Shown: one piece after another, positions 1 through 64,000 of the stretch
Layout: every line of letters begins with the position of its first letter
Position numbering within the stretch: the stretch's first letter is position 1
Source of the DNA: an uncultured Thermofilaceae archaeon
Lineage (GTDB): Archaea; Thermoproteota; Thermoprotei; Thermofilales; B69-G16
DNA length: 64,000 nucleotides
NCBI GenBank assembly: GCA_964501905.1
Contig: CAZCTW010000009.1
Location: forward strand, 11,342 to 75,341
Reading direction: 5' to 3'
The notes under the pieces: generated by a model
The model's input: the letters and a program-made list of their open reading frames with translations, nothing else
What the model was told of the DNA's origin: nothing
Database searches by the model: none
Made by a program: the position numbers and the translations under genes

Positions 1-122
1 TTCAAGGTAGGTTTAAACATTTAACGCGAGAGCAAGTTGAGGAAATACAGCGTTTGATCGATGAAGAATGGAATCGCATTAAAAACCTAGTAGAGGGAGA
101 AACACAGGGGAAAACCTAGTAG
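1..122 (+). CDS. C-terminal fragment of an unidentified protein (gene continues left of window)
   Basis: Frame 3 is open from the window edge to TAG at 120-122 (...GRFKHLTREQVEEIQRLIDEEWNRIKNLVEGETQGKT*). Truncated, so absent from the ORF track. Converges on and overlaps the end of the next gene. Confidence 0.3.
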
Positions 123-1862
123 AAGACTAAAACATATTGCCGCCGCCAGAGCTTTTAGCGATTTAGAGGTTAAATCAAAGAGTTTTTCTATGGTTTTATC
201 CCCCAATACCGGTAGGTGAAAGTCCTTTACGCCAATCGTTATGCGACAATCGGACATTTTGTCCAAAGCTTTCTGTAGAGACGATATGGTGATTTCCTCA
301 AGGTCTCTTAAAGGGATTTTCTCCCCCAGCGGACTATAGCTTTTATTGGGGGCTATTCCAGCTACGGTATGCGTATCTGTTGTGGCTATTTCTCCGTCAT
401 GAAAGCCTAATTCCTCCTTTATTTTCTGTATAAGATGATCTCTTAACGGGTTTATCATGTTGTTTCCGTCAAATGTTATGAGGAAATAGCGTTTCCCGTC
501 GATATCCATAGCCGCGGCGGCAACTCCTCCGGCACCGATCCCGCTATCAGGAGCGATGTTATTTATCCGTGTGGAGTAAAAACCCGCCTTAATCTCGTCG
601 TATATAGGCAAGTCTGCCGTGGTATAAGATGTTTTTATCAGATCGATAAGTTCGCTGTAGAGGGAGGTTCCTGGTAGCGGCCTCGGATTTCCGCCTTTTA
701 AGTCTAGTCTGTTATGAGCGTCCACCAGCATTATTCTGTCTGGAATTTCGTGTGATAGACTAACTACTATTTCATAGGGGAGGTCTTCGATGCCGTTTTT
801 AATACTTGAGGCGAATGCGAGAAAATAAGAATCCATCCTAGTGAAGAAGAGAGTGAAGTTTTTGGAGTTTTTTCTATAAAAGCACGAAACTCTAACGTGT
901 TTTATTTCGTCAAAGGATCTAGAAAGTAGATGATTAGTTATCGTTTCCACGTGGGACTTGTATATGAGATCTCTTTCATGACTTGAAGGCCCATGGAAAA
1001 CCAGTGCCGGTATACCTCTTTCTCTAAAAGCTTCCATAATTCTTGAAGGTAACGCGCTACTGCCGAAGTCTCGGAAAGGACCTGGATGTATATACGGAAT
1101 TATGAGCACGCCTTTAAGCTCACCCTTTGTACTGGTAAACATTATCGAGTATACTCGTAGTTTTTCTTTTCCACCGGATACCTCCTCAAGTATTTTTTCG
1201 AGTCTTTCTGAACTATTGGCCAATATATAATCTAAAAAAGCTCTGAAAATTTGATATTTCTTACCTAGAATTTTAGATTCTAATATAGAAGTATATCTTA
1301 ACATAATTTCGAAGGTAGACATCGTTAACAGATTACATAACGTAATTAAGCGTAACTCCTCGCTCATAAATCCCGGGACTAAAATAGAAGAAACCAGTAA
1401 TGTGGTTCCTAGTCCGTTTTTGTCAAAAATTCGGCACGCTATGTAACTTAAGCCAGTAATTAGAGGTAGGAATAATAGAAAAGTGGGATGAGAGAATAAA
1501 GTTAAGGAGAAGAGAGCGCTCAATAGCAGAAGTATGTTGAACAGCGGAATAGGACCTAGGCTTCTTCGCACGTCCACCAGTGGACTTGTCGCAAATAGTG
1601 AAATGGGGAGTAGGAAGTTTACATATAAAAACGCGAAGAGGTCGCCGCGAGATGAAAAGTATCCAAATAAGAAAGTTAGAACGACGAGAATCATCGTCGT
1701 TAGATAGAGCACCGTGACCCATCCCATCGACGGGAACCATACTAGTAGCTTGTATTTCTCTGCTAGCTTTCGAGCGGCCATGGTCATGTATGCACACCTG
1801 GCTATGCGGCTACGATAGTATCCAAAATATAGCGGGCTTGTATAAAAATCGTACTCACACAA
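87..1862 (-). CDS. Polytopic membrane protein with large soluble C-terminal domain (DUF2070-like archaeal family, assignment from memory)
   Basis: 591-aa ORF. The first ~190 aa are consecutive hydrophobic helices. The soluble part carries HPGPFRDFG, VDAHN and TDTHT motifs. Confidence 0.55.
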   Translation of the reverse strand: MCEYDFYTSPLYFGYYRSRIARCAYMTMAARKLAEKYKLLVWFPSMGWVTVLYLTTMILVVLTFLFGYFSSRGDLFAFLYVNFLLPISLFATSPLVDVRRSLGPIPLFNILLLLSALFSLTLFSHPTFLLFLPLITGLSYIACRIFDKNGLGTTLLVSSILVPGFMSEELRLITLCNLLTMSTFEIMLRYTSILESKILGKKYQIFRAFLDYILANSSERLEKILEEVSGGKEKLRVYSIMFTSTKGELKGVLIIPYIHPGPFRDFGSSALPSRIMEAFRERGIPALVFHGPSSHERDLIYKSHVETITNHLLSRSFDEIKHVRVSCFYRKNSKNFTLFFTRMDSYFLAFASSIKNGIEDLPYEIVVSLSHEIPDRIMLVDAHNRLDLKGGNPRPLPGTSLYSELIDLIKTSYTTADLPIYDEIKAGFYSTRINNIAPDSGIGAGGVAAAAMDIDGKRYFLITFDGNNMINPLRDHLIQKIKEELGFHDGEIATTDTHTVAGIAPNKSYSPLGEKIPLRDLEEITISSLQKALDKMSDCRITIGVKDFHLPVLGDKTIEKLFDLTSKSLKALAAAICFSLLLGFPLCFSLY

Positions 1863-1927
1863 TTTGGCAGAAAAGCTTAAGTAGAGAATTGTATTAGCTA
1901 TTCGCTGAATCTAAATGAGGTGAAAGC

Positions 1928-2551
1928 TTGGGCGAGGTAGTTGAAGAGAAAGAACCAGAGCTCTTAGTGCCGCTTGAAGCCTATTTGGCAGCAGGTATAC
2001 GTATAGGAACTAATATGAAAAACCGTTTCATGGAACGCTTTATCTACAGCGTGAGACCCGATGGGCTTTACCTAATAGATGTGAGGAAAACTGACGAGCG
2101 AATACGCATAGCTGCTAAGTTTATCGCCCAATTTGAACCGCGGAAAGTTGTTGCAGTATCGGCTAGGCAGTATGGACAACAACCTGTTTTGAAGTTCTGC
2201 GCTCTGACCGGATGTATACCAATCGTGGGTAGATTCCTCCCCGGCACGTTTACCAATCCCTCGTTTGAGAATCATATAGAGCCGGATCTTCTAATAGTTT
2301 CTGATCCTAAGGCTGATCACCAGGCTGTAATGGAGGCGGTAAGCGTCGGTATTCCTATAATAGGTCTATGCAACACTGATAGCATATGTAGTTTTATAGA
2401 TTTAGTCATACCGACTAATAATAAGGGTAGGAAGGCGTTAGCGCTCATATACTGGCTTCTAGCCCGGCAGGTACTGAGAGAACGTGGCGAATTATCACCT
2501 GACAAAGACCTGCCAATTCCTCCTGAGGAATTCGAGAGTAAAGTAGTGTAA
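1928..2551 (+). CDS. rps2: 30S ribosomal protein uS2
   Basis: 207 aa with TTG start. [13 protein letters not shown]...[14 protein letters not shown]... is a typical archaeal S2 core. Confidence 0.95.
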
Positions 2552-2581
2552 AATTATATCTCTCTTCTGCGTTATGTAACC

Positions 2582-3436
2582 TTGATGGTTATGCGAGTGC
2601 GTAAACCCTACGTCGCCGGAATGTTTTATGAGGCAGATCCCAGACTATTGAAGAAGCAGATAGAGTTATGTTTTCTACACGAGCTAGGACCGGGTAGGCT
2701 TCCAGAGAGGAGAGAAGAGCGGGAAGTTTTCGGGTTGATAGCCCCGCACGCCGGCTATATGTACTCAGGTCCTGTAGCGGCGCATGGATATTATGTGCTT
2801 GGTCAAGCTAAGAAACCGTCTATCTTTATTATCTTAGGTCCTAATCATAGCGGTTTAGGGTCGCCTATAGCCACGACTGGCGAGGAGGTGTGGGAAACCC
2901 CGCTCGGGGAAGTAAAAGTTAGCTTCGATTGTGTTCGTTGTATAATTACCCGCTCGGGTATAGTATCTATAGATTCATTCGCGCACGCCCGCGAGCATTC
3001 GATAGAAGTTCAAATACCATTTTTACAGTACTTGTATGGAGATGAATTCGAAATAGTCCCTATAGCTATGCTATTACAAAACTATGAAGCCGCTAAAAAA
3101 GTCGGTGAGGCCGTAGCGGAATGTGTCAAAGAGTACAAAGACGTTGCAGTTATAGCTAGCACTGATTTCACTCATTATGAGCCAGACACTATTGCGCGTA
3201 AAAAGGATGAATTGGCGATACAGCGTATACTCGAGTTTGACTCACGGGGACTTTATGACGTAGTCATAGAAAATGAAATTACTATGTGCGGGTATGGTCC
3301 TGTAATGGTGCTACTTGAAGCCGCTAAAAAACTAGGATATCGTAAGATAGAGCTATTAAAGTATGCTACATCCGGGGACGTCACAGGCGATTACAGTAGC
3401 GTAGTAGCCTATGCCAGTTTTGTAGTTTTTAAGTGA
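2582..3436 (+). CDS. MEMO1-family protein (AmmeMemoRadiSam system protein B)
   Basis: 284 aa. Motifs APHAGYMYSG, GPNHSG, EHSIEVQIPFLQY and TDFTHY are characteristic of the Memo/AMMECR1-associated dioxygenase-like fold. Confidence 0.85.
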   Translation: MMVMRVRKPYVAGMFYEADPRLLKKQIELCFLHELGPGRLPERREEREVFGLIAPHAGYMYSGPVAAHGYYVLGQAKKPSIFIILGPNHSGLGSPIATTGEEVWETPLGEVKVSFDCVRCIITRSGIVSIDSFAHAREHSIEVQIPFLQYLYGDEFEIVPIAMLLQNYEAAKKVGEAVAECVKEYKDVAVIASTDFTHYEPDTIARKKDELAIQRILEFDSRGLYDVVIENEITMCGYGPVMVLLEAAKKLGYRKIELLKYATSGDVTGDYSSVVAYASFVVFK

Positions 3437-4518
3437 ATAATATGTCGATCGAAGATAGGAAAAAAGATCACGTGTTAATATCTATAGATGAGGACGTAGA
3501 AAGCGATATACCGGCGATGTTTCAGGACGTATATTTTGTGCACGATGCAGTGCCCGAGATAAATTTAGAGGACGTAGAATTGAAGACTGAGTTCCTCGGG
3601 CACGAGTTATCCGCACCTGTGATAGTAGCCGGAATGACAGGTGGGCATCCCTTAGCTAAAAAAATAAATGCGGTCATAGCCGAAGCCGTAGAAGAACTTA
3701 AGTTAGGTATGGGGGTTGGCAGCCAGAGAGCAGCTCTTCTAAATCCGAGTCTCGATGGGACATTTTCCGTTGTTAGGGAGAAGGCGCCTACCGCGTTTAT
3801 TATCGGTAATATAGGAGCTAGCCAGGTAGCTATGGGGTTATCGGAGAAGGAAGTGGAGAGGCTTATAGACATGGTACGGGCTGACGCTTTAGCGATTCAT
3901 TTAAATCCTCTTCAAGAAGCAGTCCAATTGGAAGGTGAACCGTTCTATAGAGGTTTTTTAAATAAGGCACGGGAAGTAATAGAATCCTGTGAAGTTCCAG
4001 TTATTGCTAAGGAAACTGGGGCGGGCATCTCTAAAGAAGCAGCGGAGAAGATAGTAAAAACCGGCTTTTCCGCTATAGATGTGGGAGGTTTAGGAGGTAC
4101 TTCTTTCTCAAAAATAGAATACTATAGAGCAGTAAACAATAAGGAAAAAGAGTTAGCGGCTATAAGCAAAACTTTCGGCAATTGGGGTATACCGACAGTT
4201 CTTAGTATACTGGAAGTAAGAACTGTAACTAATATACCCTTGATAGCTACGGGAGGAATACGGTCAGGGATAGATATTGCGAAAGCGTTAAGGCTAGGCG
4301 CGGATTTAGTTGCAGTTGGAAGACCAGTTATTCAGGCAGCGTATAAAGAGGGGAGTCTAGGAGTAAAAAGGTACTTAGAGAGATTGATTAAGGAATTGAG
4401 GATTACGCTCTTCCTCGTAGGAGCGAAAAACATAACAGAACTGCGGAAAAAACCTATAGTGCTCTCTCTAAGAATAATCGAATGGGCGAAACAGAGAAAA
4501 CTTAAAATTCCTATTTAG
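3433..4518 (+). CDS. fni: Isopentenyl-diphosphate delta-isomerase, type 2 (FMN-dependent)
   Basis: 361 aa. N-terminal RKKDHV, then AGMTGG, ETGAGIS, VGGLGGTSF, ATGGIRSG. 4-nt overlap with the upstream gene. Confidence 0.9.
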   Translation: MNNMSIEDRKKDHVLISIDEDVESDIPAMFQDVYFVHDAVPEINLEDVELKTEFLGHELSAPVIVAGMTGGHPLAKKINAVIAEAVEELKLGMGVGSQRAALLNPSLDGTFSVVREKAPTAFIIGNIGASQVAMGLSEKEVERLIDMVRADALAIHLNPLQEAVQLEGEPFYRGFLNKAREVIESCEVPVIAKETGAGISKEAAEKIVKTGFSAIDVGGLGGTSFSKIEYYRAVNNKEKELAAISKTFGNWGIPTVLSILEVRTVTNIPLIATGGIRSGIDIAKALRLGADLVAVGRPVIQAAYKEGSLGVKRYLERLIKELRITLFLVGAKNITELRKKPIVLSLRIIEWAKQRKLKIPI

Positions 4519-4591
4519 CGCTAGATCGAAAGTTTTAACGACGAATTATCAAAGTTACCATTATTCTATAGCAATAAAATAGCATGGAGAG

Positions 4592-4996
4592 TTATACTCT
4601 TCTACCTCTCCGTCCTCCTGGTTTACGGATAGTGTCCGTAGGCAACGGAGTTACATCCTCGATTCTATCCACCATCAGTCCAGCTCTTACCAAAGCTCTT
4701 ATAGCTGGTCCTGCTCCCGGCCCGGGTGTTTTAGGTCCATAGCCTCCCGGAGCTCTAACTTTTACATGAACTACCTTTATCCCTTTTTCCAGTGCTATTC
4801 TAGCGGCTATCATTGCCGCCTGCATTGCCGCCCATGGGCTAGGTTTGTCTCTATCGGCTTTTACTACCATCCCTCCGCTTACTCGTGCAATGGTTTCGGC
4901 GCCTGATAGGTCTGTTATGTGTATTATCGTGTTGTTGTAGCTTGCATATATGTGGGCTATTCCTACTCCCCCCCGCTTCTTTTTTTGTTGGCTCAT
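4592..4996 (-). CDS. rps11: 30S ribosomal protein uS11
   Basis: 134 aa. [18 protein letters not shown]...VRAPGG... 4-nt overlap with rps4. Confidence 0.95.
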
Positions 4997-5508
4997 TTAC
5001 TACCCCCCTCTGTTGATCTAGTAGCATAAGACGAGAGAGGATAAAACCTTACCTGTTCCTCTTCCTCCCGCGCGACTAAGTGTCCCGGGCTTGTAACTCT
5101 TCTATCTCCTATCGCTATATGCCCGTGTACTATTAGTTGTCGGGCATGGTATATTGAAGATGCTAAGCCTTTCTTATACACTATGTACTGGAGTCTTCTT
5201 TGCAGGATATCTTCTATCGTCAAGTTAAGCACATCATCTAAAGTGCAATCCTCACTGGGGAGTATACCCTGTTTTACTAAGCGGTTTATAAGCTCTCTCT
5301 CTAGTTTAGCGCGCTTCTTAGGAGGTAGTGCGAGTAGAGTTCTTGCTCTGGCTCTTATTCGTCTTAGGTATGTTCTCGCTATCCATAATTCTCTTTTATT
5401 TCTAAGTCCGTATTTTCCAACGAGTTCAATCTCTTGAAGGAGACGCTCCTTTATCCAGGGGTGACCCGGTGTATCGTATTTCCGCCTACTTCTTTTAGGA
5501 TCGCCCAT
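4993..5508 (-). CDS. rps4: 30S ribosomal protein uS4
   Basis: 171 aa. [18 protein letters not shown]... with an S4 RNA-binding domain ([30 protein letters not shown]). Confidence 0.95.
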
Positions 5509-5518
5509 TCTATCACCC

Positions 5519-5968
5519 CTACCTCTTTCTCCTTTTTACTCCAACAGTCACTCCGGTTCTTCCCGTGGTTCTAGTTCTCTGTCCTCTCACTTTTAAGCCA
5601 AACATGTGCCTTATACCGCGCCAACACCTTATATTTTTGAGGAACTCTATATCGCTTTTTACGGTGAATACTAAGTCAGAGGCTATAAGGTGTAAGTTTT
5701 GTCCGGTTCTAGGATCTTTAGGTCTGTTTAAGAACCATGGAGGGAAGCCTAATTTATGGGGTTCTCTGAGTATAGCATCGAGCTCCTTTAGTTGTGCTTC
5801 GCTTAGGGAGCCTAGTTTTGCGTGCGGGTCTATTCCCATTTTCCTGCATATTGCGTATGCTATGTTTATGCCTATACCTTTTATCAGTCTGAGGGAGTAG
5901 GCTACGGCTTTATCTCCTGGTAGGTCTACGCCTGCGAGCCTCACTATCTGCTTAAATTCGTCACTCAT
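5519..5968 (-). CDS. rps13: 30S ribosomal protein uS13
   Basis: 149 aa. IVRLAGVDLPGDKAVAYSLRLIKGIG...RGIRHMFGLKVRGQRTRTTGR. Confidence 0.95.
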   Translation of the reverse strand: MSDEFKQIVRLAGVDLPGDKAVAYSLRLIKGIGINIAYAICRKMGIDPHAKLGSLSEAQLKELDAILREPHKLGFPPWFLNRPKDPRTGQNLHLIASDLVFTVKSDIEFLKNIRCWRGIRHMFGLKVRGQRTRTTGRTGVTVGVKRRKR

Positions 5969-6108
5969 TTAATAGCCCCTAGGGGTAGAGGAATCTATCC
6001 GATTCTTATAAAACTTTCGTGCCCATTAAGCGGGGTTGCCTACCTTATCCAAGGTTTTGAAACCCTATACTTACCGTGGAGCCCATGCGTATGCATAAAT
6101 AGTTCTTT

Positions 6109-6462
6109 GTGTTATACTATACGGCTATGGGCTCTGTAAAGATTAGAGCGATACTAGTAGGGAAGAATCTCATTAAGAACCCGTGGGGAGAAAGGGTTAT
6201 AAAGCTCGAATTTGTAGAGGAGAGGGAGCTGCCCAGCCCTGTTATAATTCAGTCTTCCGAAGGAGAACTAGCGAAGGAGATTATGCCAATAATTACTCAG
6301 ATTATGAAGTCTATGCCTATGTTGAGCCAGGGTAGAGCTAGCGTGCCTCGATTGACGCTTTACTTGACCGAAGAGGAGTGGGATAGACTGGTAGAGAAAC
6401 CCGAAATTGGGGAAGAAGTAGTTATCGAAATTAAGGGTAAAACCATCTCCATTAGTAAATAA
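6109..6462 (+). CDS. Hypothetical protein
   Basis: 117-aa ORF with ordinary composition and no recognisable motif. The real start may be the internal MGSVKIRAIL. Confidence 0.4.
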   Translation: MLYYTAMGSVKIRAILVGKNLIKNPWGERVIKLEFVEERELPSPVIIQSSEGELAKEIMPIITQIMKSMPMLSQGRASVPRLTLYLTEEEWDRLVEKPEIGEEVVIEIKGKTISISK

Positions 6463-6465
6463 GGG

Positions 6466-6729
6466 TTAATTTAACAGGTATTTTAAGGGGATGTCCTGGT
6501 ATTTTCCTCCGGGAGTTTTTCTCCTTATAATTATGGGTAAAACTCCTAATTCGAGTTCTTTCTCGGCTATTACGAGAGGGTCAGGAGGGATGTTTTCCAA
6601 CTTTATTAAAACTGGAGCGCCTAGCGCTACTTGAAGAGCGCGCGCACCTATGATTCGCGCGCGCTCATATTTAGTAAGTCTAGGAGGTCCTATCTTTATT
6701 TTAAACCCAGTTTTTGTAGGCATAGGCAT
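6466..6729 (-). CDS. rpoK: DNA-directed RNA polymerase subunit K (Rpo6)
   Basis: 87 aa. [22 protein letters not shown]...[18 protein letters not shown] is the RpoK/Rpb6 signature. Confidence 0.85.
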
Positions 6730-6786
6730 GTAAAAATTCGGGTCGTTTATAATGTTTTCCTTTAGATTGCAAAGTGTGTAAAAAAG

Positions 6787-8418
6787 CTAGTATTCTCCGA
6801 ATGCAGGTTTTTCTTCCTTGCCCTTTTCCTTCTCTTTGGGCGGCGATGCCGCTATAATATCATCTATTCTTAAGATCATGGCTGCTGCTTCGGTAGCCGA
6901 TTTTAACACCTGCTTTTTAACCACAGCCGGCTCGATAACTCCCGTGTCTAACATATTCTCTATTTTGCCCGTGAATACATTTACGCCAGCCCACTTCTCT
7001 CCAGCTGCATGTTTCTTCCTTAGCTCTGCTATTATATCTACGGGTTCTAACCCGGCGTTTCGAGCTAGTACAGCTGGTAGGAACTCTAGGGCGTCAGCAT
7101 ATTTCATTACTGCTAGTTGTTCTTTGCTAGGTAGGGTCTTAGCGTATTCCCTTAACCTTTTAGCTATTTCCATTTCTATAGCTCCGCCGCCAGCGACGAT
7201 CTTAGGCTCTCTAATTATATTGCGTACAACCGATAATGCGTCATGTATTGCGCGTTCAGCTTCGTCTACCACGTGCTCGGCGCCGCCCCTAATTAGTATG
7301 GTTACCGCTTTGGGGTTGGGGCATCCTTCGATGAAGACCATCTTGTCTTCAGCTACTTTTCTCTCTTCTACTATCTTGGCATAGCCCAAGTCTTTTTCTG
7401 TTAAATCGTCGATGCTTGTTACTATCCTGGCTCCGGTTGCTCTGGCTAGTTTTTCCATGTCTGATTTCTTTACTCTTCTAACAGCTAGTATGCCTTTCTT
7501 AGCTAAGAAGTGTTGAGCCATGTCATCAATGCCTTTCTGCGTGATAACTACGTTGGCGCCGGTCGCGGCTATTTTATCCACCATTTTCTTAAGCATAAGG
7601 GCTTCTTGTTCTAGGAACATCTTTAGCTGTTCTGGACTCGTTATGTTTATCTTAGCTGACCACTCCGGCTTCTCTACTTCGAGGGGCGCGTTGAGTAGTG
7701 CTATTTTGGCATCCACTACTTTGCGGGGCATGCTCGGGTGTACAACTTCTTTATCTAGCACTATACCCTTTACGAGCTCGGTTTCCTCTAGGGATTCGCC
7801 TTTCTTTTTCTCGATCTTGACATTATCCAGTTTAAACTCGTACTTGCCATCTTTCTTTTCGACTACTTGGAGGGCAGCGTTTACCACTAGGTCTGCCAGA
7901 AATTCTTTATATTCGGCTACAGCTTTACTGCTGAGGGAAGTAATTGCTACCTTCTTTAAAACTTCTTTATCAAGGGGATCTACGGGCTCGGCTATTTCAT
8001 CTACAATCTTTAAGGCTTGCTCGAGAGCCTTTTCAAAACCTTCCGTTACCATAGTCGGGTGAATTTCTTCATCTAATAGCTCGTTAGCATTAGCTAGTAA
8101 TTGTCCGGCTAAGACGACGACTGTAGTTGTTCCATCTCCTACTTCATCGTCTTGCGCTTTTGCCACCTCTACCAGCATTTTAGCTGCTGGATGTTGCACG
8201 TCCATTTCCTTAAGTATAGTAGCGCCGTCGCCCGTTATCGTCGCGTTACCGAAGGAGTCTACTAGAAGCTTATCCATGCCTCTAGGACCTAGAGATGAAG
8301 CCAAGGCTTCTGAGATTACTCGAGCGGCGTAGATGTTCGATCGTCTGGCTTCTCTACCCACGGTTCTGCTGGTTCCTTCTTTTAATATTAGAACAGGTAT
8401 TGCCTGTTGAGCCTGCAT
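6787..8418 (-). CDS. ths: Thermosome subunit (group II chaperonin)
   Basis: 543 aa. [23 protein letters not shown]-like GAGGAGGTG upstream of the ATG. Confidence 0.97.
7418..7509. repeat. 92-nt tract, 91/92 identical (in inverted orientation) to 9521-9612 in the paralogous thermosome gene
   Basis: By-eye alignment of the reverse complement with 9521-9612 gives 79 consecutive identical nt plus 12 more after one K/E codon change. Flanking codons differ freely. Confidence 0.85.
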
Positions 8419-8451
8419 AATGCCTACACCTCCTCGGCTATCATCAAATAT

Positions 8452-8464
8452 TTTTCGCTTCTAT
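8452..8464 (-). promoter_or_regulatory. Shared promoter-proximal box (TATA-adjacent ATAGAAGCGAAAA) of the minus-strand thermosome gene
   Basis: TTTTCGCTTCTAT is the exact reverse complement of ATAGAAGCGAAAA at 8565-8577. It abuts an A/T-rich TATA-like run and ends 33 nt before the ATG. Confidence 0.45.
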
Positions 8465-8564
8465 ATATTTTTTACTCTATTTAATATCTTGAATTTCATG
8501 ATCTTCATGTAGATTTAAAGGAGTTAGCTAGCTTTGCGGTGTTCTCCTTTAGAGAAAATTTTAA

Positions 8565-8577
8565 ATAGAAGCGAAAA
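8565..8577 (+). promoter_or_regulatory. Shared promoter-proximal box (TATA-adjacent ATAGAAGCGAAAA) of the plus-strand thermosome gene
   Basis: TTTAAATAGAAGCGAAAA ends 28 nt upstream of the ATG at 8606. Same 13-mer, same orientation relative to its gene as 8452-8464. Confidence 0.45.
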
Positions 8578-8605
8578 GTGTAATGTCTGAAGTTGAGGTG
8601 ATAGT

Positions 8606-10255
8606 ATGGCTGTGGCTCAACTGGGAGGAGTACCTGTTCTAATATTAAAAGAAGGAACCAGCAGGACGACAGGTAAGGAAGCTCTCCGTAATAACATTAT
8701 GGTTGCTAAAGCTATAGCTGAAGCTGTGAAAACTACTCTCGGACCTAAAGGCATGGATAAAATGTTAATAGATAGTCTTGGGGATATTACGGTCACTAAT
8801 GACGGTGCTACAATCCTCGACGAAATAGATGTACAGCATCCTATTGCCAAGTTAATGGTTGAGATCTCTAAAGCGCAAGACGATGAAGTAGGAGATGGAA
8901 CAACGTCTACTGTAGTTATCGCTGGTGAACTGCTTAAAGAGGCAGAAAAACTTCTACTAAAGAATATTCATCCAACGGTCATTGTATCCGGCTATAAGAA
9001 AGGCTTAGAGAAGGCTAAGGAGATCATAAGGAAGATGGCGATCAAGGTTTCTCTTGACGACGAAGAGACGCTTAAGAAGGTCGCCATGACCGCGATGAGA
9101 GGAAAATCTGTGGCCGCTGTCAGGGAGTACCTTGCTGAACTATCTGTAAAAGCTGTAAAACAGGTCGCTGAGGAGAGAGATGGAGAGTTCGTGGTAGATC
9201 TGGACAATATACAGTTAATTAAGAAAAAGGGAGGCGCCATTTTAGATACTAAACTAGTTTATGGAGTGATTATAGATAAGGAAGTTGTGCACCCAGGAAT
9301 GCCTAAGCGCATCGAAAATGCCAAAATAGCGCTCTTAGACGCTCCTCTAGAAATTGAAAAAACGGAGATTGATGCCGAGATAAGAATTCACGACCCAGAG
9401 CAGATGCAGGCGTTCTTGAAAGAAGAAGAGCGCCTGTTGCAGGAGAAGGTTAAGAAGATTAAGGAAGTGGGAGCTAACGTAGTTTTCGTTCAGAAGGGAA
9501 TTGATGATGTAGCCCAGCATTTCTTAGCTAAGGAAGGCATACTAGCTGTTAGAAGAGTAAAGAAATCAGACATGGAAAAACTAGCCAGAGCAACCGGAGC
9601 CAGGATAGTAACTAAAATCGAGGATTTAACTCCTGAAGTCCTAGGCGAGGCGGGTCTTGTTGAAGAGCGTGAAGTTGCTGGAGACAAAATGGTGTTCGTA
9701 GAGCAGTGTAAAAACCCCAAAGCAGTTAGCATACTGATAAGAGGAGGACTAGAAAAAGTTGTAGACGAGGCAGAACGTTCTCTCATAGACGCTCTCAGCG
9801 TAGTAGCGGACGTAATTGAAGAGCCCTACATACTGCCAGGTGGAGGCGCGCCTGAAGCAGAGGTAGCTAAAGAGCTTAAAAACTACGCGGCTCAATTAGG
9901 AGGTAGAATTCAACTAGCCGTCGAAGCTTTCGCGAACGCTGTGGAGGTTATACCGAGAACCTTGGCCGAGAACGCTGGTCTAGATCCCATAGATATACTA
10001 GCTGAACTACGTGCAGCTCACGAGAAGGAGGACGGGTGGAAGTACGGGATCGACGTATTTGAAGGTAAAGTATCGGACATGCTTAAGCTAGGTGTCGTAG
10101 AACCGTTGATAGTGAAGGAGCAAGCGTTTAAGGCAGCTACTGAAGCCGCTACGCTGATACTAAGAATTGATGATATAATTGCTGCGTCCAAGTTGGAGAC
10201 TAAAGAAGGTAAAGAAAAAGAAGAGAAGGGAGAAAAAGAAAGCGAATTTGACTAA
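8606..10255 (+). CDS. ths: Thermosome subunit (group II chaperonin), paralog of 6787-8418
   Basis: 549 aa. [23 protein letters not shown]-like GAGGTGAT upstream. Divergent from the other subunit across a 187-bp spacer. Confidence 0.97.
9521..9612. repeat. 92-nt tract, 91/92 identical (inverted) to 7418-7509
   Basis: See 7418-7509. Encodes [31 protein letters not shown]. Confidence 0.85.
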
Positions 10256-10256
10256 A

Positions 10257-10538
10257 CTACCCCCCCGTTATTTGTCCAATTGTTGCGTTATAAATAGCGT
10301 CTAAATCCTCACCTAATACTTCCACTATGAACTTATCTAATGCCCCTTCTGAGCCTTGGTAAGCTAACTTTAACGTAGCTATAAGGTCGGATAGCAACGT
10401 GAGCAGGATTACCATAGCTATCAGGCTTAATCCCAAGAGCAAGCCTTCTTCTATCATTTGACTTCCCTTTTTCCCGTTTCTTTTTTCCTTGTTCAGCATT
10501 AGCTTAGTTATCATCTCCTGTACTATATGGACTATCAC
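10257..10538 (-). CDS. Flp/Epd-like type IV pilin candidate
   Basis: Likely start MLNKEKRNGKKG|SQMIEEGLLLGLSLIAMVILLTLL. Basic leader, Gly, Glu at +5, then a ~20-aa hydrophobic helix (pattern G/xxxxE[YE]GL as in Flp and EppA-dependent pilins). Last gene of the operon. Confidence 0.55.
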   Translation of the reverse strand: MIVHIVQEMITKLMLNKEKRNGKKGSQMIEEGLLLGLSLIAMVILLTLLSDLIATLKLAYQGSEGALDKFIVEVLGEDLDAIYNATIGQITGG

Positions 10539-10585
10539 ACTCCCCTACGAAGATGTGCACTAACCTATATAAGCTGGCTAACTCC

Positions 10586-11434
10586 TTATTCTTCGTCTAT
10601 TCTTTTATAGTAGAACTTTACCTTGGGGAAACGTATGCGGTCTATACTAGCTCCTGAATTCCTCGCGTAGAGGTCTACTAGGGAGAATTTAAGCGTGCAC
10701 TTGTAAAAGGTAGAATTTTCATCTTTCCGAATTGGCGTGCATGCAAGGTTATGCTCGGCTTTTATTCCATATTTTGCAATTCCGATGAACACTTTCCTTT
10801 CCATGTACTTCTCTGGCGTGAGAGAACTTACAATAGTTCTTTCTCTTAGTTTCTTTATAATCGCAAAGCCGATCTCATGTAGTTTGAAATAACGCAGAGA
10901 TATGCATACGACCAGCGTCTCATTTTTTCCATAAAATATTCCGTAACTTTGGTTTTCGTAGAAGTAATTCATGTTAGTAATGCCACATACAGATCTTGAG
11001 TTAATTTTTTTACCGTCCAAAAGCCTAAAGTTTACCTTTTGTTTTAAATCTCTATACTCGCAAATGGTTATATTAGAAGTAAAAAATGTTACAGTCTTAT
11101 TCTTAACTGTAAAGTAGCTTTTTAACTCTGAACTGCTCCATGCGTCCCTTAGCAAGGCATTATAGGCAACATTTATTCTCTTCTCTACTTCTCTTCTAGA
11201 AAAGCATTTTTTCGAAGCTAATTCCATTTGTTTAACGAAGATCTCGCTTAAGATATCTAGCTGGACGTAATTGACGTTTCTACATATTCTTTCCACCTGT
11301 TTTAAAGCGAGTACTTTCTCTTTGATAGTTATGTAAAACGCGTAAATTTCTAAGTAGACGTGCAACGTAGAAACCGCTGTAATACTTATGAGCAAAACTG
11401 CTATTGCTATTAAAATTCCCCTTCTATTCTTCAA
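10586..11434 (-). CDS. Secreted/pilin-like protein with class-III-like signal (MKNRRG|ILIAIAVLLISITAV)
   Basis: 282 aa. Basic N-terminus + Gly + hydrophobic helix, then a soluble domain. 11-nt overlap with the upstream gene. Confidence 0.45.
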   Translation of the reverse strand: MKNRRGILIAIAVLLISITAVSTLHVYLEIYAFYITIKEKVLALKQVERICRNVNYVQLDILSEIFVKQMELASKKCFSRREVEKRINVAYNALLRDAWSSSELKSYFTVKNKTVTFFTSNITICEYRDLKQKVNFRLLDGKKINSRSVCGITNMNYFYENQSYGIFYGKNETLVVCISLRYFKLHEIGFAIIKKLRERTIVSSLTPEKYMERKVFIGIAKYGIKAEHNLACTPIRKDENSTFYKCTLKFSLVDLYARNSGASIDRIRFPKVKFYYKRIDEE

Positions 11435-11867
11435 GCTTACACACCACGTAAATATGAATCATTTTCATTTTACCATTGTCATATGCTAACAAGGCAGAGT
11501 GCGCCGTAATGTTTGAGTAAGCTTTTTCAGGATATTTGCATAAAATTCTTCTAGCATTTTCCCAATGGCAGACATATCCGCTCTCAGTCACTAGTGTTTC
11601 ATTCTTTTCCAAGATTTTATCCATTAATTCCAAGGCTATTTCTTCACTCAGATATCTACATTTTTGCTTACTTTGAAAACTTACCAATTGAGCAAATCTA
11701 TTTTTAGAGTATAGAATGACTGAAAAAAGGAGAATGACTACAATGGCTGTGCATAGAATATCAATCAAATATCCTCTCATAATCCCCCTTCCAGTATATG
11801 TTCTGTGATTTGTTCTATAAGTGAGAAATTGACTATCCATGCTAGTAAAACTAGGAAAATCAAACAT
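11424..11867 (-). CDS. Pilin-like/minor subunit candidate (single N-terminal TM)
   Basis: 147-aa ORF. Probable start at MRGYLIDILCTAIVVILLFSVILY. Soluble domain follows. Confidence 0.4.
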   Translation of the reverse strand: MFDFPSFTSMDSQFLTYRTNHRTYTGRGIMRGYLIDILCTAIVVILLFSVILYSKNRFAQLVSFQSKQKCRYLSEEIALELMDKILEKNETLVTESGYVCHWENARRILCKYPEKAYSNITAHSALLAYDNGKMKMIHIYVVCKLEE

Positions 11868-11909
11868 ATAAATATGGCTACAGTTACCGATATCAATAAA
11901 ATAGACCCC

Positions 11910-12239
11910 TTACCCGCCATAAGGATAGACCTCTATTCGTCCATCGATTTTTTCAACTATGTAGGTCTCGCCTCCATGTATCGATATTAAGCTTCCAAAC
12001 TCCGTAAGATTCATAGTTAAGGTATAGTTTTGACCAAGCTCAGGAACTGTAAAAACCAAATAACCACCTTCGGGAATTTTTAAAAATACTCCCTGTAATA
12101 TTCTCTGCAGTAGGATTAGAGGACAGTCAAACGATACAGATGTTACTTCGTTTTGACATTTGACTAGGAGCCCTAGCACTAGCGTAAATAGGATGAACCA
12201 TACGAATACTGCGAGAAGCTCCTCGACAACTTTGCTCAT
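11910..12239 (-). CDS. Leaderless pilin-like protein
   Basis: 109 aa. MSKVVEELLAVFVWFILFTLVLGLLV has Glu at +5 after Met removal followed by a hydrophobic helix. ATGA start/stop overlap with the upstream 46-aa ORF. Confidence 0.45.
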   Translation of the reverse strand: MSKVVEELLAVFVWFILFTLVLGLLVKCQNEVTSVSFDCPLILLQRILQGVFLKIPEGGYLVFTVPELGQNYTLTMNLTEFGSLISIHGGETYIVEKIDGRIEVYPYGG

Positions 12240-12376
12240 ATACTCACCCTAATATTCAAGATTTTGATAATGTCTTGTAGAAATTTTCGAAGTAGGAGAA
12301 TGAAAAATGGCAAGGCGATAGTCGCTAGGATGAGTGAAATGGCTTCTATTAGGCTTTCCTCTATAATCCTCTTCAT
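12236..12376 (-). CDS. 46-aa leaderless pilin-like micro-protein (below ORF-track cutoff)
   Basis: Hand translation: MKRIIEESLIEAISLILATIALPFFILLLRKFLQDIIKILNIRVSI*. Its stop TGA overlaps the ATG of the next gene. Same xxxxEE-hydrophobic N-terminus as its neighbours. Confidence 0.4.
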   Translation of the reverse strand: MKRIIEESLIEAISLILATIALPFFILLLRKFLQDIIKILNIRVSI

Positions 12377-12423
12377 ATCCTCCAGATTTGTGAAAAAAAG
12401 GATATAAGGAAGCGAAAAACAAG

Positions 12424-13677
12424 CTATTCGAATGCCCAGGCGAAATTTTCTAAACAGAAATTTATTAAAAAGAACAAAACAATAAAGGCAATCACTTTCT
12501 TGAGAGCTTCATAACTCCTATGCCGGGTTAAGTCTAGACTTAGAGAGGAGATAAAGAGCGAGAATATATACCCCGCTAGGAAAAGAGTTAAATTGTTATT
12601 GGCTTTTTTAAATATAAAAATTAAAGCGAAAACTAAAGCTATTGTTGCGGAGGAAATATAGTATACGATGTCGGATTTATATTTTAAAATATGCATTTTA
12701 TCGCATAAATCTTTTAACGTTATTCTGCCTTTTCTTAAAACTATAATAAGATTTTCAATCTGTCTAATTCCTGTCTCAAGGCTGCTATTTTCCAGTATAG
12801 TGCTAATACCATTGAGGAAATGATCTGAGCTATTTAGGAGATGTCTTCGGGAGAAAAGCCATTCAGCAAATCTATCCTCGATTAACTCCTTTTTGTTATT
12901 TTTGAGGAACTCCTTCAGAGCATTTTCAAAATTCACACTCTTTTTCAGGCGTTCTAATGTCCACGAGAGCAATAGTTCGAAATTTAGATTTTCTTTTAAT
13001 AATTCTTTACATCTATCATCTCGTTCAGATTTTTTTAGATAAAGATAAAGGGTTAAGAGTATGAGAAAGAATAGAACTATGTAAGCAGGGTTTGAGTATT
13101 TACAATAGAATAAGAATTCAATTCCACCTAGCGTGGAAGTAAAAGCGGCCAATATTGCAACATTGAAATTTAACCGGTAATCACTTATTTTACTGGCTAG
13201 GAAGAAGTGCAGGATAATAGTAGAGAATGTTAAGAAGAGAAATGCTCTATAGAAATCCAGTATTCCGAAAAAAATAGAGAGAGAAAGGAATATCGGGATA
13301 AAAGCTGTTAAAGCTACAAAAAGCATTATTTTATCCTCTAATTTCTTAATGTAGCTCTTAAAGAGTAACTGTTCTTCATCAAATATTCTGAGGGGATACT
13401 CTTTTATTTCTCTTTGAGGTGGGGGTGAGAAGAAAAGCAATTTAATTAAGTATGGCAGGTGTTCATCTTTGAAATTTCCGTTATCTTCTTTTATGAAATT
13501 GCGTAAGTTGAAACTGATCTTCTTAAATAAATCTGACGAAGAGATTTTAGCTAAATCCCTTACTGCTTGATAAGTATTGCCTCTTCTAGAGAGATAAAGA
13601 ACTACAAAAATTATTGTATCTTGTACAGTGGATATGAAATCTTCAAATTTCACTTTTACACCTGGCCAGGAATTCAT
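12424..13677 (-). CDS. TadC/FlaJ-like polytopic platform protein of a type IV filament system
   Basis: 417 aa. Two blocks of hydrophobic helices, each preceded by a charged soluble segment. Overlaps the ATPase gene by 35 nt. Position and architecture fit the T2SSF family; no sequence search was done. Confidence 0.6.
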   Translation of the reverse strand: MNSWPGVKVKFEDFISTVQDTIIFVVLYLSRRGNTYQAVRDLAKISSSDLFKKISFNLRNFIKEDNGNFKDEHLPYLIKLLFFSPPPQREIKEYPLRIFDEEQLLFKSYIKKLEDKIMLFVALTAFIPIFLSLSIFFGILDFYRAFLFLTFSTIILHFFLASKISDYRLNFNVAILAAFTSTLGGIEFLFYCKYSNPAYIVLFFLILLTLYLYLKKSERDDRCKELLKENLNFELLLSWTLERLKKSVNFENALKEFLKNNKKELIEDRFAEWLFSRRHLLNSSDHFLNGISTILENSSLETGIRQIENLIIVLRKGRITLKDLCDKMHILKYKSDIVYYISSATIALVFALIFIFKKANNNLTLFLAGYIFSLFISSLSLDLTRHRSYEALKKVIAFIVLFFLINFCLENFAWAFE

Positions 13678-15514
13678 TAAGGCATAACCGTATACCCTTT
13701 AGGTTTTTACTGTTTAGTAGTTCTCTAATTCGCTTTATGAGGAGTATTACCTGCGTCTTTGAGAATCTATTTTCAATGGATATTTTTTCAATTAACCTAG
13801 AATTTTCATATGCAAGGGTTCTTTTAAGTACGTTATCGCTTTGTCTAATAAAGAGAGGATGAAACCAGCGAAGAGGATACTTTTCTTCAATGCTTGCAGC
13901 TCTCTCGAGAATCAGCGATACTTCCTTTTTATCTCTCCGATAAAGGTCTCTTCTCATGAAGACTATTAGATCGAGGCTTTTTAGAAGACTAGGCGAAATA
14001 GAGAAAACTTCGGTATACCTGTATATTAATTGTTCTAAACTAAGGGCGTGCGTAGTCTGCATACACCTTAAGCCAGCATTCATAGCGTGAAAAGCCGCCA
14101 CTACATGTTCCCTGCTCTGCAACTCTCCCAGAATTAAATAATCAGGTTTCCGATGTAACATTTTCACAATTTCAATAGCTTTACTCGAAGGCCCCCACTC
14201 CGATTCTTCAAAAGCACCAACTTTAAGCCTTAATTGATGCTTACCCTCTTTTAATTGGTTAACAGATTCAACCACATCTTCGATGTATACCTTTCTGAAA
14301 GTTCTAGGAAGTAGCATATCCAGAGCGTTAAGTAGCGTGGTCTTACCACTTCCGGGTTCGCCGCATATAAGTATATTAGACCGGAAAATAGCCGCTATTA
14401 GCAAGAAAGCCGCGGCATCTGCTGTAAGAGTGCCGCTATTTACTATGTCCACCAAGGTCATAGGTTTATTTCGGTATTTCCTGACGTCTAAAGCTACGCC
14501 GTCTACTGCAAGTGGAGGTACGTCTACAGCAACTCTAACTCTGAATAAGCAAGTTATGTAGTCTGTTTTTAGTGAGGGTGACGAAAATGAGATGAAACTT
14601 CCTGTATCAATTTTTATATGGGTTAGAAAGGCTTCTAACTCCCTCGGGGATAGCGCTATGTTAGATAGGCATCTTCCGTATTTTTCATGGTCCAAGTAGA
14701 TTTTCGTAGAGGGGGCATCTTGGAAAAATTCCTGCACATAGTCGTCTAAGAGAAATGGCATTACACGGGTTACCTTAATTGAACTAAAAAATGATAGGTA
14801 AGCCAATTTTTTCAATTCCCTCTTTGTGATTCTTGAGAGAACATCCGGACAGAAACTTTGCGCTATGCCATGGAATAGGCTAAGTCTGTGATCGAGAATA
14901 TCATCAAAGTGAGCTATTGCAATTTTCTTAAAGAAATATCTTCGGTCGTATTCCACTAACAAACTCCCTAAGGACATATATGAAAGCTTAACATCTACGC
15001 ACTCTGAGAAAATTCTCACTCGATAAAAACTTTCTAATGTTTTTGTATCTAATATATCGACATTATAACAGTAAACTTCGTATGAATCTCTGATGGAGTT
15101 TTTCCTTTTTCTTTTTCCAGGAATTTTCTCAAGATTAATATACCGTAGCAATTCTCTATTTTGATCAAAAGAGAAATTTTTAGGAAGTAAACGCATCTTT
15201 TTAATAAAGTCTAAATTTCCATTCAATAGATTCTCAAGGGCATCATAGGCTTTATTATTGAAAACCGCCGATACTCTAACTTTGTTAACAGCGTCTGCGA
15301 GAGGCGCGAGGATGCTGAAGATAGTTTTCTTATCTAGAATAGCACATTCTTTGCCATCATAAAGTATTAAACTGCTAAATGATTTCAGCAAACGCGCTCG
15401 AAGAGAGAATACCCTAACTAATTCATCTAGAATCTCCTCGCCTAGTCTTCCATTATTTGTAAAGCCGATTTTTTTAACTTTAGAGCTCTGTCTTGCGTAG
15501 ATTTCTATTCTCAT
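13643..15514 (-). CDS. Type II/IV secretion-family ATPase (FlaI/TadA/VirB11-like) with ~350-aa unique N-terminal region
   Basis: 623 aa. Walker A ILICGEPGSGKTTLLNAL, IEDVVE, Walker B-like PDYLILGELQSRE, His-box MQTTHA. Confidence 0.85.
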   Translation of the reverse strand: MRIEIYARQSSKVKKIGFTNNGRLGEEILDELVRVFSLRARLLKSFSSLILYDGKECAILDKKTIFSILAPLADAVNKVRVSAVFNNKAYDALENLLNGNLDFIKKMRLLPKNFSFDQNRELLRYINLEKIPGKRKRKNSIRDSYEVYCYNVDILDTKTLESFYRVRIFSECVDVKLSYMSLGSLLVEYDRRYFFKKIAIAHFDDILDHRLSLFHGIAQSFCPDVLSRITKRELKKLAYLSFFSSIKVTRVMPFLLDDYVQEFFQDAPSTKIYLDHEKYGRCLSNIALSPRELEAFLTHIKIDTGSFISFSSPSLKTDYITCLFRVRVAVDVPPLAVDGVALDVRKYRNKPMTLVDIVNSGTLTADAAAFLLIAAIFRSNILICGEPGSGKTTLLNALDMLLPRTFRKVYIEDVVESVNQLKEGKHQLRLKVGAFEESEWGPSSKAIEIVKMLHRKPDYLILGELQSREHVVAAFHAMNAGLRCMQTTHALSLEQLIYRYTEVFSISPSLLKSLDLIVFMRRDLYRRDKKEVSLILERAASIEEKYPLRWFHPLFIRQSDNVLKRTLAYENSRLIEKISIENRFSKTQVILLIKRIRELLNSKNLKGIRLCLNEFLARCKSEI

Positions 15515-15520
15515 GGTTAG

Positions 15521-16474
15521 CTAAAGGGCGCCTATGATAGAATATATGTATTTTACGTTGTTTCTGAAAGCGCTTAAAGAGCATCCGAATTTCTTAGATA
15601 TATATCCTTGACTAATCACTCTTTTGCCATATATCGCTATGAAAACTACGTAAAAAAGGGCAAGTGCTAAGATATGAGGATTTTTGCCCTGTAGTTTTCT
15701 TGGATCGACCTTATGTAGTAGAAACATAGCTTTTTGACAGATTTCTCTTTCAAGTAGGTACACATTTTTAGCCCCAACTTTACGTTTTACTCTTTCATCG
15801 GAAAGAATTCTCTTTGTAATAACTGGTATAATTCTTCTTATTCTATCAGCCACACTCGGCTTTTCATACATTTTAAAGGATTGAAGAAGAAAAATTGCCT
15901 CCATTAAGTTAGACTTAGTAACACGATGACCCAGGTCCTGATAGACTTTAAGGATATCACTAACTCGTATGCTAAACCCATGCTTTCTGGAGGACGCTAT
16001 TAAACAAGCGGCTGAAATTCTGTAATGGTTAAGTTTACCATTTAGGTTTTCGTCAATATTCCTTAAGAATTTCAGGTATAGTGCGTATGCGTACTCTACA
16101 ACGTATTTCGGCAATCCCACTTTTTGAGCTGCGATGTATAACGTCTTGTGTACTCTGTAATGCATTGACTTGTCTCCTGCAACCTTAGAAAAAAGGTTTA
16201 GCCTGCTCATTCTCTTTAATTTACTGTAAAAGTGGAAGTTAATTTTAAAATCGAGTTTTTTCGCACAAGCTGGAGATAGAAATGTGCCCAGCTCTAGCGG
16301 AGCTGGAGTATAACCTTGGGCAGTAATTCTATTGGCTAGAATGTAGGATTCTTCTCTAATTCTATTCTCTACGTGAACTAAACCGCACACGCTGCACACG
16401 AGCTCACCATTTTCGTTTAAGACCAGTTTTCCTCCACATTCCATGCAATACATAGTCCGTAAGCGACTCTCCAA
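15521..16474 (-). CDS. TFIIB (TFB) paralog
   Basis: 317 aa. N-terminal Zn ribbon CMECGGKL...CSVCG, then two cyclin-like repeats (RISAACLIASSRKHGFSIRVSDI; PHILALALFYVVFIAIYGKRVISQGYISKKFG). Stop lies 6 nt before the ATPase ATG. Confidence 0.8.
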   Translation of the reverse strand: MESRLRTMYCMECGGKLVLNENGELVCSVCGLVHVENRIREESYILANRITAQGYTPAPLELGTFLSPACAKKLDFKINFHFYSKLKRMSRLNLFSKVAGDKSMHYRVHKTLYIAAQKVGLPKYVVEYAYALYLKFLRNIDENLNGKLNHYRISAACLIASSRKHGFSIRVSDILKVYQDLGHRVTKSNLMEAIFLLQSFKMYEKPSVADRIRRIIPVITKRILSDERVKRKVGAKNVYLLEREICQKAMFLLHKVDPRKLQGKNPHILALALFYVVFIAIYGKRVISQGYISKKFGCSLSAFRNNVKYIYSIIGAL

Positions 16475-16557
16475 CTTTTGCTTTTAAATTATGAAGCCCG
16501 CAAGCGCCCCGGGGGGAGGGGAATATTTTTATCCTCAAACTATAGTAAGAATAAAGA

Positions 16558-16642
16558 GGGCCCGTCGTCTAGTGGCTAGGGTCTCTGGCTAAGACGCCAC
16601 CCTCACGAGGTGGAGGTCCGGGTTCGATTCCCGGCGGGCCCA
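16558..16642 (+). tRNA. tRNA-Val(CAC) with a ~13-nt insertion (probable non-canonical intron) in the D-loop
   Basis: Acceptor GGGCCCG/CGGGCCC, anticodon arm CCACC-CTCACGA-GGTGG, T-arm CCGGG-TTCGATT-CCCGG. D stem GTCT/AGAC encloses 21 nt (AGTGGCTAGGGTCTCTGGCTA) with TGGCTA duplicated. Confidence 0.85.
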
Positions 16643-16793
16643 TATTTCTATTAAAATTATCAAGTGTGTAATCTTCTTCTTAAATTTCATTTTTGTATGG
16701 TCATTTTAAGGTTATTAATACGGTGAGGCGAAATTTATATACGAAACCGTTAGAATCCGTAGTGATTGAAACTCAAGCTAACAGGGAAAATAG

Positions 16794-17750
16794 ATGGAAG
16801 TGTACTATGATGGCGGCGTAGTAGTTCAACAGGAGTCTTTTAAAATTTTATTAGATCCTAGGAGGATTCCTTCTTTCAAACCGGATGTAGTAGTGATCTC
16901 GCACGCCCATAGAGACCATTACAATCTTAAAGTACTTAGGAGTTTTCCCGAAGTACCTAAAATTATGAGCCACGCCACGCGTCACCTTATAGATAAAAGG
17001 AAAATCCTAAAGAATGTAATCGAGGTATCTCCAGGCGACCAAGTTGATTTTCACAATTTTAGCACCAAAGTTTACAATGCCGGACACGTACTTGGAAGTC
17101 TGCAAGTTGAGTTGGTCATAGGAAACAAGAGAGTAGTTTTCACCGGGGATTTTAACTTACAGGCAAGGATAATTCTCAGACCGGCGGAGATAATAAAGTC
17201 CGATATTTTGATAATAGAGGCGACCTATGGACATCCGCGTTATAAGTTTCCAAGTAGAGTGTCGGTGTATAGGCAAATTCTAGAGTTAATTAAAAATAAT
17301 TTAGAAGAAGCAACGATTTTTGGGCGACATTTAGGGACAGCGCAAGAATTAACGGCGCTTCTAGCTTTCTCTAAGATAGGGGTCTTGCCTATAGTTCACC
17401 CATATATAGCAAAGGTAAATAAAATTTACGAAATGTACGGCGAAAATCTAGGAACCTATAGGGTATATCAATACGAGAAATCTTCAAATAATGGACCGGT
17501 AATCATGCCGTTAACTGGTAAAATAATGAGAAGAGAACCTAATTCTCAAAGCGTAGTGTGTACAGGTTGGGCGGCCGGAATAGGCAAAAGAAATTACGTA
17601 CCTTTATCGAGTCACGCTGATTTCGAACAGATAATTCAATATATTATAGAAAGTTCAGCAGAGAAAATATACACCGTATATGGTTTTTCGGATTTTTTAG
17701 CCAATTTTCTTAAACACGAGTATGGCATAGATGCCGAAAGTATTCAATAA
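16794..17750 (+). CDS. Metallo-beta-lactamase/beta-CASP-type nuclease
   Basis: 318 aa. HxHxDH motif (VVISHAHRDHY), later GHVLGS and C-terminal LSSHAD. Confidence 0.75.
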   Translation: MEVYYDGGVVVQQESFKILLDPRRIPSFKPDVVVISHAHRDHYNLKVLRSFPEVPKIMSHATRHLIDKRKILKNVIEVSPGDQVDFHNFSTKVYNAGHVLGSLQVELVIGNKRVVFTGDFNLQARIILRPAEIIKSDILIIEATYGHPRYKFPSRVSVYRQILELIKNNLEEATIFGRHLGTAQELTALLAFSKIGVLPIVHPYIAKVNKIYEMYGENLGTYRVYQYEKSSNNGPVIMPLTGKIMRREPNSQSVVCTGWAAGIGKRNYVPLSSHADFEQIIQYIIESSAEKIYTVYGFSDFLANFLKHEYGIDAESIQ

Positions 17751-17794
17751 CAAAACCTAAAAGTCTTTGGTTTCTATTCTAAATTGGTGGGAAA

Positions 17795-18583
17795 ATGCCC
17801 GAAGCGGAGATAGGCATTATAGGCGGATCCGGACTATACGATGTCGCTTTTATAGAAAAAGCCGAAAAAATAAAGATATATACTCCTTATGGCTCGCCCT
17901 CCGATTTTATAACGGTCGGCGTTTTACGAGGAAGGAAAGTTGCTTTTCTAGCCAGGCATGGCCCTAAACACAGCATCCCTCCCCACAAGATAAATTATAG
18001 GGCGAACATTTGGGCTTTTAAAGAGTTAGGAGTAAAGAGGATAGTAGCTGTATCTGCAATAGGTAGTTTAAGAGAGGATTATAAGCCCGGGGATTTTGTA
18101 TGTCCTGATCAGTTCATAGATATGACTAAAAAGCGAGAATATACTTTTTACCAAGGGGGACAAGTAGCTCACGTTTCAATGGCAGATCCTTTCTGCCCTG
18201 AACTTAGGAGCATATGTATATCGACGGCGAAAGAACTAGGTATTTCCATACACGAGAAGGGAACCTATATCTGTATAGAGGGACCCCGTTTCTCTACAAG
18301 AGCTGAGTCTAAACTGTGGAGAATGTGGGGTGCAGACATAATAGGAATGACGTTAGTGCCGGAAGTTAACTTGGCGCGAGAAGCTAGAATGTGCTATTTA
18401 ACTATTGCCATGGTTACTGATTATGATGTGTGGGCCGAAAAGCCCGTAACAGCCCACGAAGTAGCTAAAGTCATGGCTGAAAATGTAGAAAAAGCCAAAA
18501 AACTTCTCTACGAGCTAATACCCAAAATACCTGAAACCAGGAGCTGTAATTGCCACAAGTATATGGACGAAGCTATTCTCTAA
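17795..18583 (+). CDS. mtnP: S-methyl-5'-thioadenosine phosphorylase
   Basis: 262 aa. [43 protein letters not shown]. Confidence 0.92.
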
Positions 18584-18641
18584 CAACCTCTTTTTTATAC
18601 AAGGTACATTTATAAGATCTTGTCGAATTAAATGAAAAGCC

Positions 18642-19952
18642 ATGGTCGAGTTTAAAGTTAAAGATCTATCACTTGCTGAGGAAGGAGAACTTAAAATATA
18701 CTGGGCAGAAAGACACATGCCCGTGCTTTCATTGTTAGGCGAAAAACTTCAGAAGAAAGAAATCTTTAAAGATATCGTAATAGGCGCTTGTCTACATGTA
18801 ACCAAGGAAACAGCCGTTTTAGTATCGATATTGAGGAGAGCCGGGGCTGAGGTCTATTTAGCTGCTTCAAACCCCTTATCAACTCAAGATGACGTAGCGG
18901 CAGCTCTGGTTGAGAGAGGAGTACATGTTTTCGCTTGGAGGGGGATGTCTAAAAAGGATTACTATGAGGCTATCGCGAACGTTATCAAGGCCGAACCCCA
19001 GCTAACCATGGACGACGGCGCCGACTTAACCGCATGTATCCATGGACTTTATTACGGAGAGAAGAGCGAGGAGATGGACATAGTTTCGTCGATAAGTGGG
19101 CGGAGGAAGGAAATTGCTGAAAACGTCATAGGAGGAACTGAGGAAACGACGACAGGAGTAATCAGGCTAAAAGCTTTAGAAGAACAGAAAATCCTCCTCT
19201 ACCCCATAATCGCCGTAAACGATAGCTATACTAAATTCTTGTTTGATAATAGGTATGGGACTGGGCAAAGCGCGTTAGACGGCATTATGAGAGCTACAAA
19301 TGTCTTATTCGCTGGAAAAACGGTAGTTGTTGCCGGATATGGTTGGGTCGGGAGGGGTATAGCTCTCAGGGCTAGAGGAATGGGTGCTAAAGTCGTAGTG
19401 GTGGAGGTGGATCCTATAAAGGCCCTTGAAGCCTTCTATGACGGCTTCTATGTAACGGACATGCGTGGAGCCGCTAAGATCGGCGACATATTCATCACGG
19501 CCACCGGCAACAAGTCGGTAATACGTGAAGAACATTTTCTCTTAATGAAAGATGGCGCAATTCTGGCAAATGCGGGACACTTCAATGTTGAGATAAATTT
19601 AGAAGACTTAGAGAAAGTTTCTGTAGGTAAAAGAGAGGTAAGGGAGAATATTACGGAGTACATCCTAAAAAGCGGCAAAAAACTTTACCTTTTATGTGAA
19701 GGACGCTTAGTAAACCTAGCTGCCGCCGAAGGACATTCCTCCGAAGTCATGGATATGAGCTTTACAAATCAAGCAATGGCGCTACGGTACCTTCTTAAAA
19801 ATAGGAAAAAATTGAAAAGACGGGTTTACAGGCTACCTTTAGCATTGGATAGAAAGATTGCAGAGATGAAGTTGAAAACTTTGGGAGTAAAAATAGAAAA
19901 ACTCACTAGGGAGCAAAGAGAGTACCTTCAATCGTGGAAGATAGGAACATAG
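18642..19952 (+). CDS. ahcY: Adenosylhomocysteinase
   Basis: 436 aa. EETTTGV, RYGTGQS, NAD site VVAGYGWVGRGIA, GHFNVEI. Confidence 0.95.
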   Translation: MVEFKVKDLSLAEEGELKIYWAERHMPVLSLLGEKLQKKEIFKDIVIGACLHVTKETAVLVSILRRAGAEVYLAASNPLSTQDDVAAALVERGVHVFAWRGMSKKDYYEAIANVIKAEPQLTMDDGADLTACIHGLYYGEKSEEMDIVSSISGRRKEIAENVIGGTEETTTGVIRLKALEEQKILLYPIIAVNDSYTKFLFDNRYGTGQSALDGIMRATNVLFAGKTVVVAGYGWVGRGIALRARGMGAKVVVVEVDPIKALEAFYDGFYVTDMRGAAKIGDIFITATGNKSVIREEHFLLMKDGAILANAGHFNVEINLEDLEKVSVGKREVRENITEYILKSGKKLYLLCEGRLVNLAAAEGHSSEVMDMSFTNQAMALRYLLKNRKKLKRRVYRLPLALDRKIAEMKLKTLGVKIEKLTREQREYLQSWKIGT

Positions 19953-20569
19953 GGCCTAAACGAATTTCCTAAATAAGAAACGAGGTTTTATTAAGGACAT
20001 TAATACCCTAAAGTCTTAAAATGGAGTTCGGGAATACTCCATGTGACGAAGAAATCTCTAACTCCTTTATATCCTAGAACTTCCTCCCATTTTTCAATAT
20101 CAGAAGCTATTTCCCCGATCAACTCTTTAAGGGTCCCATTCAGTATCTTAGAGAATGATATCTATGAAGGTTATATGGGATGAAGAAGGATTGATGTATA
20201 TACCTTTGAGTGAAGATGTTAAAAGAAAAGTTGAGTAACAGATTGCTGAAATAGATCCAAGTGAATTGGAAAAAGCTTAGAGAGTATAAAGTATATGAAA
20301 TAGTTCTTGAAGAATCAGACCCCATGGAAGGCCGATATGTGAAAGTAGTAAAACATGAAGGTAAGTTTATGCTGGTGGCAGGTTGAGTTTAGAGAAGAAT
20401 ACTACGTTGCTGAACTTAAATTTAAAACTTACAAGAAGTTTTGATAAAGTTGCGTATACTACAATGCTATTTTTGTTTTTCTAAAACATTTAATTAATAT
20501 TGCCTATTATGACCAAAAAATTCCTGACTTCTATACTTTTATGAAAAGTTTTGTTTAAAGCTTTATAAT

Positions 20570-20851
20570 TTAATGTTCATATCCCCACTTTACTAATTTA
20601 ATATCCCATACGTTTGTTGTTTCAAAAACAGTACCGCATTTAGGACACTTTCCTATCCATCCAGTATCAAATTTTTTTGTTTTCACTTGGTCGATCCATT
20701 GAACTCCAGTACGTAGGCTCCAACTAGTGCTATAACTGATATAAGAATAATCGCCCTTACTTCTTTCCACTTTTACAATTTCTCCACATTTAGGACATCT
20801 AGCAAGTGCTTTATAACGAAACACTAAACCTCCAAGCATATTTCTATACAC
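20570..20851 (-). CDS. Small zinc-ribbon protein (two CPKCG pairs)
   Basis: 93 aa. CPKCGEIV...CPKCGTVF. No known family recognised. Confidence 0.45.
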   Translation of the reverse strand: MYRNMLGGLVFRYKALARCPKCGEIVKVERSKGDYSYISYSTSWSLRTGVQWIDQVKTKKFDTGWIGKCPKCGTVFETTNVWDIKLVKWGYEH

Positions 20852-21054
20852 CTTTCATTTTAATAATATTGCAAGAAATTAAAATATTTTTCTAGTATTA
20901 CTATATAAAAGTGATCTTAAACCATCAAAAATTTTACTAAAGTTTAAAAATAATCAATCTCTTATCTTAAATTTAAGTTTATCTATTCTTATTCTTAAAT
21001 AATCAGCTTGTCTTTTGAGATCAAGGTCATATTTATTAGAAAACATTATAAATT

Positions 21055-21988
21055 CTATTGCTTTTTTAAATTCTTCAGTATTTCTTCAATAGAATAATAT
21101 ATTCTATTTTCTAGCTTTTTAAGAATTTTTGACATTCTTATTCTTTTATTTTCAGAGATATCGATTACTTTCCATCCGTGAAGCTTAATTAATTCTTCTT
21201 TGTTGACGGGGAATTTCGGATTTTCCAAAATAGCCATTCTCACCGCATTTATACCTCTGGTGGAGTAGTTTGGCAGGAAGTAATTATCCTCTATGTAAGT
21301 CTTTATCCTCATAACATCGTCATACATCCTGCAGCCGTGTCCCATCAAAAATACTTTGTTTTCTTCAGCGTATCTTCTAGCTGAGTCTGCAATATGTTTA
21401 ATTTCTTCATCGTCTAAAACCCAGAGTGTATGATATCCTTCCCGTATATCCGGCTATAAACAATATCTGTGTAGAAGACTGGCTCTTCTAGCTGGCGTCG
21501 AAAACGTGTGTAGCATTGAATTTTGATAAAATATTTTTCAAAACTAATCTTGGTCTCCTATTTCTCCAATCGGGTCCTCTAGCTTCAACACCTATATTCG
21601 CCTCGTAACTTTGAGCATAATCTAGGAATTTTACCAGATTTTTAAGAAACCTTGACGATGGTCTCTGTCTATAAGGAAACCTGTAGTATAATAGTTTCAG
21701 CTTTCAGTATTCTGCATATATCAACTATTTTTTCAAATTTTTCGATAACTTCTCTCTTTAGTTCAAATCTATAGGTATGAGATATATCTCTGTGTGCTTT
21801 TACTGTAAAATAAAATCCTTCTTGACTATTCTCCTCCAATTTTCAACTATTCTTAAACTTGGTATCCTGTAGAATGTTGAGTTTACCTCTACGGCGTCGA
21901 AGAGTTTCGAGTATTCTCTAAGCTTATGATACTTAACCGGGAAATAATCCCAGCCACAAGCACCAACAAATATCCTCTTCACGCTCAT
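21055..21988 (-). pseudogene. Frameshifted DUF72-family gene
   Basis: The N-terminal piece 21800-21988 (FVGACGWDYFPV...FDAVEVNSTFYRIPS) is the DUF72 signature. The continuation is readable only by switching frames several times, down to the 97-aa ORF at 21055-21348. Confidence 0.6.
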
Positions 21989-22188
21989 CTTTCCATGAAT
22001 AAAAAGTCTCTAATTCCTTCCTCAGTTTTTCTTAATCCTAATATGGCATTACCATGAAAGTGATTGTTAAATAACCATATACGGCTTTAGCCGAGGCTTC
22101 AGCCTCCCTAACCTTAGGAACCCATTTTTCAACTGGTCAATAGTATACTTGTAGTCATACCAAGTTCTTTTCCCTCTCCCATGCCATC

Positions 22189-22512
22189 TTATATATGCGC
22201 GCGTTTTCTTTTTATGTAAAGATCTAGAGAGCTATAAGGCACTATTAAAACCGTGTAATTTAATAAAATTTCGAGACTTTGTTCTCTAGGCTTATCTATA
22301 GCCAACCTTAAAATAGTGCTATTTGTGTAAAACTGCTCTCTAACTCTAATAGGACTATTCCTCTCAATAGCTTCCGAAATCTCTAAAGCTGCTCTCCGAA
22401 GATACAGGAGCTTATAGCTAAAAATAGCCTGGAAAGGGTTAAGAGCAATAATCAAAATACCAATCATAACCACTGTTCCAGTTGCTATAAGGATCTTAGA
22501 TTGAGTCTTCAT
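22189..22512 (-). CDS. Hypothetical protein with N-terminal TM helix
   Basis: 107 aa. MKTQSKILIATGTVVMIGILIIAL... No homology recognised. Lies in the decaying region. Confidence 0.3.
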   Translation of the reverse strand: MKTQSKILIATGTVVMIGILIIALNPFQAIFSYKLLYLRRAALEISEAIERNSPIRVREQFYTNSTILRLAIDKPREQSLEILLNYTVLIVPYSSLDLYIKRKRAHI

Positions 22513-22615
22513 GAGAATAAGGAAACAAAGCTTTTAAACAGATGCAAAGTTAAAACTCACTATAATAAGTCCAGTTGTAAAATAGAACTTTAAGATATAT
22601 TTGGTGCTGTCAAGT

Positions 22616-25378
22616 TTAGTCTTCACGTTTGAGGCTTGGGTGATTGCGAGTTTCCAAACTTAAAGCTCTTAAAATAATTTTATAAATCACAATTAAAGTT
22701 GTTACTAAGATTATTGTTGCTAGTATAAATATAGTTAGTCCTGTAACATTTTTGTTAGTCTCTGGATGTTTAACTTCTATTATTATAGATGCAATTGCAG
22801 AATTTCCGGCTTTATCCATTGCTATCGCCTTAATAACGTGATGCCCAATGGATATATTTTGAAATACAAATTCTCCTGGTAATGATTCATTATAAGCCAA
22901 TTTCTCGTCTAAGTATAGTGTCACAAGTTTTAGTCCTGATAACTCGTCGACTGCTTTAATTTTTACATTAAATGTTCTCCCTACTTCGCTGTTATTTGCC
23001 GGATAAATTATTTCAAGTCTAGGCGGTCTCATATCTATTATAATAGTCGATATAGGTGTTCTCCATTCCCCAAATTTATTTTTTATTAATATATTCCATT
23101 TATGAACTCCCTCAGAAAGCTTAACGGTTTCAACGTAGAATCCCGAAGTATAGTTTCTTTTCATGGCATAGGCTTTGTTATCGACTATTAGAGTAACTTC
23201 TTCCGCAGCATCCTCTATCAAAGCTTTGAATTCAACCTTTGATCTTGAAGTACAAGTATGATTAGCGGGATATATCTCTGTAACTTCGGGATTTTTATAC
23301 ACTATTCTAACTATGTCCCAGAGGTTGAGACTAGGAACTATAAACTCCAAGTAGCCATCTTTGACCGTATAGTTAACTAATACTTTTTCTATGTTAAAGT
23401 CGGGAGAGTAAACCTCTACCTGTTTAACGCTATACTCTTCTGGAAGCTTGACTCTTATAAAAATAGAATTTTTAGGCTCAACCCAATCTGTATCAGCATT
23501 GTAGTGATAGTCGAGATTTACCAGATATATCAATATGTCTCCCGAGCTTTTCATAATCCTGGTTGTAATGACAACATTATCTGAAGCATTGGTTAAAATT
23601 CTTCTATCGTATAAGTTTTTTTACAATTCTACGCATTTTACTCAAAGCAGCGTTATTTATAACCTTGTTCTCTAAGGCATTCTCAAAGCGTAAACCAATC
23701 CAGTTATCTATTACTGTGACACCAGCGCTAGATAGTAGTTTTTGTCTAACATCTTCGTCTCTTTTGTTACCTAAATCATCGTAAAGCCCGAATTTCTTGG
23801 TAACTATAAGCCTGCCACCGCTTTCAACATAGTTTAGCAGAGCGGTGAAATCTCTGTCAGATATATGTGTAACTTCGGGAGCGATGATGAGGTTGTATTT
23901 GGCAAGCATGTCTGAGGCGTTTGTAGCTAATATTTCTCTCATCCCCAGTAAGAGGACGTCGTAGTCGATGTGCATTCTCTCTAGAGCTCTAGCCCAGCCA
24001 TAAACCTCTTTTTGATAGTCATCGCTTTTATAATAGGCAAATGATGGATAGAAGTTCCAAACAGCAGTAGGCAGAGAGATGAGTAATGCAACATCTGCGA
24101 AGCTACTGGTGTTTTCAAAGAATATTCGGTGTTTGCTTATGAACTTATAATACTTAGCTACACTTTCCCTCTCTTTTCCGAATACTAATCTCTTCGGAGA
24201 CCCTCCTCCTAAACATGTTCCCGTGCCGAATGGTACGAGCATTATAGCGCCTGAACTGTAGACTTCTGCAACTAAAGTTCTAATTAAAGTTGAGGAATTA
24301 TTTGGTGGTTGATCTGGTTCAAACGGGTTTGAATTGCATAAAATCCATTCTCCTATCCATACTTTTTAGAATAATTGCCTGAGGCTTGAGCCATTTTGCT
24401 TACAACATAGTTTGTTTGATATGGAGGAGGTTTAAATTGGTTAACTTCCACGTAAATAACGTCCATATAGGGTGTCAAAGTTATATGCGGGATCCAAGCA
24501 AAATACTCGTTACTCGTAATGGCAACTTTCCGGCCTTTGCTAGACGCATAGGCTCGAATATTTTCAGAAACATTTTTAACAAAACTCAAAGCGGATTTAT
24601 ACCAATAAATGACAGCAGCTTTAAATATTGGATCATTTAAAACCTCTTCAACGTTCTCAAATTCAACGTTCTCAGTCGGCCAGCTTGCTTTAAACTTGCC
24701 TCGTAGATTAATATAGCTACCATGAATCTCTTTAATCCTATATTTTTTAGCTAGATACTCTCTAAGACAAAAGTTTTTAAGATCGTCTACCCCCAGTTGC
24801 TTAAGATCCTCCTTGCTGAAAGTCTTATTTAAGTACTGTATTAACCCACGACCTTCCCATGTATCGCTGCATCCCCAGCCTCCTCCCCCAAAAAACACGA
24901 ATATAGCATCAGGGCTATCGATGAATATAAAATCAGCACCGGTATCAACAGCCTTTCTCCCCCATTTTATTAGGAAGTCTTCCCAATATGGGTTTTGAGG
25001 TTGCATAATTGCGTAGAAATCGCGGCGTCCTAGTTGTTCTTCGCTTAGAACACTGATAACGAGAGCTCCAGTAAAGCTTCTGGAAACTCCTACTGTATAA
25101 GGGTCGCTAAATATTGTATGTATCTCCACTCTGAGGGATAACGCATCCAGCTCCTATAATCTATCCAAGCTGGAACCGTATTATGTAACGCCTCTAAAGA
25201 ATATTCAGACTTTAAATATCCAAGAAATTGAGAAAACTCCATTTGAAATGCATCGCCGATAACTATGTATTTATCCCAATCCGGTGAAGTCTGAGGTTTT
25301 GAAGTAGTAATATGTGATAATGAAGCAATTAATATAATAAAGAATTTCTAATAGTAATATTACTGTTCTTATTTGCAT
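22616..25378 (-). pseudogene. Disrupted gene for a large C-terminally anchored surface glycosidase-like protein
   Basis: Three consecutive ORFs (258, 212, 312 aa) plus an N-terminal piece join only across frameshifts (~25.13-25.3 kb, ~24.36 kb, and the T7 run at 23616-23622). The middle part resembles a GH42-type trimerisation/GATase-like domain (LIIAPEVTHISDRDFTALLNYVESGGRLIV). The end has Ig-like repeats and a TM anchor. Confidence 0.6.
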
Positions 25379-25596
25379 GGCAAATCATTAAAAATAAATG
25401 ATAAAAATTTTTATTTAATACTTTCTGCGCCGTCAAGCTAAGCATAATTCTATGCCATAGATCCTCCATAAAATCCTAACTTGACAACACCCCTTCACAA
25501 GTAGCAAAACATATATAATCCTACAACAATTAAAAAGATAGATGTTCCGTAAATTTTCAAGAAATTCCGATACAATATATAAATATCGGAAAAATT

Positions 25597-25651
25597 CGGA
25601 TGATGACCCATTGCAGCTCGGACTTATGAAGAAAAGGTTTCCGGCCTGACG
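25597..25651 (+). ncRNA. C/D-box sRNA candidate
   Basis: C box ATGATGA (25600-06), 12 nt, D' CGGA (25619-22), 3 nt, C' ATGAAGA (25626-32), 13 nt, D box CTGA (25646-49). TATA-like ATATATAAATA lies ~25 nt upstream. Confidence 0.55.
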
Positions 25652-25695
25652 TAACTATTTTAAAAACCATTTCTAAATATAGACGGGCGCAGTTC

Positions 25696-27366
25696 ATGTA
25701 CACGTTGGAGAAAGTGATCAACGACCTATCCTATGATGAGGTAGTATTCTACGAATCCCCGAGAAGCGAACTAGGCGATTTAACTACTAACGCGGCTTTT
25801 AAAATAGCGAAGAAAGAAAATCTAAAACCCGAAGCCGTAGCGGAGCGTATCAAAGCGCGTATTGAAAAATCTTCCTGGGTAGCCTCAGTTCAGATCATTA
25901 GAGGATACGTTAACGTATTTCTCGACAGAGGACTTTTTACGAGAATGGTGCTAGACGAAGCTATGCATGAAAATTATGGAGCCAGAGATGTAGGGAAGGG
26001 GAAGACCATTGTTATAGATTACTCGTCACCTAACGTCGCCAGGCCAATGCATGTAGGCCACCTAAGGAGCACGGTCATAGGAGGCTCGCTCTATAGAATA
26101 TATTCATTGCTGGGGTATAAAGTAGTGGGAATAAACTACCTGGGAGATGTCGGAACCCAGTTCGGCAAGCTCATCTACGCTTATAAAAAATGGGCAAACC
26201 CCAAAGCCCTTGAAGAAAACCCCGTAAGAGAGCTGTTTAGGCTATACGTGAAATTTCACAGCGAAGCGGAGAAATCCCCTGAGTTGGAAGAAGTAGCCAA
26301 GGCAGAATATAGAAAATTGGAAGAAGGCGAGGCGGAACACGTAGAGCTCTGGAGGAAGTTCAGAGCTTTAAGCATCAAAAGCTTCAAAAAAGTCTACAAT
26401 TTGTTCGGGATAGAATTCGATGAAATTTCAGGAGAAAGCTTCTACATAGAAGAGGCTAAAAAGCTAACTAAAGAATTGCTTGAGAGGGGTATAGCAAAAA
26501 TCGGGGAAAAGGGCGAGAAGAAAAACGCCGTAGTAGCAGACTTGGAGAAGTGGGGCTTAAATCACCCCGTACTCCTTAAGAGCGACGGGACGACTTTATA
26601 TCTTTCACGAGACTTAGCGGCGCTCGTAGATAGATGTCGAAAATACAGTTTCCATGCAGCGATATACGTCGTCGGCAGAGAGCAAATACTCCACTTCAAG
26701 CAATTGTTTAAAATAGCAGAACTCATGGAACTTCCCTGTAAAAACCTGCACCATCTATCCTTCGGGCATCTCAGACTACCCGAAGGCAAAATGTCGACGA
26801 GAAAGGGAAGAGTAGTTTTCGCCGAGGAAGTTTTAGAGCGGGCAATAAGTCTTGCTAGAGAAGAGATAAAGAAACGCTGGAATGAAGACAGGCCTGAAGA
26901 TGCTCTAAAAATAGGCGTAGCCGCCGTAGCTTACGCCATACTGAAGAGCGAGCCTGAGAAGGATATCATATTTAAATGGGAGAAAATACTGTCCTTCGAG
27001 GGGGAGACGGGCCCCTACCTACAGTATTCTCTAACGAGGGCTAAGAAGATACTGGAGAAAGCTGGCGTAGAGTCTTCTAAGCTTCCTGAAAACTTCACCG
27101 TCGACAGTTATGAATGGGAGTTAGTGAAAGCTATCGCCAGATTCCCCCGCATAACGTTACAAGCTGCGGAGAAAATGCGCCCCCACCTAGTAGCTAAATA
27201 CGCTTTTTCGCTCGCCGACGCCTTCAACAAATTCTATGAAAAGTGCCCCGTACTCAGAAGTCCTCCTGAAAAGCTGGGGCTGAGACTCTCCCTGGTAAAA
27301 GCATTCTACAATACTATGAAGCAAACCCTTTATCTCCTCCTAATACCTGAGCCAGAACGAATGTGA
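25696..27366 (+). CDS. argS: Arginine--tRNA ligase
   Basis: 556 aa. HIGH-type PMHVGHLRS, KMSKS-type GKMSTRKG, C-terminal DALR-like anticodon-binding region. Confidence 0.95.
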   Translation: MYTLEKVINDLSYDEVVFYESPRSELGDLTTNAAFKIAKKENLKPEAVAERIKARIEKSSWVASVQIIRGYVNVFLDRGLFTRMVLDEAMHENYGARDVGKGKTIVIDYSSPNVARPMHVGHLRSTVIGGSLYRIYSLLGYKVVGINYLGDVGTQFGKLIYAYKKWANPKALEENPVRELFRLYVKFHSEAEKSPELEEVAKAEYRKLEEGEAEHVELWRKFRALSIKSFKKVYNLFGIEFDEISGESFYIEEAKKLTKELLERGIAKIGEKGEKKNAVVADLEKWGLNHPVLLKSDGTTLYLSRDLAALVDRCRKYSFHAAIYVVGREQILHFKQLFKIAELMELPCKNLHHLSFGHLRLPEGKMSTRKGRVVFAEEVLERAISLAREEIKKRWNEDRPEDALKIGVAAVAYAILKSEPEKDIIFKWEKILSFEGETGPYLQYSLTRAKKILEKAGVESSKLPENFTVDSYEWELVKAIARFPRITLQAAEKMRPHLVAKYAFSLADAFNKFYEKCPVLRSPPEKLGLRLSLVKAFYNTMKQTLYLLLIPEPERM

Positions 27367-27373
27367 TGAAATC

Positions 27374-27964
27374 ATGCTAGTACTAGGCGTTGACCTCGCA
27401 GGGAGCGAGAAAAGAAACACTGGAATATGCATAATGGATGAAAAGCTGAACGTTTTAACGTTCATAGTACACACCGATGAGGAGATATTAGAAGTAATCA
27501 AAAGAGTAAAGCCTCGAATTGTAGCAATAGACGCCCCCCTTACCTTGCCCCACGGCAGGAAAAGCCTAAACCGAAGAGAAAGCATCCATCTAAGAGAGTG
27601 TGATAGAAAACTGCTAGAAATGGGCATAAAATTCTTTCCAATCACCTTAGGACCCATGCGAAAATTAACAGAAAGAGGAATAAAATTAAAAAAGAAAATA
27701 GAAAACATGGGCTATAAAGTGATAGAAGTATATCCAGGCGGAGCACAAGATCTCCTAGGCATTCCTAGGAAATCTAAAGGAGTAAAAGCCTTGAGAGATG
27801 GCTTGGTAAAACTAGGGATTAAAGGAATTGAGGAGAACGCGACCGCAGACGAACTAGACGCCGTAACCGCCGCTTATGTGGCCCTCCTCCACCTAAGAGG
27901 GAAGACCATAGAACTATCGGGAATAGACGGGACAATTGTAATGCCTAACCCCGCTCAGGCATAG
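27374..27964 (+). CDS. DUF429/COG2410-like predicted RNase H-fold nuclease
   Basis: 196 aa. MLVLGVDLAGSEKRNTGICIM...IVAIDAPLTLPHG...ELDAVTAA. Family call from memory. Confidence 0.5.
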   Translation: MLVLGVDLAGSEKRNTGICIMDEKLNVLTFIVHTDEEILEVIKRVKPRIVAIDAPLTLPHGRKSLNRRESIHLRECDRKLLEMGIKFFPITLGPMRKLTERGIKLKKKIENMGYKVIEVYPGGAQDLLGIPRKSKGVKALRDGLVKLGIKGIEENATADELDAVTAAYVALLHLRGKTIELSGIDGTIVMPNPAQA

Positions 27965-28000
27965 ACAATACTTATAAAATATTCATACACGTTTTACTAA

Positions 28001-29020
28001 TTGGTGGTATTCTTGTCCAAAATAGGAATAGGCGTAGTTGGTTTAGGCAGAATAGGACAACTACACGCTGAAATCTTCCACTCTAGAATACCAAATGCAA
28101 AACTAGTAGCCGTCTCTGACGTAGTGGAAAACCTAGCAAAAAGCATCGGTGCACAGCTAGGAGTAAAATACTATACCGATTACCAACAAATGCTCAAAGA
28201 TCCAGAAATAGACGCCGTAGTAATATGCACTCCCACATTCCTCCACAAAGAAATGATAATACTAGCCGCCGAACACGGCAAACACATACTCTGCGAAAAA
28301 CCCATAACCGTAACGGTGAAAGAAGCCGAAGAAGCATTATCTAAAGTAGCCAAGAGCGGAGTAACCCTACAAATAGGATACATGAGAAGATTCGACTACG
28401 CATACCAACAAGCCAAAGAAAAAATCAAAAAAGGAGAAATAGGAAAACCCATAACCTACATAGCCATAGCCAGAGACCCCGCACCCCCACCCGGATGGGC
28501 CGCAGATCCTAAGCTCAGCGGAGGAATATTCTTGGACATGCTCAGCCACGACTTCGACATGGCCAGATGGCTACTAGAAGCCGAAGTAGAAAGAGTACAC
28601 GTAGAAGGAGGGGCAATGATATACGAAGAAATAAAGGAAAAAGGAGATCTAGATGTAGTAACAATAAACATAAAATTCACCAACGGCGCAATAGGCCACA
28701 TACACGGAAGCAGAAAATCCGCCTTCGGATACGACCTAAGGACCGAAGTGTTAGGTACCGAAGGAACAGTATACGTAGGCTACAGACAGGACCCAATGTT
28801 CGCCATAGGAACCAAACAAGGACTAGTATACTGGGGCATAAAATGGTTCTTCAAAAGATTCTACGACGCCTACGTAGAAGAAGATAAACACTTCATACAA
28901 TGCCTACTAGAAGAGAAAACACCGTTGATAACTGGAGAAGACGGCAAAAAAGCAGTACAAATCGCAGAAGCAGCCTGGAAATCCTACAAAGAACAAAAAC
29001 CAATTCAAATAACCTATTAA
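28001..29020 (+). CDS. Gfo/Idh/MocA-family NAD(P)-dependent oxidoreductase
   Basis: 339 aa. Rossmann IGIGVVGLGRIGQLHAE, catalytic-region EKP. Coding strand is unusually T-poor. Confidence 0.85.
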   Translation: MVVFLSKIGIGVVGLGRIGQLHAEIFHSRIPNAKLVAVSDVVENLAKSIGAQLGVKYYTDYQQMLKDPEIDAVVICTPTFLHKEMIILAAEHGKHILCEKPITVTVKEAEEALSKVAKSGVTLQIGYMRRFDYAYQQAKEKIKKGEIGKPITYIAIARDPAPPPGWAADPKLSGGIFLDMLSHDFDMARWLLEAEVERVHVEGGAMIYEEIKEKGDLDVVTINIKFTNGAIGHIHGSRKSAFGYDLRTEVLGTEGTVYVGYRQDPMFAIGTKQGLVYWGIKWFFKRFYDAYVEEDKHFIQCLLEEKTPLITGEDGKKAVQIAEAAWKSYKEQKPIQITY

Positions 29021-29132
29021 CCATTTTTATTAAACCCGTATAACTAGCAACAAACACTTACTAGCCTATTGACTTATTTCTAGCCACCAACCATAAGCAC
29101 TGTTCACAACCTACGAGTCCACAACGTCAAAA

Positions 29133-29531
29133 TCAACGCCGAGCAAAAGGAGCGCGGTCCTCCCTACTAAAAACAACATACCTAAATCCCCTCTTATTCT
29201 CAAACCTAACGTCAAAATACCTCACCAACTCCTCCTTCACTCTCCTATAAAAATACCGATTAGCTATATAAGAGGGAGGCTCCACCCTCGAAACAAGCCC
29301 TCTAACTCTCCTAAAATCCAACGTACCAAAAACATAAGCAGCATAACCATACTTCACCAAACTCCTAACCTTAACCGACACCCTACGAGACCTAGCACCA
29401 GCAACAATACACTCCGCCACCCTCAACACACAACCCAAAACACTACCCTGAACTCTCCCAACCCAACCCGACACCATACCAGCCATACCCCACAACCACA
29501 CCATATAAAACAAACACACCCCCCATCCCAT
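29133..29531 (-). CDS. Doubtful ORF (only the C-terminal ~80 aa look protein-like)
   Basis: 132 aa. The N-terminal half is G/W/V-rich, as expected from reading the G/T-rich strand of a skewed region. No motif recognised. Confidence 0.2.
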   Translation of the reverse strand: MGWGVCLFYMVWLWGMAGMVSGWVGRVQGSVLGCVLRVAECIVAGARSRRVSVKVRSLVKYGYAAYVFGTLDFRRVRGLVSRVEPPSYIANRYFYRRVKEELVRYFDVRFENKRGFRYVVFSREDRAPFARR

Positions 29532-29814
29532 ATCACCAAACTATTACAATCAAAAAACCCACGTACATACACAAACGCCAACACACCTCCACAACCTCAA
29601 CCAAACAAAACCCATGAACCAAAATACCAAAGAAACGAATATCCAACAACAAACCCTAAAACACACTACGACAAACACCTAACAAGACAAAAAACCACAT
29701 AACACCCCCAACAACAAACACTTACAAAAAAACCAAACGGAAAACTTAAAAACATAACCATATAATATAACACAGATGCAGACCCAGGGTTACGGCCCGG
29801 GGTCCAAGCCCCAA

Positions 29815-29939
29815 AGCGGGGTGGGGAAGCCAGGTAATCCCGCGGGGCTCATAAACCTCTGTCGGACAAAAACGAAAAAAGAGCCCCGACAGAGAATTGA
29901 GAGACCCCGAGGTCCCCGGTTCAAATCCGGGCCCCGCTA
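29815..29939 (+). tRNA. Initiator tRNA-Met(CAT) with a ~50-nt anticodon-loop intron
   Basis: A1:U72 acceptor AGCGGGG/CCCCGCT, anticodon stem CGGGG/CCCCG with three G:C pairs, loop CTCATA|intron|A. The intron holds a 9-bp hairpin CTCTGTCGG/CCGACAGAG, and TGAG pairs with the anticodon region. T-arm CCCGG-TTCAAAT-CCGGG. T-rich run follows. Confidence 0.9.
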
Positions 29940-30074
29940 TAGCCACTATTTTTTTTCTTTTCTTTCGAAAAGGAAACGAAATTTTTCTTTAATTATCGGT
30001 AATGGGACTCTAAGAGTTTTTCAAAAGTTTATCGGGAGTCACCGCGGGATTTTAGGTAGGTGGGGGTGGTTTGT

Positions 30075-31094
30075 TTATTGTTTGGTCCATCGTCCGTTTA
30101 TTTTTTTGTATAGTTTTTTCCATTTTTCTGCTGCTGTTTTTGTGTCGTATTTTTGTAGTAGGGTTAGTGCGTCTTGGAGTTTTTGTTGTTTGCGTTTTAT
30201 TTCGAATCCTATTTGTTGGGTGTATTTTTTGATGTCGTTTTTTCGGTAGATTACTAGTTGGTATGTTTCTTTGACTTTTACTTTCATGTTTTTTATTATG
30301 ATTTCTTCGTTTTCTTTTCGTACTTTTCTCCAGTGGCAGTGTATGTTTTTTAGTTTCAATAAGTATTCTACGAATTTTAGGAATTCTATGGAGGAATTGC
30401 CTATAGTTATTGCAATGTAAAGTTTGCCTTTGCTCGGAGAAACGCACGGCCCTCCGTCTCCGTCGAATGCTCCTTTTAGGAATTCGTTGGGGTATATGTA
30501 TGCTATGATTTTCCAGAGGTTTATTTTGCAGATGTAGCGTATTGTTGTTCCGTTGTGGTAGACTACGTATCTTCCGTCTTTTGTTTTGGATATTTGGTAT
30601 TTTTTGCCTGTTATTTTTGATAGTTTTTGTGCGTATTTTTCTGCGTAGTCTCGGTCTTTTACTCTTAGTTTTGCTGTGGTGCTTCGGCAGGCGTCTGTGA
30701 GTGCTGTTCCTATTATGTAGCCTAGTTCTGGGGCTGTTTTTAGTGGTGTTGTTCCTGGTTTTGTTTTGCCGGTGATCCACCAGTATATGGTCATTGGTGG
30801 TATTTTGATGCCTAGTTTTTCTTGGAGTTTTTTGGCTATTTTTCTGCGTCCTAGTTTTTTCATGGTTAGGGCTAGTTTGTAGGCTTTGTTGTATAGTAGG
30901 GCTTTTTGTAGTGGTGTGGGTTTGTATGGTATTAGTTCGTTATGATAGATTTTCTCGATTTGGTCTTTGGGGATTTTAGAGCGGTAGATTTTTTGAATTA
31001 TTTTCACCGCGTCTTCTATTTTGTAGCCTGCGGTTTTGAGGAGGAGTACCGCGTCGAAGATTTCAATAGGAATTTTCCTACTCTCCATACTCAT
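30075..31094 (-). CDS. LAGLIDADG-type (double-motif) endonuclease-like protein with N-terminal HTH region
   Basis: 339 aa. Motif 1 LGYIIGTALTDA, motif 2 FLKGAFDGDGG. N-terminal GRRKIAKKLQEKLGIKIPPMTIYWW is HTH-like. Confidence 0.7.
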   Translation of the reverse strand: MSMESRKIPIEIFDAVLLLKTAGYKIEDAVKIIQKIYRSKIPKDQIEKIYHNELIPYKPTPLQKALLYNKAYKLALTMKKLGRRKIAKKLQEKLGIKIPPMTIYWWITGKTKPGTTPLKTAPELGYIIGTALTDACRSTTAKLRVKDRDYAEKYAQKLSKITGKKYQISKTKDGRYVVYHNGTTIRYICKINLWKIIAYIYPNEFLKGAFDGDGGPCVSPSKGKLYIAITIGNSSIEFLKFVEYLLKLKNIHCHWRKVRKENEEIIIKNMKVKVKETYQLVIYRKNDIKKYTQQIGFEIKRKQQKLQDALTLLQKYDTKTAAEKWKKLYKKINGRWTKQ

Positions 31095-31099
31095 CCCCC

Positions 31100-31460
31100 C
31101 TCGCTCTCCGTCTAACAGAGTAGCGGGGTCGTATGGAGAGTCGCTGCTAATCTCTGACGATTTTCAGCCTCCTCGTGTCATCAGAGGCTCGCTGTGGCAG
31201 GGCTCCGCGCCCGCTGGTATGCCGGCCTCCCCTCCGGAGCCCTTCGCGGAGGAGAGGTAGGGGCCGGGCTTTTTGCCCGCTTAAGGCATGGCCTACAAGC
31301 GGGCGTCCGCAAGGCATAGCCTACGCGGACCTGAACCCCCAACCCTTCTCCCTCAACATCGTGGAGGGTTGGGGGTAAAAAAGAGCCCGGCTTTCCCCTC
31401 TGTGATGCGGTGACCCCCTCATTGGCTCGGGGATCCTGCCCAAACCCCAAGGTTTGGGCA
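31100..31460. other. GC-rich, hairpin-dense non-coding block (candidate structured RNA or replication/packaging origin)
   Basis: No credible ORF, only skew-generated shadows. Contains a 10-bp stem CCCCCAACCC/GGGTTGGGGG (31336-75), twin hairpins at 31275-31330, stem GGGCTCCG/CGGAGCCC (31200-41), and a 9-bp hairpin GCCCAAACC-CCAA-GGTTTGGGC (31438-59) 3 nt past the ATPase stop. Confidence 0.4.
31275..31330. repeat. Two abutting hairpins with different stems but near-identical 14-nt loops AAGGCAT(G/A)GCCTAC
   Basis: GCCCGCTT-AAGGCATGGCCTAC-AAGCGGGC followed directly by GTCCGC-AAGGCATAGCCTAC-GCGGAC. Each loop can itself form AGGC/GCCT. Confidence 0.7.
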
Positions 31461-31461
31461 T

Positions 31462-33279
31462 TCATTGGTATATTTGGAGGAGTATGTGCGCTTTTTCTGT
31501 GAGTTTTCCTTTTTCGTTTATGTATCCGTGTTTTCTGAGGGTTTTTCTCTCTTGGAGGGTTGTTTGTCCTTTCTGGTATTTTCTGATTAGGTGTGCTATT
31601 TTCTCCCACTTGTCTACGCGTCTGTGTTTTCTCTGGGGCGGCGTCGGGGTGTATCTGGGTTTTACCTTTATGTGGGCTATTCTCCCTCTCTGGGATGTTA
31701 TGCATTCTCCTGTTTCGAGTTTTTCGATTTTCGCTGTTAGTTCTCTATGTCTGCTGGGGGATAGGGCTTTGGCGGCTATTTCCGCGTCTACTCCGGTGCA
31801 GTGGAAGACCGCTATTGTCTCGGCGTTGTTTATGATTGAGCTGTGGAGGGTGCTGGGGGTTTGGGTTGCGGCTATTATCTTTACTCCGTGCTTCCTCCCC
31901 TCGTCCATTAAACGCTCTAGGAAGGTTTTCGTTTTGAGGAATCTGGGAGCCAGCCTCTGCGCCTCGTCTAGGACCAGCACGGTTTCCATGCTTGGAGGAT
32001 CGTAGTACAGGTTTTGGAGGAGGAACCAGGTGAAGACTGTTTTCTCGTAGTCGGTTTTTAGGCTGGATAGGTCGATTGCATATATTCCCTTGTCCTCGGG
32101 CGGGGGTAGGTTTCTGTTGAAGCACCTACCCGTAAGCCTGGAGAGCCTCCTCTTGACGGCTGCGGCGGCGTTTCTCTCGTCTTCCCTCCTAATATCCATC
32201 GAGGACAGCGCTTCGTACAGGGTTAGGGGGGTTACGGGCAGTCCTAGCTTTTCCACTTGGAGGGCGGCTTTTCTAGCTACTTCATACTGGATTGGGCTGA
32301 ACTCGCTCCTCTGGGTGGTGTAGAAGAGTATCTCCTCTATGCTATCCCATCCGTGGTCGAAGCCTAGCCAGAAGGGGTTTACGTAAACGTCTACGCCGGG
32401 GATTAGCCTATAGCCTAGACCCGCGTATTCCCCGTATCAGTCCAAGATCAGCACTCTCTTCTCTCTGCCCAGCCCCTCCACCAGCCTGGCTATAAACGTG
32501 CTCTTGCCCGAGCCGCTCGCGCCAATCACTAACACGTGGGTCTCCACTTCTATACCGGTGATCCCATTCCTGGTGCAGCCTATTTCAACTCCTTTATCCT
32601 CGTGGTAGGTGGAGCCTCTGACCATAGCGCTGGCCGTCTCCCACACGTACTCGCAGGCCTTTAGCTTCGTCAACTCTTTCGCCCGCCTGCCCCCTAGGGG
32701 GTAGAGCCCGGTCTTTAACAAAACCTTCTTCCCCGTCTTCATCCCCTCTATTACGAGCACGGCGGCTCCCGGGTTTCCATAGGTTTTAATCCTAGAGCCC
32801 ACCTTCAGTTTAGGCAGCTCGGCTAGAGGCTTGAGCTTAAAGCCCATCTGCTCTAGCGCCCAGCGAGGGCTGTAGCCGTCATCTAGGATGAGGTAATGTT
32901 TCTCGAAGGCTATTAGACACCTGTTATCCAGGGTCCTTACGAAGTATAGCCTACACTTCTCGGGCACGTTAAGCTTTAACTCGAAATCCCCGGGAACCCC
33001 CGTTACGGCGTAGATTTCCAGCCGGCATCCCCACAGTCCGTGTGCTCCTCTAAAATACTCCCCGTTCCACCTGTAGCTCAGGTATAAGAGTTTGAGGATC
33101 TTGGGGACTAGGATTGACGAGAGTATGGAGATGATGACTGGCAGGAAGCTAAATCTTATCCACGGCAGGGCTATTATCGAGCCTATGTAGATTATCCAGG
33201 GCGGCATCCTGGTTTTTAAGCCGTTGAGTATTTGCGTTGTTATCTCCTTCAAAGCCTCGAGGGGCATATCCTCAGCCAT
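31462..33279 (-). pseudogene. Membrane-anchored HerA/VirB4-like (DUF87-type) ATPase interrupted by one in-frame TGA
   Basis: ORFs 32437-33279 and 31462-32256 are in the same frame, and 32257-32436 is open. The single stop at 32437-32439 sits in VLILD*YGEY (hhhhDxxGEY motif). Two N-terminal TM helices, Walker A GASGSGKST, Walker B VLVLDEAQ. Confidence 0.75.
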
Positions 33280-33281
33280 GT

Positions 33282-33350
33282 TAGATTTTATCTAAAATAT
33301 TAGAATTTTAATATTTAATATTAACGCTATGTGATCTAAATTTTTTAGAT
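33282..33350. promoter_or_regulatory. AT-only divergent control region with three palindromes
   Basis: TAGAT-TTT-ATCTA (33282-94), TTAATATT-T-AATATTAA (33308-24), ATCTAAA-TTT-TTTAGAT (33334-50). Lies between divergent starts at 33279 (ATPase) and 33381 (wHTH). Confidence 0.5.
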
Positions 33351-33380
33351 TTAAACATAAAATTTATTACTGTTTTCGGC

Positions 33381-33701
33381 GTGTCTGTTATTGTGAAGAC
33401 TTCGGATATAGTTGACGTAGTGGAGAAGATAGGGGATTTGGGGGGTAGGGTGTTTCCCTCCAGTATATCAACGAATACCAAGTATGCTATGGAGAAGATC
33501 GCGAAGTTGGAGGAGCTGGGGCTGGTGAGGAGGGTTAGGGTGGGGAAAAGGAGGGTTTACGAGTTGACCGAGAAGGGGTTGAGGGTTTACGGTTTGATTA
33601 GGGAGATACGCGGGATTGTACGGGGGGAGGGGCCGCCTAGAGGGGAGGAACCCGTTTTTATAAGGAGTAACCCGTGGCTTAAAGCTCTGGGGGAGGGTTA
33701 G
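33381..33701 (+). CDS. Winged-helix transcription regulator
   Basis: 106 aa, GTG start. KIAKLEELGLVRRVRVGKRRVYELTEKG is a wHTH recognition helix plus wing. Confidence 0.65.
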   Translation: MSVIVKTSDIVDVVEKIGDLGGRVFPSSISTNTKYAMEKIAKLEELGLVRRVRVGKRRVYELTEKGLRVYGLIREIRGIVRGEGPPRGEEPVFIRSNPWLKALGEG

Positions 33702-33702
33702 G

Positions 33703-34293
33703 TTGAGGTTGAAGTACGTTAAAATAGGCAGATACGAGTTCAGCAACGTCCACTTATCGTTAATGTACCCGAGCGAGGCGGCTCGGGTTTTCGGTGTTGG
33801 GAAAGACGAGGCTTTGGGGATTATCGAAGACGCTAGGAAGAGCCTCGCTGGTTGGATGCCGGAACCCCTCCCCGTCAAGATAGGCTTAATCGATTATTAT
33901 CTGCCCCCGGGGGTCCACTTGATAGTCGACAGGTATGGTTTATTAAAGGAGTCTATCAGCCCAGCCCCCCTTATAGTGCCCGATTATCTGGACGGGGAGT
34001 TCGTGAAGTACGTGTTTTTCGAGTTGCCGAAGCTCCTAGAGCGAGAGAGGCGCTGCGTGTTTATAGAGGATTTGGACGACCGCTTCACTAGGAGCGTAAG
34101 GCAGGGGTTGCTATATATCACCGATCTTTTAAAGAGGATTTCCGCCGCCTATAACGTTCAAGTGGTGGCGTCCGGCTCGTCCGTGCTCGAAGAGGTTTTT
34201 GAAGGTTGGACTAACGTCTTCACGGTTTACAGGAGAGGCGGGGGGATATACGTTCTAGTAAAGCCCGAAAACATAGTCCGTAAGATCGCGTGA
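33703..34293 (+). CDS. Hypothetical protein, possibly a degenerate RecA/KaiC-fold protein lacking Walker A
   Basis: 196 aa, TTG start, 1-nt gaps to both neighbours. GLIDYYLPPGVHLIVDRYG resembles the pre-P-loop segment of RadB/KaiC but without GxxGxGKT. CVFIEDLDD is Walker-B-like. Confidence 0.35.
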   Translation: MRLKYVKIGRYEFSNVHLSLMYPSEAARVFGVGKDEALGIIEDARKSLAGWMPEPLPVKIGLIDYYLPPGVHLIVDRYGLLKESISPAPLIVPDYLDGEFVKYVFFELPKLLERERRCVFIEDLDDRFTRSVRQGLLYITDLLKRISAAYNVQVVASGSSVLEEVFEGWTNVFTVYRRGGGIYVLVKPENIVRKIA

Positions 34294-34294
34294 G

Positions 34295-35257
34295 GTGGAA
34301 GGCTTGGATACTCCTATCGACGAGCTCCTTAAAGTGCCTGGGATTAGCAGGGTTTTAGTGGGGAAGTTGAAGAGTATTGGGCTGGAATACCTAGAGGACC
34401 TCGTCTTGTTCAATCCCGAGGAGCTGGTTGAAAGGGCTGAAATAGCGGATCTCCGTAAAGCCGAGTTCTTGATAAAATCGGCTAGGAAGATTTTAGGGAG
34501 GAAGAGGAGGAGCTTAACCGCTAGGGAATACCTTAGGTTGATGGAGTCCAGGGAGTTCTTCACGACGCTCGTAAAGGCTATAGACGGGCTTTTAGGCGGA
34601 GGCATTAGAGTTATTGACGTCTACGAGTTCGCCGGAGAGTTCGGAACGGGTAAAACCCAGCTGGCCCACCAGTTGAGCGTTACCGTTCAACTGCCGCCGA
34701 GCAGGGGAGGTCTTGGGGGTAAGACGGTCTATATCGATACCGAGGGGACCTTCAGCCCGGAGAGGATATATGATATAGCCGAGGGGCTCGGGTTAAGCGA
34801 TGCTTTAGACAACGTTTTCGTTGCGCGTCCCGTCAACGTGCTCGAGCTCGAAGACGTGGTTATAGAGGATCTGCCTTCTCTCATACGCAGAGGGGTTAGA
34901 CTCATAGTTATCGACAGCATTATAGCTCTATACAGGGCGGAGTTTAAGGGTTTGGAAATGCTGGCTTATCGCCAGCAGAGGATTAACTATCTCATAGATT
35001 GGTTGAAGAGGTATAGCTATAGGTACCAGTTGGCCGTCGTGTACACTAACCAAGTGTTAAGCCAGCCCGTGCCTTGGGGTTTTGCCTATAAAGTGCCAGC
35101 CGGAGGGAATATTATAGCGCACGCCGCTACCCACCGTTTTCTCTTGAAAAAGACTGGCTCCGAGTGGGTTATGGAGTGTTTAGATAGTCCTACGATTCCA
35201 AGAGGAAAAGCGGCGAGGTTCAGAATCACAAAGCATGGATTGAGGGATGTCGAGTAA
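34295..35257 (+). CDS. radA: RadA/Rad51-family recombinase (full architecture)
   Basis: 320 aa, GTG start. N-terminal HhH region (LLKVPGISRVLVGKLKSIGLEYLEDL), Walker A GEFGTGKTQ, TVYIDTEGTF, Walker B LIVIDSI, TNQV, GGNIIAHAATHR. Confidence 0.88.
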   Translation: MEGLDTPIDELLKVPGISRVLVGKLKSIGLEYLEDLVLFNPEELVERAEIADLRKAEFLIKSARKILGRKRRSLTAREYLRLMESREFFTTLVKAIDGLLGGGIRVIDVYEFAGEFGTGKTQLAHQLSVTVQLPPSRGGLGGKTVYIDTEGTFSPERIYDIAEGLGLSDALDNVFVARPVNVLELEDVVIEDLPSLIRRGVRLIVIDSIIALYRAEFKGLEMLAYRQQRINYLIDWLKRYSYRYQLAVVYTNQVLSQPVPWGFAYKVPAGGNIIAHAATHRFLLKKTGSEWVMECLDSPTIPRGKAARFRITKHGLRDVE

Positions 35258-35411
35258 GTCGATAAAGGCTTGACAGCCAAAATAGACCAATATTTGGCTC
35301 TAGGATACCGGTTATTTCTTGAAATGTAGTCTGGGCATTAATCTTGTGTAGAATTTGTTATGATTCTGTTAAACTTAAGGTCCTAGGTAATGAAATATTT
35401 TATGAGTCTTT

Positions 35412-35831
35412 GTGGGAGGAGCCTGTGGTATGGAGGGTAAGTGGAGAAAATTGAGAAATACGGCTTTTGTAGAGGAAGATAAAGTAAAAACTTTTAACGG
35501 CGTATTCTACATAATCTCACTCGGCAAACGACAACTCCTCCACATAAACCTAGTCTTCAACTTTGATAAAATGCATCCAGGAAAATTCAAATTCTACGAA
35601 GAATTTGGTGCCATGTGCGAGGAGAGTGGAGCTTTTAGAGGTTATTATACTATGTTTGTAAGATGTAAGTCTTATTTGAGGGAGTTGTCTAGTCTCGCAA
35701 GTAGGATATACGTCTTCGGCAACCCTAGGACTTTCTCTAGGGATCCCGGTGTTTATGTTGGTTTTGGGGAGTATAGGGGTGTTGTTAGGGTTTTATTCGA
35801 CGATTTTTCAAACTATACTGTTTGTTATTGA
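35412..35831 (+). CDS. Hypothetical protein
   Basis: 139-aa ORF in the island. No confident motif. Confidence 0.3.
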   Translation: MGGACGMEGKWRKLRNTAFVEEDKVKTFNGVFYIISLGKRQLLHINLVFNFDKMHPGKFKFYEEFGAMCEESGAFRGYYTMFVRCKSYLRELSSLASRIYVFGNPRTFSRDPGVYVGFGEYRGVVRVLFDDFSNYTVCY

Positions 35832-35853
35832 AGGTGAAGGGGGGAAGAAATCC

Positions 35854-36084
35854 ATGAAAAAGCACGAGGAGGAGGTTGCGGAGTTTGTCGAGTCTGAGAA
35901 GAGAGAGCCCGGCCCTGTGCGCGGTCCATTTACCTGCTATCTTTTGGATGAGGATTGGGTTGTCGATTTTTTAAACCGGTATATTAGATATGTTAGAGAA
36001 CATATAAACCCAAATGCTGTATTAGGCGCCGATAAGCCTACTCCACAGGGAACAATCCACGTAGGATTAGCGGAGATAAAGTAG
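35854..36084 (+). CDS. Hypothetical protein
   Basis: Internal ATG of ORF 35749-36084, preceded by SD-like GAAGGTGAAGGGGGG. 76 aa, acidic N-terminus. Confidence 0.3.
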   Translation: MKKHEEEVAEFVESEKREPGPVRGPFTCYLLDEDWVVDFLNRYIRYVREHINPNAVLGADKPTPQGTIHVGLAEIK

Positions 36085-36155
36085 GGTTTTAAGAAGGGGT
36101 GTGTCGTGTAGTTTCTGGGGATGGGGTTGTGAAGTCGATTTTCTGGATTTTATGT

Positions 36156-36617
36156 TTATAATTCTCTCCACTTGCCTAGAGGGTTTTCTAGTTTGGGTGC
36201 TTGGTTTTTAAGGGTTGGGTGGAGGAAGTTTTTGTCGTTGGTGTAGGCTATGTCGATTAGATTTTTTAATGGTAGGATGCATAGGTAGTCCCAGATGTGG
36301 ATTCCGGATAGGCTACTGAGCTTTAAAGCTTTTTTGTAGTATTTTTTTAACATTTATTATCACGGTTTTCGAATTGCCGGATATTTTCTCGAGGATTTCC
36401 AATGCATTTTTGTCCATTTTTATGCCTCTGAATATAGAACGTGGAGGAGTTCGGCTAGCTGATGCGTAGTCAGATATATAGTGTGATTGATAAGCGAGTT
36501 TTCTAGCCGTGTTGTACATTAAGACGGTTTCTTCATATGCTTTTTCATTCTCGAATTTCACGCGTAGAGGTTTTTAAATGAGTAAACCCATATCTGTGTA
36601 TCAATGAAAACGTTCAT
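36156..36617 (-). pseudogene. vapC: Frameshifted PIN-domain toxin (vapC)
   Basis: MNVFIDTQIWVYSF (PIN N-terminal Asp) stops after 19 aa. It continues in other frames as ORFs 36313-36561 and 36156-36353 (..IAYTNDKNF, C-terminal PIN Asp). Confidence 0.55.
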
Positions 36618-36626
36618 CTTATTCAC

Positions 36627-36863
36627 CTATATCATCGTAATCGTACTCTTCGAAGTAGTCTTCCTGGCCGCCGCTAGCCTTAACTCTCTAAGAATCCTTA
36701 ACAAACCTAGCGTGTTTTCACCAAGTTCTCTAACCGGTCTAATTACTAGTTCTCTTCCTCTAATCTTCAGCTCTACTTCGTCTTCATCTCTAACCCCCAA
36801 AGTCTGTAATAGTTCTTTCCCCAGGTAAACCTGTCCTGTGTGGATGCGCCTTCTAACGGGCAA
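36627..36863 (-). CDS. vapB: AbrB/SpoVT-type antitoxin (vapB)
   Basis: 78 aa. GQVYLGKELLQTLGVRDEDEVELKIRGRELVIRPV is a swapped-hairpin AbrB motif. Its stop lies 9 nt before the vapC ATG. Confidence 0.65.
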   Translation of the reverse strand: MPVRRRIHTGQVYLGKELLQTLGVRDEDEVELKIRGRELVIRPVRELGENTLGLLRILRELRLAAARKTTSKSTITMI

Positions 36864-37258
36864 AGTATCACCAACTACTACTAAATATTTACCTGTCTCC
36901 CAAAGCTTCTTTGACTCAAATATAGGTTTGGAAAATAAGTTTGAAAGGTGAGAGTGAGAGGTATCTAGTATTTGTAAGTGTAGTTCGTAGGTGGAGATTT
37001 AGAGGAGGTTGCTAAAGACTCTATAAACGAGTTGAAGATATGGCTTATAAACAACGGCTATGTAAAACCCGATGGCATAATGTTGATAGATGGCTCTACC
37101 CGTAGAGGTTTAAAAGGTGCTGTGGTCTATGTGGAACTTTATAATTAGTAACTTTGTTGATTACACTGAGATGGTGGTATAGATGCCTATGGGGTTCTGG
37201 TACGTGTAGGATGGAACAAACGTGTTACTACTTTCGAGCGCGCGTGGGGGTGTGAGTT

Positions 37259-37945
37259 ATGATTTGTCGTAGGAGAGGTCTTCTGGTCGTTGCGGTTTGG
37301 TTTTGGTCTTTTCTGGGGGTTCCTGTAGTGGCTTTGTTTATCGCTTGTATTGAGGGAGTGGCGCCTACTGTCAACGGGATTATGGGTATGCTGAGTAGGG
37401 AGCCCTATCTAGCTTCGTATATTGAGTTCGCTTGTTGTGGTGGGTTGCCATTAGCCGTAACTCTGCTATGTAGGGAGGATTTCGTAATTTATGGTTTAAG
37501 GAGGGAGGGTTTGGTGAAGAGCCTGCTATTATCGTCGATACTTGCTGTGTTCAAGATTACACTTAGACTTCTGAGTGGGGGATTTAGGTTTGTTAGTTTT
37601 AACCTACCATTTCCACTTAATCTATGGTATGCCTTTTTCGGAGTTTTCGCTTATGGACCTTTAGAAGTGTTTTTCGTCGTATGGCTTATCGTCAATACAG
37701 ATCGTATATTTGGAAGTTTAGAGAGGATGGTCTCGCCGGGCCTGATAATAACAGTGCTGGTCTTCGGATTGTCTCATGTAGTATTCTCACCAGGAGGCGG
37801 ACTGGTAAACGCTATCAGTGTAACGATAACCTTCTTTATTCTAGGATTGATATATAAGTACACGGGAAACTCGATAGGGCCGATGATTGCTTGGACGTTA
37901 ATGAACGGGTTCATACCATACCTAGTAATTGGTTGTCTAACGTAA
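37259..37945 (+). CDS. CPBP/CAAX-like intramembrane protease family protein (possibly degenerate)
   Basis: 228 aa, multi-TM. FGLSHV (FxxxH) is present, but the EExxxR and HxxxN motifs are imperfect (PLEVFF; AWTLMN). Confidence 0.45.
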   Translation: MICRRRGLLVVAVWFWSFLGVPVVALFIACIEGVAPTVNGIMGMLSREPYLASYIEFACCGGLPLAVTLLCREDFVIYGLRREGLVKSLLLSSILAVFKITLRLLSGGFRFVSFNLPFPLNLWYAFFGVFAYGPLEVFFVVWLIVNTDRIFGSLERMVSPGLIITVLVFGLSHVVFSPGGGLVNAISVTITFFILGLIYKYTGNSIGPMIAWTLMNGFIPYLVIGCLT

Positions 37946-38101
37946 CATTGGAAATCTACTACTTTTATCCCAAATAAACCTCTAAAAGGAGGGATGATAG
38001 CTTTTAATAGGCGTTATAGGAATTAGATAACTGATCACCTGTTTTAAAGATAATCTTGCCTCCAAGATAGAGGGGATTGTTTACGGAGGTTGGTGGAGAT
38101 A

Positions 38102-38129
38102 GGGTAGGTTGGGGGTTAGGGCGTGGGGG
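38102..38129 (+). other. Potential G-quadruplex motif
   Basis: GGGTAGGTTGGGGGTTAGGGCGTGGGGG: four G3+ runs with loops of 7 nt or fewer, inside a G/T-rich non-coding stretch. Confidence 0.4.
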
Positions 38130-38641
38130 TGGTGGTTAAGTCTTTGAGGGATGTCTGCTGTTGTTACTTTTAGAGAGGTGTATGCGGGCGCTTATCAGTT
38201 CGGCTTTCTACTTCCCCGCCATAAAATTGATGGTTTGGGCTTTTTGTGGATTATCACTTCTTGTCTTCTGATGAGCGGTCGAGGATTTGTAAGGAACTTT
38301 TGGCTAGGTGTTTGAAGAGTTTAAAGTATAGGATTTACAGTGTTTTATGTTTTAAATCTTGATATAGGGAGTTATTCGAGGTTGCCGATAGGGTATACGG
38401 CTATGGCAACTATAAGATTTTTGAAAAATACCTTAATATTTTGAACATAGTGGGATTTGGGGAAGATCGTAGAGGGACTAAAAGGGTTTTGTATGCTGAT
38501 TTGGAAGGCGTAATTCTTCGTGATTGAGAACGAGGAAGGAGGCAGATTGAGATAATTAAAAACTTGCCTGCAAGCGAGGAGGATAAAGAGAAAATACTCT
38601 GGAAGAATATACGCCAGTTGTTGAATCTTTAATTAGAAGCG

Positions 38642-39940
38642 CTATTTTGAGATCTCCTCTAGCTCTCTCTTTTTAGTTTCTTCTCCTAGAATTGTTACGG
38701 CGGTCGCCGAGATAAAGTGTACCGACGCGAATAGTATGAACGGATACAGGGGATCGCCCGTAGTCTGTATCAGTAGACCGGCTATATAGGGGCCCAGGAT
38801 TCCGCCTATTCTGCCTATGCTGTTGGCCCACCCGCTTGCAGTTGCTCTCAGCCTGGTCGGGTATAGCTCGGGGGTGTAGGCGTACGTTACACCCCACGCT
38901 CCAAGGTTAAAGAACGATATCATGGATGCCCATAGTAGTGCTTCGAAGTCGCTGGTTGCATTCCAGAATAGGATGCTTCCTAATCCTGCTAATGTCATGT
39001 AGGAGGCTAGTGTAAGTTTTCTTCCGAGTTTTTCGACAAGTATGGCGGCGCTCCAGTAGCCGGGGATTTGGGCCAGCGTTATTAGGAGGGCGTATTGGAG
39101 AGATTTGGTGTAGCTTATTCCCCTGGAGTAGAGAATGTGGGGTAGCCAGAGGAATATGCCCCAGTATGCGAGCACTATGCAGAACCAGTGAATCCATAGC
39201 ATTATGGTTCGTTTAAGGTAAATTCCTTTGAACAACTCTAATAATGAAACTTTTTCCTCTCTCGCAACCTTTGAAGTATTGAACGATATTCCCGTCTTCT
39301 TAAGTATTTTCTCAACTTCCCTTGTTCTGCCTTTTAGCATAAGGAAGCGGATTGATTCAGGTACTAAAATCAAAATGAGCGGGAGTAAAACTAAGGTTGC
39401 AAGACTAGCGTTGAACACGAATCGCCACCCTAGTGGTGGCGCTATAGCTCTAGCTAGTAGGAGCGCTATGAGCCAGCCGAACGCCCACGAGCTTTCGAGA
39501 AAGGTTATCAGGGCTCCTCTTACTTTGGCAGGGGAATATTCGGCTAGGAGTGTGCTGGCTACTACCATGTACCCCGCTGCTCCCATACCGGCTAGCAATC
39601 TACAGATGGAAAGGTCGAGCCATCCCGTAGTTGTAGATGAAGCCCAGGAGAATAAGCCCATTAGTGCTAAAGCTAGGATTAACGCTTTTTTCCTGCCTAT
39701 TTTGTCGCCGATTAAGCCGATTGTAAAAGCTCCTATTAACATTCCGAGGAGCCAGCTGCTGAGAACTCTGCCAGCTTCTTCGGGCGTCAACTCCAAATCC
39801 TTTATTATTAGTGTTAAAGTGCCTGAGATAAGTCCGGAATTCATAGAATCCAAAGCCCAACCGAGCATTAGAATAGCTAGCAGTACTAGGTGAAATTTAC
39901 CGATTTTCTCTATACGCTTCATCAAAGACGGAATTTTCAT
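38642..39940 (-). CDS. Major facilitator superfamily transporter (sugar-porter/SV2-like)
   Basis: 432 aa, ~12 hydrophobic helices. GDKIGRKK loop motif between TM2 and TM3, and AEYSPAKVRG. Confidence 0.85.
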   Translation of the reverse strand: MKIPSLMKRIEKIGKFHLVLLAILMLGWALDSMNSGLISGTLTLIIKDLELTPEEAGRVLSSWLLGMLIGAFTIGLIGDKIGRKKALILALALMGLFSWASSTTTGWLDLSICRLLAGMGAAGYMVVASTLLAEYSPAKVRGALITFLESSWAFGWLIALLLARAIAPPLGWRFVFNASLATLVLLPLILILVPESIRFLMLKGRTREVEKILKKTGISFNTSKVAREEKVSLLELFKGIYLKRTIMLWIHWFCIVLAYWGIFLWLPHILYSRGISYTKSLQYALLITLAQIPGYWSAAILVEKLGRKLTLASYMTLAGLGSILFWNATSDFEALLWASMISFFNLGAWGVTYAYTPELYPTRLRATASGWANSIGRIGGILGPYIAGLLIQTTGDPLYPFILFASVHFISATAVTILGEETKKRELEEISK

Positions 39941-40012
39941 TGGAATTATAGAAATTTATCGCTAATGATTTGCTCGAGTGACAGTTAATGTATCGAGAAC
40001 AGTGGTAGATTA

Positions 40013-40108
40013 TGGGCCCGGCGGGATTCGAACCCGCGACCCCCCGGTTGTGCCCTCGGCTACGAGCCGAAATGAGCCGGGTGCTCTACCTAGCTGAGCT
40101 ACGGGCCC
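40013..40108 (-). tRNA. tRNA(CAT) (elongator Met or Ile2) with a ~22-nt anticodon-loop intron
   Basis: Acceptor GGGCCCG/CGGGCCC, D-arm GCTC-AGCTAGGTA-GAGC, anticodon stem CCCGG/CCGGG enclosing CTCAT-[TTCGGCTCGTAGCCGAGGGCAC]-AA, T-arm GCGGG-TTCGAAT-CCCGC. Exact junctions are ambiguous. Confidence 0.85.
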
Positions 40109-40292
40109 CAGATTAAGGCTGTTTTCCATAAATATAAAGTTTACTGGTTTCGCCAATATCCGCATATGTCTTACTTTTACATATAGCGGGTTACCTGTAA
40201 CGGAAAAGCGATGTCGAGAAGTAGCTGACAAACTGGTAGAGAGTGGCTGGTATTAACGCAAATAGCAAGAGAAGAAATAGATAGTTTGGATT

Positions 40293-41269
40293 TTAAAGCT
40301 CGGTGTAGTTTCTTATCTTCTTGGCTCTTAAAGCCTTTAATAGTGAAACCGGCAAGTGCTTAACAACATACTTGTACATTTTCTCGGTGGCTCGGCGGTC
40401 GTAACGGTATGTCATAGCCGACATAAGCTTTACCGCTTTTTCATCCGCCATTAAGCCTCTAAACCTTAGCTCCTGTATCTTCGGCGAAGTGTATAGTAGT
40501 CTAGCTAGCTTGGCGCCGTAGACGAAGTAATCTCTCCCAAAGTTCTCCCACCATTTCTCCTTGTATCTTATTTAGTAGGCTCGGGTCATCCTTGTCTAAC
40601 GCCTCTTTAACCGTCTCCGCTGCGAATATGCCGCTTCGCATTGCCGGCGAGATTCCCTCTCCGAGGACGGGGTGTAGAAAGCCGGCTACGTCTCCTACCA
40701 GCAAAATTCTCTTTTCGACCGAGTAGGTCTTTTCTCTGGGTTTTGAAGGTATGAGCCATCCTCTGTCAATTTTAAAAGGTGAGATATCGTCAAGGATTCC
40801 GAGCTTTTTAGCTACTCGTAGCCCCTTCCTATAGCCTTCTAAGCGCAGTTTCCGTACTTCTTGGCCTCGGATAATATAGCCCCCATACCAACGTTCATGT
40901 AGCCTTTTTGGGGAATATCCAGAGGTAGCCGTACTTTATCCCCGTCACGCCGATGAATATGAATATGGGGTGATGCCGTATTCGCGCCTCCACTTCGCCA
41001 TCTGAGAATCCCCGTCATAGGGAGCCTCCGTCTCCCAGCATTGCCCTAGAGTACCCCGTGGAAGAGGTGGAAATCCGACATCAACTACGAGCTTTTCGTA
41101 CATGCCTGTGGCTAGCACTGCGTACCTAGCTCTATATTCAAATCCCCGTCTATCTCTAAGTACTACTCCATCCCTGTCTCTTCTTACTTTAATGATCTCG
41201 GTTTCGGTTTGAAATCGACGTCACGGGCCTAGGAGGTCCAGCTCCGACAATTGCAAGGTCATAGTTCAT
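40293..41269 (-). pseudogene. Multiply frameshifted geranylgeranyl-reductase-family flavoprotein
   Basis: N-terminal MNYDLAIVGAGPP.. (FAD GxGxxG, broken). Internal YGYLWIFPK in another frame. GDVAGFLHPVLGEGISPAMRSG in ORF 40501-40704. The C-terminal tail is readable down to the stop at 40293. Confidence 0.65.
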
Positions 41270-41558
41270 AAGTGTTATTTCACAGGCTAAAGTTTTAAAT
41301 TTTCGCAATATAAAATCGAATTTTAAAAACTTTAAAATAATTATTTCAGAATCTTGTGGAATGATACTTTATGAGAACCGGCGGAACTGATCTTTAGGAG
41401 GACGGCTATTTAGATCGTGAAGGATGTAGAGAACGAGGCAAGTCGCTGTTAATTTTAGAGTTGTCCTTGCTCATGTCTCCTTCTACAAGCACGAAGTTTA
41501 TCGAGTTTGCCTTGAGAAAGTATATTAGTGGGTTTACTTTTCTTTTGGTGGGGTTGAT

Positions 41559-41846
41559 ATGCCGAAGAAGAGGAAGAGCAGGGGTAGGCGTAAAGGCGGT
41601 AAGGGGAGAGAGGATCTAATTCAATGCGATGAGTGCGGCGCTCTTATTCCAAGGTCCAAGGCGGTTAGATATACTAAGATTATGAGCCCTGTAGATCCTC
41701 AACTTGCTAGAGAGCTTAGGGCTAAGGGGGCTATAATACCAACCTATAGAGTGACCAAGTATCTATGTATTAGGTGCGCGATCTTCAGGGGTATTATAAA
41801 GATTAGGCCTGAAGCGGAGAGAAAACGACGCGGACCAATAGGATAG
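41559..41846 (+). CDS. rps26e: 30S ribosomal protein eS26
   Basis: 95 aa. MPKKRKSRGRRKGGKG...IQCDECGALIPRSKAV...YLCIRCA. Confidence 0.9.
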   Translation: MPKKRKSRGRRKGGKGREDLIQCDECGALIPRSKAVRYTKIMSPVDPQLARELRAKGAIIPTYRVTKYLCIRCAIFRGIIKIRPEAERKRRGPIG

Positions 41847-41847
41847 G

Positions 41848-42435
41848 ATGAGGGTTTTTCTCGTCAAAGCTTCCAAAGCTTGCACTTCTTCGAATTTCAA
41901 CATAAAATCTTTCGCCGGATCTAGTGGTAGGCTTGACGTAGTGGCTAGGTCTATCCTCGCCGCCCTAAGGTTAGCGAGGGGGGTTAGGAGGAATGTTATC
42001 TTTCTCGGAGTTCTTGAAGGCCCTCCAAATCCTCCTAAGTTGCTTAAGGTTATTGGAAAGGAGCTTAGAAAGCTTCCGGAGAGCGAAGTAGAAATCGCTA
42101 GAATTTTTTTGAGATTATTTAAGGGCGAGAATGTGGAAGGTTTCTACTTGGAGAATAAGGGTTTTAGAGATGTTGTCTTAGAATTTGTTCAGAGCCCATG
42201 CACTGTTGTTTACTACTTGGAGAGGGATGGTGTGGATATTAGAGAGGTTATTTTCCCAAAGGATAAAGACCTAGTTTTCATCTTGGGGGATCATATAGGT
42301 TTGGATAGAGATAGCGAGCTTTTTTTAAGAAAACTAGGAGTGCGAGTTATTAGTCTAGGTCCAAAGGTTTACTTTACTAGTCATTGTATAACGATGGTAA
42401 ATGAGGAGTTAGATAGACGGGAGTTCCTTTCTTAG
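41848..42435 (+). CDS. trmY: tRNA (pseudouridine54-N1)-methyltransferase TrmY (SPOUT)
   Basis: 195 aa. SSGRLDVVARSILAAL, GPPNPP, C-terminal SHCITMVN. Matches my memory of the Mj1640 family. Confidence 0.8.
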   Translation: MRVFLVKASKACTSSNFNIKSFAGSSGRLDVVARSILAALRLARGVRRNVIFLGVLEGPPNPPKLLKVIGKELRKLPESEVEIARIFLRLFKGENVEGFYLENKGFRDVVLEFVQSPCTVVYYLERDGVDIREVIFPKDKDLVFILGDHIGLDRDSELFLRKLGVRVISLGPKVYFTSHCITMVNEELDRREFLS

Positions 42436-44508
42436 ATTTACGTCGTTTATTTTTACACGCCTCAAGTACTCGTCTCTCGCCGGCCTTGGAGCACGCTCTA
42501 AAGGGCGGTAGTCGATTATTATCTTGCCATAATGCACTATGTAGGGTTTAATTGAAAGGCAGTTCGGGCACATATCGGCGTAATAGGAAGTTCTATATCC
42601 GCAATATCCACACTCCGTGTAGTCGTAGGATAGGCTTATGATTTTTAAGTTTGAGTTTAGGAGTTTTTCCAAAAGCGTTTTAAAGCTTCCAGGGGTAGGA
42701 AATGGGTTGCCAAATTCTAAACTGAAGATACTCGGTATTCCAGTTTCTTCGAAAAGGAGTTTTTCTCCTAAAATTCTGGGCTTTATTGAACGAGACGCCT
42801 TAGAAAATGGGCTTAGTAGATTAAAGCTTTCAATCGTGGGGGGAGAGAGGTTTAGTTCTCTAGTTTTATATTCTAGGGCTCTATGGTTAACTTCATATAA
42901 ATTTATGTCAGAGGATGAATAACATACAGCTATTTTCTTTTCCAAAGATTCTTCAAGTTCGGCTTTAAGGTTTTTAAGCACTCTAACTACAGATTCATAA
43001 ACGTATTTTGTTTTCAAGTCTAATTTCTCCAACAGTATGCTAGTCGCTGTTTCTCCTCCTAAAATGGAAAGGATATTTATCAGCTTCACTGAGGCAGCAT
43101 TTACATGCCTCGTTAGACTCTGTATCTTCTGGAGGAATTTTTTCTTCTGGAGATACTCTCTCTTTCTCTCAATTAATTCGTTTAAATTCGGTATTAGGCT
43201 CTTTAGAAAATCCTCGGCTATCACTCTGTCCTTCTTGGAGTATATCGCTAACACTGGCAGTAGCAGGTTAAATGAGTTCTCTATCACAGTTATCTCTCCA
43301 CACTCGCTTTCCTTCAAAACATGGGCTAATGCGAGCACAAAACTATGTTTTTCAGCATTATTCACTAGTATTATCGGAATATGCCTCAGTATTAGGCTAT
43401 AAAGTAGCCCGTATAAATCCATCAAGACGTGTCTGTTTTTAACATTGAGAATTAAAGGAGGGCCGTGATATTTCTCGTTTAGGCTTATTTGTCTGAGTAT
43501 AATTTTTGTAAAATCATCAAGCTCGCTTTCTTCCCCGAGACAAATTTCGACGGCCAATTTTTCGTATTTTAAATTGTCCCATATTAAAGCTAAGGTTTTA
43601 ATGTTTTTAGCTATAAAATCTTCTAACTTTAAATTCCTCTGTTGGAGGTAGATGTTATATAACGTTTGATTATAACGTCTCAGAAATAGCGAATGTGTAA
43701 AACTTTTCACATGTAGAAGGGCATTGTAGAAGTCCAAGAGGCATGCTCCTTTGGTTATACAAGAGGTATCCAGGATAATTGTTTCGGTTTTAAACATCCA
43801 ACTATATAAGTCGGAGATATAGAAAACGCCTGCTTGAATTAGGGCTTTTGTGTTACTTGGTATTTCGCATAATAGGTTGTAGGAGGTTAAGATTCTGTGG
43901 TAAATATTTTCTTCAACTTCAGAAAAATTCTCGCATTGTTCCAAAATTTTCTTCAATTGATTTTTCTTAAATCCTATTAAAGCATTTTTAGAGAAGTATT
44001 CAGTCAAGTTGTTCTTTAAGAGAACTGAGAGAATTATATTATCTAATTCATGTTTTTCATAAGATACACGGTTTGACTCGATAAGGAATTTCTCTATATC
44101 ACTATATACCGCCCTTATATGTCTAGAATGCATATCATACTCCTTTTTTAAAATGTTGGTGAGGGCATATGTATCATATTTAAAGGCTAATCCTAACTCG
44201 TCAATTATGTGAAGTCCCAACTCCTGCTTTAAGAGTTCTCCTTCGAGTTGCTTGAGAAGTTCGACGGTTTTTTTGCCTAAAGCTGTTAATGTATAACGGC
44301 GTTGTCCATAGCTGTAATCTAAATCGATCATATTAGCGTTTTTTAAGAAAGATAGATGATAGTTTAGCTCACCTGAGCTTTCTATATTAAGTTTCTCCAT
44401 TAAGTCAGTATACCTAAGGGGGCCATGCGCGTCTATAGCGAAAAGTATTTTTATCCTCTTCTTAGAGGATAGGGCTTTAGCTAGGGTATCTATTTTAGTC
44501 TTTTTCAT
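42409..44508 (-). CDS. wHTH + ATP-cone-like + divergent class III ribonucleotide reductase (NrdD)-like protein
   Basis: 699 aa. ArsR-type wHTH (LRYTDLMEKLNIESSGELNYHLSFLKNANMI), ATP-cone-like segment, IQAGVFYISDL (cf. NrdD G.iHihDl), C-terminal Zn ribbon CGYCGY...CPNC followed by HYGKIIIDYRP...ARDEY. Confidence 0.5.
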   Translation of the reverse strand: MKKTKIDTLAKALSSKKRIKILFAIDAHGPLRYTDLMEKLNIESSGELNYHLSFLKNANMIDLDYSYGQRRYTLTALGKKTVELLKQLEGELLKQELGLHIIDELGLAFKYDTYALTNILKKEYDMHSRHIRAVYSDIEKFLIESNRVSYEKHELDNIILSVLLKNNLTEYFSKNALIGFKKNQLKKILEQCENFSEVEENIYHRILTSYNLLCEIPSNTKALIQAGVFYISDLYSWMFKTETIILDTSCITKGACLLDFYNALLHVKSFTHSLFLRRYNQTLYNIYLQQRNLKLEDFIAKNIKTLALIWDNLKYEKLAVEICLGEESELDDFTKIILRQISLNEKYHGPPLILNVKNRHVLMDLYGLLYSLILRHIPIILVNNAEKHSFVLALAHVLKESECGEITVIENSFNLLLPVLAIYSKKDRVIAEDFLKSLIPNLNELIERKREYLQKKKFLQKIQSLTRHVNAASVKLINILSILGGETATSILLEKLDLKTKYVYESVVRVLKNLKAELEESLEKKIAVCYSSSDINLYEVNHRALEYKTRELNLSPPTIESFNLLSPFSKASRSIKPRILGEKLLFEETGIPSIFSLEFGNPFPTPGSFKTLLEKLLNSNLKIISLSYDYTECGYCGYRTSYYADMCPNCLSIKPYIVHYGKIIIDYRPLERAPRPARDEYLRRVKINDVNLRKELPSI

Positions 44509-44627
44509 TATAATTCGTTATAGTTGATATGGTTAATAAAGTTGGCATTAATCACCTATGGAGAAATAGGAACCTGAAGAAATAGTTTTTAAACCTTCAG
44601 CTTACATGTTCATTATAGCTCAATGTC

Positions 44628-45362
44628 GTGCAGGGGATAGGGTTGAGGTTGGAAGATATAGCCATTGTGCTGGTTGAGCCTCTTTATGAGATAAATGTGG
44701 GCTACGTAGCGAGAGTTATGAAGAATTTTTGCCTTGAGAAGCTAATACTCGTTAATCCTCGCTGTATAATAGGGGATACCGCTTATAGGTATGCTATGCA
44801 TGGAAGAGACGTCTTGAGAAATGCTGAGACCATAGAATCCCTAGAGGAAGTATTTGATAATTTCGACTTCGTTGCTGCAACTTCTGGTAAGAGCCCTTTA
44901 GGTAGTGGATATCATAGAAGATCGCTAGCTCCCGAGGATTTTACAGATTTAATCTCTGGCATAAGGGGGAAAGTGGCTATTCTTTTTGGTAGAGAAGACA
45001 TAGGCTTAACTAATGAAATTATAAAAAAATCTGATTTTCTCATCTATATACCGGCTAACATAGAATACTCTACTTTAAATCTTTCACATGCAGTAGCCAT
45101 AATCACTTATATTATATTTAGAAAGCTCAAATATAAAAAGAAACCAGCGGCTATAGCTTCTAAAAAAGAGAGAGAACTTCTGCTAAGTTATATCCTTCTA
45201 GTTTTCGAAAAATCTCAAGTACCATCTCATAAAGTGAAGAAAGCCGAGCTTATACTCCGGAGGATGTTGAGCAGAGCCAAAGTATCGAAAGAGGAAGTAT
45301 ACTCCTTAATTACAGTATTTAGACGCGTGTCCTCTTTTATTGAAAAAAGCCTACAGGCTTAG
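44628..45362 (+). CDS. SpoU/TrmH-family RNA 2'-O-methyltransferase (TrmJ-like)
   Basis: 244 aa, GTG start. IAIVLVEPLYEINVGYVARVMKNF, ILFGREDIGL, NLSHAVAI. Confidence 0.8.
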   Translation: MQGIGLRLEDIAIVLVEPLYEINVGYVARVMKNFCLEKLILVNPRCIIGDTAYRYAMHGRDVLRNAETIESLEEVFDNFDFVAATSGKSPLGSGYHRRSLAPEDFTDLISGIRGKVAILFGREDIGLTNEIIKKSDFLIYIPANIEYSTLNLSHAVAIITYIIFRKLKYKKKPAAIASKKERELLLSYILLVFEKSQVPSHKVKKAELILRRMLSRAKVSKEEVYSLITVFRRVSSFIEKSLQA

Positions 45363-46064
45363 CTCTATTTTATCGATTTTCAAGACGTCGTTAACTTCTA
45401 CTTCGTCGGCTTTTAACACGTTAACGGCTATTTCTCTAACTAAGTTATCCGAGGGGGCGGCACGTGTTGCGTTAAGTTTTATACAGAGAGCGTGCTTCAG
45501 AGCCTCTTTTTCTAATCTATTTCTTATTTTTCCGACAGCAACGCCCTCCGCTATTCTAAACGCTATATAGAACTTCTTAAACCTTAAGAATCTCTTTCCA
45601 TACTGGGGGAATTTCTCCTCTAATCTTTCTAATAGCTTGACTAAATCCTTCTCGTTTCTGAAACCTAGTAAAGAGGCTGTAAAAACTAGCCTTATAACTC
45701 TGAAGATCATGTTCTCGTCCACTCGCCCCATATTATCCTTGATTACCTGCTCTGGGTCGGCGCCGTTTAGTATTCGATCGGCAGCGTCTTCACACTTAAG
45801 CTCCACGGTAAATATATTGTTGAAGATATCGCTGTAATCTTGGGGATCTAGCCCTAATCCGTATTTTCCCACTAGATAAAGAGTAGCCATCTCCTTATCG
45901 AAGATCTCTATCTTTGTTCTGCCCCTAATAGGCTCTACGTCATATTGCTTGTACACTTTCTCGAGAAACGCCACCACGTCTTTTCTTTTTCTAAAATGTT
46001 TTTTAAGCAGGGCACTCCAAATATATGTACATGCCTCTATGCGGCGCTTATGAACACTGCACAT
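45351..46064 (-). CDS. Conserved-looking hypothetical protein
   Basis: 237-aa ORF, helical composition, no motif recognised. 12-nt convergent overlap with the previous gene. Confidence 0.5.
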   Translation of the reverse strand: MCSVHKRRIEACTYIWSALLKKHFRKRKDVVAFLEKVYKQYDVEPIRGRTKIEIFDKEMATLYLVGKYGLGLDPQDYSDIFNNIFTVELKCEDAADRILNGADPEQVIKDNMGRVDENMIFRVIRLVFTASLLGFRNEKDLVKLLERLEEKFPQYGKRFLRFKKFYIAFRIAEGVAVGKIRNRLEKEALKHALCIKLNATRAAPSDNLVREIAVNVLKADEVEVNDVLKIDKIELSL

Positions 46065-46084
46065 AGCAGTCTACCCAGCAATTT

Positions 46085-46618
46085 TTAGCTAGCGCTTTCC
46101 TCCACAAATATCTTACACTTTAACGGGAGTTTAGAAGAAGCTCTCCTTAAAGCTTCTTTCACCACGTCTACTTGGCTTTTATCAGCTTTGACTATAATCA
46201 CTGTCTGTCCTTTCCTTACCCTAGCAGCTCTTCCTATAGGAGTGCCGAAGGATAGCCGCATTCCATCCTGTAGCCTATCTGCGCCGGCCATCGCCATCAT
46301 CTTGTTCTCTCTGATTATATGATGAGGGTAAACTACTATCTTCATGAGGAAGTTCTGTTCACCTAGTTTTCGCGTTAGATACTTATATGCTCCTAATCTC
46401 GCGGCTTCAAGGGCATTCTGGCTTATTTGTCCGGCCTCCATAACGACTAGTCGGTAGGTGGTATTGTATTTTCCGTGAATATTGCCTAGAGTAAACTTGG
46501 GTATCTGAATATGGGGTATGCTCTTTATGTACTCCTTCCTGGTGTACGGTGGTGTATCGAACCGCCTGTAGCAACGCCAAGGTCTTCTGGGCATATCACT
46601 CACCGAGTTCTCTATCAC
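46085..46618 (-). CDS. rpl10e: 50S ribosomal protein uL16 (L10e)
   Basis: MPRRPWRCYR... The likely true start is the internal Met at 46594. Confidence 0.92.
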   Translation of the reverse strand: MIENSVSDMPRRPWRCYRRFDTPPYTRKEYIKSIPHIQIPKFTLGNIHGKYNTTYRLVVMEAGQISQNALEAARLGAYKYLTRKLGEQNFLMKIVVYPHHIIRENKMMAMAGADRLQDGMRLSFGTPIGRAARVRKGQTVIIVKADKSQVDVVKEALRRASSKLPLKCKIFVEESAS

Positions 46619-46667
46619 TAATAAAGGTTTCCCTAATTAAATTTTCCTTAAGCACTCAAAAATTAGA

Positions 46668-47102
46668 TTAGAGGTCTAAAACCACCTTTACCTCGTAGTT
46701 GGAATTCACCTTATTTATCTCCATCAGAGAGTAGGTAACTGCTTTTACTTGACTTCTAGACTCATGTTTGGAAGAATCAAACTTTTCTCCTTTAACAATA
46801 GCTCTTAATACGTATTCTTCGTTGATTTTTTCAATTTTTTCGACGTGAAACTTTGAAAATACCAATTGTTCGCTGTCGGTGTAGAAGAGAAGCTCTTCCA
46901 GCCAGTTATACAGTAGGGAGTATACGTCAAAGCCTTTAACTTCTACGCGTATTTCTACACTAGGCGTTATTTTGCTAGTATCTGTCATAACTTCGTACAT
47001 CGCCAGCGCGGCGTTTTCAAAAGCTTCCTCTAGCGTTTTTCCATAAGCCGCGAAATAGGCGTCGGCAGTATGAGGCAGAAATTTGTATTTTTTCATAACC
47101 AC
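46668..47102 (-). CDS. Archease
   Basis: 144 aa. KFLPHTADAYFAAYGKTLEEAFENAALAM...VKAVTY. Confidence 0.9.
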   Translation of the reverse strand: MVMKKYKFLPHTADAYFAAYGKTLEEAFENAALAMYEVMTDTSKITPSVEIRVEVKGFDVYSLLYNWLEELLFYTDSEQLVFSKFHVEKIEKINEEYVLRAIVKGEKFDSSKHESRSQVKAVTYSLMEINKVNSNYEVKVVLDL

Positions 47103-47116
47103 ACCCCTCGATTTGA

Positions 47117-47219
47117 CGCCGGGGCCGGGATTCGAACCCGGGCGTCCCTAATGGGACACGGACTCTCACTGGGCGCCGTTAAGCTAGGCCCGCGCCTTAG
47201 TCCACTCGGCCACCCCGGC
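47117..47219 (-). tRNA. tRNA-Ser (anticodon most consistent with TGA) with a ~17-nt non-canonically placed intron
   Basis: Acceptor GCCGGGG/CCCCGGC with G73. Class II variable arm GTCCC-ATTA-GGGAC. Anticodon stem CGGGC/GTCCG encloses 24 nt CT[AGCTTAACGGCGCCCAG]TGAGA. T-arm CCGGG-TTCGAAT-CCCGG. Confidence 0.75.
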
Positions 47220-47258
47220 GCAGTATTTTACTCGCAGCCCTGGGTAATTAACGTTTCT

Positions 47259-47567
47259 CTACTTTAGCTCTATTTCTATTCTTACATTTGGAGGTACTCT
47301 AACTCTCATCAACTGCCTCATCGCACGTTCGTCCGCGTCCATATCGATTATTCTCTTATGTATTCTCATCTCCCAGTGATCGAAGGTGTGAGTTCCTTGG
47401 CCTGAAGGAGCCCTCCTAACAGTGACTACTAGCCTTTTAGTAGGCAGCGGTATTGGCCCCCTCATTTTTACTCCTGTTTTCCTCGCTATTCTTCTTATCT
47501 CTTCACATACTTCATTAAGGTCTTTTACCGAAGTGCTGACTAGCTTTATCCTGACTATCCTCGGCAT
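47259..47567 (-). CDS. rps10: 30S ribosomal protein uS10
   Basis: 102 aa. RIKL.S......[26 protein letters not shown]...HKRIIDM. Confidence 0.95.
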
Positions 47568-47608
47568 AAGAATACCTCTGTAAAATTAGGTTTAATCAAA
47601 AATTAGTT

Positions 47609-48904
47609 TTATTCGATTTTTTTAATGTCTACTACTGTTCCTGCGGCTATCGTTCTTCCCGAGTCTCTTATGGCGAATCTACCTAGTTGGGGTATCTCTG
47701 AATACTTTTCAATTACTACCGGCTTCAGCGGCTTAAACCTGACTAAGGCGGCGTCTCCTTGCTTTATAAATGCTGGATTGTCTTCTATAGTGGCGCCGGT
47801 TCTTGGATCTATCTTCTTCTCGAGAGCTAAGAACCTAACGGGGACAGTCGCCGTGTGGACGTGTAGAACCGGGGTATAACCCGCTGCTATTGCTGTCGGG
47901 TGGTAGAGGACGAAGATTCGCCCTACGAATTCATCAGCTACAGTTGGCGGTTTATCGGGGTGTCCTGCCACATCGCCTCTCCGGATTTGATCTCTGGATA
48001 CACCCTTTACGTTAAATCCTATATTGTCGCCGGGTATGGCTTGCTCTATTCTAACGTGGTGGGTTTCTATCGACTTAACCTCGCCGACTATCTTTGGAGG
48101 CATGAAGATTACTCTATCTCCCACTTTTAATACGCCAGTTTCAACTCTTCCCACGGGAACTGTGCCCACACCCTTTATGCTGTAGACGTCTTGAATGGGA
48201 ATTCTCAGTGGTTTGTCTATCGGTCTAACAGGTTCCTCGAATATGTCTAGGGCTTCAATTAGAGTGGGGCCTTTATACCAAGGCATCTTCTCGCTTCTCT
48301 TGATGATATTATCGCCGTAGAGGCCTGAAACAGGCACGAAGGGTATCTTCTCGACTTTATATCCTACCATCTTCAACAGTCTGGCGATGCCCTCTTTTAC
48401 TTCTTTGTAGCGTTCCTCGCTATAATTGACCGTATCCATTTTGTTGATAGCGACTACTATCTGGTTGATTCCCATCGTTTTGGCTAAGAATACGTGCTCT
48501 CTAGTTTGTCCGGCTGGGCTTATACCCGCTTCGTATTCACCCTCTTTAGCTGAGACTACCAGTAACGCGGCATCCGCTTGGCTAGCACCCGTAACCATGT
48601 TCTTAACGAAGTCTCTGTGACCAGGAGCGTCTATGATTGTGAATTCGTATTTATTCGTCTCGAATTTGTAGAATCCTAGATCTATAGTTAGTCCTCTTTC
48701 TCTCTCTTCCTTATATTTGTCTAGGATCCAAGCGAACTTCCACGTTTCTCGGCCTAGACGTTTAGCTTGCTCTTCGTACTCCTTTATAGTTCTTTCGTCT
48801 ACGAAGCCAGTAAGGTAAAGCACATGGCCCATTAATGTCGACTTTCCGTGATCTACGTGCCCTATTACCACCAGGTTAAGGTGCGGTTTTTTCTTCTGAG
48901 ACAT
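47609..48904 (-). CDS. tuf: Translation elongation factor aEF-1alpha
   Basis: 431 aa. [21 protein letters not shown]. Confidence 0.97.
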
Positions 48905-49005
48905 ACCTATCCCCTACGCGAGTCTGGTATGAGATATTCTCAGCATTATTTAAATCTTGCGTGTTAACAGCTAGAAAAAGGTTATTTCGGATTAAATATG
49001 ACCAG

Positions 49006-49098
49006 CGGGCCCGCCGGGATTCGAACCCGGGACCACCGGCTGTCTACAATTTGGTAATTACCGCAGGCCGGCACTCTATCCAGCTGAGCTACGGGCCC
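49006..49098 (-). tRNA. tRNA-Arg(GCG) with a 19-nt canonical (37/38) intron
   Basis: Acceptor GGGCCCG/CGGGCCC with G73. Anticodon stem CCGGC/GCCGG enclosing CTGCGG[TAATTACCAAATTGTAGAC]A. T-arm CCGGG-TTCGAAT-CCCGG. Confidence 0.9.
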
Positions 49099-49190
49099 AT
49101 GTCTACTTCCTCTATATAGTTTTTAAGACTTTCGTTTAATCGGTTCTGCTGAAACATAAGGTTGGCATTTGTGATATTGCAAAATATGGT

Positions 49191-50018
49191 ATGGAAAGTT
49201 TCAAAAAGAATAAAAGCTATTTTTTAATTTGGTGTTTTAGAATGGCAGAAGGATATGAGTATATGGTAAAAGGACAAAAAGAGGCTAGAATAGGTTTAGA
49301 CAGCGAAGAAGATATTATTCGTATGATAAATTTCAATGAAAAATTCCGTAATTTATTAAAGGAGTGTCTTATAACACTCGGTTTTAATCCCAAAGAAAGG
49401 ATAATAGCACGAAAGGATGGCGTGAAAACAGATATTCTCATACGAATCAATGAACAAGAAGAAATCGGTGTAAGTATAAAGTCAAGTACAAAAACTAGTT
49501 TTCATCAACTAGATAGAAGACGTCTTGAAGAGTGGAAAACGTTTCTGAACATGCCGGATGAAATTTTTGAAATAATAAAGGAAGCAATATTGCGAATTGC
49601 TAGAAATTCTAGAAATAAATTCATATTAGAAAAAAATCAAGATAAAATAAGAAATTTCCTTGCTAAACATCTTCGTGAAATAATAAATGAAATATTTAGA
49701 AAAGGAGAGCAAAAATTGAAATTATTCATGATAAATGATAAAAGGAAAAGAAGAATATATATCTTTCATATGGATGATGTTCTTAACTTTCTGTTTAAAA
49801 ATGCAAATAATAACATATCTTTTACAGAAAAAGGAATTATAAGACTTGGTAACTTTATGACGATTCAAAGAAAAGGTGGTGATGGAAAACACATCACTAT
49901 TCCCAAAACCGATTGGAGACATCCTGGCAATCAGCTGCAATTTAAGTTTTCTCCATTAAAATTTGCAGAATACATTGAATTAACAAAGGCAATTAAATTC
50001 TGTACTATAGATTACTGA
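49191..50018 (+). CDS. Type II restriction endonuclease candidate (PD-(D/E)xK-like)
   Basis: 275-aa ORF; likely start is MAEGYEY at 49242. KTDILIRINEQEEIGVSIKSS looks like a D...E.K / SxK catalytic strand. Converges on and overlaps the methylase gene by 14 nt. Confidence 0.55.
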   Translation: MESFKKNKSYFLIWCFRMAEGYEYMVKGQKEARIGLDSEEDIIRMINFNEKFRNLLKECLITLGFNPKERIIARKDGVKTDILIRINEQEEIGVSIKSSTKTSFHQLDRRRLEEWKTFLNMPDEIFEIIKEAILRIARNSRNKFILEKNQDKIRNFLAKHLREIINEIFRKGEQKLKLFMINDKRKRRIYIFHMDDVLNFLFKNANNNISFTEKGIIRLGNFMTIQRKGGDGKHITIPKTDWRHPGNQLQFKFSPLKFAEYIELTKAIKFCTIDY

Positions 50019-52074
50019 ATAATGCTTGATATAAGTCACTAATGATTTTTTCTGGGTTTTCAATACCGATAAGTTTGGCTATGGAGAGATCAAGTTTGTA
50101 TCTATATTCTTTGTTTAATTGTTCCCATAAAGGTGGAAGAGGTTTATTTAACACTTTGTTAACGTTTTCAATAACTTCTACCATTGCTTCTTTATTTATC
50201 GCATTTATATTGACTATAGGCAATTCAACATAGTCATTTTCTAGAAATCTAGTCCATGTTTCTGAAATTCTTCTACCCAGTAACATTAGAACTGAAATAA
50301 AAATTGTGCTATTAAACCAACCAATGAGAAGCTTTGAAAGAGTTTCATCATTGTTTCTAACAATGTAAAAATTCTTAGAAGCAGCTACCTTTTCTTTTGT
50401 GTAATTCGCAAATACACTTCTATTTTTGAATAGCAAATCTACTTTATCAGGAACAAAAACTTGTCCAAATGGTTTCTTAATTGTTATTTGTTTATGAACA
50501 TGACTATACCAGTATTTGCCGTAGGCATTTATAGCTGGTTTTGCTGTACCCGAACTAAAACCCCACCTAATATATTCACGAAGATCACTTGGCAGCTTAT
50601 TAATTTCAACTGGAGGAATTGAAAGCATGAACGTATTAACTTCGGCTTCAATTTTATGGCTATAAAGGCTTGGCTTACGAAGAGTTTTTACTAAAAATTT
50701 TTTATTTAAGGATAATTCAGTTTTAGTTTCTAAGTATTGGATTTTCACAAAATCACTTTCTTCTTTTGTGATTTTCCAGTATTTGTTTGGGATGAAAAAG
50801 AATTCAGGTCCGTACATCTCAACTCCTCTTATGATGCTACTCTTGCCAAGTATATCGTTCCAATACCCTAATGTTCTCTTTTTCAATCCTTGTTTAAATA
50901 TATTAACAATAATATTCCTGAGCTTACCCTCTCCGAATAAGGCTAGCCAATTAATGTCTAAGAATCGTGGCAAATTATGAAGATTTATCGTATTCGCATA
51001 TGGTTTTCTAACATCTCTTTTATTCATAATAATCTTAGCTACTTCTTCGATGTTATTATTCAACTCAATAAATACTGTTGATCTGTCTTTATTATCGCCT
51101 TTAACAGCTACTATGATCACTTCTTTAAATCCACTATCCTCTGAGAATGATGCTCTTGATTTGCACTCTACCATGGCATATATTCCATATTTCTTTCTTA
51201 GCAAGGATTTGTATCCTCTTCCATATATAGTATAAAATGTAGAAGCTGGAAGTACCGATATGAGCAAACCACCACTATTTAAAATATAATCACAAAGAAA
51301 CATAGACAAAGTTTGAAGACTCACTTCCCTTCGAGTTATGTACTTTTCATATCCTAATTTTTCTATAATTGTAAGAAGATAGTTTCGATACTTCTTTTCT
51401 AAATATTTCCATCGAGTAAAGGGAGGGTTCGTTAGGATAACATCTGCCTTTGGCAATTCGCATTGTATAACAAATGGTGAAGAAACCTTGGATATTTCTT
51501 TGAATGCATCTCCAACTATTACAGTAACAATATCCTTTTTCCCCTTCGTTACATGTAATAGCGATGCATAAGCAACTAGAGCTGGTAAGGGTAATGGTTC
51601 TATACCCCATGCTTTCTGTACTTTTTCTACTCCTATTTTTTTAATGGCAGTTGTTAATGTGGAGCCAGAACCAAGAAATGGATCCGCAAGAACGACTTTT
51701 TCGTTTCTTGAGCGTTTTAGAAATTCTTCAACAACTAGTGCCATAAGATTCGTTCCCTGTTGTATAGTATAATATGCTGCAAATTTCTTCCTCTTTTCTT
51801 GGGGGATTAACTTTTGGACTCTTACTTGACATTCCTCAATTGAAAGATTTATTTTCTGTATTTCCGATTTGATAAATCTAATTTCAGTAGAGTCTAATTT
51901 TCTTAAATTTGGTAATATTGGAGCATTCCATGATGCTAATGACTCTATGTCATCTTCATCACTGTATTTTAATATAGTAGCTAGGGCAGTGATAAAAATT
52001 CTGAAACTTTCTTTGCTAACAGGCTCTATTCCTAACTTTTCTAGTATTTTATTAGCTCTCATCTTTCTTTTCAC
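50005..52074 (-). CDS. N6-adenine DNA methyltransferase (gamma-class) with large C-terminal target-recognition region
   Basis: 689 aa. Motif I LADPFLGSGST, motif IV ILTNPPFTRW. Confidence 0.85.
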   Translation of the reverse strand: MKRKMRANKILEKLGIEPVSKESFRIFITALATILKYSDEDDIESLASWNAPILPNLRKLDSTEIRFIKSEIQKINLSIEECQVRVQKLIPQEKRKKFAAYYTIQQGTNLMALVVEEFLKRSRNEKVVLADPFLGSGSTLTTAIKKIGVEKVQKAWGIEPLPLPALVAYASLLHVTKGKKDIVTVIVGDAFKEISKVSSPFVIQCELPKADVILTNPPFTRWKYLEKKYRNYLLTIIEKLGYEKYITRREVSLQTLSMFLCDYILNSGGLLISVLPASTFYTIYGRGYKSLLRKKYGIYAMVECKSRASFSEDSGFKEVIIVAVKGDNKDRSTVFIELNNNIEEVAKIIMNKRDVRKPYANTINLHNLPRFLDINWLALFGEGKLRNIIVNIFKQGLKKRTLGYWNDILGKSSIIRGVEMYGPEFFFIPNKYWKITKEESDFVKIQYLETKTELSLNKKFLVKTLRKPSLYSHKIEAEVNTFMLSIPPVEINKLPSDLREYIRWGFSSGTAKPAINAYGKYWYSHVHKQITIKKPFGQVFVPDKVDLLFKNRSVFANYTKEKVAASKNFYIVRNNDETLSKLLIGWFNSTIFISVLMLLGRRISETWTRFLENDYVELPIVNINAINKEAMVEVIENVNKVLNKPLPPLWEQLNKEYRYKLDLSIAKLIGIENPEKIISDLYQALFSNL

Positions 52075-52246
52075 CTTTCTTCAACGGTTTTACAACAATT
52101 ATAAGCTCTCCGCCTTCGGCTCTGATTTCCCAGCTAAGTTTGTCTCCCTTTGAAAGGTTAAACTGTTTAACGATTCCCATAGGAATAGTTGTTCTTAAAG
52201 ACTTGCTTTTTGATGTAGCCTTAGTAAGCACGGTGATCTCTCCCAT
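52052..52246 (-). CDS. AbrB/SpoVT-like small DNA-binding protein (candidate R-M controller)
   Basis: 64 aa. RTTIPMGIVKQFNLSKGDKLSWEIRAEGGELIIVVKP. Overlaps the methylase start by 23 nt. Confidence 0.6.
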   Translation of the reverse strand: MGEITVLTKATSKSKSLRTTIPMGIVKQFNLSKGDKLSWEIRAEGGELIIVVKPLKKGEKKDES

Positions 52247-52268
52247 TGTTAATAACCCATCATAATTA

Positions 52269-52337
52269 TAGGTAAAACTATTTATAAAGATTTTGATATA
52301 AGATTTTACCTAATAATAGGTAAAATACTAGGTAAAG
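52269..52337. promoter_or_regulatory. Four 9-nt TAGGTAAA(A/G) boxes upstream of the AbrB-methylase operon
   Basis: TAGGTAAAA at 52269-77, its complement TTTTACCTA at 52304-12, TAGGTAAAA at 52317-25, TAGGTAAAG at 52329-37. The middle pair forms the palindrome TTTTACCTAATAATAGGTAAAA. Confidence 0.5.
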
Positions 52338-52539
52338 TGGTTGGCATAGAGATTACGCCGATATTAGGGAAACCTAAAAATAAAAGAGCAATAAGTGGTT
52401 AGGCCTGCTAAAGGAAGGTCTAGATCCCCAAATATAACCCCGCTTGCAAAAACCTTAGTGTTTTAATAGAACCTGTCTAGTCGGCGTCGCCTATAGTGTT
52501 CTGAGTTAAGTAACCGTTTGAACTTAGGTTATTGCTCGG

Positions 52540-53577
52540 CTAAGACTTTACCGCTACTATAATGAAGGACGTTATCCCACCGTGTTTTACGGTATACGTT
52601 TTCCTTAAAGCAAAACCATGTTTATTCAAGATACTTGTTAAGAGTTTTTTACGAGGAGTTAAGACACATAGAACTCCATTTTTTCTTAAGAGTTTATGTG
52701 ATTTTTTGGTTAAAAGATGGTAAAGAAGCGATATATCGTATATAGATTTCTCACGTATACCGAAGGGAGGATTCGTAATTATCACGTCGAAAAATGAGGA
52801 GGGGAAATGGCTATCCGCCTCTGCTATATCTAAAATTTCAAAGTTAACCTTTACTCCTGCATGGTCAGCGTTTATAGTCGCGCCGGCTATATGTTGTGGG
52901 TTTATATCCGAGCCCCATGCTTCCACATCTGGATTAAGGTATTTACATTCAATTAGGATTGTGCCGCTTCCACACATGGGGTCTAGGATTCTCTGCGCTT
53001 TTTCCACATCGGCAACCTTGCACATACAATATGCTATTAGAGGATTAAGTGAGGACGGATGTACATATACTTTATATCTCCTCTTGTGGAGGGCATTTAG
53101 ACCTGTTAAATCAATTCCTAGACGATACTTATCTTCTATTACTTCAAGGTAAAAGATTATGTCAGGGTCGCTGAGAGATACCTCAGGTGTTGCTCCGACT
53201 AATTCTGACATTGTTCGTTGGATATTTTCGCCTAAGAAAGCCGCTAAATCGACAGAGGAGAAGCAGTGCTCTCCAATACGTAAACTTCTAACCATAAAGG
53301 TCATTCGCGGACCAAGGAAATCGTAGAGTGTTTTACCGTCTACCCTGATAGCGATTTTATCCTTCGTCGTTTTGCCCTTTTGAAACAGAAGTATTACACG
53401 TTCAATGCATCTAAGCTCGTGCATTTCTTGAAGAATAGAGTAGTCATCTTCAAGAAACACATAAACTCTACCGCTGAGCCTTCTATAATAGACGTCCTTA
53501 ATCGATCTTATTTTCCTCATTAGTTCATCTTCGACAATTTCCTCTAAGCCGGGTATGGTAGTTAATAGAACCAGCAT
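52540..53577 (-). CDS. THUMP-domain tRNA (guanine-N2)-methyltransferase (Trm14/Trm11-like)
   Basis: 345 aa. N-terminal THUMP-like region, SAM motif I DPMCGSGTILIE, motif IV ITNPPFG. Confidence 0.85.
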   Translation of the reverse strand: MLVLLTTIPGLEEIVEDELMRKIRSIKDVYYRRLSGRVYVFLEDDYSILQEMHELRCIERVILLFQKGKTTKDKIAIRVDGKTLYDFLGPRMTFMVRSLRIGEHCFSSVDLAAFLGENIQRTMSELVGATPEVSLSDPDIIFYLEVIEDKYRLGIDLTGLNALHKRRYKVYVHPSSLNPLIAYCMCKVADVEKAQRILDPMCGSGTILIECKYLNPDVEAWGSDINPQHIAGATINADHAGVKVNFEILDIAEADSHFPSSFFDVIITNPPFGIREKSIYDISLLYHLLTKKSHKLLRKNGVLCVLTPRKKLLTSILNKHGFALRKTYTVKHGGITSFIIVAVKS

Positions 53578-53966
53578 TATTTTCTTCCGTATATCAACGA
53601 AAGGAAATACAAAAATTTTTCCCTTAGGAAGTTTCGTGCAAAGCTCGTGTCGTAAGCGAGGAATGTGTTGTAGTGGAAAGCGGTCATAAGACCTAGGAAT
53701 ATCTTTTCTAGTAGTTTTATTGGAAGAAAGGAACCCTTTATGACGACACGGTGCCCATCATCTACAAGTACTCCATCATCTATTTCTACCATGTGTTTGC
53801 TATTTTTTAACATTTTATTGTATTCCTTGTCTTCTACAAAAAGGACTAATATGTATTCGGGTACTTGATAGCCGTTTTCTTCCGCGACGGCTCTCGCAAT
53901 AGTAATAACTTGTTCTGCCTCTTTCAGTGTTAAAGATGTCTTTTCAAGTCCGCATATTTCGAACAA
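53577..53966 (-). CDS. Hypothetical protein
   Basis: 129-aa ORF. Its stop overlaps the next gene's start by 1 nt. No motif recognised. Confidence 0.4.
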   Translation of the reverse strand: MFEICGLEKTSLTLKEAEQVITIARAVAEENGYQVPEYILVLFVEDKEYNKMLKNSKHMVEIDDGVLVDDGHRVVIKGSFLPIKLLEKIFLGLMTAFHYNTFLAYDTSFARNFLREKFLYFLSLIYGRK

Positions 53967-54011
53967 TTTTATCGTTATTCTTATAGGCTAACCATATTTT
54001 ATTTGTTATCC

Positions 54012-54404
54012 TCACAGGTTTTTGTGCTTGGTTATTATGGGAATTATCGCTTTTAAGTAAGAGCTTTTTAAGGGTTTTTTCCTCTTTCCTTTAGCTATTA
54101 GCCATAGAGCACTAGTTTTCGTTATCATATACTTTACGCCATGGCTAGTCCGGCTATACACGTCAATTAATCCTTCCCTGTGTAAATTTTCTAGAATATC
54201 CTTAACTAAAGTCAGTATAACTGGCTGTGCTGGGAGTCCGGCTGATACAGCTATTTTCTTGGCGGTAAACGTTATCGCGCTACCTTTGGTTTTGCGTATA
54301 AAGGAGATTATGGTTAGGACCACAAGAGCTTTAACTTCTTCATAGCTCCTATAGAGTATGTCGGCTCTCTTGAATCTAGCCGTCATGAAGCTATTCTCAA
54401 TCAT
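54012..54404 (-). CDS. Hypothetical protein, wHTH-like
   Basis: 130 aa. ILENLHREGLIDVYSRTSHGVKYMITK resembles a winged-helix recognition helix plus wing. Confidence 0.45.
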   Translation of the reverse strand: MIENSFMTARFKRADILYRSYEEVKALVVLTIISFIRKTKGSAITFTAKKIAVSAGLPAQPVILTLVKDILENLHREGLIDVYSRTSHGVKYMITKTSALWLIAKGKRKKPLKSSYLKAIIPIITKHKNL

Positions 54405-54937
54405 TATTTTAAAATATTAGCGGCTTTTTCCGCGACAAATATATATAGATATTATCATATGCAAGAGGTCTGCATTATGAAAGTGAATACTTTAGGTTGT
54501 TTTAGTGATAGAGAATGATAGCTATGGAGCTTGACACCCACAACATAATGCCGCCGCGGGAATTCCTGCCAAGAATATCAACGTGTCAAAAATATTAAAA
54601 CTATCGTTAAAAATTTGTTAGTATCGTCAACGTCTTGTAGAATCCGCTGCTGAAATTTTACTTTACAGACTTGCTTGTACTTTGCCGCAAACTGGTTAAT
54701 GCGTAATAAATCGCTTGACTTGCTAAAGGTTTTGCGGTTTATATAGGGAGTGTTTAAGCGTGGCAGCTAAACTTGACATGTTAATTTGCCGAGACCCTAC
54801 TCTACTTCTGTAAAGGCAGAGAAGTAAAGGTCAGGTTGCAGAAATGTAGTGGTGGGAACTAACGGCGTTCTGCTCGATAACTATCCGACTAAGTCGAGGA
54901 AACCCCTAGAACTAAGGGAAAAATATTAAAGAGTGTT

Positions 54938-55180
54938 GTGGAAGGTTGTCTCGGTGGTATCTTGGGGAAAGTAAGACCTTTGTACATAAAGAGGGCTGCA
55001 AGGAAGTTGCTCGAAAGCTATCGAGATAAGTTCACAGACGATTTTGAGCATAACAAGCGAATGGTTACAGAGTTGACGGATATAAAATCTAAGACTTTAA
55101 GGAATCGCGTAGCAGGCTATATTACACGACTAGTCAAAATTGAAAAGCGAAGACAAGAGCAGAAAGCCATAGTCGAGTAG
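54938..55180 (+). CDS. rps17e: 30S ribosomal protein eS17
   Basis: [34 protein letters not shown]... The true start is probably the TTG at 54962 ((M)GKVRP). Confidence 0.88.
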
Positions 55181-55237
55181 TAAAGCACTATTACCTTAGT
55201 AGAATAGGTATATAAGCTTCTCTCAAAATTAAATATA

Positions 55238-55290
55238 CGATGAGGAAACTGACCTGCACTGACGCGTGATGATGTGTACCTCCACTGATT
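55238..55290 (+). ncRNA. C/D-box sRNA candidate
   Basis: C ATGAGGA (55240-46), 12 nt, D' CTGA (55259-62), 3 nt, C' GTGATGA (55266-72), 12 nt, D CTGA (55285-88). TATATAAG lies ~25 nt upstream. Ends against the trmI stop codon. Confidence 0.6.
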
Positions 55291-56052
55291 CTATGGTTTT
55301 CTGGCGAAAGTTATATACCCTGTATGACCTACCATGAAGGTTTCAGGTCTGGTTTTCCCCGGTCTAACTTTATAAGTTCTTAGCATTACTTCGAATGTGC
55401 TGCAGTCGATGAAACCTCTTGTTTCGAGTGTTTCAACTGTTTTTTCAACTTGATTTATAGTAGGGGAGAAACTTACGAAAACTCCACCATGGCGCAATGC
55501 GTTATATGAATTCTCTACGGCTAGCCAAGGGTCCGGGATATCCAGAAATACGGCATCGATTTCTTTCTCTTCTATCTCTTGGGTCACATCACCTAACTTC
55601 AGCACGACCCATTTATCCAGACCAGACATCTTTAAATTCTTTTTTGCGTTTTCCAAGTTCTTTCTAGATACATCGTAGCTAAAAACTACCCCGGTTGGTT
55701 TGACAAAATGAGCGAGTAAAGCGGTTAAAGCCCCAGTCCCCGTACCAGCTTCAACTACTCGAGAACCAGGCCCTATCCCCGAGATAATTATCATTATAGC
55801 TGCATCTTTAGGGTATATTACTTGGGTGCCTCTCCTAAAGTTTCTTACAAAATCTAGCGGCAAAGGTTTTAAAATTCTGAAGTTGATTCCTAGATGGGTC
55901 TTAATGGAATCTCCGTAGTTTTTGCCTTCTAAATCGCCTAGTCGGATTATCCCCTTGTGGGTGTGAAACTCCTTTTTGGAATCTACTTTTACCAAGTATC
56001 TTCTTCTCTTATCAAGGTATAGTAGCACGTAGTCTCCCTGTTTTATTTTCAT
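55291..56052 (-). CDS. trmI: tRNA (adenine57/58-N1)-methyltransferase TrmI
   Basis: 253 aa. N-terminal beta-domain GDYVLLYLDKRRRYLVKV, QVIYPKDAA, SAM motif VVEAGTGTGALT. Confidence 0.88.
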   Translation of the reverse strand: MKIKQGDYVLLYLDKRRRYLVKVDSKKEFHTHKGIIRLGDLEGKNYGDSIKTHLGINFRILKPLPLDFVRNFRRGTQVIYPKDAAIMIIISGIGPGSRVVEAGTGTGALTALLAHFVKPTGVVFSYDVSRKNLENAKKNLKMSGLDKWVVLKLGDVTQEIEEKEIDAVFLDIPDPWLAVENSYNALRHGGVFVSFSPTINQVEKTVETLETRGFIDCSTFEVMLRTYKVRPGKTRPETFMVGHTGYITFARKP

Positions 56053-56099
56053 GAATCCCCCCTGATAGCATTATAGTAACCAGACGCAACACTTAAATA

Positions 56100-57713
56100 G
56101 TGTTACTTGCTGTCGAGATTAGGTTTAAAAAGGTTATGGACATGCTGGAAGAGATATACATACCGGACACAGATGCAATATTGAGAGGGGTAGTTAGGAG
56201 ATTAATCGAAAGAAACGAGATAAGGGGAAAGATACTGGTCCACATGCTAGCAGTCGATTTCTTCGAGAAAATGGCTAGGGAGGGCGGTAGCCAGGGGTTA
56301 GTGGGTCTGCAGGAGCTAACGATGTTGAGGGAAGCCGTTAATGCAAACCCTAAAGTTGACATAGAATATACCCGGGAACTGCCTGAAGGTCATAAATTCA
56401 GAGGGGATCTGGACATTAATGATATAATAAGAGACTTAGCTCTGGAGTTAAACGCGGTTTTAATAACTTCAAGTCCGTTAAGAGCTCAGAGCGCTAAGGC
56501 CCTAGGTATTCAAGTTATATTTGTTGGTGGAAAAGATTCGAAGCGGTTAATTTTAGATGAATTCTTCGATAATAACACTATGTCTGTTCACCTCAAGGAA
56601 AACGTCTGCCCATACGCTAAAAAAGGCACGCCTGGTAAGTGGCGTTTCGTACCGCTTCGCGATACTCCAATGACTCGAGTTGAAATAGAGGAGATAGTTA
56701 GAGAGATAATAGAGGCTGCCAAAACATCACAAAGAGCTTTTATAGAAGTTGAGAGATCAGGATCGACGATTATTCAGTTAGAGAACTATAGGATAGTCAT
56801 TACTAGGCCACCGTTTTCCGACGGCATCGAGGTCACGGCTGTGAGACCTATTGCTAAGTTATCTCTGGAAGATTACAACCTACCGGCTAAGCTTATTCGT
56901 AGACTTGAGAAGCAGGCCGAGGGGATATTGATAGCAGGTGCTCCCGGAATGGGTAAGACCACGTTTGCCCAAGCCTTAGCCGAATATTACCACAGGAAGG
57001 GGAGAATAATAAAAACAATAGAGTCCCCCAGAGATATGCAGTTGCCGGACGAGATTACTCAGTACTCCAAGAGTCACGGTACGTCAGAAGAAGTTCATGA
57101 TGTGCTCTTACTGTCTAGGCCTGATTACACATTCTTTGATGAAATGAGGGATACTAAAGACTTTGAGCTCTACGCCGACCTCAGATTAGCTGGCGTGGGT
57201 ATGGTGGGAGTGGTGCATGCTACGAGCCCGATAGATGCTATTCAACGGTTTGTAGGCAGGGTAGAGTTAGGTATGATACCTTCCATAATAGATACTGTCA
57301 TCTTCATAGAGAACGGAGAGGTAAGGAAGGTATACGAGCTAGAGACTGTAGTGAAAATACCGCATGGTTTAAGGGAGGCTGACTTAGCTAGACCCGTAGT
57401 GGTTGTCAAAAACTTCCTCACAGGCGAGCCTGAGTATGAACTTTACGTCTTCGGAGAAAGGACTTTCGTCGTCCCCGTGAAGCGGACTAAAACGGCTAGG
57501 GAGAGGAGAGTAGAGACAGCGATATACGCTGCACTCAGGAAATACATACCTGATGAAGACATCGAGATAGAAATTTCCCAAAATGGTAACGTGACGATAC
57601 ACGTAGATCCCGAGTACTACAACGTGTTGTTAACTAGTAAAGTACGCAGAAAAATAGAAAGAATCGGTAAAAAACTTGGAGTGAGCATAACGTTTAAACC
57701 TAAGTTCAGATAA
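56100..57713 (+). CDS. PIN-domain + PilT/PhoH-like P-loop ATPase + KH-like tail (COG1855-type)
   Basis: 537-aa ORF; probable start is MDMLEEIYIPDTDAIL. Walker A GAPGMGKTTFAQAL, FFDEMRD. Confidence 0.8.
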   Translation: MLLAVEIRFKKVMDMLEEIYIPDTDAILRGVVRRLIERNEIRGKILVHMLAVDFFEKMAREGGSQGLVGLQELTMLREAVNANPKVDIEYTRELPEGHKFRGDLDINDIIRDLALELNAVLITSSPLRAQSAKALGIQVIFVGGKDSKRLILDEFFDNNTMSVHLKENVCPYAKKGTPGKWRFVPLRDTPMTRVEIEEIVREIIEAAKTSQRAFIEVERSGSTIIQLENYRIVITRPPFSDGIEVTAVRPIAKLSLEDYNLPAKLIRRLEKQAEGILIAGAPGMGKTTFAQALAEYYHRKGRIIKTIESPRDMQLPDEITQYSKSHGTSEEVHDVLLLSRPDYTFFDEMRDTKDFELYADLRLAGVGMVGVVHATSPIDAIQRFVGRVELGMIPSIIDTVIFIENGEVRKVYELETVVKIPHGLREADLARPVVVVKNFLTGEPEYELYVFGERTFVVPVKRTKTARERRVETAIYAALRKYIPDEDIEIEISQNGNVTIHVDPEYYNVLLTSKVRRKIERIGKKLGVSITFKPKFR

Positions 57714-57805
57714 GTAGTTAGCATAACAATAGAGCAAAGAGATAATCTAAAGATGAGTTTAATTATGAGAACTCCACTTCTAATAAATAGAATCGAGGTC
57801 TAAAC

Positions 57806-58930
57806 ATGGCGATCAGATCCTGTAGAAGATGCATCTACTATACACCGAGCAGGAGTTACTGTCTAAAGCTGATGAAAAAAATCGAAAATCCCGACGAGCC
57901 TCCATGCATGCAGATAAGTTCACCCCAGAATCAGAGCCGTAAGGGATCTATAGTAGCAAAGCCGGTTTTACCAAAGAGCGAGAAGATTCAAATTGAAGAA
58001 GAGAAAAGGTTGAACAATAATAGTTTCAGAGATGAAGATACTCAAATGGAAGCACTAGCATATAATCCGACTCTTGAGGAAACAGCTAGATCTCAGACAG
58101 TGATCTCATATCCGCCTCAACAATATCAATTAAATGAGAAAGTTCTAAGCTCTTTCTCTACACTTGTGTCTTATAAGTTGCCGTCTGAGTTTAGAGATTA
58201 CTATACCTCTACCGGGATACCATACCTAGATGAAATCCTGGGTGGGGGTTTTCTAAGAGGGAAAACATATCTAGTAGCTGGCGAAACTGGTTGCGGAAAG
58301 ACAATTTTTTCATTGCAATTTCTAATTTATGGAGCATTACATGGAGAACCTGGAGTTTACATAGCTATAGACGAGCCTACTGATCAACTTATAAAGGGTA
58401 TTAAGCAGTTTGGTTGGGATGTAACACCGCTTATAAAAGCGAGAAAGCTCCTCTTCCTTGACATGAGGACTCACTTCAGCAAGATATACTTGAGAGATGA
58501 AAGGAAGAAAATAGAGCCCAAATACATCATTGAATCTATAATAAAAAACGCTAAAGAAGTGAGAGCTAGAAGGCTAGTCATAGACCCTATAGCGCCGCTA
58601 ATATATGGCGGAACTAAGGATGACGTGTTGTATGCGAGGGAGTTTCTAAGAGAGATGGTTTTTGCTATCGAAAAAACGGGGAAACTGACTACAGTGATGA
58701 CGAGTGAGATCCCCACAGGGAGTAAACAGCTAAGTCGCTTTGGTGTGGAGGAGTTTCTAGCTTCGGGAATAATTGTTCTAGGCTTAGAAGAAATAGGGGG
58801 GAGAATTGAACGAGTTATGTACATTAGGAAAGCTAGGTGGTCCCCCGTAAGACCTGGTAAGTTTATTTTTGATATAATCCCCGGCACGGGTATTGTTATT
58901 AAGGGTCCATTGGAGAAGTTTAAAAGCTAG
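57806..58930 (+). CDS. KaiC/RadB-like RecA-superfamily ATPase with Cys-rich N-terminus
   Basis: 374 aa. CRRCIYY...YC...PPC, then GIPYLDEILGGGFLRGKTYLVAGETGCGKT and RLVIDPI. Confidence 0.8.
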   Translation: MAIRSCRRCIYYTPSRSYCLKLMKKIENPDEPPCMQISSPQNQSRKGSIVAKPVLPKSEKIQIEEEKRLNNNSFRDEDTQMEALAYNPTLEETARSQTVISYPPQQYQLNEKVLSSFSTLVSYKLPSEFRDYYTSTGIPYLDEILGGGFLRGKTYLVAGETGCGKTIFSLQFLIYGALHGEPGVYIAIDEPTDQLIKGIKQFGWDVTPLIKARKLLFLDMRTHFSKIYLRDERKKIEPKYIIESIIKNAKEVRARRLVIDPIAPLIYGGTKDDVLYAREFLREMVFAIEKTGKLTTVMTSEIPTGSKQLSRFGVEEFLASGIIVLGLEEIGGRIERVMYIRKARWSPVRPGKFIFDIIPGTGIVIKGPLEKFKS

Positions 58931-58948
58931 ATAATTATTAAGTGAATT

Positions 58949-60262
58949 ATGGAAAGCCTTAAGGAAAGACTACGACTAGTAGTTAGCAAGATAAGGCGCG
59001 CGCCGCTGATAGACGAGAAAACTCTCAACGAAATTCTCAGAGATATTCAGAGAGCGTTACTATATGCTGACGTCAGCGTCGACATCGTTCTCCAAATCAC
59101 TGAAAATATAAAAGAAAGAATTAAGAAAGAGAAGCTGCCTCCAGGTTTCTCTAAAAGGGAATTATTATTAAAAATAGTTTACGAAGAATTAATCAAAATG
59201 CTAGGCGGAGAAACGAAGTATAAGCCCTTAACTAAGAGAGGGCGACCATATACGATTTTGCTTGTGGGGATAGAAGGCTCAGGGAAAACCACGACTGCTG
59301 CAAAGCTTGCATACTTCTACAAAAAACGGGGGTTTAAGGTGGGTCTAGTATGCGCAGACAACTATAGACCGGGGGCTCTACATCAGTTAAAGCAGTTAGG
59401 CGCGCAAGCGGGCGTTGAGGTCTATGGCGAGGAAGACGGTAATAGCTTAGACATAGCTCTTCATGGAGTTAACTTCTTCAAGAAACAAAATTATGACTTA
59501 ATAATTGTAGATACAGCGGGCAGACACAAAGACGAAAAGAACCTAATGAATGAAATGACCGAATTGGCCTCAGCTATTCAACCGGACGAAATCATCCTAG
59601 TGCTCGATGCTACAATAGGACGGCAAGCGGAGAAACAAGCTGAGGCTTTTAACAAAGCCGCGAAAGTAGGGTCTATAATAGTCACTAAACTCGATGGCGC
59701 TGCCAGAGGAGGAGGCGCCCTAGCAGCCGTCGTGAAGACTGGTGCTAGGATATCTTTTATAGGCGTTGGAGAAAAGATTGACGAGCTAGAAGTTTTCGAT
59801 CCTCCAAGTTTCGTTAATAGATTGCTAGGTTTTGGAGATATAAAGGCTATCGTAGAGAGGTTTAAAGCATATGAAGAGTTAGATAAGAAGAGGCTACGTG
59901 CTGTAGCGAAAGGAGACTTCACGCTCTTAGATCTTTTGGATCAATTAATGACATTGAGGAGAATGGGTCCTTTGAGAAAGATAGTAGAATTGTTGCCGGG
60001 AGGTTATTCTTTACCGGCGAATTTTGAGGAAATGGGTGAAGAAAATATTAGAAAGTGGATAGCTATAATGCAATCCATGACTAGAAGGGAACTTCTCCAC
60101 CCCGAGATTATTGATAGGGAGAGAATGTTAAGAATAGCTAAGGGCTCGGGGACGAGTATTCGAGATGTTAAAGCACTACTTAAATCCTATAGGATGGCGA
60201 AGAGCTATATTAAGAAGCTTTCTAAGCAACGCTTTAAAAAAATACCGTACTACGGCATGTAA
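58949..60262 (+). CDS. srp54: Signal recognition particle protein SRP54
   Basis: 437 aa. GIEGSGKTTT, DTAGR, TKLDG, Met-rich M domain. Confidence 0.95.
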   Translation: MESLKERLRLVVSKIRRAPLIDEKTLNEILRDIQRALLYADVSVDIVLQITENIKERIKKEKLPPGFSKRELLLKIVYEELIKMLGGETKYKPLTKRGRPYTILLVGIEGSGKTTTAAKLAYFYKKRGFKVGLVCADNYRPGALHQLKQLGAQAGVEVYGEEDGNSLDIALHGVNFFKKQNYDLIIVDTAGRHKDEKNLMNEMTELASAIQPDEIILVLDATIGRQAEKQAEAFNKAAKVGSIIVTKLDGAARGGGALAAVVKTGARISFIGVGEKIDELEVFDPPSFVNRLLGFGDIKAIVERFKAYEELDKKRLRAVAKGDFTLLDLLDQLMTLRRMGPLRKIVELLPGGYSLPANFEEMGEENIRKWIAIMQSMTRRELLHPEIIDRERMLRIAKGSGTSIRDVKALLKSYRMAKSYIKKLSKQRFKKIPYYGM

Positions 60263-60273
60263 CGCGATAAGAT

Positions 60274-60828
60274 ATGAGATATATAACGTTAATACTTGAC
60301 GACGCGGAAACGCTTGTGCAGAGAAAGGGTTTTGTTGCTCGATGTATAGCGGCCGCTATTCTTCTATCTCATGATATTAGGAAAGATGTCGTGTTTAGGA
60401 TTTACATAAGGAAAGGAAGTTTTCTTGTATCTTTTAAAACTGCGAGACTCCGGAATATAAGGTCGGACGAGCAGTCAGTGGGAGGCATACTAGAGAAAGT
60501 TTATAAAAAGCTTTCATGGGGTAAGAGCCTAAAGCGAGTTCATTCCGGGGTAGTTTTGTCGAAGAAGACTCTATCTGAGGTGTTTAAAAGGATGCCTGGT
60601 ACCTTAGCGTTATATGAAAGTATAGGCGGGAAGGATTTAAGACGAATGGATTTTTTAAAAGTTCAACATGTAATGTACGTAATTAGTGAAAAAATAGTTT
60701 ACACGGAAAATGAAATAGAATACTTTAAATCACACGACTTTATACCCATTACCGTCTCGCGTTCACAGATATGTGTTGACGCTAGGATAGTGCTCTTTAA
60801 CAACGAAATGGACAGGAGGGGGCTATAA
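60274..60828 (+). CDS. Divergent TrmY-like (SPOUT) paralog
   Basis: 184 aa. ARCIAAAILLSHDIRKDVVFRIY closely recalls the TrmY block FLSHDIRRDVVF, but the GRLD and PNPP motifs are missing. Ends 4 nt before the pus10 start at 60833. Confidence 0.5.
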   Translation: MRYITLILDDAETLVQRKGFVARCIAAAILLSHDIRKDVVFRIYIRKGSFLVSFKTARLRNIRSDEQSVGGILEKVYKKLSWGKSLKRVHSGVVLSKKTLSEVFKRMPGTLALYESIGGKDLRRMDFLKVQHVMYVISEKIVYTENEIEYFKSHDFIPITVSRSQICVDARIVLFNNEMDRRGL

Positions 60829-60832
60829 GGCT

Positions 60833-62191
60833 ATGCTCGAGGAAGATATAATAAACAAGGCCATAGATATCTTAAAGAAATACAGTCTTTGTGACTCATG
60901 TCTGGGAAGACAATTTGCTCTCTTAGGAAGTGGTTTAACTAATCGAGAGCGGGGCAGAGCGATAAAAACGATAATACTAATGAAGGCTTTTTCTCCAAGT
61001 GGTCCAAGGGATGAGGAGTTATTGAGGATTTTGTGTGAGAGTAATTTTAAGCCGGCCTTAAAACTCCTTTCTTCATATAAAATCCTAACAGATTGCAAAA
61101 TTAAACCGTGTTTCTTATGTGAAGGATTTTTAGAAAATGAGATTTTAGAAAAATGGATTAGAAAAATTCTAGAAAAAGTAGAAAATATAGAGTTTGAAAC
61201 TTTTCAAATAGGATGTCGTTTAGATCCGGCTTTACTTGTGCGTGAAGAAGATCTACGCACGCGTTTTAAGTTGAGGTACGGAGAATCTTTGAAAACGGAA
61301 ATAAACAGAGAATTAGGTAAAAAAATCCAAGGGAGAACTGGTAAGCAGTATAGCGCTAAATCTCCAGACCTTCTAATAATAGTAGATTTAATAGCGAATG
61401 ATGTAACTCTCGAAGTAAAGCCTCTCTATGTATACGGCAGGTATAGAAAGCTTGTAAGAGGGATTCCTCAAAACATCTGGCTATGTCCTCGTTGCCGCGG
61501 AAGAGGTTGCGAAGAGTGCAAGGGGACGGGCAGGCTATATCCGGAATCTATAGAGGAGTACATATCTATACCTATAGTGAAGGCTGCCGAAGGAGATGGA
61601 TATAAATTTCATGGAGCTGGAAGAGAAGATGTCGATGTACGGACTTTGGGCAGCGGAAGACCTTTTGTTGTAGAAGTAAAAAATCCGCGTAAGAGAAAAA
61701 TAGACTTAGACGAAGTTTTAAAACAGATAAATAAAGAGGCCCAGGGAAAAGTTGAGGTCTTGTTTCTAAAATTTTCTGATAAGAGAACTGTTAGACGTAT
61801 CAAGAGACTTGCTGAAATTTCGGCAAAAACATATAGGGCTGTAGTCACGTTTAACGAGGAGGTAAATTCGGAAAAGCTGAAAGAGCTGGAGATTTTCTTT
61901 AGAAATAGAGTAATTAGCCAACGCACGCCGAGGAGAGTTCTTCATAGACGTCCTGATAAAATCAGAAGGAAGACGGTTTTTGATGTAAAGGCTAAAAAGT
62001 TAAGTGATAGAACAGTGGAGTTTCTAGTAAAGTGCCAGGGAGGGCTCTATGTAAAAGAGTTGATAACAGGCGATGATGGAAGAACTGAGCCTAACTTTTC
62101 TGAATTTCTCGGTCTAAAGGCAAAATCCATTATCTTAGACGTAGTTGGAGTGGAGGACTCGGGGGACTTTAAGAGCTTATCTGAGGTTTAA
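60833..62191 (+). CDS. pus10: tRNA pseudouridine(54/55) synthase Pus10
   Basis: 452 aa. N-terminal CDSCLGRQFA, Zn cluster CPRCRGRGCEECKGTG, catalytic-region GREDVDVRTLGSGRPFV, YVKELITGD. Confidence 0.88.
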   Translation: MLEEDIINKAIDILKKYSLCDSCLGRQFALLGSGLTNRERGRAIKTIILMKAFSPSGPRDEELLRILCESNFKPALKLLSSYKILTDCKIKPCFLCEGFLENEILEKWIRKILEKVENIEFETFQIGCRLDPALLVREEDLRTRFKLRYGESLKTEINRELGKKIQGRTGKQYSAKSPDLLIIVDLIANDVTLEVKPLYVYGRYRKLVRGIPQNIWLCPRCRGRGCEECKGTGRLYPESIEEYISIPIVKAAEGDGYKFHGAGREDVDVRTLGSGRPFVVEVKNPRKRKIDLDEVLKQINKEAQGKVEVLFLKFSDKRTVRRIKRLAEISAKTYRAVVTFNEEVNSEKLKELEIFFRNRVISQRTPRRVLHRRPDKIRRKTVFDVKAKKLSDRTVEFLVKCQGGLYVKELITGDDGRTEPNFSEFLGLKAKSIILDVVGVEDSGDFKSLSEV

Positions 62192-62492
62192 TGTGTTCAG
62201 GTGTCGTGATTACGATTTTTTCCTTTTTACCGATCTTCACTTTGATTAAATAAGCTCTTCCTCTCGTACCGATGATTACGCCAGTCTTCCCCTGAAACCT
62301 CCTATGGGGGGCGGTCTCTATATTACTAGGTGAAATGTCAATATTCACTTTATCGCCTATCTTGTACTTGTATAGGAGTCTGCTTAATCCTTGCTTTCCT
62401 CTTTCTCTGGGATGTTTCCTTAAGAGTTTCCGTCCTCTGCTTCTATACCCTCTTGAATGTCTCATATGACCACCAGCTACTACTTTAAACAA
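62169..62492 (-). CDS. rpl21e: 50S ribosomal protein eL21
   Basis: MRHSRGYRSRGRKLL...FQGKTGVIIG. The likely true start is the internal Met at 62465. Confidence 0.9.
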   Translation of the reverse strand: MFKVVAGGHMRHSRGYRSRGRKLLRKHPRERGKQGLSRLLYKYKIGDKVNIDISPSNIETAPHRRFQGKTGVIIGTRGRAYLIKVKIGKKEKIVITTPEHIKPQISS

Positions 62493-62573
62493 TAGAGGCT
62501 ATTTAAACTTAGCTTTACTTTCTTTAGCAAAAGCTTTATTGGGCATATCGCCGTTTCCTTCGTAGGGGTATGT

Positions 62574-62792
62574 ATGGGCAGAATTAAAAAAGGAGTATTG
62601 TGTAGTGTCAAGGGTTGTGATAAAAAAGCTGTAAAAGCAGTTTCATATGATGCGTTCTCTTCAGCTAATACTTCTCTTCCTTTAAAAGAGAAAAGTAGGA
62701 GAATTTATTTATGTAAAAAACATTATAAAATTTTCAAAAAGAATTCTAAAAAACAACGAATATATGAGAAGTGGAGGATATGGCAGAGATAA
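62574..62792 (+). CDS. Small basic Cys-containing protein, unknown function
   Basis: 72 aa. CSVKGCDKK...YLCKKHY. Overlaps the polB start by 13 nt. Confidence 0.4.
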   Translation: MGRIKKGVLCSVKGCDKKAVKAVSYDAFSSANTSLPLKEKSRRIYLCKKHYKIFKKNSKKQRIYEKWRIWQR

Positions 62793-64000
62793 GCAGAGGT
62801 AATTTTTTTGATGGAAAAACTTACATTTTATTAACGGTTAGATACTGTGGAAATCGCCACAAAGCGGCATTAATATTCTACAATCCAGCTACGGGTGAAA
62901 TAAAGAAGATCTATGATCCATACAACCATAAACCCTATTTTCTGACGGATTTATCTCCTGAAGAAATCGTGGAGAAGTACCCAGACATTATAACGCATAA
63001 AGGTTTTGATCATCTAGAAGTCGTTGAAAAATATCATGCTTTACTAGATAAAAAAATCTCCATGACTAAGATTGTAGCACGTGACCCTCTCTCTGTGGGA
63101 GGATCTAGAAAATCCATGCGCGATATACTACGCGAACACGCATGGGAAGCACGTATCAAATATCACAATTGCTACATATACGATATAGGTTTAATACCGG
63201 GCATGCCATACACAGTGGAGAATGGGCAGATATGCTTAAAAGAAGTAGAAGTTCCCGAAGAACTCGTTAATAAGATTGTGCTTGCAGGACCGCGGCGTGA
63301 AGCATTTACTGACGAAATAAGAAAATGGCTGCAACTCCTACAAGCACCTATACCGAGCTTCAAACGTCTCGCATTGGATATAGAGGTTTTTTCTCCAATG
63401 CCCGATAGGATACCGAGTCCCTCCGAGGCCAAATATGAGGTGATAGCTGTCTCACTTGCTTCTAGTGATGGATTAAAGAAAGTTCTTCTACTTGAGCGAG
63501 AGAGCATAAAGGACGAGAAAATACATAAGCTAAATGGAGGCATAGAGATAGAATACTTTAAAAATGAGCGTGAACTCATAAAGAGAACTTTCTACTACCT
63601 GAAGAAATACCCGATTATACTGACTTTTAATGGAGATAACTTCGATCTCCCCTATTTAAAACATCGCGCACTAAAGCTTGGTATTAAAGAAGATGAAGTA
63701 CCCATAGTTCTAGGTAGAGATGAAGCCTATGTGATAGATAGAGTACACTTAGACTTATATAGGTTCTTTAACAATAAGGCGATGCAAGTATACGCATTCG
63801 ATAATAGGTATAGGGAAGCGCGGACACTAGATACCATATCTAAAGCTCTATTGGGCGAGGGAAAGGTAGAACACATTAAATCCATATCCGAGATGTCATA
63901 TAAAGAGCTAGCAGAATACTCATTTAAAGACGCTGAGCTTACCTTAAAACTTACGACTTTCAATGATAGCCTTGTCATGAAGCTTATAATCCTGTTAATG
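62780..64000 (+). CDS. polB: Family B DNA polymerase, N-terminal/exonuclease part (runs off the right edge)
   Basis: Hand-translated open frame of 407 codons from ATG 62780 to the window end. ExoI LALDIEV, ExoII FNGDNFDLPYL, ExoIII YSFKDAELT. Missing from the ORF track because it is unterminated. Confidence 0.9.
   Translation, partial: MAEISRGNFFDGKTYILLTVRYCGNRHKAALIFYNPATGEIKKIYDPYNHKPYFLTDLSPEEIVEKYPDIITHKGFDHLEVVEKYHALLDKKISMTKIVARDPLSVGGSRKSMRDILREHAWEARIKYHNCYIYDIGLIPGMPYTVENGQICLKEVEVPEELVNKIVLAGPRREAFTDEIRKWLQLLQAPIPSFKRLALDIEVFSPMPDRIPSPSEAKYEVIAVSLASSDGLKKVLLLERESIKDEKIHKLNGGIEIEYFKNERELIKRTFYYLKKYPIILTFNGDNFDLPYLKHRALKLGIKEDEVPIVLGRDEAYVIDRVHLDLYRFFNNKAMQVYAFDNRYREARTLDTISKALLGEGKVEHIKSISEMSYKELAEYSFKDAELTLKLTTFNDSLVMKLIILLM

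Follow-up and report, generated by a model that had tools for sequence, protein, structure and literature searches.

The window, i.e. the whole 64-kb stretch of archaeal DNA analysed here, contains on its minus strand an ATPase gene followed by a GC-rich block and an endonuclease-like gene; a tRNA-Met gene is located on the opposite strand beyond them. The main features of the locus are as follows:

29815–29939, plus strand: tRNA-Met (CAU) gene containing an intron of 52 nt; it delimits the variable stretch on this side, and homology to the closest relative, L129, resumes here
30027–30052, minus strand: detached 3′ tail of the RNA, identical to L129 at 22 of 26 positions
30075–31094, minus strand: LAGLIDADG_3 endonuclease-like gene, 339 aa (Pfam E = 3.8e-9)
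31095–31163, minus strand: LAGLIDADG leader and start of the cassette, 69 nt (fold z = −5.3), with no L129 homology beyond 31164
31164–31466, minus strand: conserved core of a structured RNA gene, 303 nt, G+C 0.64; nucleotide 1 of the RNA is 31466
31462–33279, minus strand: HerA/VirB4/CedD-like DNA-translocase ATPase gene, with an in-frame TGA at 32437–32439 where homologs have Trp

The ATPase gene of the window is probably a pseudogene. The LAGLIDADG protein carries two LAGLIDADG motifs and, at its N-terminus, two helix–turn–helix-like repeats; its sequence had no match in the PDB.

An earlier annotation made from the letters alone (the sequence-only reading) had described the block as the most GC-rich DNA of the window, free of credible ORFs. 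Positions 31165–31464 are indeed the top 300-nt G+C stretch, at 0.643 versus a window mean of 0.41 (sd 0.06); the two 150-nt GC peaks ranking next both correspond to tRNA genes with introns. Mechanical ORFs of 41–74 aa are present in the block, but none is conserved, and the homologs are offset from one another by indels whose lengths are not divisible by three. Both strands, which that reading had proposed to fold, are unusually stable (z = −6.8 for plus and −6.3 for minus), and none of 100 shuffles was equally stable. The block is not the single unit it had been taken for: 31164–31466 stands as a conserved element, whereas 31095–31163 is a lineage-specific LAGLIDADG leader.

Structure and conservation of the RNA

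The search for homologous blocks yielded three other metagenomic lineages. The four carrier lineages are that of the window, L129/L130/L151, L132 and L137/L143; the core is homologous to L129 8877–9176, L132 2214–2533 and L137 328–673. Its boundary is sharp, as the 4.1-kb homology between the window and L129 stops exactly at 31164. Invariant 14–20-mers, the invariant motifs UCCGCGAAGGGCUCCGGAGG, CGGGCGCGGAGCCC and GGGGAAAG and, within H4, CACGAU are common to the lineages despite an identity of only 42% between the adjacent ATPase proteins. Between the window and L129, identity amounts to 92.4% for the RNA, 84.1% for RadA and 81.9–89.6% for the ATPase. From 5′ to 3′, the core comprises the following parts:

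31437–31460, minus strand: H1, a 10-bp hairpin at the 5′ end; 4 of the 10 pairs are changed on both sides between lineages and all still pair
31414–31433, minus strand: H2, a K-loop-like hairpin, CCCC-GA-N2-3-CAAUGA-GGGG, with the stem capped by tandem sheared G·A pairs
31384–31398, minus strand: GGGG-AAA-GCCGGGCU, the 5′ strands of the G4:C4 helix and H3, with partners at 31259–31270
31376–31383, minus strand: CUUUUUUA linker within the junction, i.e. the T6 (U6) run; UUUUUUACCC is invariant in all four lineages
31336–31375, minus strand: H4, a long hairpin with an outer stem of its own in each lineage and a conserved inner part, CUCC-ACGAU...GGAG-AA
31275–31330, minus strand: twin hairpins H5 and H6, a variable periphery replaced in L132 and L137
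31259–31270, minus strand: AGCCCGGC-CCCU, the 3′ strands of H3 and G4:C4
31199–31257, minus strand: 3′ pseudoknot domain with the invariant motifs UCCGCGAAGGGCUCCGGAGG and CGGGCGCGGAGCCC, hairpin Ha and a loop pairing
31166–31189, minus strand: H8, a hairpin of 7 bp with which the contiguous core ends; U-A → C-G and U·G → C-G between lineages

The predicted fold would start with H1, followed by H2, a K-loop-type hairpin of the kind bound by archaeal L7Ae. A central junction closed by H3 would hold the invariant U6 linker and H4 with its conserved inner part; a near-invariant pseudoknotted 3′ domain would follow, and a closing helix would join the segment after H2 to the 3′ tail. H1 is preceded by a conserved RAUGAA (31461–31466), which overlaps the ATPase stop codon. 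The CCCCGA and CAAUGAGGGG of H2 are invariant in all four lineages; by motif match, this hairpin is a candidate L7Ae-binding site of the K-loop type, and it weakly resembles the K-turn hairpin of the Pyrobaculum H/ACA-like RNA sR209 (14 bits, E = 5). H3, which closes a multi-helix junction, has three pairs changed on both sides, and the pairing of the G4:C4 helix is maintained via G-U. In L132 and L137, a single unrelated hairpin of 10–12 bp takes the place of H5/H6. Ha is an 11-bp hairpin (31247–31257 with 31226–31236) whose three varying pair positions stay paired, one of them changed on both sides, with G-U only on the minus strand. Its loop AGGGCUC (31237–31243) is complementary to GAGCCCU (31199–31205); since both arms are invariant, the pseudoknot is proposed from complementarity only.

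The closing strand GCGGUGACUCCC (30034–30045) is complementary over 12 bp to GGGGGUCACCGC (31407–31418). In both the window and L129 it is located beyond the inserted gene, and of the DNA from the RNA core to the tRNA only the tail that carries it is conserved in L129. The 12-bp complement was matched by 0 of 500 shuffles for the window and 2 of 500 for L129. All four lineages possess a closing helix, with unrelated sequences, in L132 and L137 at the same topological place; in the window it must span 1.1 kb.

The stems named in the sequence-only reading are all present, as is its minus-strand T6 run (31382–31377). The stem directly after the ATPase stop has 10 bp rather than 9 (TGCCCAAACC/GGTTTGGGCA, 31437–31446/31451–31460), the second 12 rather than 10 (ACCCCCAACCCT/AGGGTTGGGGGT, 31335–31346/31365–31376) and the third, with competing pairings, 9 rather than 8 (AGGGCTCCG/CGGAGCCCT, 31199–31207/31235–31243). 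The twin hairpins correspond to 31275–31304 and 31305–31330, with the common loop AAGGCAT(G/A)GCCTAC. The GGGCTCCG/CGGAGCCC stem is more plausibly a covarying hairpin of 11 bp together with a pseudoknot from its loop to a downstream segment.

Pairs were counted on a core alignment fitted to the structure by hand (hand-padded), because MAFFT alignments misplace H3 and H8. In this alignment 97.6% of the cells are paired and 9 pairs have both sides changed; sliding the partners by 1–3 columns leaves 0–2 such changes, and the covariation score is 0.248 versus at most 0.088 for the slid controls. RNAalifold on an independent MAFFT alignment recovers H1, H2, G4:C4, Ha and part of H8. Four lineages are known and two lineage pairs are close, so the covariation is built on few independent events. 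The minus-strand cells comprise 208 Watson–Crick pairs, 12 G-U pairs and 5 mismatches, and the same cells read on the plus strand give 208, 1 and 16, respectively. Such strand-specific pairing is expected of an RNA, not of a DNA-level site. The structured ncRNA that had been suggested for the block is supported by its presence in four lineages, the compensatory pair changes and the G-U asymmetry, which points to the minus strand.

The same data bear on a DNA-level function, be it a replication or packaging origin, a recombination site or a mere terminator or 3′ UTR of the ATPase gene. Inverted repeats are dense here, the block is placed just after the ATPase stop codon and a T6 run is present. 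However, 12 G-U pairs tolerated on one strand only are unlike a cruciform or duplex site, iterons and an AT-rich unwinding stretch are absent, and the sequence is missing from the plasmid, phage and IMG/VR collections; the origin put forward earlier is not supported. Archaeal termination requires no 300-nt structure, and the T6 run lies within a covarying helix pair; its suggested role in terminating the ATPase transcript is not supported. Its TTTTTTACCC is invariant within the multi-helix junction in all lineages, even in the one where the ATPase gene is reduced to its last 30–40 codons, and the RNA element as a whole is kept where the ATPase is deleted. A DNA-level explanation is regarded as highly improbable.

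As to expression, TATA boxes (TTATAA and TTTATAAA) are located 27–28 nt upstream of the conserved 5′ GAUGAA in L132 and L137, a promoter-like arrangement, and a T5 run follows the tail in L132. The sole TATA-like element of the window, AAATATAC, is 3–10 nt upstream, too close for the conserved 5′ end. The internal U6 run could stop the archaeal polymerase; a scan for bacterial-type promoters and terminators gave nothing useful. The RNA combines what is sought in a stand-alone ncRNA gene, namely conservation beyond that of its neighbours, compensatory changes, strand-specific G-U pairs and promoter and terminator signals in the homologs. The gene is presumably transcribed.

No Rfam family matches the block: scans of the window and the contiguous homologs against 4227 families, at gathering and permissive thresholds, gave chance-level matches only. 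A blastn search of plasmid and phage records with the RNA found nothing relevant, a viral-contig scan with the invariant 19-mer returned one chance coding match, and a loose twin-loop DNA pattern hit genome contigs only as chance bacterial matches. The model of archaeal SRP RNA (RF01857), a family marked by conserved internal loops and a helix 8 that bears a GNAR tetraloop, had no match at E ≤ 10. An H/ACA guide was rejected on account of the H2 stem, which is too short (4–5 bp), and a C/D box RNA on account of the UGAUGA and CUGA of the window, which are not conserved in L132 and L137.

A very divergent housekeeping RNA, most plausibly RNase P RNA, would share much of this architecture: a closing helix, a hairpin, GGGGAAAG, a helix around a multi-hairpin domain and, in the 3′ part, a pseudoknot. 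The RNA is also suitable in size and GC content, and its GGGGAAAG, with CCGGGCUC after it, is similar to conserved region I of RNase P RNA (GAGGAAAGUCCGGGCUC in E. coli). Archaeal RNase P RNA is bound by L7Ae at K-turns, and essential RNA genes are favoured by homing endonuclease genes, a preference that also speaks for RNase P at this locus. Yet the RNase P and SRP models all fail to reach even E = 10 with the contiguous RNAs of L132 and L137, and the best RNase P match in the window, RNaseP-T, scores 11.9 bits versus a gathering score of 60 (E = 4.6, 45 nt). The archaeal (RF00373) and type T (RF02357) models both stay below gathering score, and the core motifs fail as well. Of the P4 sequence AGGAAAGUCC, expected with ..GGCUUA.. 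near the 3′ end and ACAGAA before it, GGGGAAAG alone is invariant; the nucleotides that follow GGAAAG covary as the ordinary helix H3, with its partner 110 nt downstream, and not as an invariant P4 strand. Reading of the sequences revealed neither a P4 pseudoknot partner nor the ACAGAA..GGCUUA motif. A P4-like pseudoknot AGAGG/CCUCU is broken by a change in L129 that fits H8, and the hairpin order within H3 is the reverse of P8-P9-P10/12. An RNase P identity is considered very improbable.

The LAGLIDADG cassette and neighbouring genes

The LAGLIDADG cassette extends from 31163 to ~30053, between the last core helix and the closing strand, and is flanked by an AAAATC repeat. Since the closing strand (30045–30034) is found only past the LAGLIDADG gene, the RNA gene encloses the endonuclease cassette. 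The predicted cassette-free (empty) site would read GGAGGCTGAAAATCCCGCGGTGAC. L129 has a TnpB-like gene instead of the LAGLIDADG gene, and this TnpB-type element holds the same place at the 3′ end. The endonuclease presumably targets the RNA gene; selfish genes may settle at its 3′ end because the RNA gene is conserved.

Two kinds of intron were considered for the cassette and rejected. A bulge–helix–bulge, i.e. two 3-nt bulges with a 4-bp helix between them formed by both junctions, was sought with strict and relaxed patterns and by cofolding, and none was found at the junctions in the window or L129. A group I intron (RF00028, P3–P9 core) gave no Rfam match, and the cassette ORF is flanked only by 69 nt and ~22 nt.

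The 69-nt leader takes part in an 11-bp helix (31131–31141 with 31080–31090) that encloses GAGGGGGG and the AUG. The whole RNA could be a cis-acting leader of the LAGLIDADG gene, that is, a 5′ UTR controlling or stabilising the mRNA or the RNA partner of the protein (a maturase substrate or guide RNA). In three of the four lineages it is indeed located upstream of a LAGLIDADG-like ORF on the same strand, and in the window no T-run separates the two and the start codon is buried in a hairpin. L129, however, keeps the RNA at 92% identity without a LAGLIDADG gene, a T5 run and an AT-rich spacer separate RNA and ORF in L132, the leader adjoining the ORF is not conserved, and no variable guide-like segment was found. 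Some LAGLIDADG homologs are accompanied by the RNA, but L006, L007 and L154 carry homologous endonuclease genes without it; when the protein search was repeated with a LAGLIDADG profile, the only additions were two contigs of an unrelated organism, also without the RNA. A leader function is very improbable. An omega RNA/HEARO, characterised by a model match, obligatory nuclease linkage and a guide that varies at the end of the element, was rejected on the same lineages, where RNA and endonuclease gene occur apart in both directions, and on the lack of an Rfam match.

The neighbouring genes are unstable. In every lineage the RNA adjoins the same mobile-type ATPase gene or its remnant, which is intact in L132, has a nonsense codon in the window, is fragmented in L129 and retains 30–40 codons in L137/L143. 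In the latter lineage the RNA lies among core genes, with TFS and a tRNA upstream and ribosomal protein S7 downstream. Both contexts thus have a tRNA gene nearby (RadA...tRNA-Met and TFS-tRNA...S7), and the adjacency of ATPase and tRNA could mean that the RNA came in with an integrative element instead of being a native gene of the host.

According to this explanation, an integrative or conjugative element inserted beside tRNA genes and brought along the RNA together with the genes for the VirB4/CedD-like ATPase and the LAGLIDADG protein; the RNA would, for example, help the element to transfer, contribute to its maintenance or to addiction, or work with the ATPase, and would be the last functional piece of decaying copies. 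The constant position of the RNA directly downstream of the ATPase gene or its last 30–40 codons in two chromosomal contexts, the tRNA gene flanking the module in both, the mobile genes that accompany it and the rarity of the family fit such an origin. In L131, an intact ATPase homolog is the last gene of a 9-gene operon encoding proteins without a Pfam match. The contigs L003 and L004 break off ~20 nt or less from the two ends of the interrupted RNA gene, which suggests variable flanks within one community. On the other hand, evidence for the island assumed in the sequence-only reading is thin: the search for att sites or direct repeats found none, and no integrase or element boundaries were found. 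Neither the RNA nor the ATPase has a match in the plasmid, phage and IMG/VR collections, where a tblastn search of plasmid and phage records with the ATPase and an IMG/VR search for relatives gave nothing relevant. The RNA is also tightly constrained where the ATPase is dead or gone, which is unexpected for a part serving the ATPase. An element RNA is a possible, though unlikely, explanation.

Interpretation of the RNA

The RNA is a previously undescribed structured RNA of ~300 nt, present in four lineages of uncultured heat-loving archaea. With slightly better than even confidence, the block is read as the main body of an autonomous structured ncRNA gene on the minus strand, encoding a trans-acting RNA of the ribonucleoprotein type and targeted by mobile genes. 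Its periphery (H1, outer H4 and the twin hairpins) is free to vary and its core is fixed, a pattern of an RNA acting through its shape. The RNA apparently acts in trans; it would serve as a ribonucleoprotein scaffold or a trans-acting catalyst.

A bolder and rather doubtful proposal is that it represents a new class of large pseudoknotted RNP-type RNAs, possibly catalytic, whose importance to a lineage of uncultured hydrothermal archaea would make it a landing site of homing endonuclease and TnpB genes; in this genome it would be either a discontinuous RNA or relieved of the 1.1-kb insert in a novel way. If true, inserts that bear endonucleases would have a third kind of host RNA in addition to rRNA and tRNA. 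To our knowledge, very few large structured RNAs are known in archaea beyond rRNA, RNase P RNA and SRP RNA, so a conserved RNA of 300–400 nt without an Rfam match, whose invariant core is predicted to be pseudoknotted, is a real addition and a candidate new ribonucleoprotein or ribozyme. The locus is also a clean natural example of competition between two selfish genes, one TnpB-like and one for a LAGLIDADG endonuclease, over a site of a few nucleotides where an RNA gene ends, and it raises the question of how an RNA works with its closing helix split by a 1.1-kb coding insert.

Comparison with known systems

The RNA resembles the Hgc RNAs of Methanocaldococcus and Pyrococcus, which Klein, Misulovin and Eddy reportedly found in 2002 by GC-content screening: in both cases a structured RNA gene forms a sharp G+C island in an AT-rich thermophile genome. 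It differs from the Hgc RNAs in its length, which is two to three times theirs, in its pseudoknotted core and closing helix and in the protein gene that interrupts it, and it matches no Hgc family by sequence or Rfam model. Each of the three highest GC peaks in the window corresponds to an RNA gene, and GC peaks are still a good ncRNA finder in metagenome bins of AT-rich thermophiles. Default tRNA and Rfam runs miss intron-rich RNA genes in such bins.

H2 has the K-loop signature (stem, tandem G·A pairs, short loop) of H/ACA RNAs and the H/ACA-like guides of Pyrobaculum. It shares GGCAGGAUC...CCCGAG...AUGAGGGG, followed by an ANA-like triplet, with the sR209 consensus (Rfam PyrR209). In the H/ACA-like guides, the GA stem has 8–13 pairs (10 in productive guides), and the ACA/ANA lies 14–15 nt from the closing pair (PMC4652768). 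The H2 stem below the G·A pairs, however, has 4–5 bp, with ACA 10–11 nt from the stem; the PyrR209 score is 14 bits versus a gathering score of 42, and H2 makes up only ~7% of a much larger RNA. RNase P RNAs of types A and T are similar in size, in the GGGGAAAG before a helix around a multi-hairpin domain, in long-range closing helices and in a likely L7Ae site; the differences are the failed Rfam models, the missing invariant P4 strand and its partner, and the other conserved motifs.

LAGLIDADG genes inside structured RNA genes are known from crenarchaeal rRNA introns (I-DmoI) and group I introns (PMC6125680). As in these introns, the gene described here is inside a conserved RNA gene with conserved RNA on both sides, and its presence is polymorphic among close relatives. 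Unlike in rRNA and group I introns, the host is not an rRNA or tRNA, the junctions form no bulge–helix–bulge and there is no group I core; a 6-nt direct repeat flanks the insert, and in two lineages the endonuclease gene is just outside the RNA. From HEARO/omega RNA (IscB) and GIR1 (before I-DirI), the RNA is set apart by the lack of an Rfam match, a linkage that is non-obligatory either way, the absence of a guide-like variable end and an unrelated nuclease family; it has in common with them the arrangement of a ~300-nt pseudoknotted RNA directly 5′ of an endonuclease ORF on the same strand.

The GC-rich block and its relatives

The two genes bordering the GC-rich block are encoded on the minus strand, and the block lies between the stop codon of the first and the ATG of the second, as placed by the sequence-only reading:

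33279 to 31462, minus strand: ATPase frame, 605 codons
ATG at 31094, minus strand: gene for a LAGLIDADG_3 protein, 339 aa

The block is, as claimed, the GC maximum of the window; the top 300-nt stretch is 31165–31464, with a G+C of 0.643 against a mean of 0.41 (sd 0.06). All of the stems listed earlier were found, together with the twin hairpins, which have the common loop AAGGCAT(G/A)GCCTAC, and the T6 run (31382–31377). Compared with shuffled sequence, the folds of both strands are far more stable (z = −6.8 and −6.3).

The next two 150-nt GC peaks of the window are intron-containing tRNA genes overlooked by default scans. The second-highest peak, at 47117–47219 (minus strand; 42.4 bits; missed by default scans), is an unannotated tRNA of class II type that has an intron and whose variable arm is long. 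A tRNA-Met (CAU) with a 52-nt intron, located at 29815–29939 (plus strand), was overlooked by ARAGORN and by the whole-window Rfam run at gathering thresholds and was detected only in Rfam permissive mode (48.7 bits). The three tRNAs of the default run (16558–16642, 40013–40108 and 49006–49098) each contain an intron, one of them at a non-canonical position in the D-arm region; such tRNA introns are typical of Thermoproteota-like archaea. Upstream of tRNA-Met, about 260 nt (29500–29760, plus strand) consist almost purely of A and C and overlap, on the opposite strand, a mechanical ORF of 132 aa.

Very few relatives of the LAGLIDADG protein turned up, and they sit in different surroundings that lack a comparable block. 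The ATPase relatives in metagenomic loci L129 and L130 (89% identity) and L132 (42%) are followed, directly past the stop codon, by a homologous GC-rich block. An invariant 19-mer, CCGCGAAGGGCTCCGGAGG, common to the window, L129/L130 and L132, was scanned against the metagenome collection; this gave one additional lineage (loci L137 and L143), more copies of two known lineages and chance matches in high-GC bacteria. One of the samples originates from Guaymas Basin hydrothermal sediment (PMC8065059). Built from the four lineages, an HMM found exactly one copy per locus and no copy adjoining the RNA-less LAGLIDADG homologs.

The window and L129 share a collinear stretch of 4.1 kb, spanning RadA to the ATPase, at 84.7% identity. 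The RNA element is the best conserved part of this stretch (92.4% identical; RadA 84.1%, ATPase halves 81.9% and 89.6%). The homology ends exactly at 31164 (...GGAGGCTGA) and picks up again only in tRNA-Met. The block, previously treated as one unit, therefore divides into a conserved element, 31466–31164, and 69 nt that belong to the lineage-specific leader of the LAGLIDADG gene.

Structure of the minus-strand RNA

The block very probably represents a gene for a conserved structured RNA, read from the minus strand. The earlier suggestion of a structured ncRNA gains support from conservation in four lineages, compensatory pairs and an excess of G–U pairs on this strand. The RNA comprises the following parts:

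31466–31461, minus strand: RAUGAA, 5′ end
31460–31437, minus strand: helix H1
31433–31414, minus strand: helix H2, CCCC-GA-N2-3-CAAUGA-GGGG, invariant in all lineages
After H2, minus strand: joining segment J2, variable
31398–31384, partner 31270–31259, minus strand: GGGG-AAA and helix H3
31375–31336, minus strand: hairpin H4; outer stem different in every lineage, inner CUCC-ACGAU...GGAG-AA conserved
31257–31247 with 31236–31226, minus strand: hairpin Ha, loop AGGGCUC
31189–31166, minus strand: helix H8

Its sequence makes H2 a candidate K-loop, in which tandem G.A pairs and a short loop sit on top of a stem. GGGG-AAA and H3 enclose the invariant linker CUUUUUUA, H4 and a variable periphery. 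In the window this periphery consists of the twin hairpins, whereas L132 and L137 have a single, unrelated hairpin instead. The 3′ domain is nearly invariant, and the Ha loop is complementary to GAGCCCU at 31205–31199. Because its arms never vary, this 3′ pseudoknot can only be inferred; comparative data favour Ha with the loop pseudoknot in place of the continuous 9-bp stem proposed earlier.

The four sequences were split into helices and each arm was checked against the real sequences. Pairs changed on both sides number four in H1, three in H3 and one each in Ha and H8. On the minus strand, 225 cells include 208 Watson–Crick, 12 G–U and 5 mismatched; for the plus strand the corresponding counts are 208, 1 and 16. 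Since MAFFT misaligns H3 and H8, the core alignment was padded to equal length by hand and was returned gapless. The named structure has 97.6% of cells paired, nine pairs with changes on both sides and a covariation score of 0.248, compared with 43–61%, 0–2 and at most 0.088 when partners are slid by 1–3 columns. The observed score and percentage were attained by 0/500 shuffles and the count of both-side-changed pairs by 2/500; these figures are supportive rather than conclusive, as the alignment was fitted by the author and contains four sequences. From an unfitted MAFFT alignment, RNAalifold recovered H1, H2, the G4:C4 helix and Ha independently, and H8 in part.

In L132 and L137, TTATAA and TTTATAAA are located 27–28 nt upstream of the conserved GAUGAA, and in L132 a T5 run occurs shortly past the 3′ tail. 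The only TATA-like element of the window in this region lies 3–10 nt upstream of the RNA, too close to account for the conserved 5′ end. In the window, the stretch from the RNA core to the LAGLIDADG ORF lacks a T-run, so transcription probably continues into the endonuclease gene.

The closing helix and the inserted cassette

In L132 and L137, the segment that follows H2 forms a helix with a 3′ tail located immediately past H8 (CCCUGCCUAU:AUGGGCGGGG and AACCCCGCC:GGCGGGGUU); no such tail directly follows H8 in the window or L129. The only other piece conserved between these two is found downstream of the inserted gene, at 30052–30027 (AAATCCCGCGGTGACTCCCGATAAAC; 22/26 identical to L129 10246–10271). 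Its core, GCGGUGAC(U/C)CCC, is a 12-bp complement of GGGGGUCACCGC (31418–31407), the topologically equivalent segment. This complement is the best in the whole 1.2-kb downstream stretch of both sequences and was attained by 0/500 shuffles for the window and 2/500 for L129; the U-to-C difference between them preserves the pair. With the closing strand found beyond the inserted gene, the LAGLIDADG cassette thus interrupts the RNA gene, with H8 on one side of it and the closing strand on the other.

The cassette (31163 to ~30053) is bordered by the short repeat AAAATC (31164–31159 and 30053–30048), and the empty site is inferred to be GGAGGCTGAAAATCCCGCGGTGAC. Strict search, relaxed search and cofolding found no bulge–helix–bulge at the junctions. 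A group I intron was rejected, the ORF flanks being too short for a group I core. The leader contains a helix:

31080–31141, minus strand: 11-bp helix ACUCUCCAUAC/GUAUGGAGAGU, enclosing GAGGGGGG and the AUG of the LAGLIDADG gene; fold z = −5.3

This helix may serve as a translational brake on the endonuclease. In the closest relative, L129 (9177–10504), another gene takes the place of the cassette at the same site in the RNA gene: a TnpB-like gene that is truncated to its RuvC and Zn-finger part (261 aa) and has structured flanks rich in GC. A weak remnant of the LAGLIDADG 3′ end may persist there. Two short metagenomic contigs, L003 and L004, cover 31480 to 30007, which matches the interrupted RNA gene to within about 20 nt at either end; three bases differ at the upstream end of one contig. 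Their ends hint at variable flanks within the community, an assembly accident being equally possible; one contig is from an ENA and one from a JGI assembly, and the same reads may underlie both.

Neighbouring genes and the role of the RNA

The ATPase belongs to the HerA/VirB4/FtsK group (best NCBIfam match CedD, 73 bits vs a cut-off of 600). Intact copies are found in L132 and in L131 (43% identity), whose contig stops 9 nt past the ATPase stop codon. In L131 (1–9100), the ATPase is the final member of a series of about eight ORFs on one strand, a 1204-aa protein among them; the series has no Pfam match and may represent an uncharacterised DNA-transfer or import apparatus. In the window, an in-frame TGA (32437–32439, minus strand) replaces a Trp conserved in homologs (LDWYGEY); this is pseudogenisation by a single base change or else a sequencing or strain variant. 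The L129 ATPase is called as fragments, and only the last 30–40 codons are left in L137 and L143. In these two loci, the RNA is flanked by TFS plus a tRNA with two introns at one end and by ribosomal protein S7 at the other end:

L143 1472–1606, minus strand: two-intron tRNA between TFS and the ATPase remnant

A tRNA therefore flanks the ATPase–RNA module in both contexts seen.

The RNA is the only constant member of the ATPase, RNA and endonuclease trio, which argues against a terminator, an ATPase 3′ UTR and an endonuclease leader. The T6 run had been proposed as a possible terminator of the ATPase transcript; this finds no support, as the U run belongs to the invariant linker, which is kept even where only 30–40 ATPase codons are left. 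A DNA-level site or terminator is the least probable reading, and a leader or partner of the endonuclease is very unlikely. The persistent linkage to a mobile-type ATPase and the tRNA gene nearby in both contexts would be compatible with an RNA that first came on an integrative element. That it serves such an element, now decaying, is possible although doubtful; searches for an integrase and an att repeat found none, and plasmid, phage and viral collections gave no match.

The invariant core, freely changing periphery, candidate K-loop and predicted pseudoknot point to an RNA working through its fold. It would most likely form an L7Ae-containing ribonucleoprotein acting in trans, and the endonuclease and TnpB genes would be selfish genes with the conserved RNA gene as their landing site. 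LAGLIDADG genes use rRNA genes in this way. This overall reading, a trans-acting RNP-type RNA that is also a selfish-gene landing site, is the one we favour, with moderate confidence.

Rfam at gathering thresholds gave no match for the block, and permissive mode gave only chance-level matches for the window and contiguous homologs. These included RNaseP-T (11.9 bits vs a gathering score of 60) and the Pyrobaculum H/ACA-like sRNA sR209 (14 bits vs 42, E = 5; one hairpin covered). A reading as an RNase P-like RNA of very divergent form is highly improbable. The RNA matches no described family; its kind, a GC-rich structured ncRNA of an AT-rich thermophile, is already known. The unusual feature of its gene is the protein-coding insert that, without a recognisable intron signature, lies inside it.

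Follow-up and report, generated by a model that had tools for sequence, protein, structure and literature searches.

LAGLIDADG_3 genes have been reported in archaeal group I introns (PMC6125680), and introns bearing TnpB have also been described (PMC10690162). The DNA analysed here, a stretch of 64,000 nucleotides from an uncultured Thermofilaceae archaeon (hereafter the window), contains a LAGLIDADG_3 gene whose product has its nearest solved relatives, at weak similarity, in I-Tsp061I and I-DmoI, endonucleases of archaeal rRNA introns. A preliminary description of the window had drawn attention to two adjacent hairpins upstream of that gene, and had compared them to Rep nick sites in rolling-circle origins and to protein-binding RNA hairpins. 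We believe, with a probability of about 0.6, that these hairpins, named Ha and Hb, are tandemly duplicated stem-loops on a multi-helix junction of a structured RNA encoded by the minus strand (31467 to 31162 plus 30045 to 30034), and that they are likely to serve as docking arms.

A probable conserved structured RNA on the minus strand

Homologues were discovered by way of the neighbouring ATPase and by scanning metagenomes with a core DNA pattern. The RNA stretch is common to four metagenomic lineages, namely the window, its sister lineage L141, and the distant lineages L142 and L143, which are in effect three independent ones. An nhmmer profile built from the four lineages matched the window at 31467 to 31143 only, as a single copy, and revealed no copies beyond those already known in the 1.1 Mb of sequence searched. 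The RNA is approximately 73% identical in L142, where the protein of the flanking ATPase gene is 42% identical, and invariant blocks of 20-30 nt occur inside the RNA. The 381-nt region surrounding the twin hairpins folds far better than shuffled sequence on either strand (z = -6.5).

Taken over the four lineages, the listed helices (Table 1) comprise 238 Watson-Crick pairs, 5 G.U pairs and 1 mismatch, and each of those G.U pairs would read as an A.C mismatch on the plus strand. Helices H1, H3, H4, H6 and H8 keep their pairing via compensatory or wobble changes, and they do so on the minus strand only. According to RNAalifold, 12 of 65 pairs had changes on both sides, and 97% of cells in the 3' core can pair, vs 45-64% with slid partners. 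The most conserved core barely varies, so that covariation is weak by formal statistics: the observed score was reached by 41 of 500 shuffles. G.T wobble is also tolerated in ssDNA, and strand asymmetry alone does not exclude an ssDNA form.

In L142 and in L143 a TATA box precedes a conserved GAUGAAC start by about 22 nt and a T-run lies past the 3' end, and in the window itself no clear promoter is visible. The invariant U6 run within the RNA could terminate archaeal transcription.

Table 1. Positions of the RNA, its helices and the neighbouring genes in the window. Sequences are in transcript order.
Feature	Coordinates	Strand	Sequence or size	Remarks
Structured RNA, main body	31162..31467	-	306 nt	63% GC vs 46% in flanks; conserved in four lineages
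H1, 5' hairpin	31438..31459	-	GCCCAAACC-UUGG-GGUUUGGGC	
H2	31415..31432	-	CCCC-GA-GCCAAU-GA-GGGG	Candidate L7Ae site (K-loop pattern)
H3 5' strand	31407..31418	-	GGGGGUCACCGC	Complementary to 30045-30034
H4 5' strands	31385..31399	-	AGGG-GAAA-GCCGGGC	Pairs with 31269-31259; closes the junction domain bearing the twin hairpins
U6 run, then long hairpin H5	31335..31382	-	apical CCUCCACGAU	U6 and apical sequence invariant; H5 register uncertain
Ha	31305..31330	-	GUCCGC / GU / AGGC-UAU-GCCU / U / GCGGAC	First hairpin in transcript order; from sequence and folds
Hb	31275..31304	-	GCCCGCUU / GU / AGGC-CAU-GCCU / U / AAGCGGGC	Tandem paralogue of Ha
H4 3' strands	31259..31269	-	GCCCGGC-CCCU	
H6	31226..31257	-	CCUCUCCUCCG / loop CGAAGGGCUC / CGGAGGGGAGG	Eleven pairs; loop invariant
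H7	31200..31212	-	GGGC-GCGGA-GCCC	Invariant
H8	31167..31188	-	GCCUCU-GAUGACACGA-GGAGGC	
H3 3' strand	30034..30045	-	GCGGUGACUCCC	1.36 kb downstream, past the LAGLIDADG gene
LAGLIDADG_3 protein gene	30075..31094	-	339 aa	Pfam E = 3.8e-9
HerA/VirB4/Ced-like membrane ATPase gene	31462..33279	-		Upstream of the RNA; frameshifted at ~32437
Initiator-type tRNA(CAU)	29815..29939	+	intron ~52 nt	Rfam tRNA, 48.7 bits

Predicted secondary structure of the RNA

The nine pairs of H1 are present in all four lineages, and L142 changes three of them on both sides (GCCUACAAC/GUUGUAGGC). In H2, CCCCGA..CAAUGAGGGG is invariant in the four lineages, and the helix has the stem-GA-loop-GA-stem arrangement CCCC-GA-N6-GA-GGGG, an agreement in sequence pattern by which H2 may be considered a K-loop and a candidate L7Ae-binding site. 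It also showed a weak Rfam similarity (14 bits, E = 5) to PyrR209, an H/ACA-like sRNA of Pyrobaculum. The same G run is used by H2 and by the four outer pairs of H3, which compete for it.

The two 12-mers that form H3 are a pair unique in the 64 kb (0.09 expected), and H3 forms when the RNA is folded with the intervening cassette deleted. Three different complementary sequence pairs make up this helix across three lineage groups. In L141 its 3' strand is GCGGUGACCCCC, located after the TnpB cassette of that lineage, while L142 has CCCUGCC/GGCGGGG (7 bp including one G.U) and L143 has AACCCCGCC/GGCGGGGUU (9 bp), and in the latter two lineages H3 closes 13-14 nt past H8. The uninterrupted allele, as reconstructed, would contain ...GGAGGCTGAAAATCCCGCGGTGAC...

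H4 covaries, with GCUGGGC/GCCCAGC in L142 and GGUUGAGCC/GGCCCAACC in L143. The G.U pair of H6 differs in position among the window, L141 and L142, and in H8 a U.G pair of the window is C-G in L141, with GCCCCC/GGGGGC found in L142. A pseudoknot between H6 and H7 (GGGCUCC/GGAGCCC) is possible, judging from two complementary sequences that are without variation.

A nuclease gene splits the RNA gene

The RNA gene is split in this genome by a homing-endonuclease gene, which occupies, as a cassette of ~31161-30046, the linker that joins H8 to the 3' strand of H3. The same slot is occupied by a TnpB gene in L141 and is without an insert in L142 and L143. The LAGLIDADG protein, which is 45% identical to the product of the gene located 3' of the RNA in L143, has an N-terminal extension of ~120 aa that appears HTH-like by eye. 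An intact ATPase homologue of 623 aa (P0012) precedes the RNA in L142. On the other side, homology to L141 resumes at the 3' end of the tRNA(CAU) gene, and a direct repeat of that tRNA 3' end, which would mark an integrated element, was looked for and not found. Profile scans of neighbour proteins with Pfam, PHROGs and NCBIfam identified the LAGLIDADG protein, the HerA/VirB4/Ced-like ATPase, a winged-helix protein, RadA and TnpB. The RNA was absent from the fetched flanks of LAGLIDADG relatives (P0002, P0003, P0004, P0024 and P0025) and of remote ATPase relatives (P0013 and P0014), and a profile of the LAGLIDADG protein found zero relatives in viral contigs.

This arrangement could be that of a mobile intron or ribozyme-like RNA of the group I intron or IStron type, in which the RNA would be the catalytic or recognition core, the nuclease ORF would be looped out, and Ha and Hb would be peripheral stabilisers or sites for the encoded protein. 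The ORF is indeed enclosed by the closing helix H3, both nucleases of the slot (LAGLIDADG and TnpB) are of types carried by group I introns and IStrons, and the LAGLIDADG domain is nearest to the archaeal rRNA-intron endonucleases named above. Two short metagenome contigs, L003 and L004, span exactly 31483 and 31480, respectively, to 30008, that is, the RNA, the ORF and the 3' strand of H3, as would be expected if the unit has at least two flanking contexts, and in L143 the module has other neighbouring genes (TFS ... S7). However, no group I or group II model of Rfam matched the window, L142 or L143 at E up to 10. The Rfam group I intron model misses divergent subgroups. Moreover, a P3/P7 pseudoknot could not be mapped by eye, neither exons nor an interrupted host gene can be made out, and the canonical bulge-helix-bulge motif (two 3-nt bulges with a 4-bp helix) occurred 0 times at the cassette junctions (31200-31120 vs 30110-30000), where shuffles gave 0.2 expected by chance. 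In L142 and L143, the endonuclease gene is found outside the RNA, past the T-run. An intron-like RNA is an unlikely reading of the locus in our view.

We find it improbable that the palindromes act in duplex DNA, as protein-binding sites at an origin, operator or attachment site of an integrated element, rather than in RNA. Perfect DNA palindromes such as CTCCGGAG do occur in the region, the ATPase, the LAGLIDADG protein with its HTH-like N-terminus and the winged-helix protein are neighbours of the mobile-DNA type, and a 12-bp inverted repeat brackets 1.36 kb. Nevertheless, compensatory stem changes and one-strand G.U pairs are not expected of duplex binding sites, and the window has just one copy. 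The equivalent of the inverted repeat in L142 and L143 has another sequence and is only ~300-340 nt apart, a pattern consistent with an RNA helix but not with transposon ends. A dispersed repeated palindromic element (REP/MITE-like) was also considered and rejected, as many genomic copies would be expected and the window has one locus only.

Search for known RNA families and literature

Using Rfam 15 at gathering thresholds, tRNAs were the only matches in the whole window, and with E up to 10 the best scores in the RNA region of the window, L142 and L143 were 11-21 bits. We found no description of such an RNA in the literature, and scans of viral contigs, whether with the core pattern or with either of two single core blocks, turned up nothing or chance matches in GC-rich phage genes. 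The RNA is uncatalogued, with no Rfam family matching it. RNase P, SRP RNA, hammerhead, HDV-like, C/D-box and H/ACA RNAs were dropped as candidates on topology, absent conserved boxes or absent Rfam matches.

Among these, RNase P RNA or SRP RNA might be present in a form so divergent that the Rfam models missed it, since the size is about right, a K-loop-like motif is present and RNaseP-T matches weakly (11.9 bits), and since the GAGGGGAAAGCCGGGCUC segment resembles GAGGAAAGUCCGGGCUC, the CR-I element of E. coli M1. We judge this to be very unlikely. P4 of RNase P is a long-range pseudoknot of CR-I with CR-V at the far 3' end, whereas here GCCGGGC pairs with a nearby, nested and covarying partner, and neither of the features by which RNase P RNA is recognised, the P4 pseudoknot and a terminal P1 helix, was found. 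The contiguous copies in L142 and L143 gave no RNase P or SRP match at E up to 10, and the RNA, when in a different neighbourhood, is still accompanied by the same endonuclease gene and ATPase remnant.

The twin hairpins Ha and Hb

Read on the plus strand, 31275-31304 is GCCCGCTT-AAGGCATGGCCTAC-AAGCGGGC and is abutted with zero spacer by 31305-31330, GTCCGC-AAGGCATAGCCTAC-GCGGAC. This matches the preliminary description exactly, and on re-reading of the sequence both stems are perfectly complementary and the two 14-mers are 1 base apart. The exact 14-mer is confined to Ha and Hb in the whole 64 kb, while allowing up to 2 mismatches gives 4 matches (0.61 expected), a number reached in 0 of 100 shuffles.

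The stems had been called unrelated in sequence, but GCCCGC and GTCCGC are only 1 position apart, and the partner strand compensates for it (GCGGGC vs GCGGAC). The adjacent units can be aligned over their full length, with 23 of 26 positions identical, two 2-nt indels and no spacer. From Ha to Hb there is one compensatory change of a U-A to a C-G pair and an extension of 2 bp, which corresponds to two additional pairs (TT/AA) in the Hb stem. Ha and Hb are tandem duplicates, with one compensatory pair between them, and not independent stems converging on one loop. The argument from unrelated stems displaying the same loop fails because the stems are paralogous, and an argument of that form can arise from simple tandem duplication. 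The 14-nt loop is likewise not open, as AGGC and GCCT within it are complementary and form a 4-bp helix with a 3-nt loop in every fold, separated from the outer stem by a small asymmetric internal loop.

L141 retains the two hairpins, with the outermost pair of Ha lost and the stems of Hb identical. In the distant L142 and L143, Ha and Hb are absent and the site has a single 12-bp hairpin with a short extension. With two hairpins in the window and L141 and one in L142 and L143, the site is a variable peripheral arm and not a conserved motif presented in a loop. Thus, Ha and Hb are a tandemly duplicated side-arm of the larger conserved structured RNA. The twin motif had no match in viral contigs (12 loci in the viral scan, 0 with the full 14-mer) or in any fetched locus, and a scan of a genome collection with the loose pattern AGGCATRGCCT occurring twice gave, among the matches listed, unrelated bacterial repeats.

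What holds of the first account is that the hairpins are real and non-random and that there was some selection for pairing, as indicated by the compensatory pair and by retention of both hairpins in L141. Its model of Ha and Hb extruding in ssDNA to offer a nick site (in AAGGCATRGCCTAC) to a rolling-circle Rep is highly improbable, even though adjacent perfect hairpins with near-identical tops are seen and the one-strand pairing asymmetry is explicable by ssDNA too. The Pfam, PHROGs and NCBIfam profile scans showed no HUH-type initiator or Rep among the neighbour proteins, the hairpin tops are base-paired where a conserved single-stranded nick loop would be needed, and the twin hairpins are missing from the distant homologues as well as from the viral contigs and fetched loci. 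In addition, they are embedded in a far larger conserved fold, which has a TATA box and a T-run in relatives. The skew of ssDNA type that had been invoked is strongest as an AT skew of -0.51 at 30001-31000, within the minus-strand, lysine-rich LAGLIDADG gene, and in that bin it is ordinary coding-strand composition. Further skews are present at 28-30 kb, as is a G+T-rich stretch at 29133-29780.

Least probable of all are terminator or attenuator hairpins between the ATPase and endonuclease genes, for although the site is intergenic, with GC-rich stems and T or A runs nearby, the twin hairpins are followed on the transcribed strand by A5 and not by a T-run, are enclosed by the covarying H4, and belong to a conserved fold about ten times the size of a terminator.

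Proposed role of the RNA and its twin hairpins

We return to the reading of Ha and Hb as duplicated arms of a structured RNA. Ha and Hb would project from a multi-helix junction of an RNA transcribed off the minus strand, and would share an apical module consisting of a small internal loop, the 4-bp AGGC/GCCU helix and a YAU triloop. Most likely both act as rigid docking arms, stable to heat, onto which a single partner (a protein, or RNA through a tertiary contact) would bind, so that duplication of the hairpin may have doubled the docking sites. Protein-binding RNA hairpins, the other comparison made in the preliminary description, remain a live reading. The RNA as a whole may be a stable ribonucleoprotein scaffold, consistent with the L7Ae K-loop sequence pattern of H2. 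In this lineage it is probably co-transcribed with the endonuclease mRNA, because no A/T-rich promoter-like element was seen by eye between H8 and the ATG of the LAGLIDADG gene, and H3 would then clamp the ORF as a loop.

A bolder proposal, which we put forward as doubtful, is that the RNA and its embedded nuclease gene represent a new kind of mobile, RNA-centred element of hyperthermophilic archaea. In such an element, H3 would close a ribozyme, an intron-like core or a nuclease cofactor around LAGLIDADG or TnpB, the whole might move or be co-converted as a 1.47-kb unit, and Ha and Hb might bind the LAGLIDADG protein, with its HTH-like extension at the N-terminus, in a maturase-like manner.

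If the RNA is real and functional, it would be an uncatalogued family of large structured RNAs in uncultured hyperthermophilic archaea. The arrangement is unusual in that one linker of an RNA gene holds a homing-endonuclease gene, a TnpB gene or nothing, depending on the lineage. If true, this would provide a natural system for studying how selfish nucleases colonise structured RNA genes beyond rRNA and tRNA, and whether an ORF can be tolerated, without splicing, as a loop clamped by a long-range helix.

Comparison with known systems

Like rolling-circle double-strand origins, the locus has a conserved-top hairpin beside mobile-element genes, but here a Rep gene is lacking, the top is base-paired, and the hairpin is part of a larger fold and is not kept in distant homologues. 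HEARO and the omega RNA of IscB are likewise highly structured RNAs of ~300 nt that immediately precede a mobile nuclease gene in the same orientation. In the present case the nuclease class differs, there is no Rfam HEARO match, and the RNA is followed in two lineages by a T-run of its own and is retained without the LAGLIDADG gene. LAGLIDADG enzymes recognise DNA through protein.

Group I introns and IStrons share with this locus a compact structured RNA of a few hundred nucleotides and a selfish nuclease ORF looped out before the distal closing strand, whereas no Rfam intron match, P3/P7 core, exons or splice sites were found here, and the ORF is outside the RNA in two lineages. For archaeal rRNA introns of the bulge-helix-bulge type, which encode I-DmoI and I-Tsp061I, the likeness is that a GC-rich structured RNA gene of a hyperthermophilic archaeon carries an inserted LAGLIDADG gene from the same domain family; the differences are that the canonical motif is absent, the host RNA is not rRNA or tRNA, and the protein has an extra N-terminal extension of ~120 aa.

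Finally, the GC-rich, structured L7Ae-binding RNAs of AT-rich hyperthermophiles include C/D, H/ACA and RNase P RNAs. The topology of our RNA does not fit that of RNase P, it has no C/D or ACA boxes at conserved positions, and it is far larger than guide sRNAs. It nevertheless resembles this group in forming a sharp GC island (63% vs 46%), in the stem-GA-loop-GA-stem of H2, and in its weak resemblance to the Pyrobaculum H/ACA-like sRNA.

The twin hairpins as a duplicated arm

The plus-strand sequence at 31275-31330 is identical to that reported in the preliminary description, which presented it as two hairpins with unrelated stems displaying a 14-nt loop. The stems, however, are one base apart (GCCCGC and GTCCGC), and the opposite strands GCGGGC and GCGGAC carry the matching change. 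In plus-strand order the first hairpin has two extra pairs relative to the second, and when the two units (Ha and Hb, read on the minus strand) were aligned, 23 of 26 positions were common, with two 2-nt indels in addition. Ha and Hb are tandem duplicates, with a single compensatory pair between them. Nor are the loops open, since AGGC and GCCT within each of them are complementary and form, in every fold, a 4-bp helix with a 3-nt loop, beneath which lies a small asymmetric internal loop. Exact matches to the 14-mer in the 64-kb window were limited to these two sites; 4 matches were found at up to 2 mismatches (0.61 expected), a number reached by none of 100 shuffles.

The hairpins belong to a 306-nt stretch of 63% GC, compared with 46% in its flanks, in a host genome of about 40% GC with GC-rich, intron-bearing tRNAs. 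These tRNA introns, with archaeal genes nearby (RadA in the window; PCNA, primase PriL and TFS at a related locus), suggest that the host is a hyperthermophile of the Thermoproteota. The region folds far better than shuffled sequences (z = -6.5), and Rfam searches of it, with gathering thresholds and with E values up to 10, gave no matching family. The features are collected in the table.

Features of the structured RNA and its surroundings (window coordinates unless a locus is named)
Feature	Position	Strand	Remarks
HerA/VirB4/Ced-like membrane ATPase gene		minus	upstream of RNA; frameshift ~32437
Main RNA	31467-31162	minus	GC-rich
H1	31459-31438	minus	three pairs changed on both sides in L142
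H2	31432-31415	minus	CCCC-GA-N6-GA-GGGG, invariant
H4	31399-31385 with 31269-31259	minus	GCCGGGC/GCCCGGC; GCUGGGC/GCCCAGC in L142; GGUUGAGCC/GGCCCAACC in L143
Twin hairpins, no spacer	31275-31330	plus reading	GCCCGCTT-AAGGCATGGCCTAC-AAGCGGGC then GTCCGC-AAGGCATAGCCTAC-GCGGAC
Ha	31330-31305	minus	twin hairpin unit
Hb	31304-31275	minus	twin hairpin unit
H6	31257-31226	minus	11 pairs; one G.U, its position differing among three lineages
H7	31212-31200	minus	invariant
H8	31188-31167	minus	U.G in window; C-G in L141; GCCCCC/GGGGGC in L142
LAGLIDADG_3 protein gene	31094-30075	minus	339 aa; downstream of RNA
Initiator-type tRNA(CAU)	29815-29939	plus	A1-U72 pair; intron ~52 nt; focused Rfam scan, 48.7 bits
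Further tRNA genes	16558-16642, 40013-40108, 49006-49098		all intron-bearing
TnpB-family gene	L141 5305-6371 (L146 3854-4705)		Cas12f1-like TNB domain, guided_TnpB; same RNA linker as window LAGLIDADG gene

The tRNA(CAU) gene was absent from the ARAGORN output and from the whole-window Rfam scan at gathering thresholds. ARAGORN found two of the three further tRNAs, both truncated; one of these three has a 16-nt intron in the D-arm region, and the other two have introns of 26 and 22 nt beside the anticodon. The segment 29133-29780 (minus strand) is strongly G+T-rich, with a GC skew of -0.5 on the plus strand, and holds a 132-aa ORF without a family match that is also present in locus L146.

Conservation and fold of the RNA

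Relatives found through homologues of the ATPase were L140/L141, a sister lineage with 87% DNA identity to the window, and the distant lineage L142; a fourth lineage, L143/L145, along with a copy of L141, came from metagenome contigs matching a pattern drawn from the core where conservation is highest. Searched with an nhmmer profile made from all four lineages, the window gave one copy (31467 to 31143, minus strand) and the other 1.1 Mb of fetched sequence none. The RNA region is conserved better than the flanking ATPase gene, since L142 and the window agree at about 73% of its positions and share invariant 20-30-nt blocks, whereas their ATPase proteins are only 42% identical. Compared with L141, the window is 92.3% identical in the RNA region and 89.6% and 81.6% identical in two parts of the ATPase gene, with substitutions in the latter favouring third codon positions. 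The window ATPase gene is split at 32430-32445 (minus strand; ...RVLILD stop, then YGEYAGLGY... in another frame) and the L140 copy is broken elsewhere, which together with the third-position bias indicates recent decay or sequencing error. RadA, encoded among the window's neighbours, is intact there (320 aa) and called as two ORFs of 99 and 207 aa in L140 (5079-6002).

Helices were called from the four-lineage alignment read in minus-strand orientation. Summed over the four lineages, those listed contain 238 Watson-Crick pairs, 5 G.U pairs and 1 mismatch, and each G.U would read as an A.C mismatch on the plus strand, which makes the minus strand the functional one. In the RNAalifold consensus, both sides have changed in 12 of 65 pairs. 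In the 3' core, pairing was present in 97% of cells, against 45-64% with slid partners; 41 of 500 shuffles reached the observed score, a control that is weak for this core because it hardly varies. The four lineages share a conserved, minus-strand-specific fold, and a duplex DNA site is a lesser alternative to it. In L142 and L143 the conserved start GAUGAAC is preceded at about 22 nt by a TATA box (TTATAA, TTTATAA), and the RNA 3' end is followed by a T-run, which we take as signs of an independent transcript; no clear promoter was seen in the window itself. H2 is a candidate L7Ae K-loop, judging from its sequence and from its resemblance, at 14 bits, to an H/ACA-like sRNA of Pyrobaculum.

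Within the junction closed by H4 are a U6 run that does not vary, the long hairpin H5, whose apex (CCUCCACGAU) is likewise invariant, and a variable segment. This last segment is Ha plus Hb in the window and in L141, where the top of both hairpins is GUAGGCUAUGCCUU. At the same site L142 has a single long hairpin (GCUCUUCAAGCC/GGCUUGAAGAGC) plus a short extension, as does L143, with one compensatory pair different from L142. Since the site holds a different hairpin in these lineages, the twin hairpins are a lineage-specific peripheral arm, duplicated and variable, of a conserved RNA, and not a conserved loop-presented motif as had been proposed. The two identical apical modules could serve as docking sites for one partner, whether a protein or a tertiary contact in RNA.

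Protein-binding RNA hairpins, one of two settings previously suggested for the motif, are a possible reading, but the other, a Rep nick site in a rolling-circle origin, is unsupported: the hairpin tops are base-paired, distant homologues lack the hairpins, and no HUH/Rep initiator was found among the neighbouring proteins in Pfam, PHROGs and NCBIfam scans. The twin motif was found neither in scanned viral contigs nor in any fetched locus, and, as to the supposed ssDNA-type skew, the strongest AT skew (-0.51, at 30-31 kb) falls on the lysine-rich minus-strand LAGLIDADG gene.

Nuclease genes within the closing helix

The 12 nt right after H2 (31418-31407, GGGGGUCACCGC) can pair with 30045-30034 (GCGGUGACUCCC) through 11 Watson-Crick pairs and one G.U. 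This 12-mer pair is unique in the window (0.09 expected), and the distal strand of this closing helix, H3, lies 29 nt past the LAGLIDADG stop codon. In L141 the 5' strand is identical, and the cassette there, unrelated to that of the window, is followed by GCGGUGACCCCC. In L142 and L143, where the RNA is contiguous, CCCUGCC and AACCCCGCC right after H2 pair with GGCGGGG and GGCGGGGUU, respectively, 13-14 nt past H8, so that H3 is kept with three different sequences. After in-silico removal of the cassette, the window and L141 RNAs form H3 in the minimum-energy structure, as the L143 RNA does natively. Homology between the window and L141 ends just past H8 (31164), returns briefly around the distal strand of H3, and sets in again at the 3' end of the tRNA; between these breakpoints lies the LAGLIDADG gene in the window and a gene for a 261-283-aa TnpB-family protein in L141. 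In the window the nuclease gene lies inside H3. In L142 and L143 a LAGLIDADG gene is found downstream of the complete RNA, the L143 protein and that of the window being 45% identical. In the genome of the window, one transcript would contain both the RNA and the endonuclease mRNA, and H3 would hold the ORF as a loop; by eye, no A/T-rich promoter-like element was noted from H8 to the start codon in the window.

The L143/L145 module lies among housekeeping genes, with PriL, PCNA and TFS upstream and ribosomal protein S7 downstream, and a stretch of about 137 nt upstream of its RNA matches, as a homologue, the end of the ATPase gene of L142 (3' end). Two independent 1.47-kb metagenome contigs (L003, L004) span window positions 31483/31480 to 30008 and contain the RNA, the cassette and the distal H3 strand with margins of 13-26 nt. 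Their ends suggest, from assembly behaviour, that the flanks of this unit are not always the same in those samples, via homing or co-conversion.

Several further observations concern the surroundings of these genes. An imperfect direct repeat surrounds the whole unit (31469-31483, ACUCCUCCAAAUAUACC, and 30020-30040, minus strand, GACUCCCGAUAAAC); L141 carries GACCCCCAAUAUACCC, resembling the window RNA 5' flank, at and after the distal H3 strand (~6385-6410), and in L143 the 8-nt sequence CGATGAAC occurs without change both where the RNA starts and downstream of the LAGLIDADG gene. In L007 (7085-7185), a distant relative, the LAGLIDADG-family gene (P0003, 40% identical) also adjoins a tRNA gene that has an intron and lies on the other strand; the structured RNA is absent beside it. 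About 100 nt with a GGGTCTGA...TCAGACCC hairpin is conserved upstream of two remote LAGLIDADG genes (L152 780-900, L153 1-110), unrelated in sequence to the main RNA.

Alternatives and known systems

We rate the finding as a probable structured RNA gene, present in four lineages, colonised by selfish nucleases. The main alternative is an intron-like or ribozyme-like mobile RNA. The nearest relatives of the LAGLIDADG profile are, weakly, the archaeal rRNA-intron endonucleases I-Tsp061I and I-DmoI. No canonical bulge-helix-bulge was found at the cassette junctions (0 found, 0.2 expected). It seems unlikely to us that the RNA and its embedded nuclease gene form a new kind of mobile RNA-centred element. 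Lesser alternatives are a terminator and an RNase P RNA or SRP RNA that has diverged strongly. The segment GAGGGGAAAGCCGGGCUC resembles RNase P CR-I, but its pairing partner is nested and covaries with it, so that no P4 pseudoknot is formed, and RNase P was therefore rejected on topology.

For the main RNA no model match, mapped core, evident exons or canonical bulge-helix-bulge motif was found that would place it among group I introns, IStrons or archaeal rRNA introns. In layout, these systems are its closest analogues: group I introns and IStrons carry a LAGLIDADG or TnpB gene in a structured RNA (PMC6125680, PMC10690162), and archaeal rRNA introns encode I-DmoI-type enzymes.

Follow-up and report, generated by a model that had tools for sequence, protein, structure and literature searches.

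A predicted catalytically dead relative of class III ribonucleotide reductase with an ArsR-type winged helix, a candidate regulator of dNTP supply in Thermoproteota

The bacterial repressor of nrd operons, NrdR, is a protein of about 150 aa in which an N-terminal zinc ribbon is followed by an ATP-cone; it is rare in archaea (PMC9110341), and for this reason the control of ribonucleotide reductase (RNR) expression in archaea is essentially unknown. Our study concerns a gene in a 64-kb window (the whole stretch of DNA analysed, 64,000 nucleotides of an uncultured Thermofilaceae archaeon) whose product is homologous to the class III reductase NrdD (PF13597, TIGR02487; PDB 1H78, 4COI, 8P23, 9DCA). 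From the ATP-cone region through the barrel and the Cys4 zinc ribbon to the C-terminal hairpin domain the two align in the same order, and the predicted fold is shared, but the window protein adds an ArsR-type winged helix (wHTH) at its N-terminus. These N-terminal 90 aa match the ArsR/SmtB regulators (HlyU, CzrA, ArsR; HTH_5, HTH_20, DUF7347) in sequence and structure, although a metal-site motif is not in evidence and, in contrast to the stand-alone proteins of about 100 aa in that group, the wHTH here precedes an enzyme-derived body of 600 aa in the same chain. With NrdR there is no homology as a whole; the likeness is that an RNR-derived nucleotide-sensing module is joined to a DNA-binding module, and the two proteins likely work in the same way. 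The layout differs, however (wHTH, cone, NrdD body and C-terminal zinc ribbon in 699 aa), DNA would presumably be bound through the wHTH and not the zinc ribbon, and an entire dead reductase body of about 500 aa is carried along.

The open reading frame begins with ATG and its features are collected in Table 1. An AF2 model of the 699-aa protein reached a pLDDT of 88.7 and a pTM of 0.84; an earlier run from 4 sequences (pLDDT 51.6) was set aside. The domain architecture and the NrdD fold agree in every part with the initial annotation, which had read the protein as a wHTH, an ATP-cone-like segment, an NrdD-like region, a zinc ribbon and a decayed glycyl-radical tail. The gene had also been called AT-rich, which holds mildly (GC 0.363 against 0.41 for the window), but its neighbours are similar (SpoU 0.38, archease 0.39); because of this and of the conserved synteny, we rejected low GC as a mark of foreign DNA or horizontal transfer. 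A link to a defence system was also rejected, the PADLOC match being only to a generic wHTH (Csa3).

Table 1. Features of the gene and its upstream region (positions in the window).
Feature	Position	Strand	Evidence
Whole gene: wHTH / ATP-cone-like / pseudo-NrdD, 699 aa	42409..44508	-	ORF; orthologs of 43-58% identity, conserved synteny; AF2 model
ArsR/SmtB-type winged helix-turn-helix, N-terminal, aa 5-92	44233..44496	-	Pfam, PDB profile matches, Foldseek, invariant residues
Degenerate ATP-cone-like module, aa 98-181	43966..44217	-	hhalign to E. coli NrdD ATP-cone; Pfam matches in relatives
NrdD-like alpha/beta barrel core, aa 186-625, predicted catalytically dead	42634..43953	-	Family profile, hhalign, Foldseek
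Finger-loop hairpin remnant FVLALAHVLK, aa 390-399, without Cys	43312..43341	-	Alignment to E. coli C384, T. maritima CCRL; model
Cys4 zinc ribbon, C633, C636, C647, C650	42559..42612	-	Alignment to NrdD zinc ribbon
Glycyl-radical domain remnant, aa 655-695; Ile665 codon 42514-42516	42424..42546	-	KIIIDY against RVLGDY (P0005) and RV(C/V)GYL (NrdD); model
Putative TATA/BRE-like element CCAACTTTATTAACC, 23-37 nt 5' of ATG	44531..44545	-	Conservation in window, L003/L005, L006

The proposal of an ArsR-type winged helix at the N-terminus is confirmed by several searches. Pfam DUF7347 matches aa 11-83 (E 2.8e-8, 34.3 bits, cutoff 27.6) and HTH_5/ArsR also exceeds its cutoff in the 699-aa protein (E 7.9e-5, 22.9 bits, cutoff 22), PDB profile searches matched HlyU and ArsR, and Foldseek matched CzrA and HlyU (TM 0.77). 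Residue counts in our study refer to 115 full-length relatives, and the family alignment holds 38 sequences. Residues R18, H51 and G78 are kept in 112-115 of the 115 members, the recognition helix of ArsR type (xYHL) does not vary across the family, and identity within the window clade is 65-78% in the wHTH compared with 33-54% in the barrel. Judged by conservation, family-wide constraint falls on the wHTH more than on the barrel. The wHTH may bind DNA in a sequence-specific manner, for which the palindrome at promoters of Nitrososphaeria relatives (see below) gives indirect support.

The homology of the remaining body to class III RNRs is solid. Single-sequence searches of Pfam, NCBIfam and, by phmmer, the PDB gave only sub-threshold NrdD matches (Pfam NrdD 19.9 bits, cutoff 26.2; NCBIfam E 5e-6), and decisive similarity was reached only with a family profile. 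This profile, from the 38-sequence alignment, matched the PDB NrdD chains 8p23, 4coi and 4u3e with E of about 1e-34, the match covering about 500 columns; E. coli NrdD was matched by hhalign with a probability of 98.6% over 578 columns (residues 12-705), collinear from the ATP-cone through the C-terminus; and when the AF2 model was compared with the PDB by Foldseek, the best 33 matches were all NrdD (E down to 9e-18). A ten-stranded alpha/beta barrel homologous to that of NrdD is therefore recovered by profile, hhalign and Foldseek alike, the last two being the kind of comparison that the initial annotation had proposed. The block IQAGVFYISDL, noted there as reminiscent of NrdD, pairs with HERGDIHYHDL of the E. 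coli enzyme in the hhalign alignment.

The ATP-cone character ascribed to the following segment is probably real but degenerate. Residues 108-176 of the window protein align by hhalign with the E. coli NrdD ATP-cone (residues 12-89), and the AF2 model folds this region into a beta-hairpin and helices; the Pfam ATP-cone model (PF03477) has no match in the window protein and matches 19 of the 38 aligned relatives. The family consensus VRTS..EEF..LIRE..EYRH becomes IIDE..FKY..ELDN..EYFS in the window protein, nearly all ATP-cone residues conserved elsewhere in the family being lost in the window clade. The canonical KRDG, the phosphate-binding basic motif of E. coli NrdD, is absent even from the family consensus, where VRTS stands in its place (IIDE in the window protein); in this, too, the protein departs from NrdR. 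Because of these lost residues and a consensus without KRDG, nucleotide binding is uncertain, and the 'nucleotide-sensing' that had been proposed is at its least secure in this clade.

It had been stated that the protein looks too divergent to be a working reductase, and an inspection of the catalytic positions bears this out. In the column of the thiyl-radical Cys (E. coli C384, T. maritima C330), 0 of the 115 full-length members have a Cys, and the finger-loop hairpin itself is retained in the AF2 model (strands E390-393/E396-399). The column of the second active-site Cys (E. coli C175) likewise holds no Cys in any of the 115, with Thr in the window protein. The tail HYGKIIIDYRPL...RDEY does occupy the place of the glycyl-radical motif, as had been suggested: it aligns with T. 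maritima YMRIVGYLVPV and E. coli RRVCGYLG, and the radical Gly (E. coli G681, RVxGY motif) corresponds to Ile665 in KIIIDY. This register was set by the relative P0005 (RVLGDY) together with the NrdD alignments, and none of the alternative registers of the KIIIDY region has a Gly. Across the family, a Gly at the radical position is present in just 18 of the 115 members and the tail is absent in 49, some relatives retaining an RVLG[YD]Y motif; in the AF2 model the tail of the window protein forms a hairpin (657-662/667-669). The zinc ribbon is indeed of the class III RNR type: its four Cys fall on the Zn site of NrdD, none of them varies in the 38-sequence alignment, and the set is present in 93 of the 115 members. 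Among orthologs, identity is 44-73% over the ribbon with the tail (aa 621-699), compared with 33-54% over the barrel. As for the NrdG activase, whose absence nearby had been noted, a scan for the radical-SAM motif CxxxCxxC in window ORFs of at least 80 aa and a tblastn search of the 64-kb window with E. coli NrdG gave no match, and none was found in ortholog flanks. Compared with NrdD, then, all three catalytic residues and a nearby NrdG partner are missing and the barrel is the least constrained part; on its sequence, the window protein cannot be a reductase.

The family spans Thermoprotei (Thermofilaceae), Bathyarchaeia and Nitrososphaeria, with intact ORFs of ~700 aa in more than 100 lineages (50% identity clusters) and at more than 540 metagenome loci. 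The idea of a derivative of NrdD stands, but not that of a one-off, since the window protein is a divergent member of this large Thermoproteota family. A word-indexed homolog search returned only 4 close relatives, also when given the 38-sequence alignment, and a related-locus search with the close alignment only two MAG contigs. Close orthologs are carried by the MAGs QMRG01 and JALURF01. We found no literature on the wHTH + NrdD architecture or its family.

In the window and in close orthologs the gene is flanked by SPOUT methyltransferase genes and by ribosomal-protein genes, and no RNR or dNTP gene adjoins it. The order SpoU <-> gene -> Methyltrn_RNA_2, S26e is kept in Thermoprotei relatives of 19-58% identity; SpoU is divergently transcribed, a 119-bp intergenic region being common to it and the gene. 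The element CCAACTTTATTAACC is conserved in the window, in L003/L005 and, with 2 changes, in L006; it is probably a promoter element, and it favours a start that gives 699 aa, where the JGI call gives 663 aa. It resembles the palindrome of Nitrososphaeria, but the spacing differs, and we treated it as a TATA/BRE element only.

In the Nitrososphaeria branch, linkage of the gene to nrdJ is obligate and a shared palindrome is enriched. The gene lies directly upstream of nrdJ, which encodes a B12-dependent RNR, on the same strand at 68 of the 68 assessable loci; in one Thermoproteota positional ortholog, a dCTP deaminase (DCD) gene follows 17 nt downstream. A first scan for palindromes, over four Nitrososphaeria loci, showed nothing consistent, and it took 69 loci for the GTCAA palindrome to emerge. 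The pentamer that ranks first upstream of the gene is GTCAA/TTGAC (24 of 30 non-redundant Nitrososphaeria loci), and it also ranks first between the gene and nrdJ (27 of 30); in control promoters it occurs in 23 of 68. The significance of these counts is optimistic because the loci are phylogenetically related. The 16-mer GTCAA-N6-TTnAC, whose half-sites are separated by about one turn of the helix, is ~100-fold denser at both promoters than elsewhere in the loci. As with NrdR, the gene adjoins an RNR gene and a palindrome stands at its own and at the RNR promoter, although the putative operator is unlike NrdR boxes. A search for GTCAA-N6-TTnAC beyond Nitrososphaeria, covering the window together with the Thermoprotei and Bathyarchaeia loci, gave no match. 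An enriched 8-mer downstream of the gene, TGACGTCA, was rejected as an operator, as the nrdJ coding sequence begins with it.

We consider it probable that the protein is a dead class III NrdD descendant which, with its ArsR-type winged helix, regulates the transcription of dNTP-supply genes and is thereby a functional analogue of NrdR. A catalytically dead descendant of an ATP-cone-bearing NrdD would have gained the N-terminal wHTH; the NrdD-like body would dimerise as NrdD does and offer two wHTH domains to a palindromic operator; and the sensor may be formed by those parts of the reductase that once bound nucleotides (ATP-cone, specificity site, dead active site), such that dNTP-supply genes, as well as the gene itself, would be transcribed in step with the nucleotide pool. 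For the window gene we infer a regulatory role with strong indirect support from its relatives, given the nrdJ linkage, the DCD neighbour, the shared palindrome and the constraint on the wHTH; its divergent clade has presumably kept the same job. With slightly more doubt than belief, we also advance the broader proposal that archaea have in this family the missing counterpart of NrdR: a retired class III reductase fused to a winged helix that would sense the dNTP pool through its own allosteric sites and directly control nrdJ and other dNTP genes across Thermoproteota, in Nitrososphaeria via a GTCAA-N6-TTGAC operator.

A working, merely divergent anaerobic RNR with an N-terminal extension and an NrdG encoded elsewhere would account for the full NrdD architecture, for the RVLG[YD]Y motif of some relatives and for Bathyarchaeia sequence(s) that pass the NCBI NrdD cutoff and are annotated accordingly; yet it is extremely improbable in view of the thiyl-position Cys missing throughout the family, Ile665 and Thr at the other catalytic positions of the window protein, the activase not found in the window and the poor conservation of the barrel. 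Family members also occur in the ammonia oxidisers Nitrososphaeraceae and Ca. Nitrosocaldus; these hosts are aerobic, and an O2-sensitive glycyl-radical enzyme would be useless there. The divergent barrel and lost catalytic residues, together with the low GC, could be read as a decaying nrdD relic, a pseudogene in the making with no current function, but the many lineages and loci with intact ORFs, the conserved gene position and promoter element, the invariant wHTH residues and a fold predicted with confidence leave this reading scarcely credible.

The window clade may instead hold a DNA-binding regulator of other targets, such as the divergent SpoU-type RNA methyltransferase and translation genes, with the NrdD body as a dimerisation scaffold or a sensor of another ligand. 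We regard this as unlikely: the synteny across Thermoprotei, the intergenic region common with SpoU, the degenerate ATP-cone and the absence here of the Nitrososphaeria operator agree with it, whereas archaea often conserve the order of housekeeping genes without this necessarily implying co-regulation, and elsewhere the homologous family is linked with nrdJ and DCD. Pseudoenzymes are often regulators of their active paralogs, and a non-transcriptional role on protein, for example modulating a real RNR, with the wHTH used for protein contacts or non-specific nucleic-acid binding, would suit the tight nrdJ adjacency in Nitrososphaeria and a tail and zinc ribbon strongly conserved without catalytic residues. 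The partner RNR is of class II, however, with an interface not homologous to NrdD dimers, and the invariant recognition helix and a palindrome with helically phased half-sites enriched at both promoters also make such a role decidedly improbable.

The family thus offers a concrete, testable candidate for archaeal RNR control, with nrdJ as its predicted target and a predicted operator; its members occur in Thermoprotei, Bathyarchaeia and Nitrososphaeria, the last of them ecologically dominant. If the proposed transcription factor for dNTP supply is real, a whole radical enzyme has been turned into a ligand-sensing regulator, which bears on pseudoenzyme evolution and RNR allostery, and control of a real RNR (class II nrdJ) would reach the globally abundant ammonia-oxidising archaea. 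It is important to note that database labels of the members are hypothetical, HTH-containing or, wrongly, anaerobic RNR; one Bathyarchaeia relative lies above the cutoff of the NCBI NrdD model (333.9 against 326.35 bits) and is annotated NrdD. With many members annotated 'anaerobic ribonucleoside-triphosphate reductase', metabolic reconstructions may mislead; aerobic ammonia oxidisers or Bathyarchaeia, for instance, could be credited with anaerobic dNTP synthesis.

The 699-aa open reading frame that the initial annotation had placed in this stretch is real (see the table for its coordinates). Taken alone, its product gives a significant match to winged helix-turn-helix (wHTH) domains (DUF7347 and the ArsR-type HTH_5), together with NrdD C-terminal matches that remain below threshold. 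Relatives from an exhaustive profile search fall into 243 clusters when grouped at 50% identity, the majority being 600-770 aa long and matching at both the N- and C-terminus as the window protein does; 38 cluster members, with the window protein placed first, form alignment A2. The A2 profile matches NrdD crystal and cryo-EM structures along about 500 columns (E about 1e-34), and hhalign aligns 578 columns with E. coli NrdD at 98.6% probability, beginning in the ATP-cone (E. coli residues 12-89) and continuing to the C-terminus. Searched member by member with Pfam, A2 contains DUF7347 in 37/38, NRDD in 33/38 (best E 2.6e-91) and ATP-cone in 19/38. The best 33 PDB matches of an AF2 model built on A2 (pLDDT 88.7, pTM 0.84) are all class III ribonucleotide reductases (RNRs), with E down to 9e-18 and TM up to 0.64 on the target, followed by class I RNR and other glycyl-radical enzymes, and the N-terminus of the model matches CzrA and HlyU. 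In the window protein, an ArsR-type wHTH is joined to a full-length homolog of NrdD whose ancestry includes an ATP-cone; the winged helix, the cone character and the NrdD-like body proposed earlier are all borne out by these comparisons.

NrdD carries its thiyl-radical Cys at the finger loop (GC384RS in E. coli, CCRL in T. maritima). The family has x-R-L there, residues such as Ile, Leu, Ser or Thr standing in for the Cys, which is found in 0 of 115 full-length members; the window hairpin reads FVLALAHVLK. The second active-site Cys (E. coli C175 position) is present in no family member and is Thr in the window protein. The glycyl-radical motif R-V-x-G-Y corresponds to K-I-I-I665-D-Y, with Ile665 at the Gly position, a register fixed by the nearest outgroup, the family protein P0005 (RVLGDY), and by NrdD alignments. 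Among the 115 members, the radical Gly is retained in 18, the entire glycyl-radical tail is absent from 49, and the zinc-ribbon cysteines are retained in 93. No radical-SAM motif and no homolog of NrdG, RNR or dCTP deaminase was found in the 64-kb window or in ortholog flanks, and every window ORF of at least 500 aa was identified as something else. Because the thiyl-radical Cys, the second Cys and the radical Gly have been lost, and the activase was not found in the window or ortholog flanks, the window protein, as read from its sequence, is not a reductase. This agrees with the initial annotation, which considered it too divergent to be a working enzyme, saw no nrdG gene nearby, and asked for a check of the catalytic Cys pair, the thiyl-radical Cys and the glycyl-radical Gly.

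Family-wide conservation is high in the wHTH, which holds the invariant residues R18, H51 and G78, in the cone-like module and in its linker; in the barrel it is limited to scattered structural motifs (NLPR, G484, D534, GG). Among orthologs of the window clade, identity is highest in the wHTH and lowest in the barrel, a pattern opposite to that of an enzyme. This clade is a divergent branch of the family, in which most consensus residues of the cone-like module are changed (VRTS..EEF..LIRE..EYRH to IIDE..FKY..ELDN..EYFS) and the NLPR and GG motifs are also replaced.

A JGI gene call of identical sequence, P0001, has 663 aa and begins at Met37, truncating the winged helix (window 44400-44508). 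The 699-aa start is supported because orthologs keep the N-terminus of this form and a TATA/BRE-like element is common to two orthologous loci. In P0002, an ortholog call of 721 aa, the start is probably 24 codons too far upstream, spanning its own TATA-like element. The neighbourhood is archaeal housekeeping: S26e, Methyltrn_RNA_2 SPOUT methyltransferase, the pseudo-NrdD gene, a divergent SpoU methylase, DUF2192, L10e, archease, S10 and EF-1alpha. The same order is retained in orthologs of 43-58% identity and in remoter relatives, and the nearest genomes to the locus are Thermoprotei and Thermofilaceae MAGs. The gene is AT-rich, as had been remarked (GC 0.363 vs 0.41 for the window), though close to its adjoining genes.

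At L007, the locus of a Thermoproteota positional ortholog, a dCTP deaminase gene in the same orientation follows after 17 nt. In Nitrososphaeria, an ATP-cone-bearing RNR lies directly downstream at every locus examined by gene call, and the two full-length RNRs tested are adenosylcobalamin-dependent NrdJ (TIGR02504, 779 and 759 bits vs a cutoff of 400). A metagenome scan returned more than 542 loci; among the best 80, which we assessed, an RNR follows directly on the same strand in 68/68 with at least about 850 nt downstream, and the remaining 12 end within 731 nt.

The pair GTCAA/TTGAC ranks 1 of 512 canonical pentamers both after the stop and before the start of the Nitrososphaeria pseudo-NrdD gene. 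It occurs within 150 nt after the stop at 27 of 30 non-redundant loci (composition shuffles: mean 7.6, maximum 15) and within 150 nt upstream of the start at 24 of 30, compared with 23 of 68 other promoters of the same loci (Fisher 1.7e-7 and 2.6e-5, respectively, values that are optimistic because the sampled loci are related). Aligned occurrences give an imperfect palindrome, GTCAA-N6-TTnAC, whose half-sites are separated by roughly one turn of the helix. The gene's flanks (350 nt from each locus) hold 49 copies of this 16-mer, against 10 in the other 648 kb (about 100-fold enriched, again among related loci). Upstream copies sit at about -30 to -50 from the start, overlapping a TATA-like stretch, and downstream copies about 25 nt past the stop. 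We regard GTCAA-N6-TTGAC as a candidate operator of the Nitrososphaeria branch; neither the window nor the loci from Thermoprotei and Bathyarchaeia yielded it.

We infer that the protein would bind DNA as a dimer and regulate dNTP-supply genes, with the former reductase body serving as sensor, which would make it a functional analogue of NrdR, the bacterial nrd repressor, itself rare among archaea (PMC9110341). For the window clade this regulatory role would carry over by homology, and a changed target or ligand is a serious rival there, because nothing in the neighbourhood ties the gene to nucleotide metabolism, its cone has degenerated and no operator was found. The components of this proposed dNTP-supply regulator are known; their combination, in which a radical enzyme withdrawn from catalysis would serve as the sensor for a transcription factor beside an active RNR gene, is new as far as we found. 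Full-text literature searches yielded no description of the wHTH plus dead-NrdD architecture.

Many archaeal lineages have kept the gene of this family intact, with members from Thermofilum/Thermoprotei, Bathyarchaeia, Ca. Nitrosocaldus and Nitrososphaeraceae, deposited as 'hypothetical protein', 'helix-turn-helix domain-containing protein' or 'anaerobic ribonucleoside-triphosphate reductase'. The bathyarchaeal P0014 scores 333.9 bits, just above the 326.35 trusted cutoff of the NCBIfam NrdD equivalog TIGR02487, despite Thr in place of the thiyl Cys and Ala in place of the radical Gly. This explains the misannotation as NrdD, and passing the cutoff suggests that Bathyarchaeia forms are nearest to the ancestral enzyme. 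P0014 and P0016 (L014-type, Bathyarchaeia) and P0054 (Nitrososphaeraceae) are deposited as anaerobic reductase, with thiyl Cys and radical Gly missing. Misannotation of this kind could systematically mislead metabolic inference.

Features of the window and of related loci
Feature	Location	Strand	Remarks
Pseudo-NrdD gene	42409..44508	-	ORF, ATG start, 699 aa
TATA/BRE-like element CCAACTTTATTAACC	23-37 nt upstream of 699-aa start		common to window and two orthologous loci
wHTH			65-78% identity among window-clade orthologs
Zn ribbon + tail			44-73% identity among window-clade orthologs
Barrel			33-54% identity among window-clade orthologs
16-bp palindrome GTCAA-N6-TTGAC (candidate operator)	loci L039 7114-7129, L060 7106-7121, L086 3734-3749 and 40 other Nitrososphaeria loci		after stop and/or before start
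Thermosome (Cpn60/TCP-1) subunit genes, divergent	6787-8418; 8606-10255	-; +
T2SSE/KaiC-type ATPase genes	13643-15514; 56100-58930
tRNA genes	16558-16642; 40013-40108; 49006-49098	+; -; -	Rfam, 85-96 nt
Mirrored AT skew	29100-33300	-	+0.39 / -0.46
LAGLIDADG_3 ORF	30075-31094	-	339 aa
HerA/FtsK-type ORF	32437-33279	-	280 aa
Restriction-modification ORFs	49191-52074	+ and -	GC 0.32

Elsewhere in the window, the region of extreme mirrored AT skew looks like an ATPase gene interrupted by an intein/homing endonuclease, or broken; one ORF in it has a HerA/FtsK-type P-loop at its extreme C-terminus, and downstream on the same strand lies the ORF with the homing-endonuclease domain. The thermosome and T2SSE/KaiC-type genes are ordinary archaeal content. 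The three Rfam tRNA genes probably contain introns; ARAGORN recovered only two (Val-CAC, Thr-CGT), missing the one at 49006-49098. The window's lowest-GC stretch is likely an acquired restriction-modification module, inserted beside the EF-1alpha/tRNA region: an ORF (+) for an R.HinP1I-like restriction endonuclease and a 689-aa ORF (-) for an N6-adenine DNA methyltransferase converge there, the former overlapping the 3' end of the latter by 14 nt.
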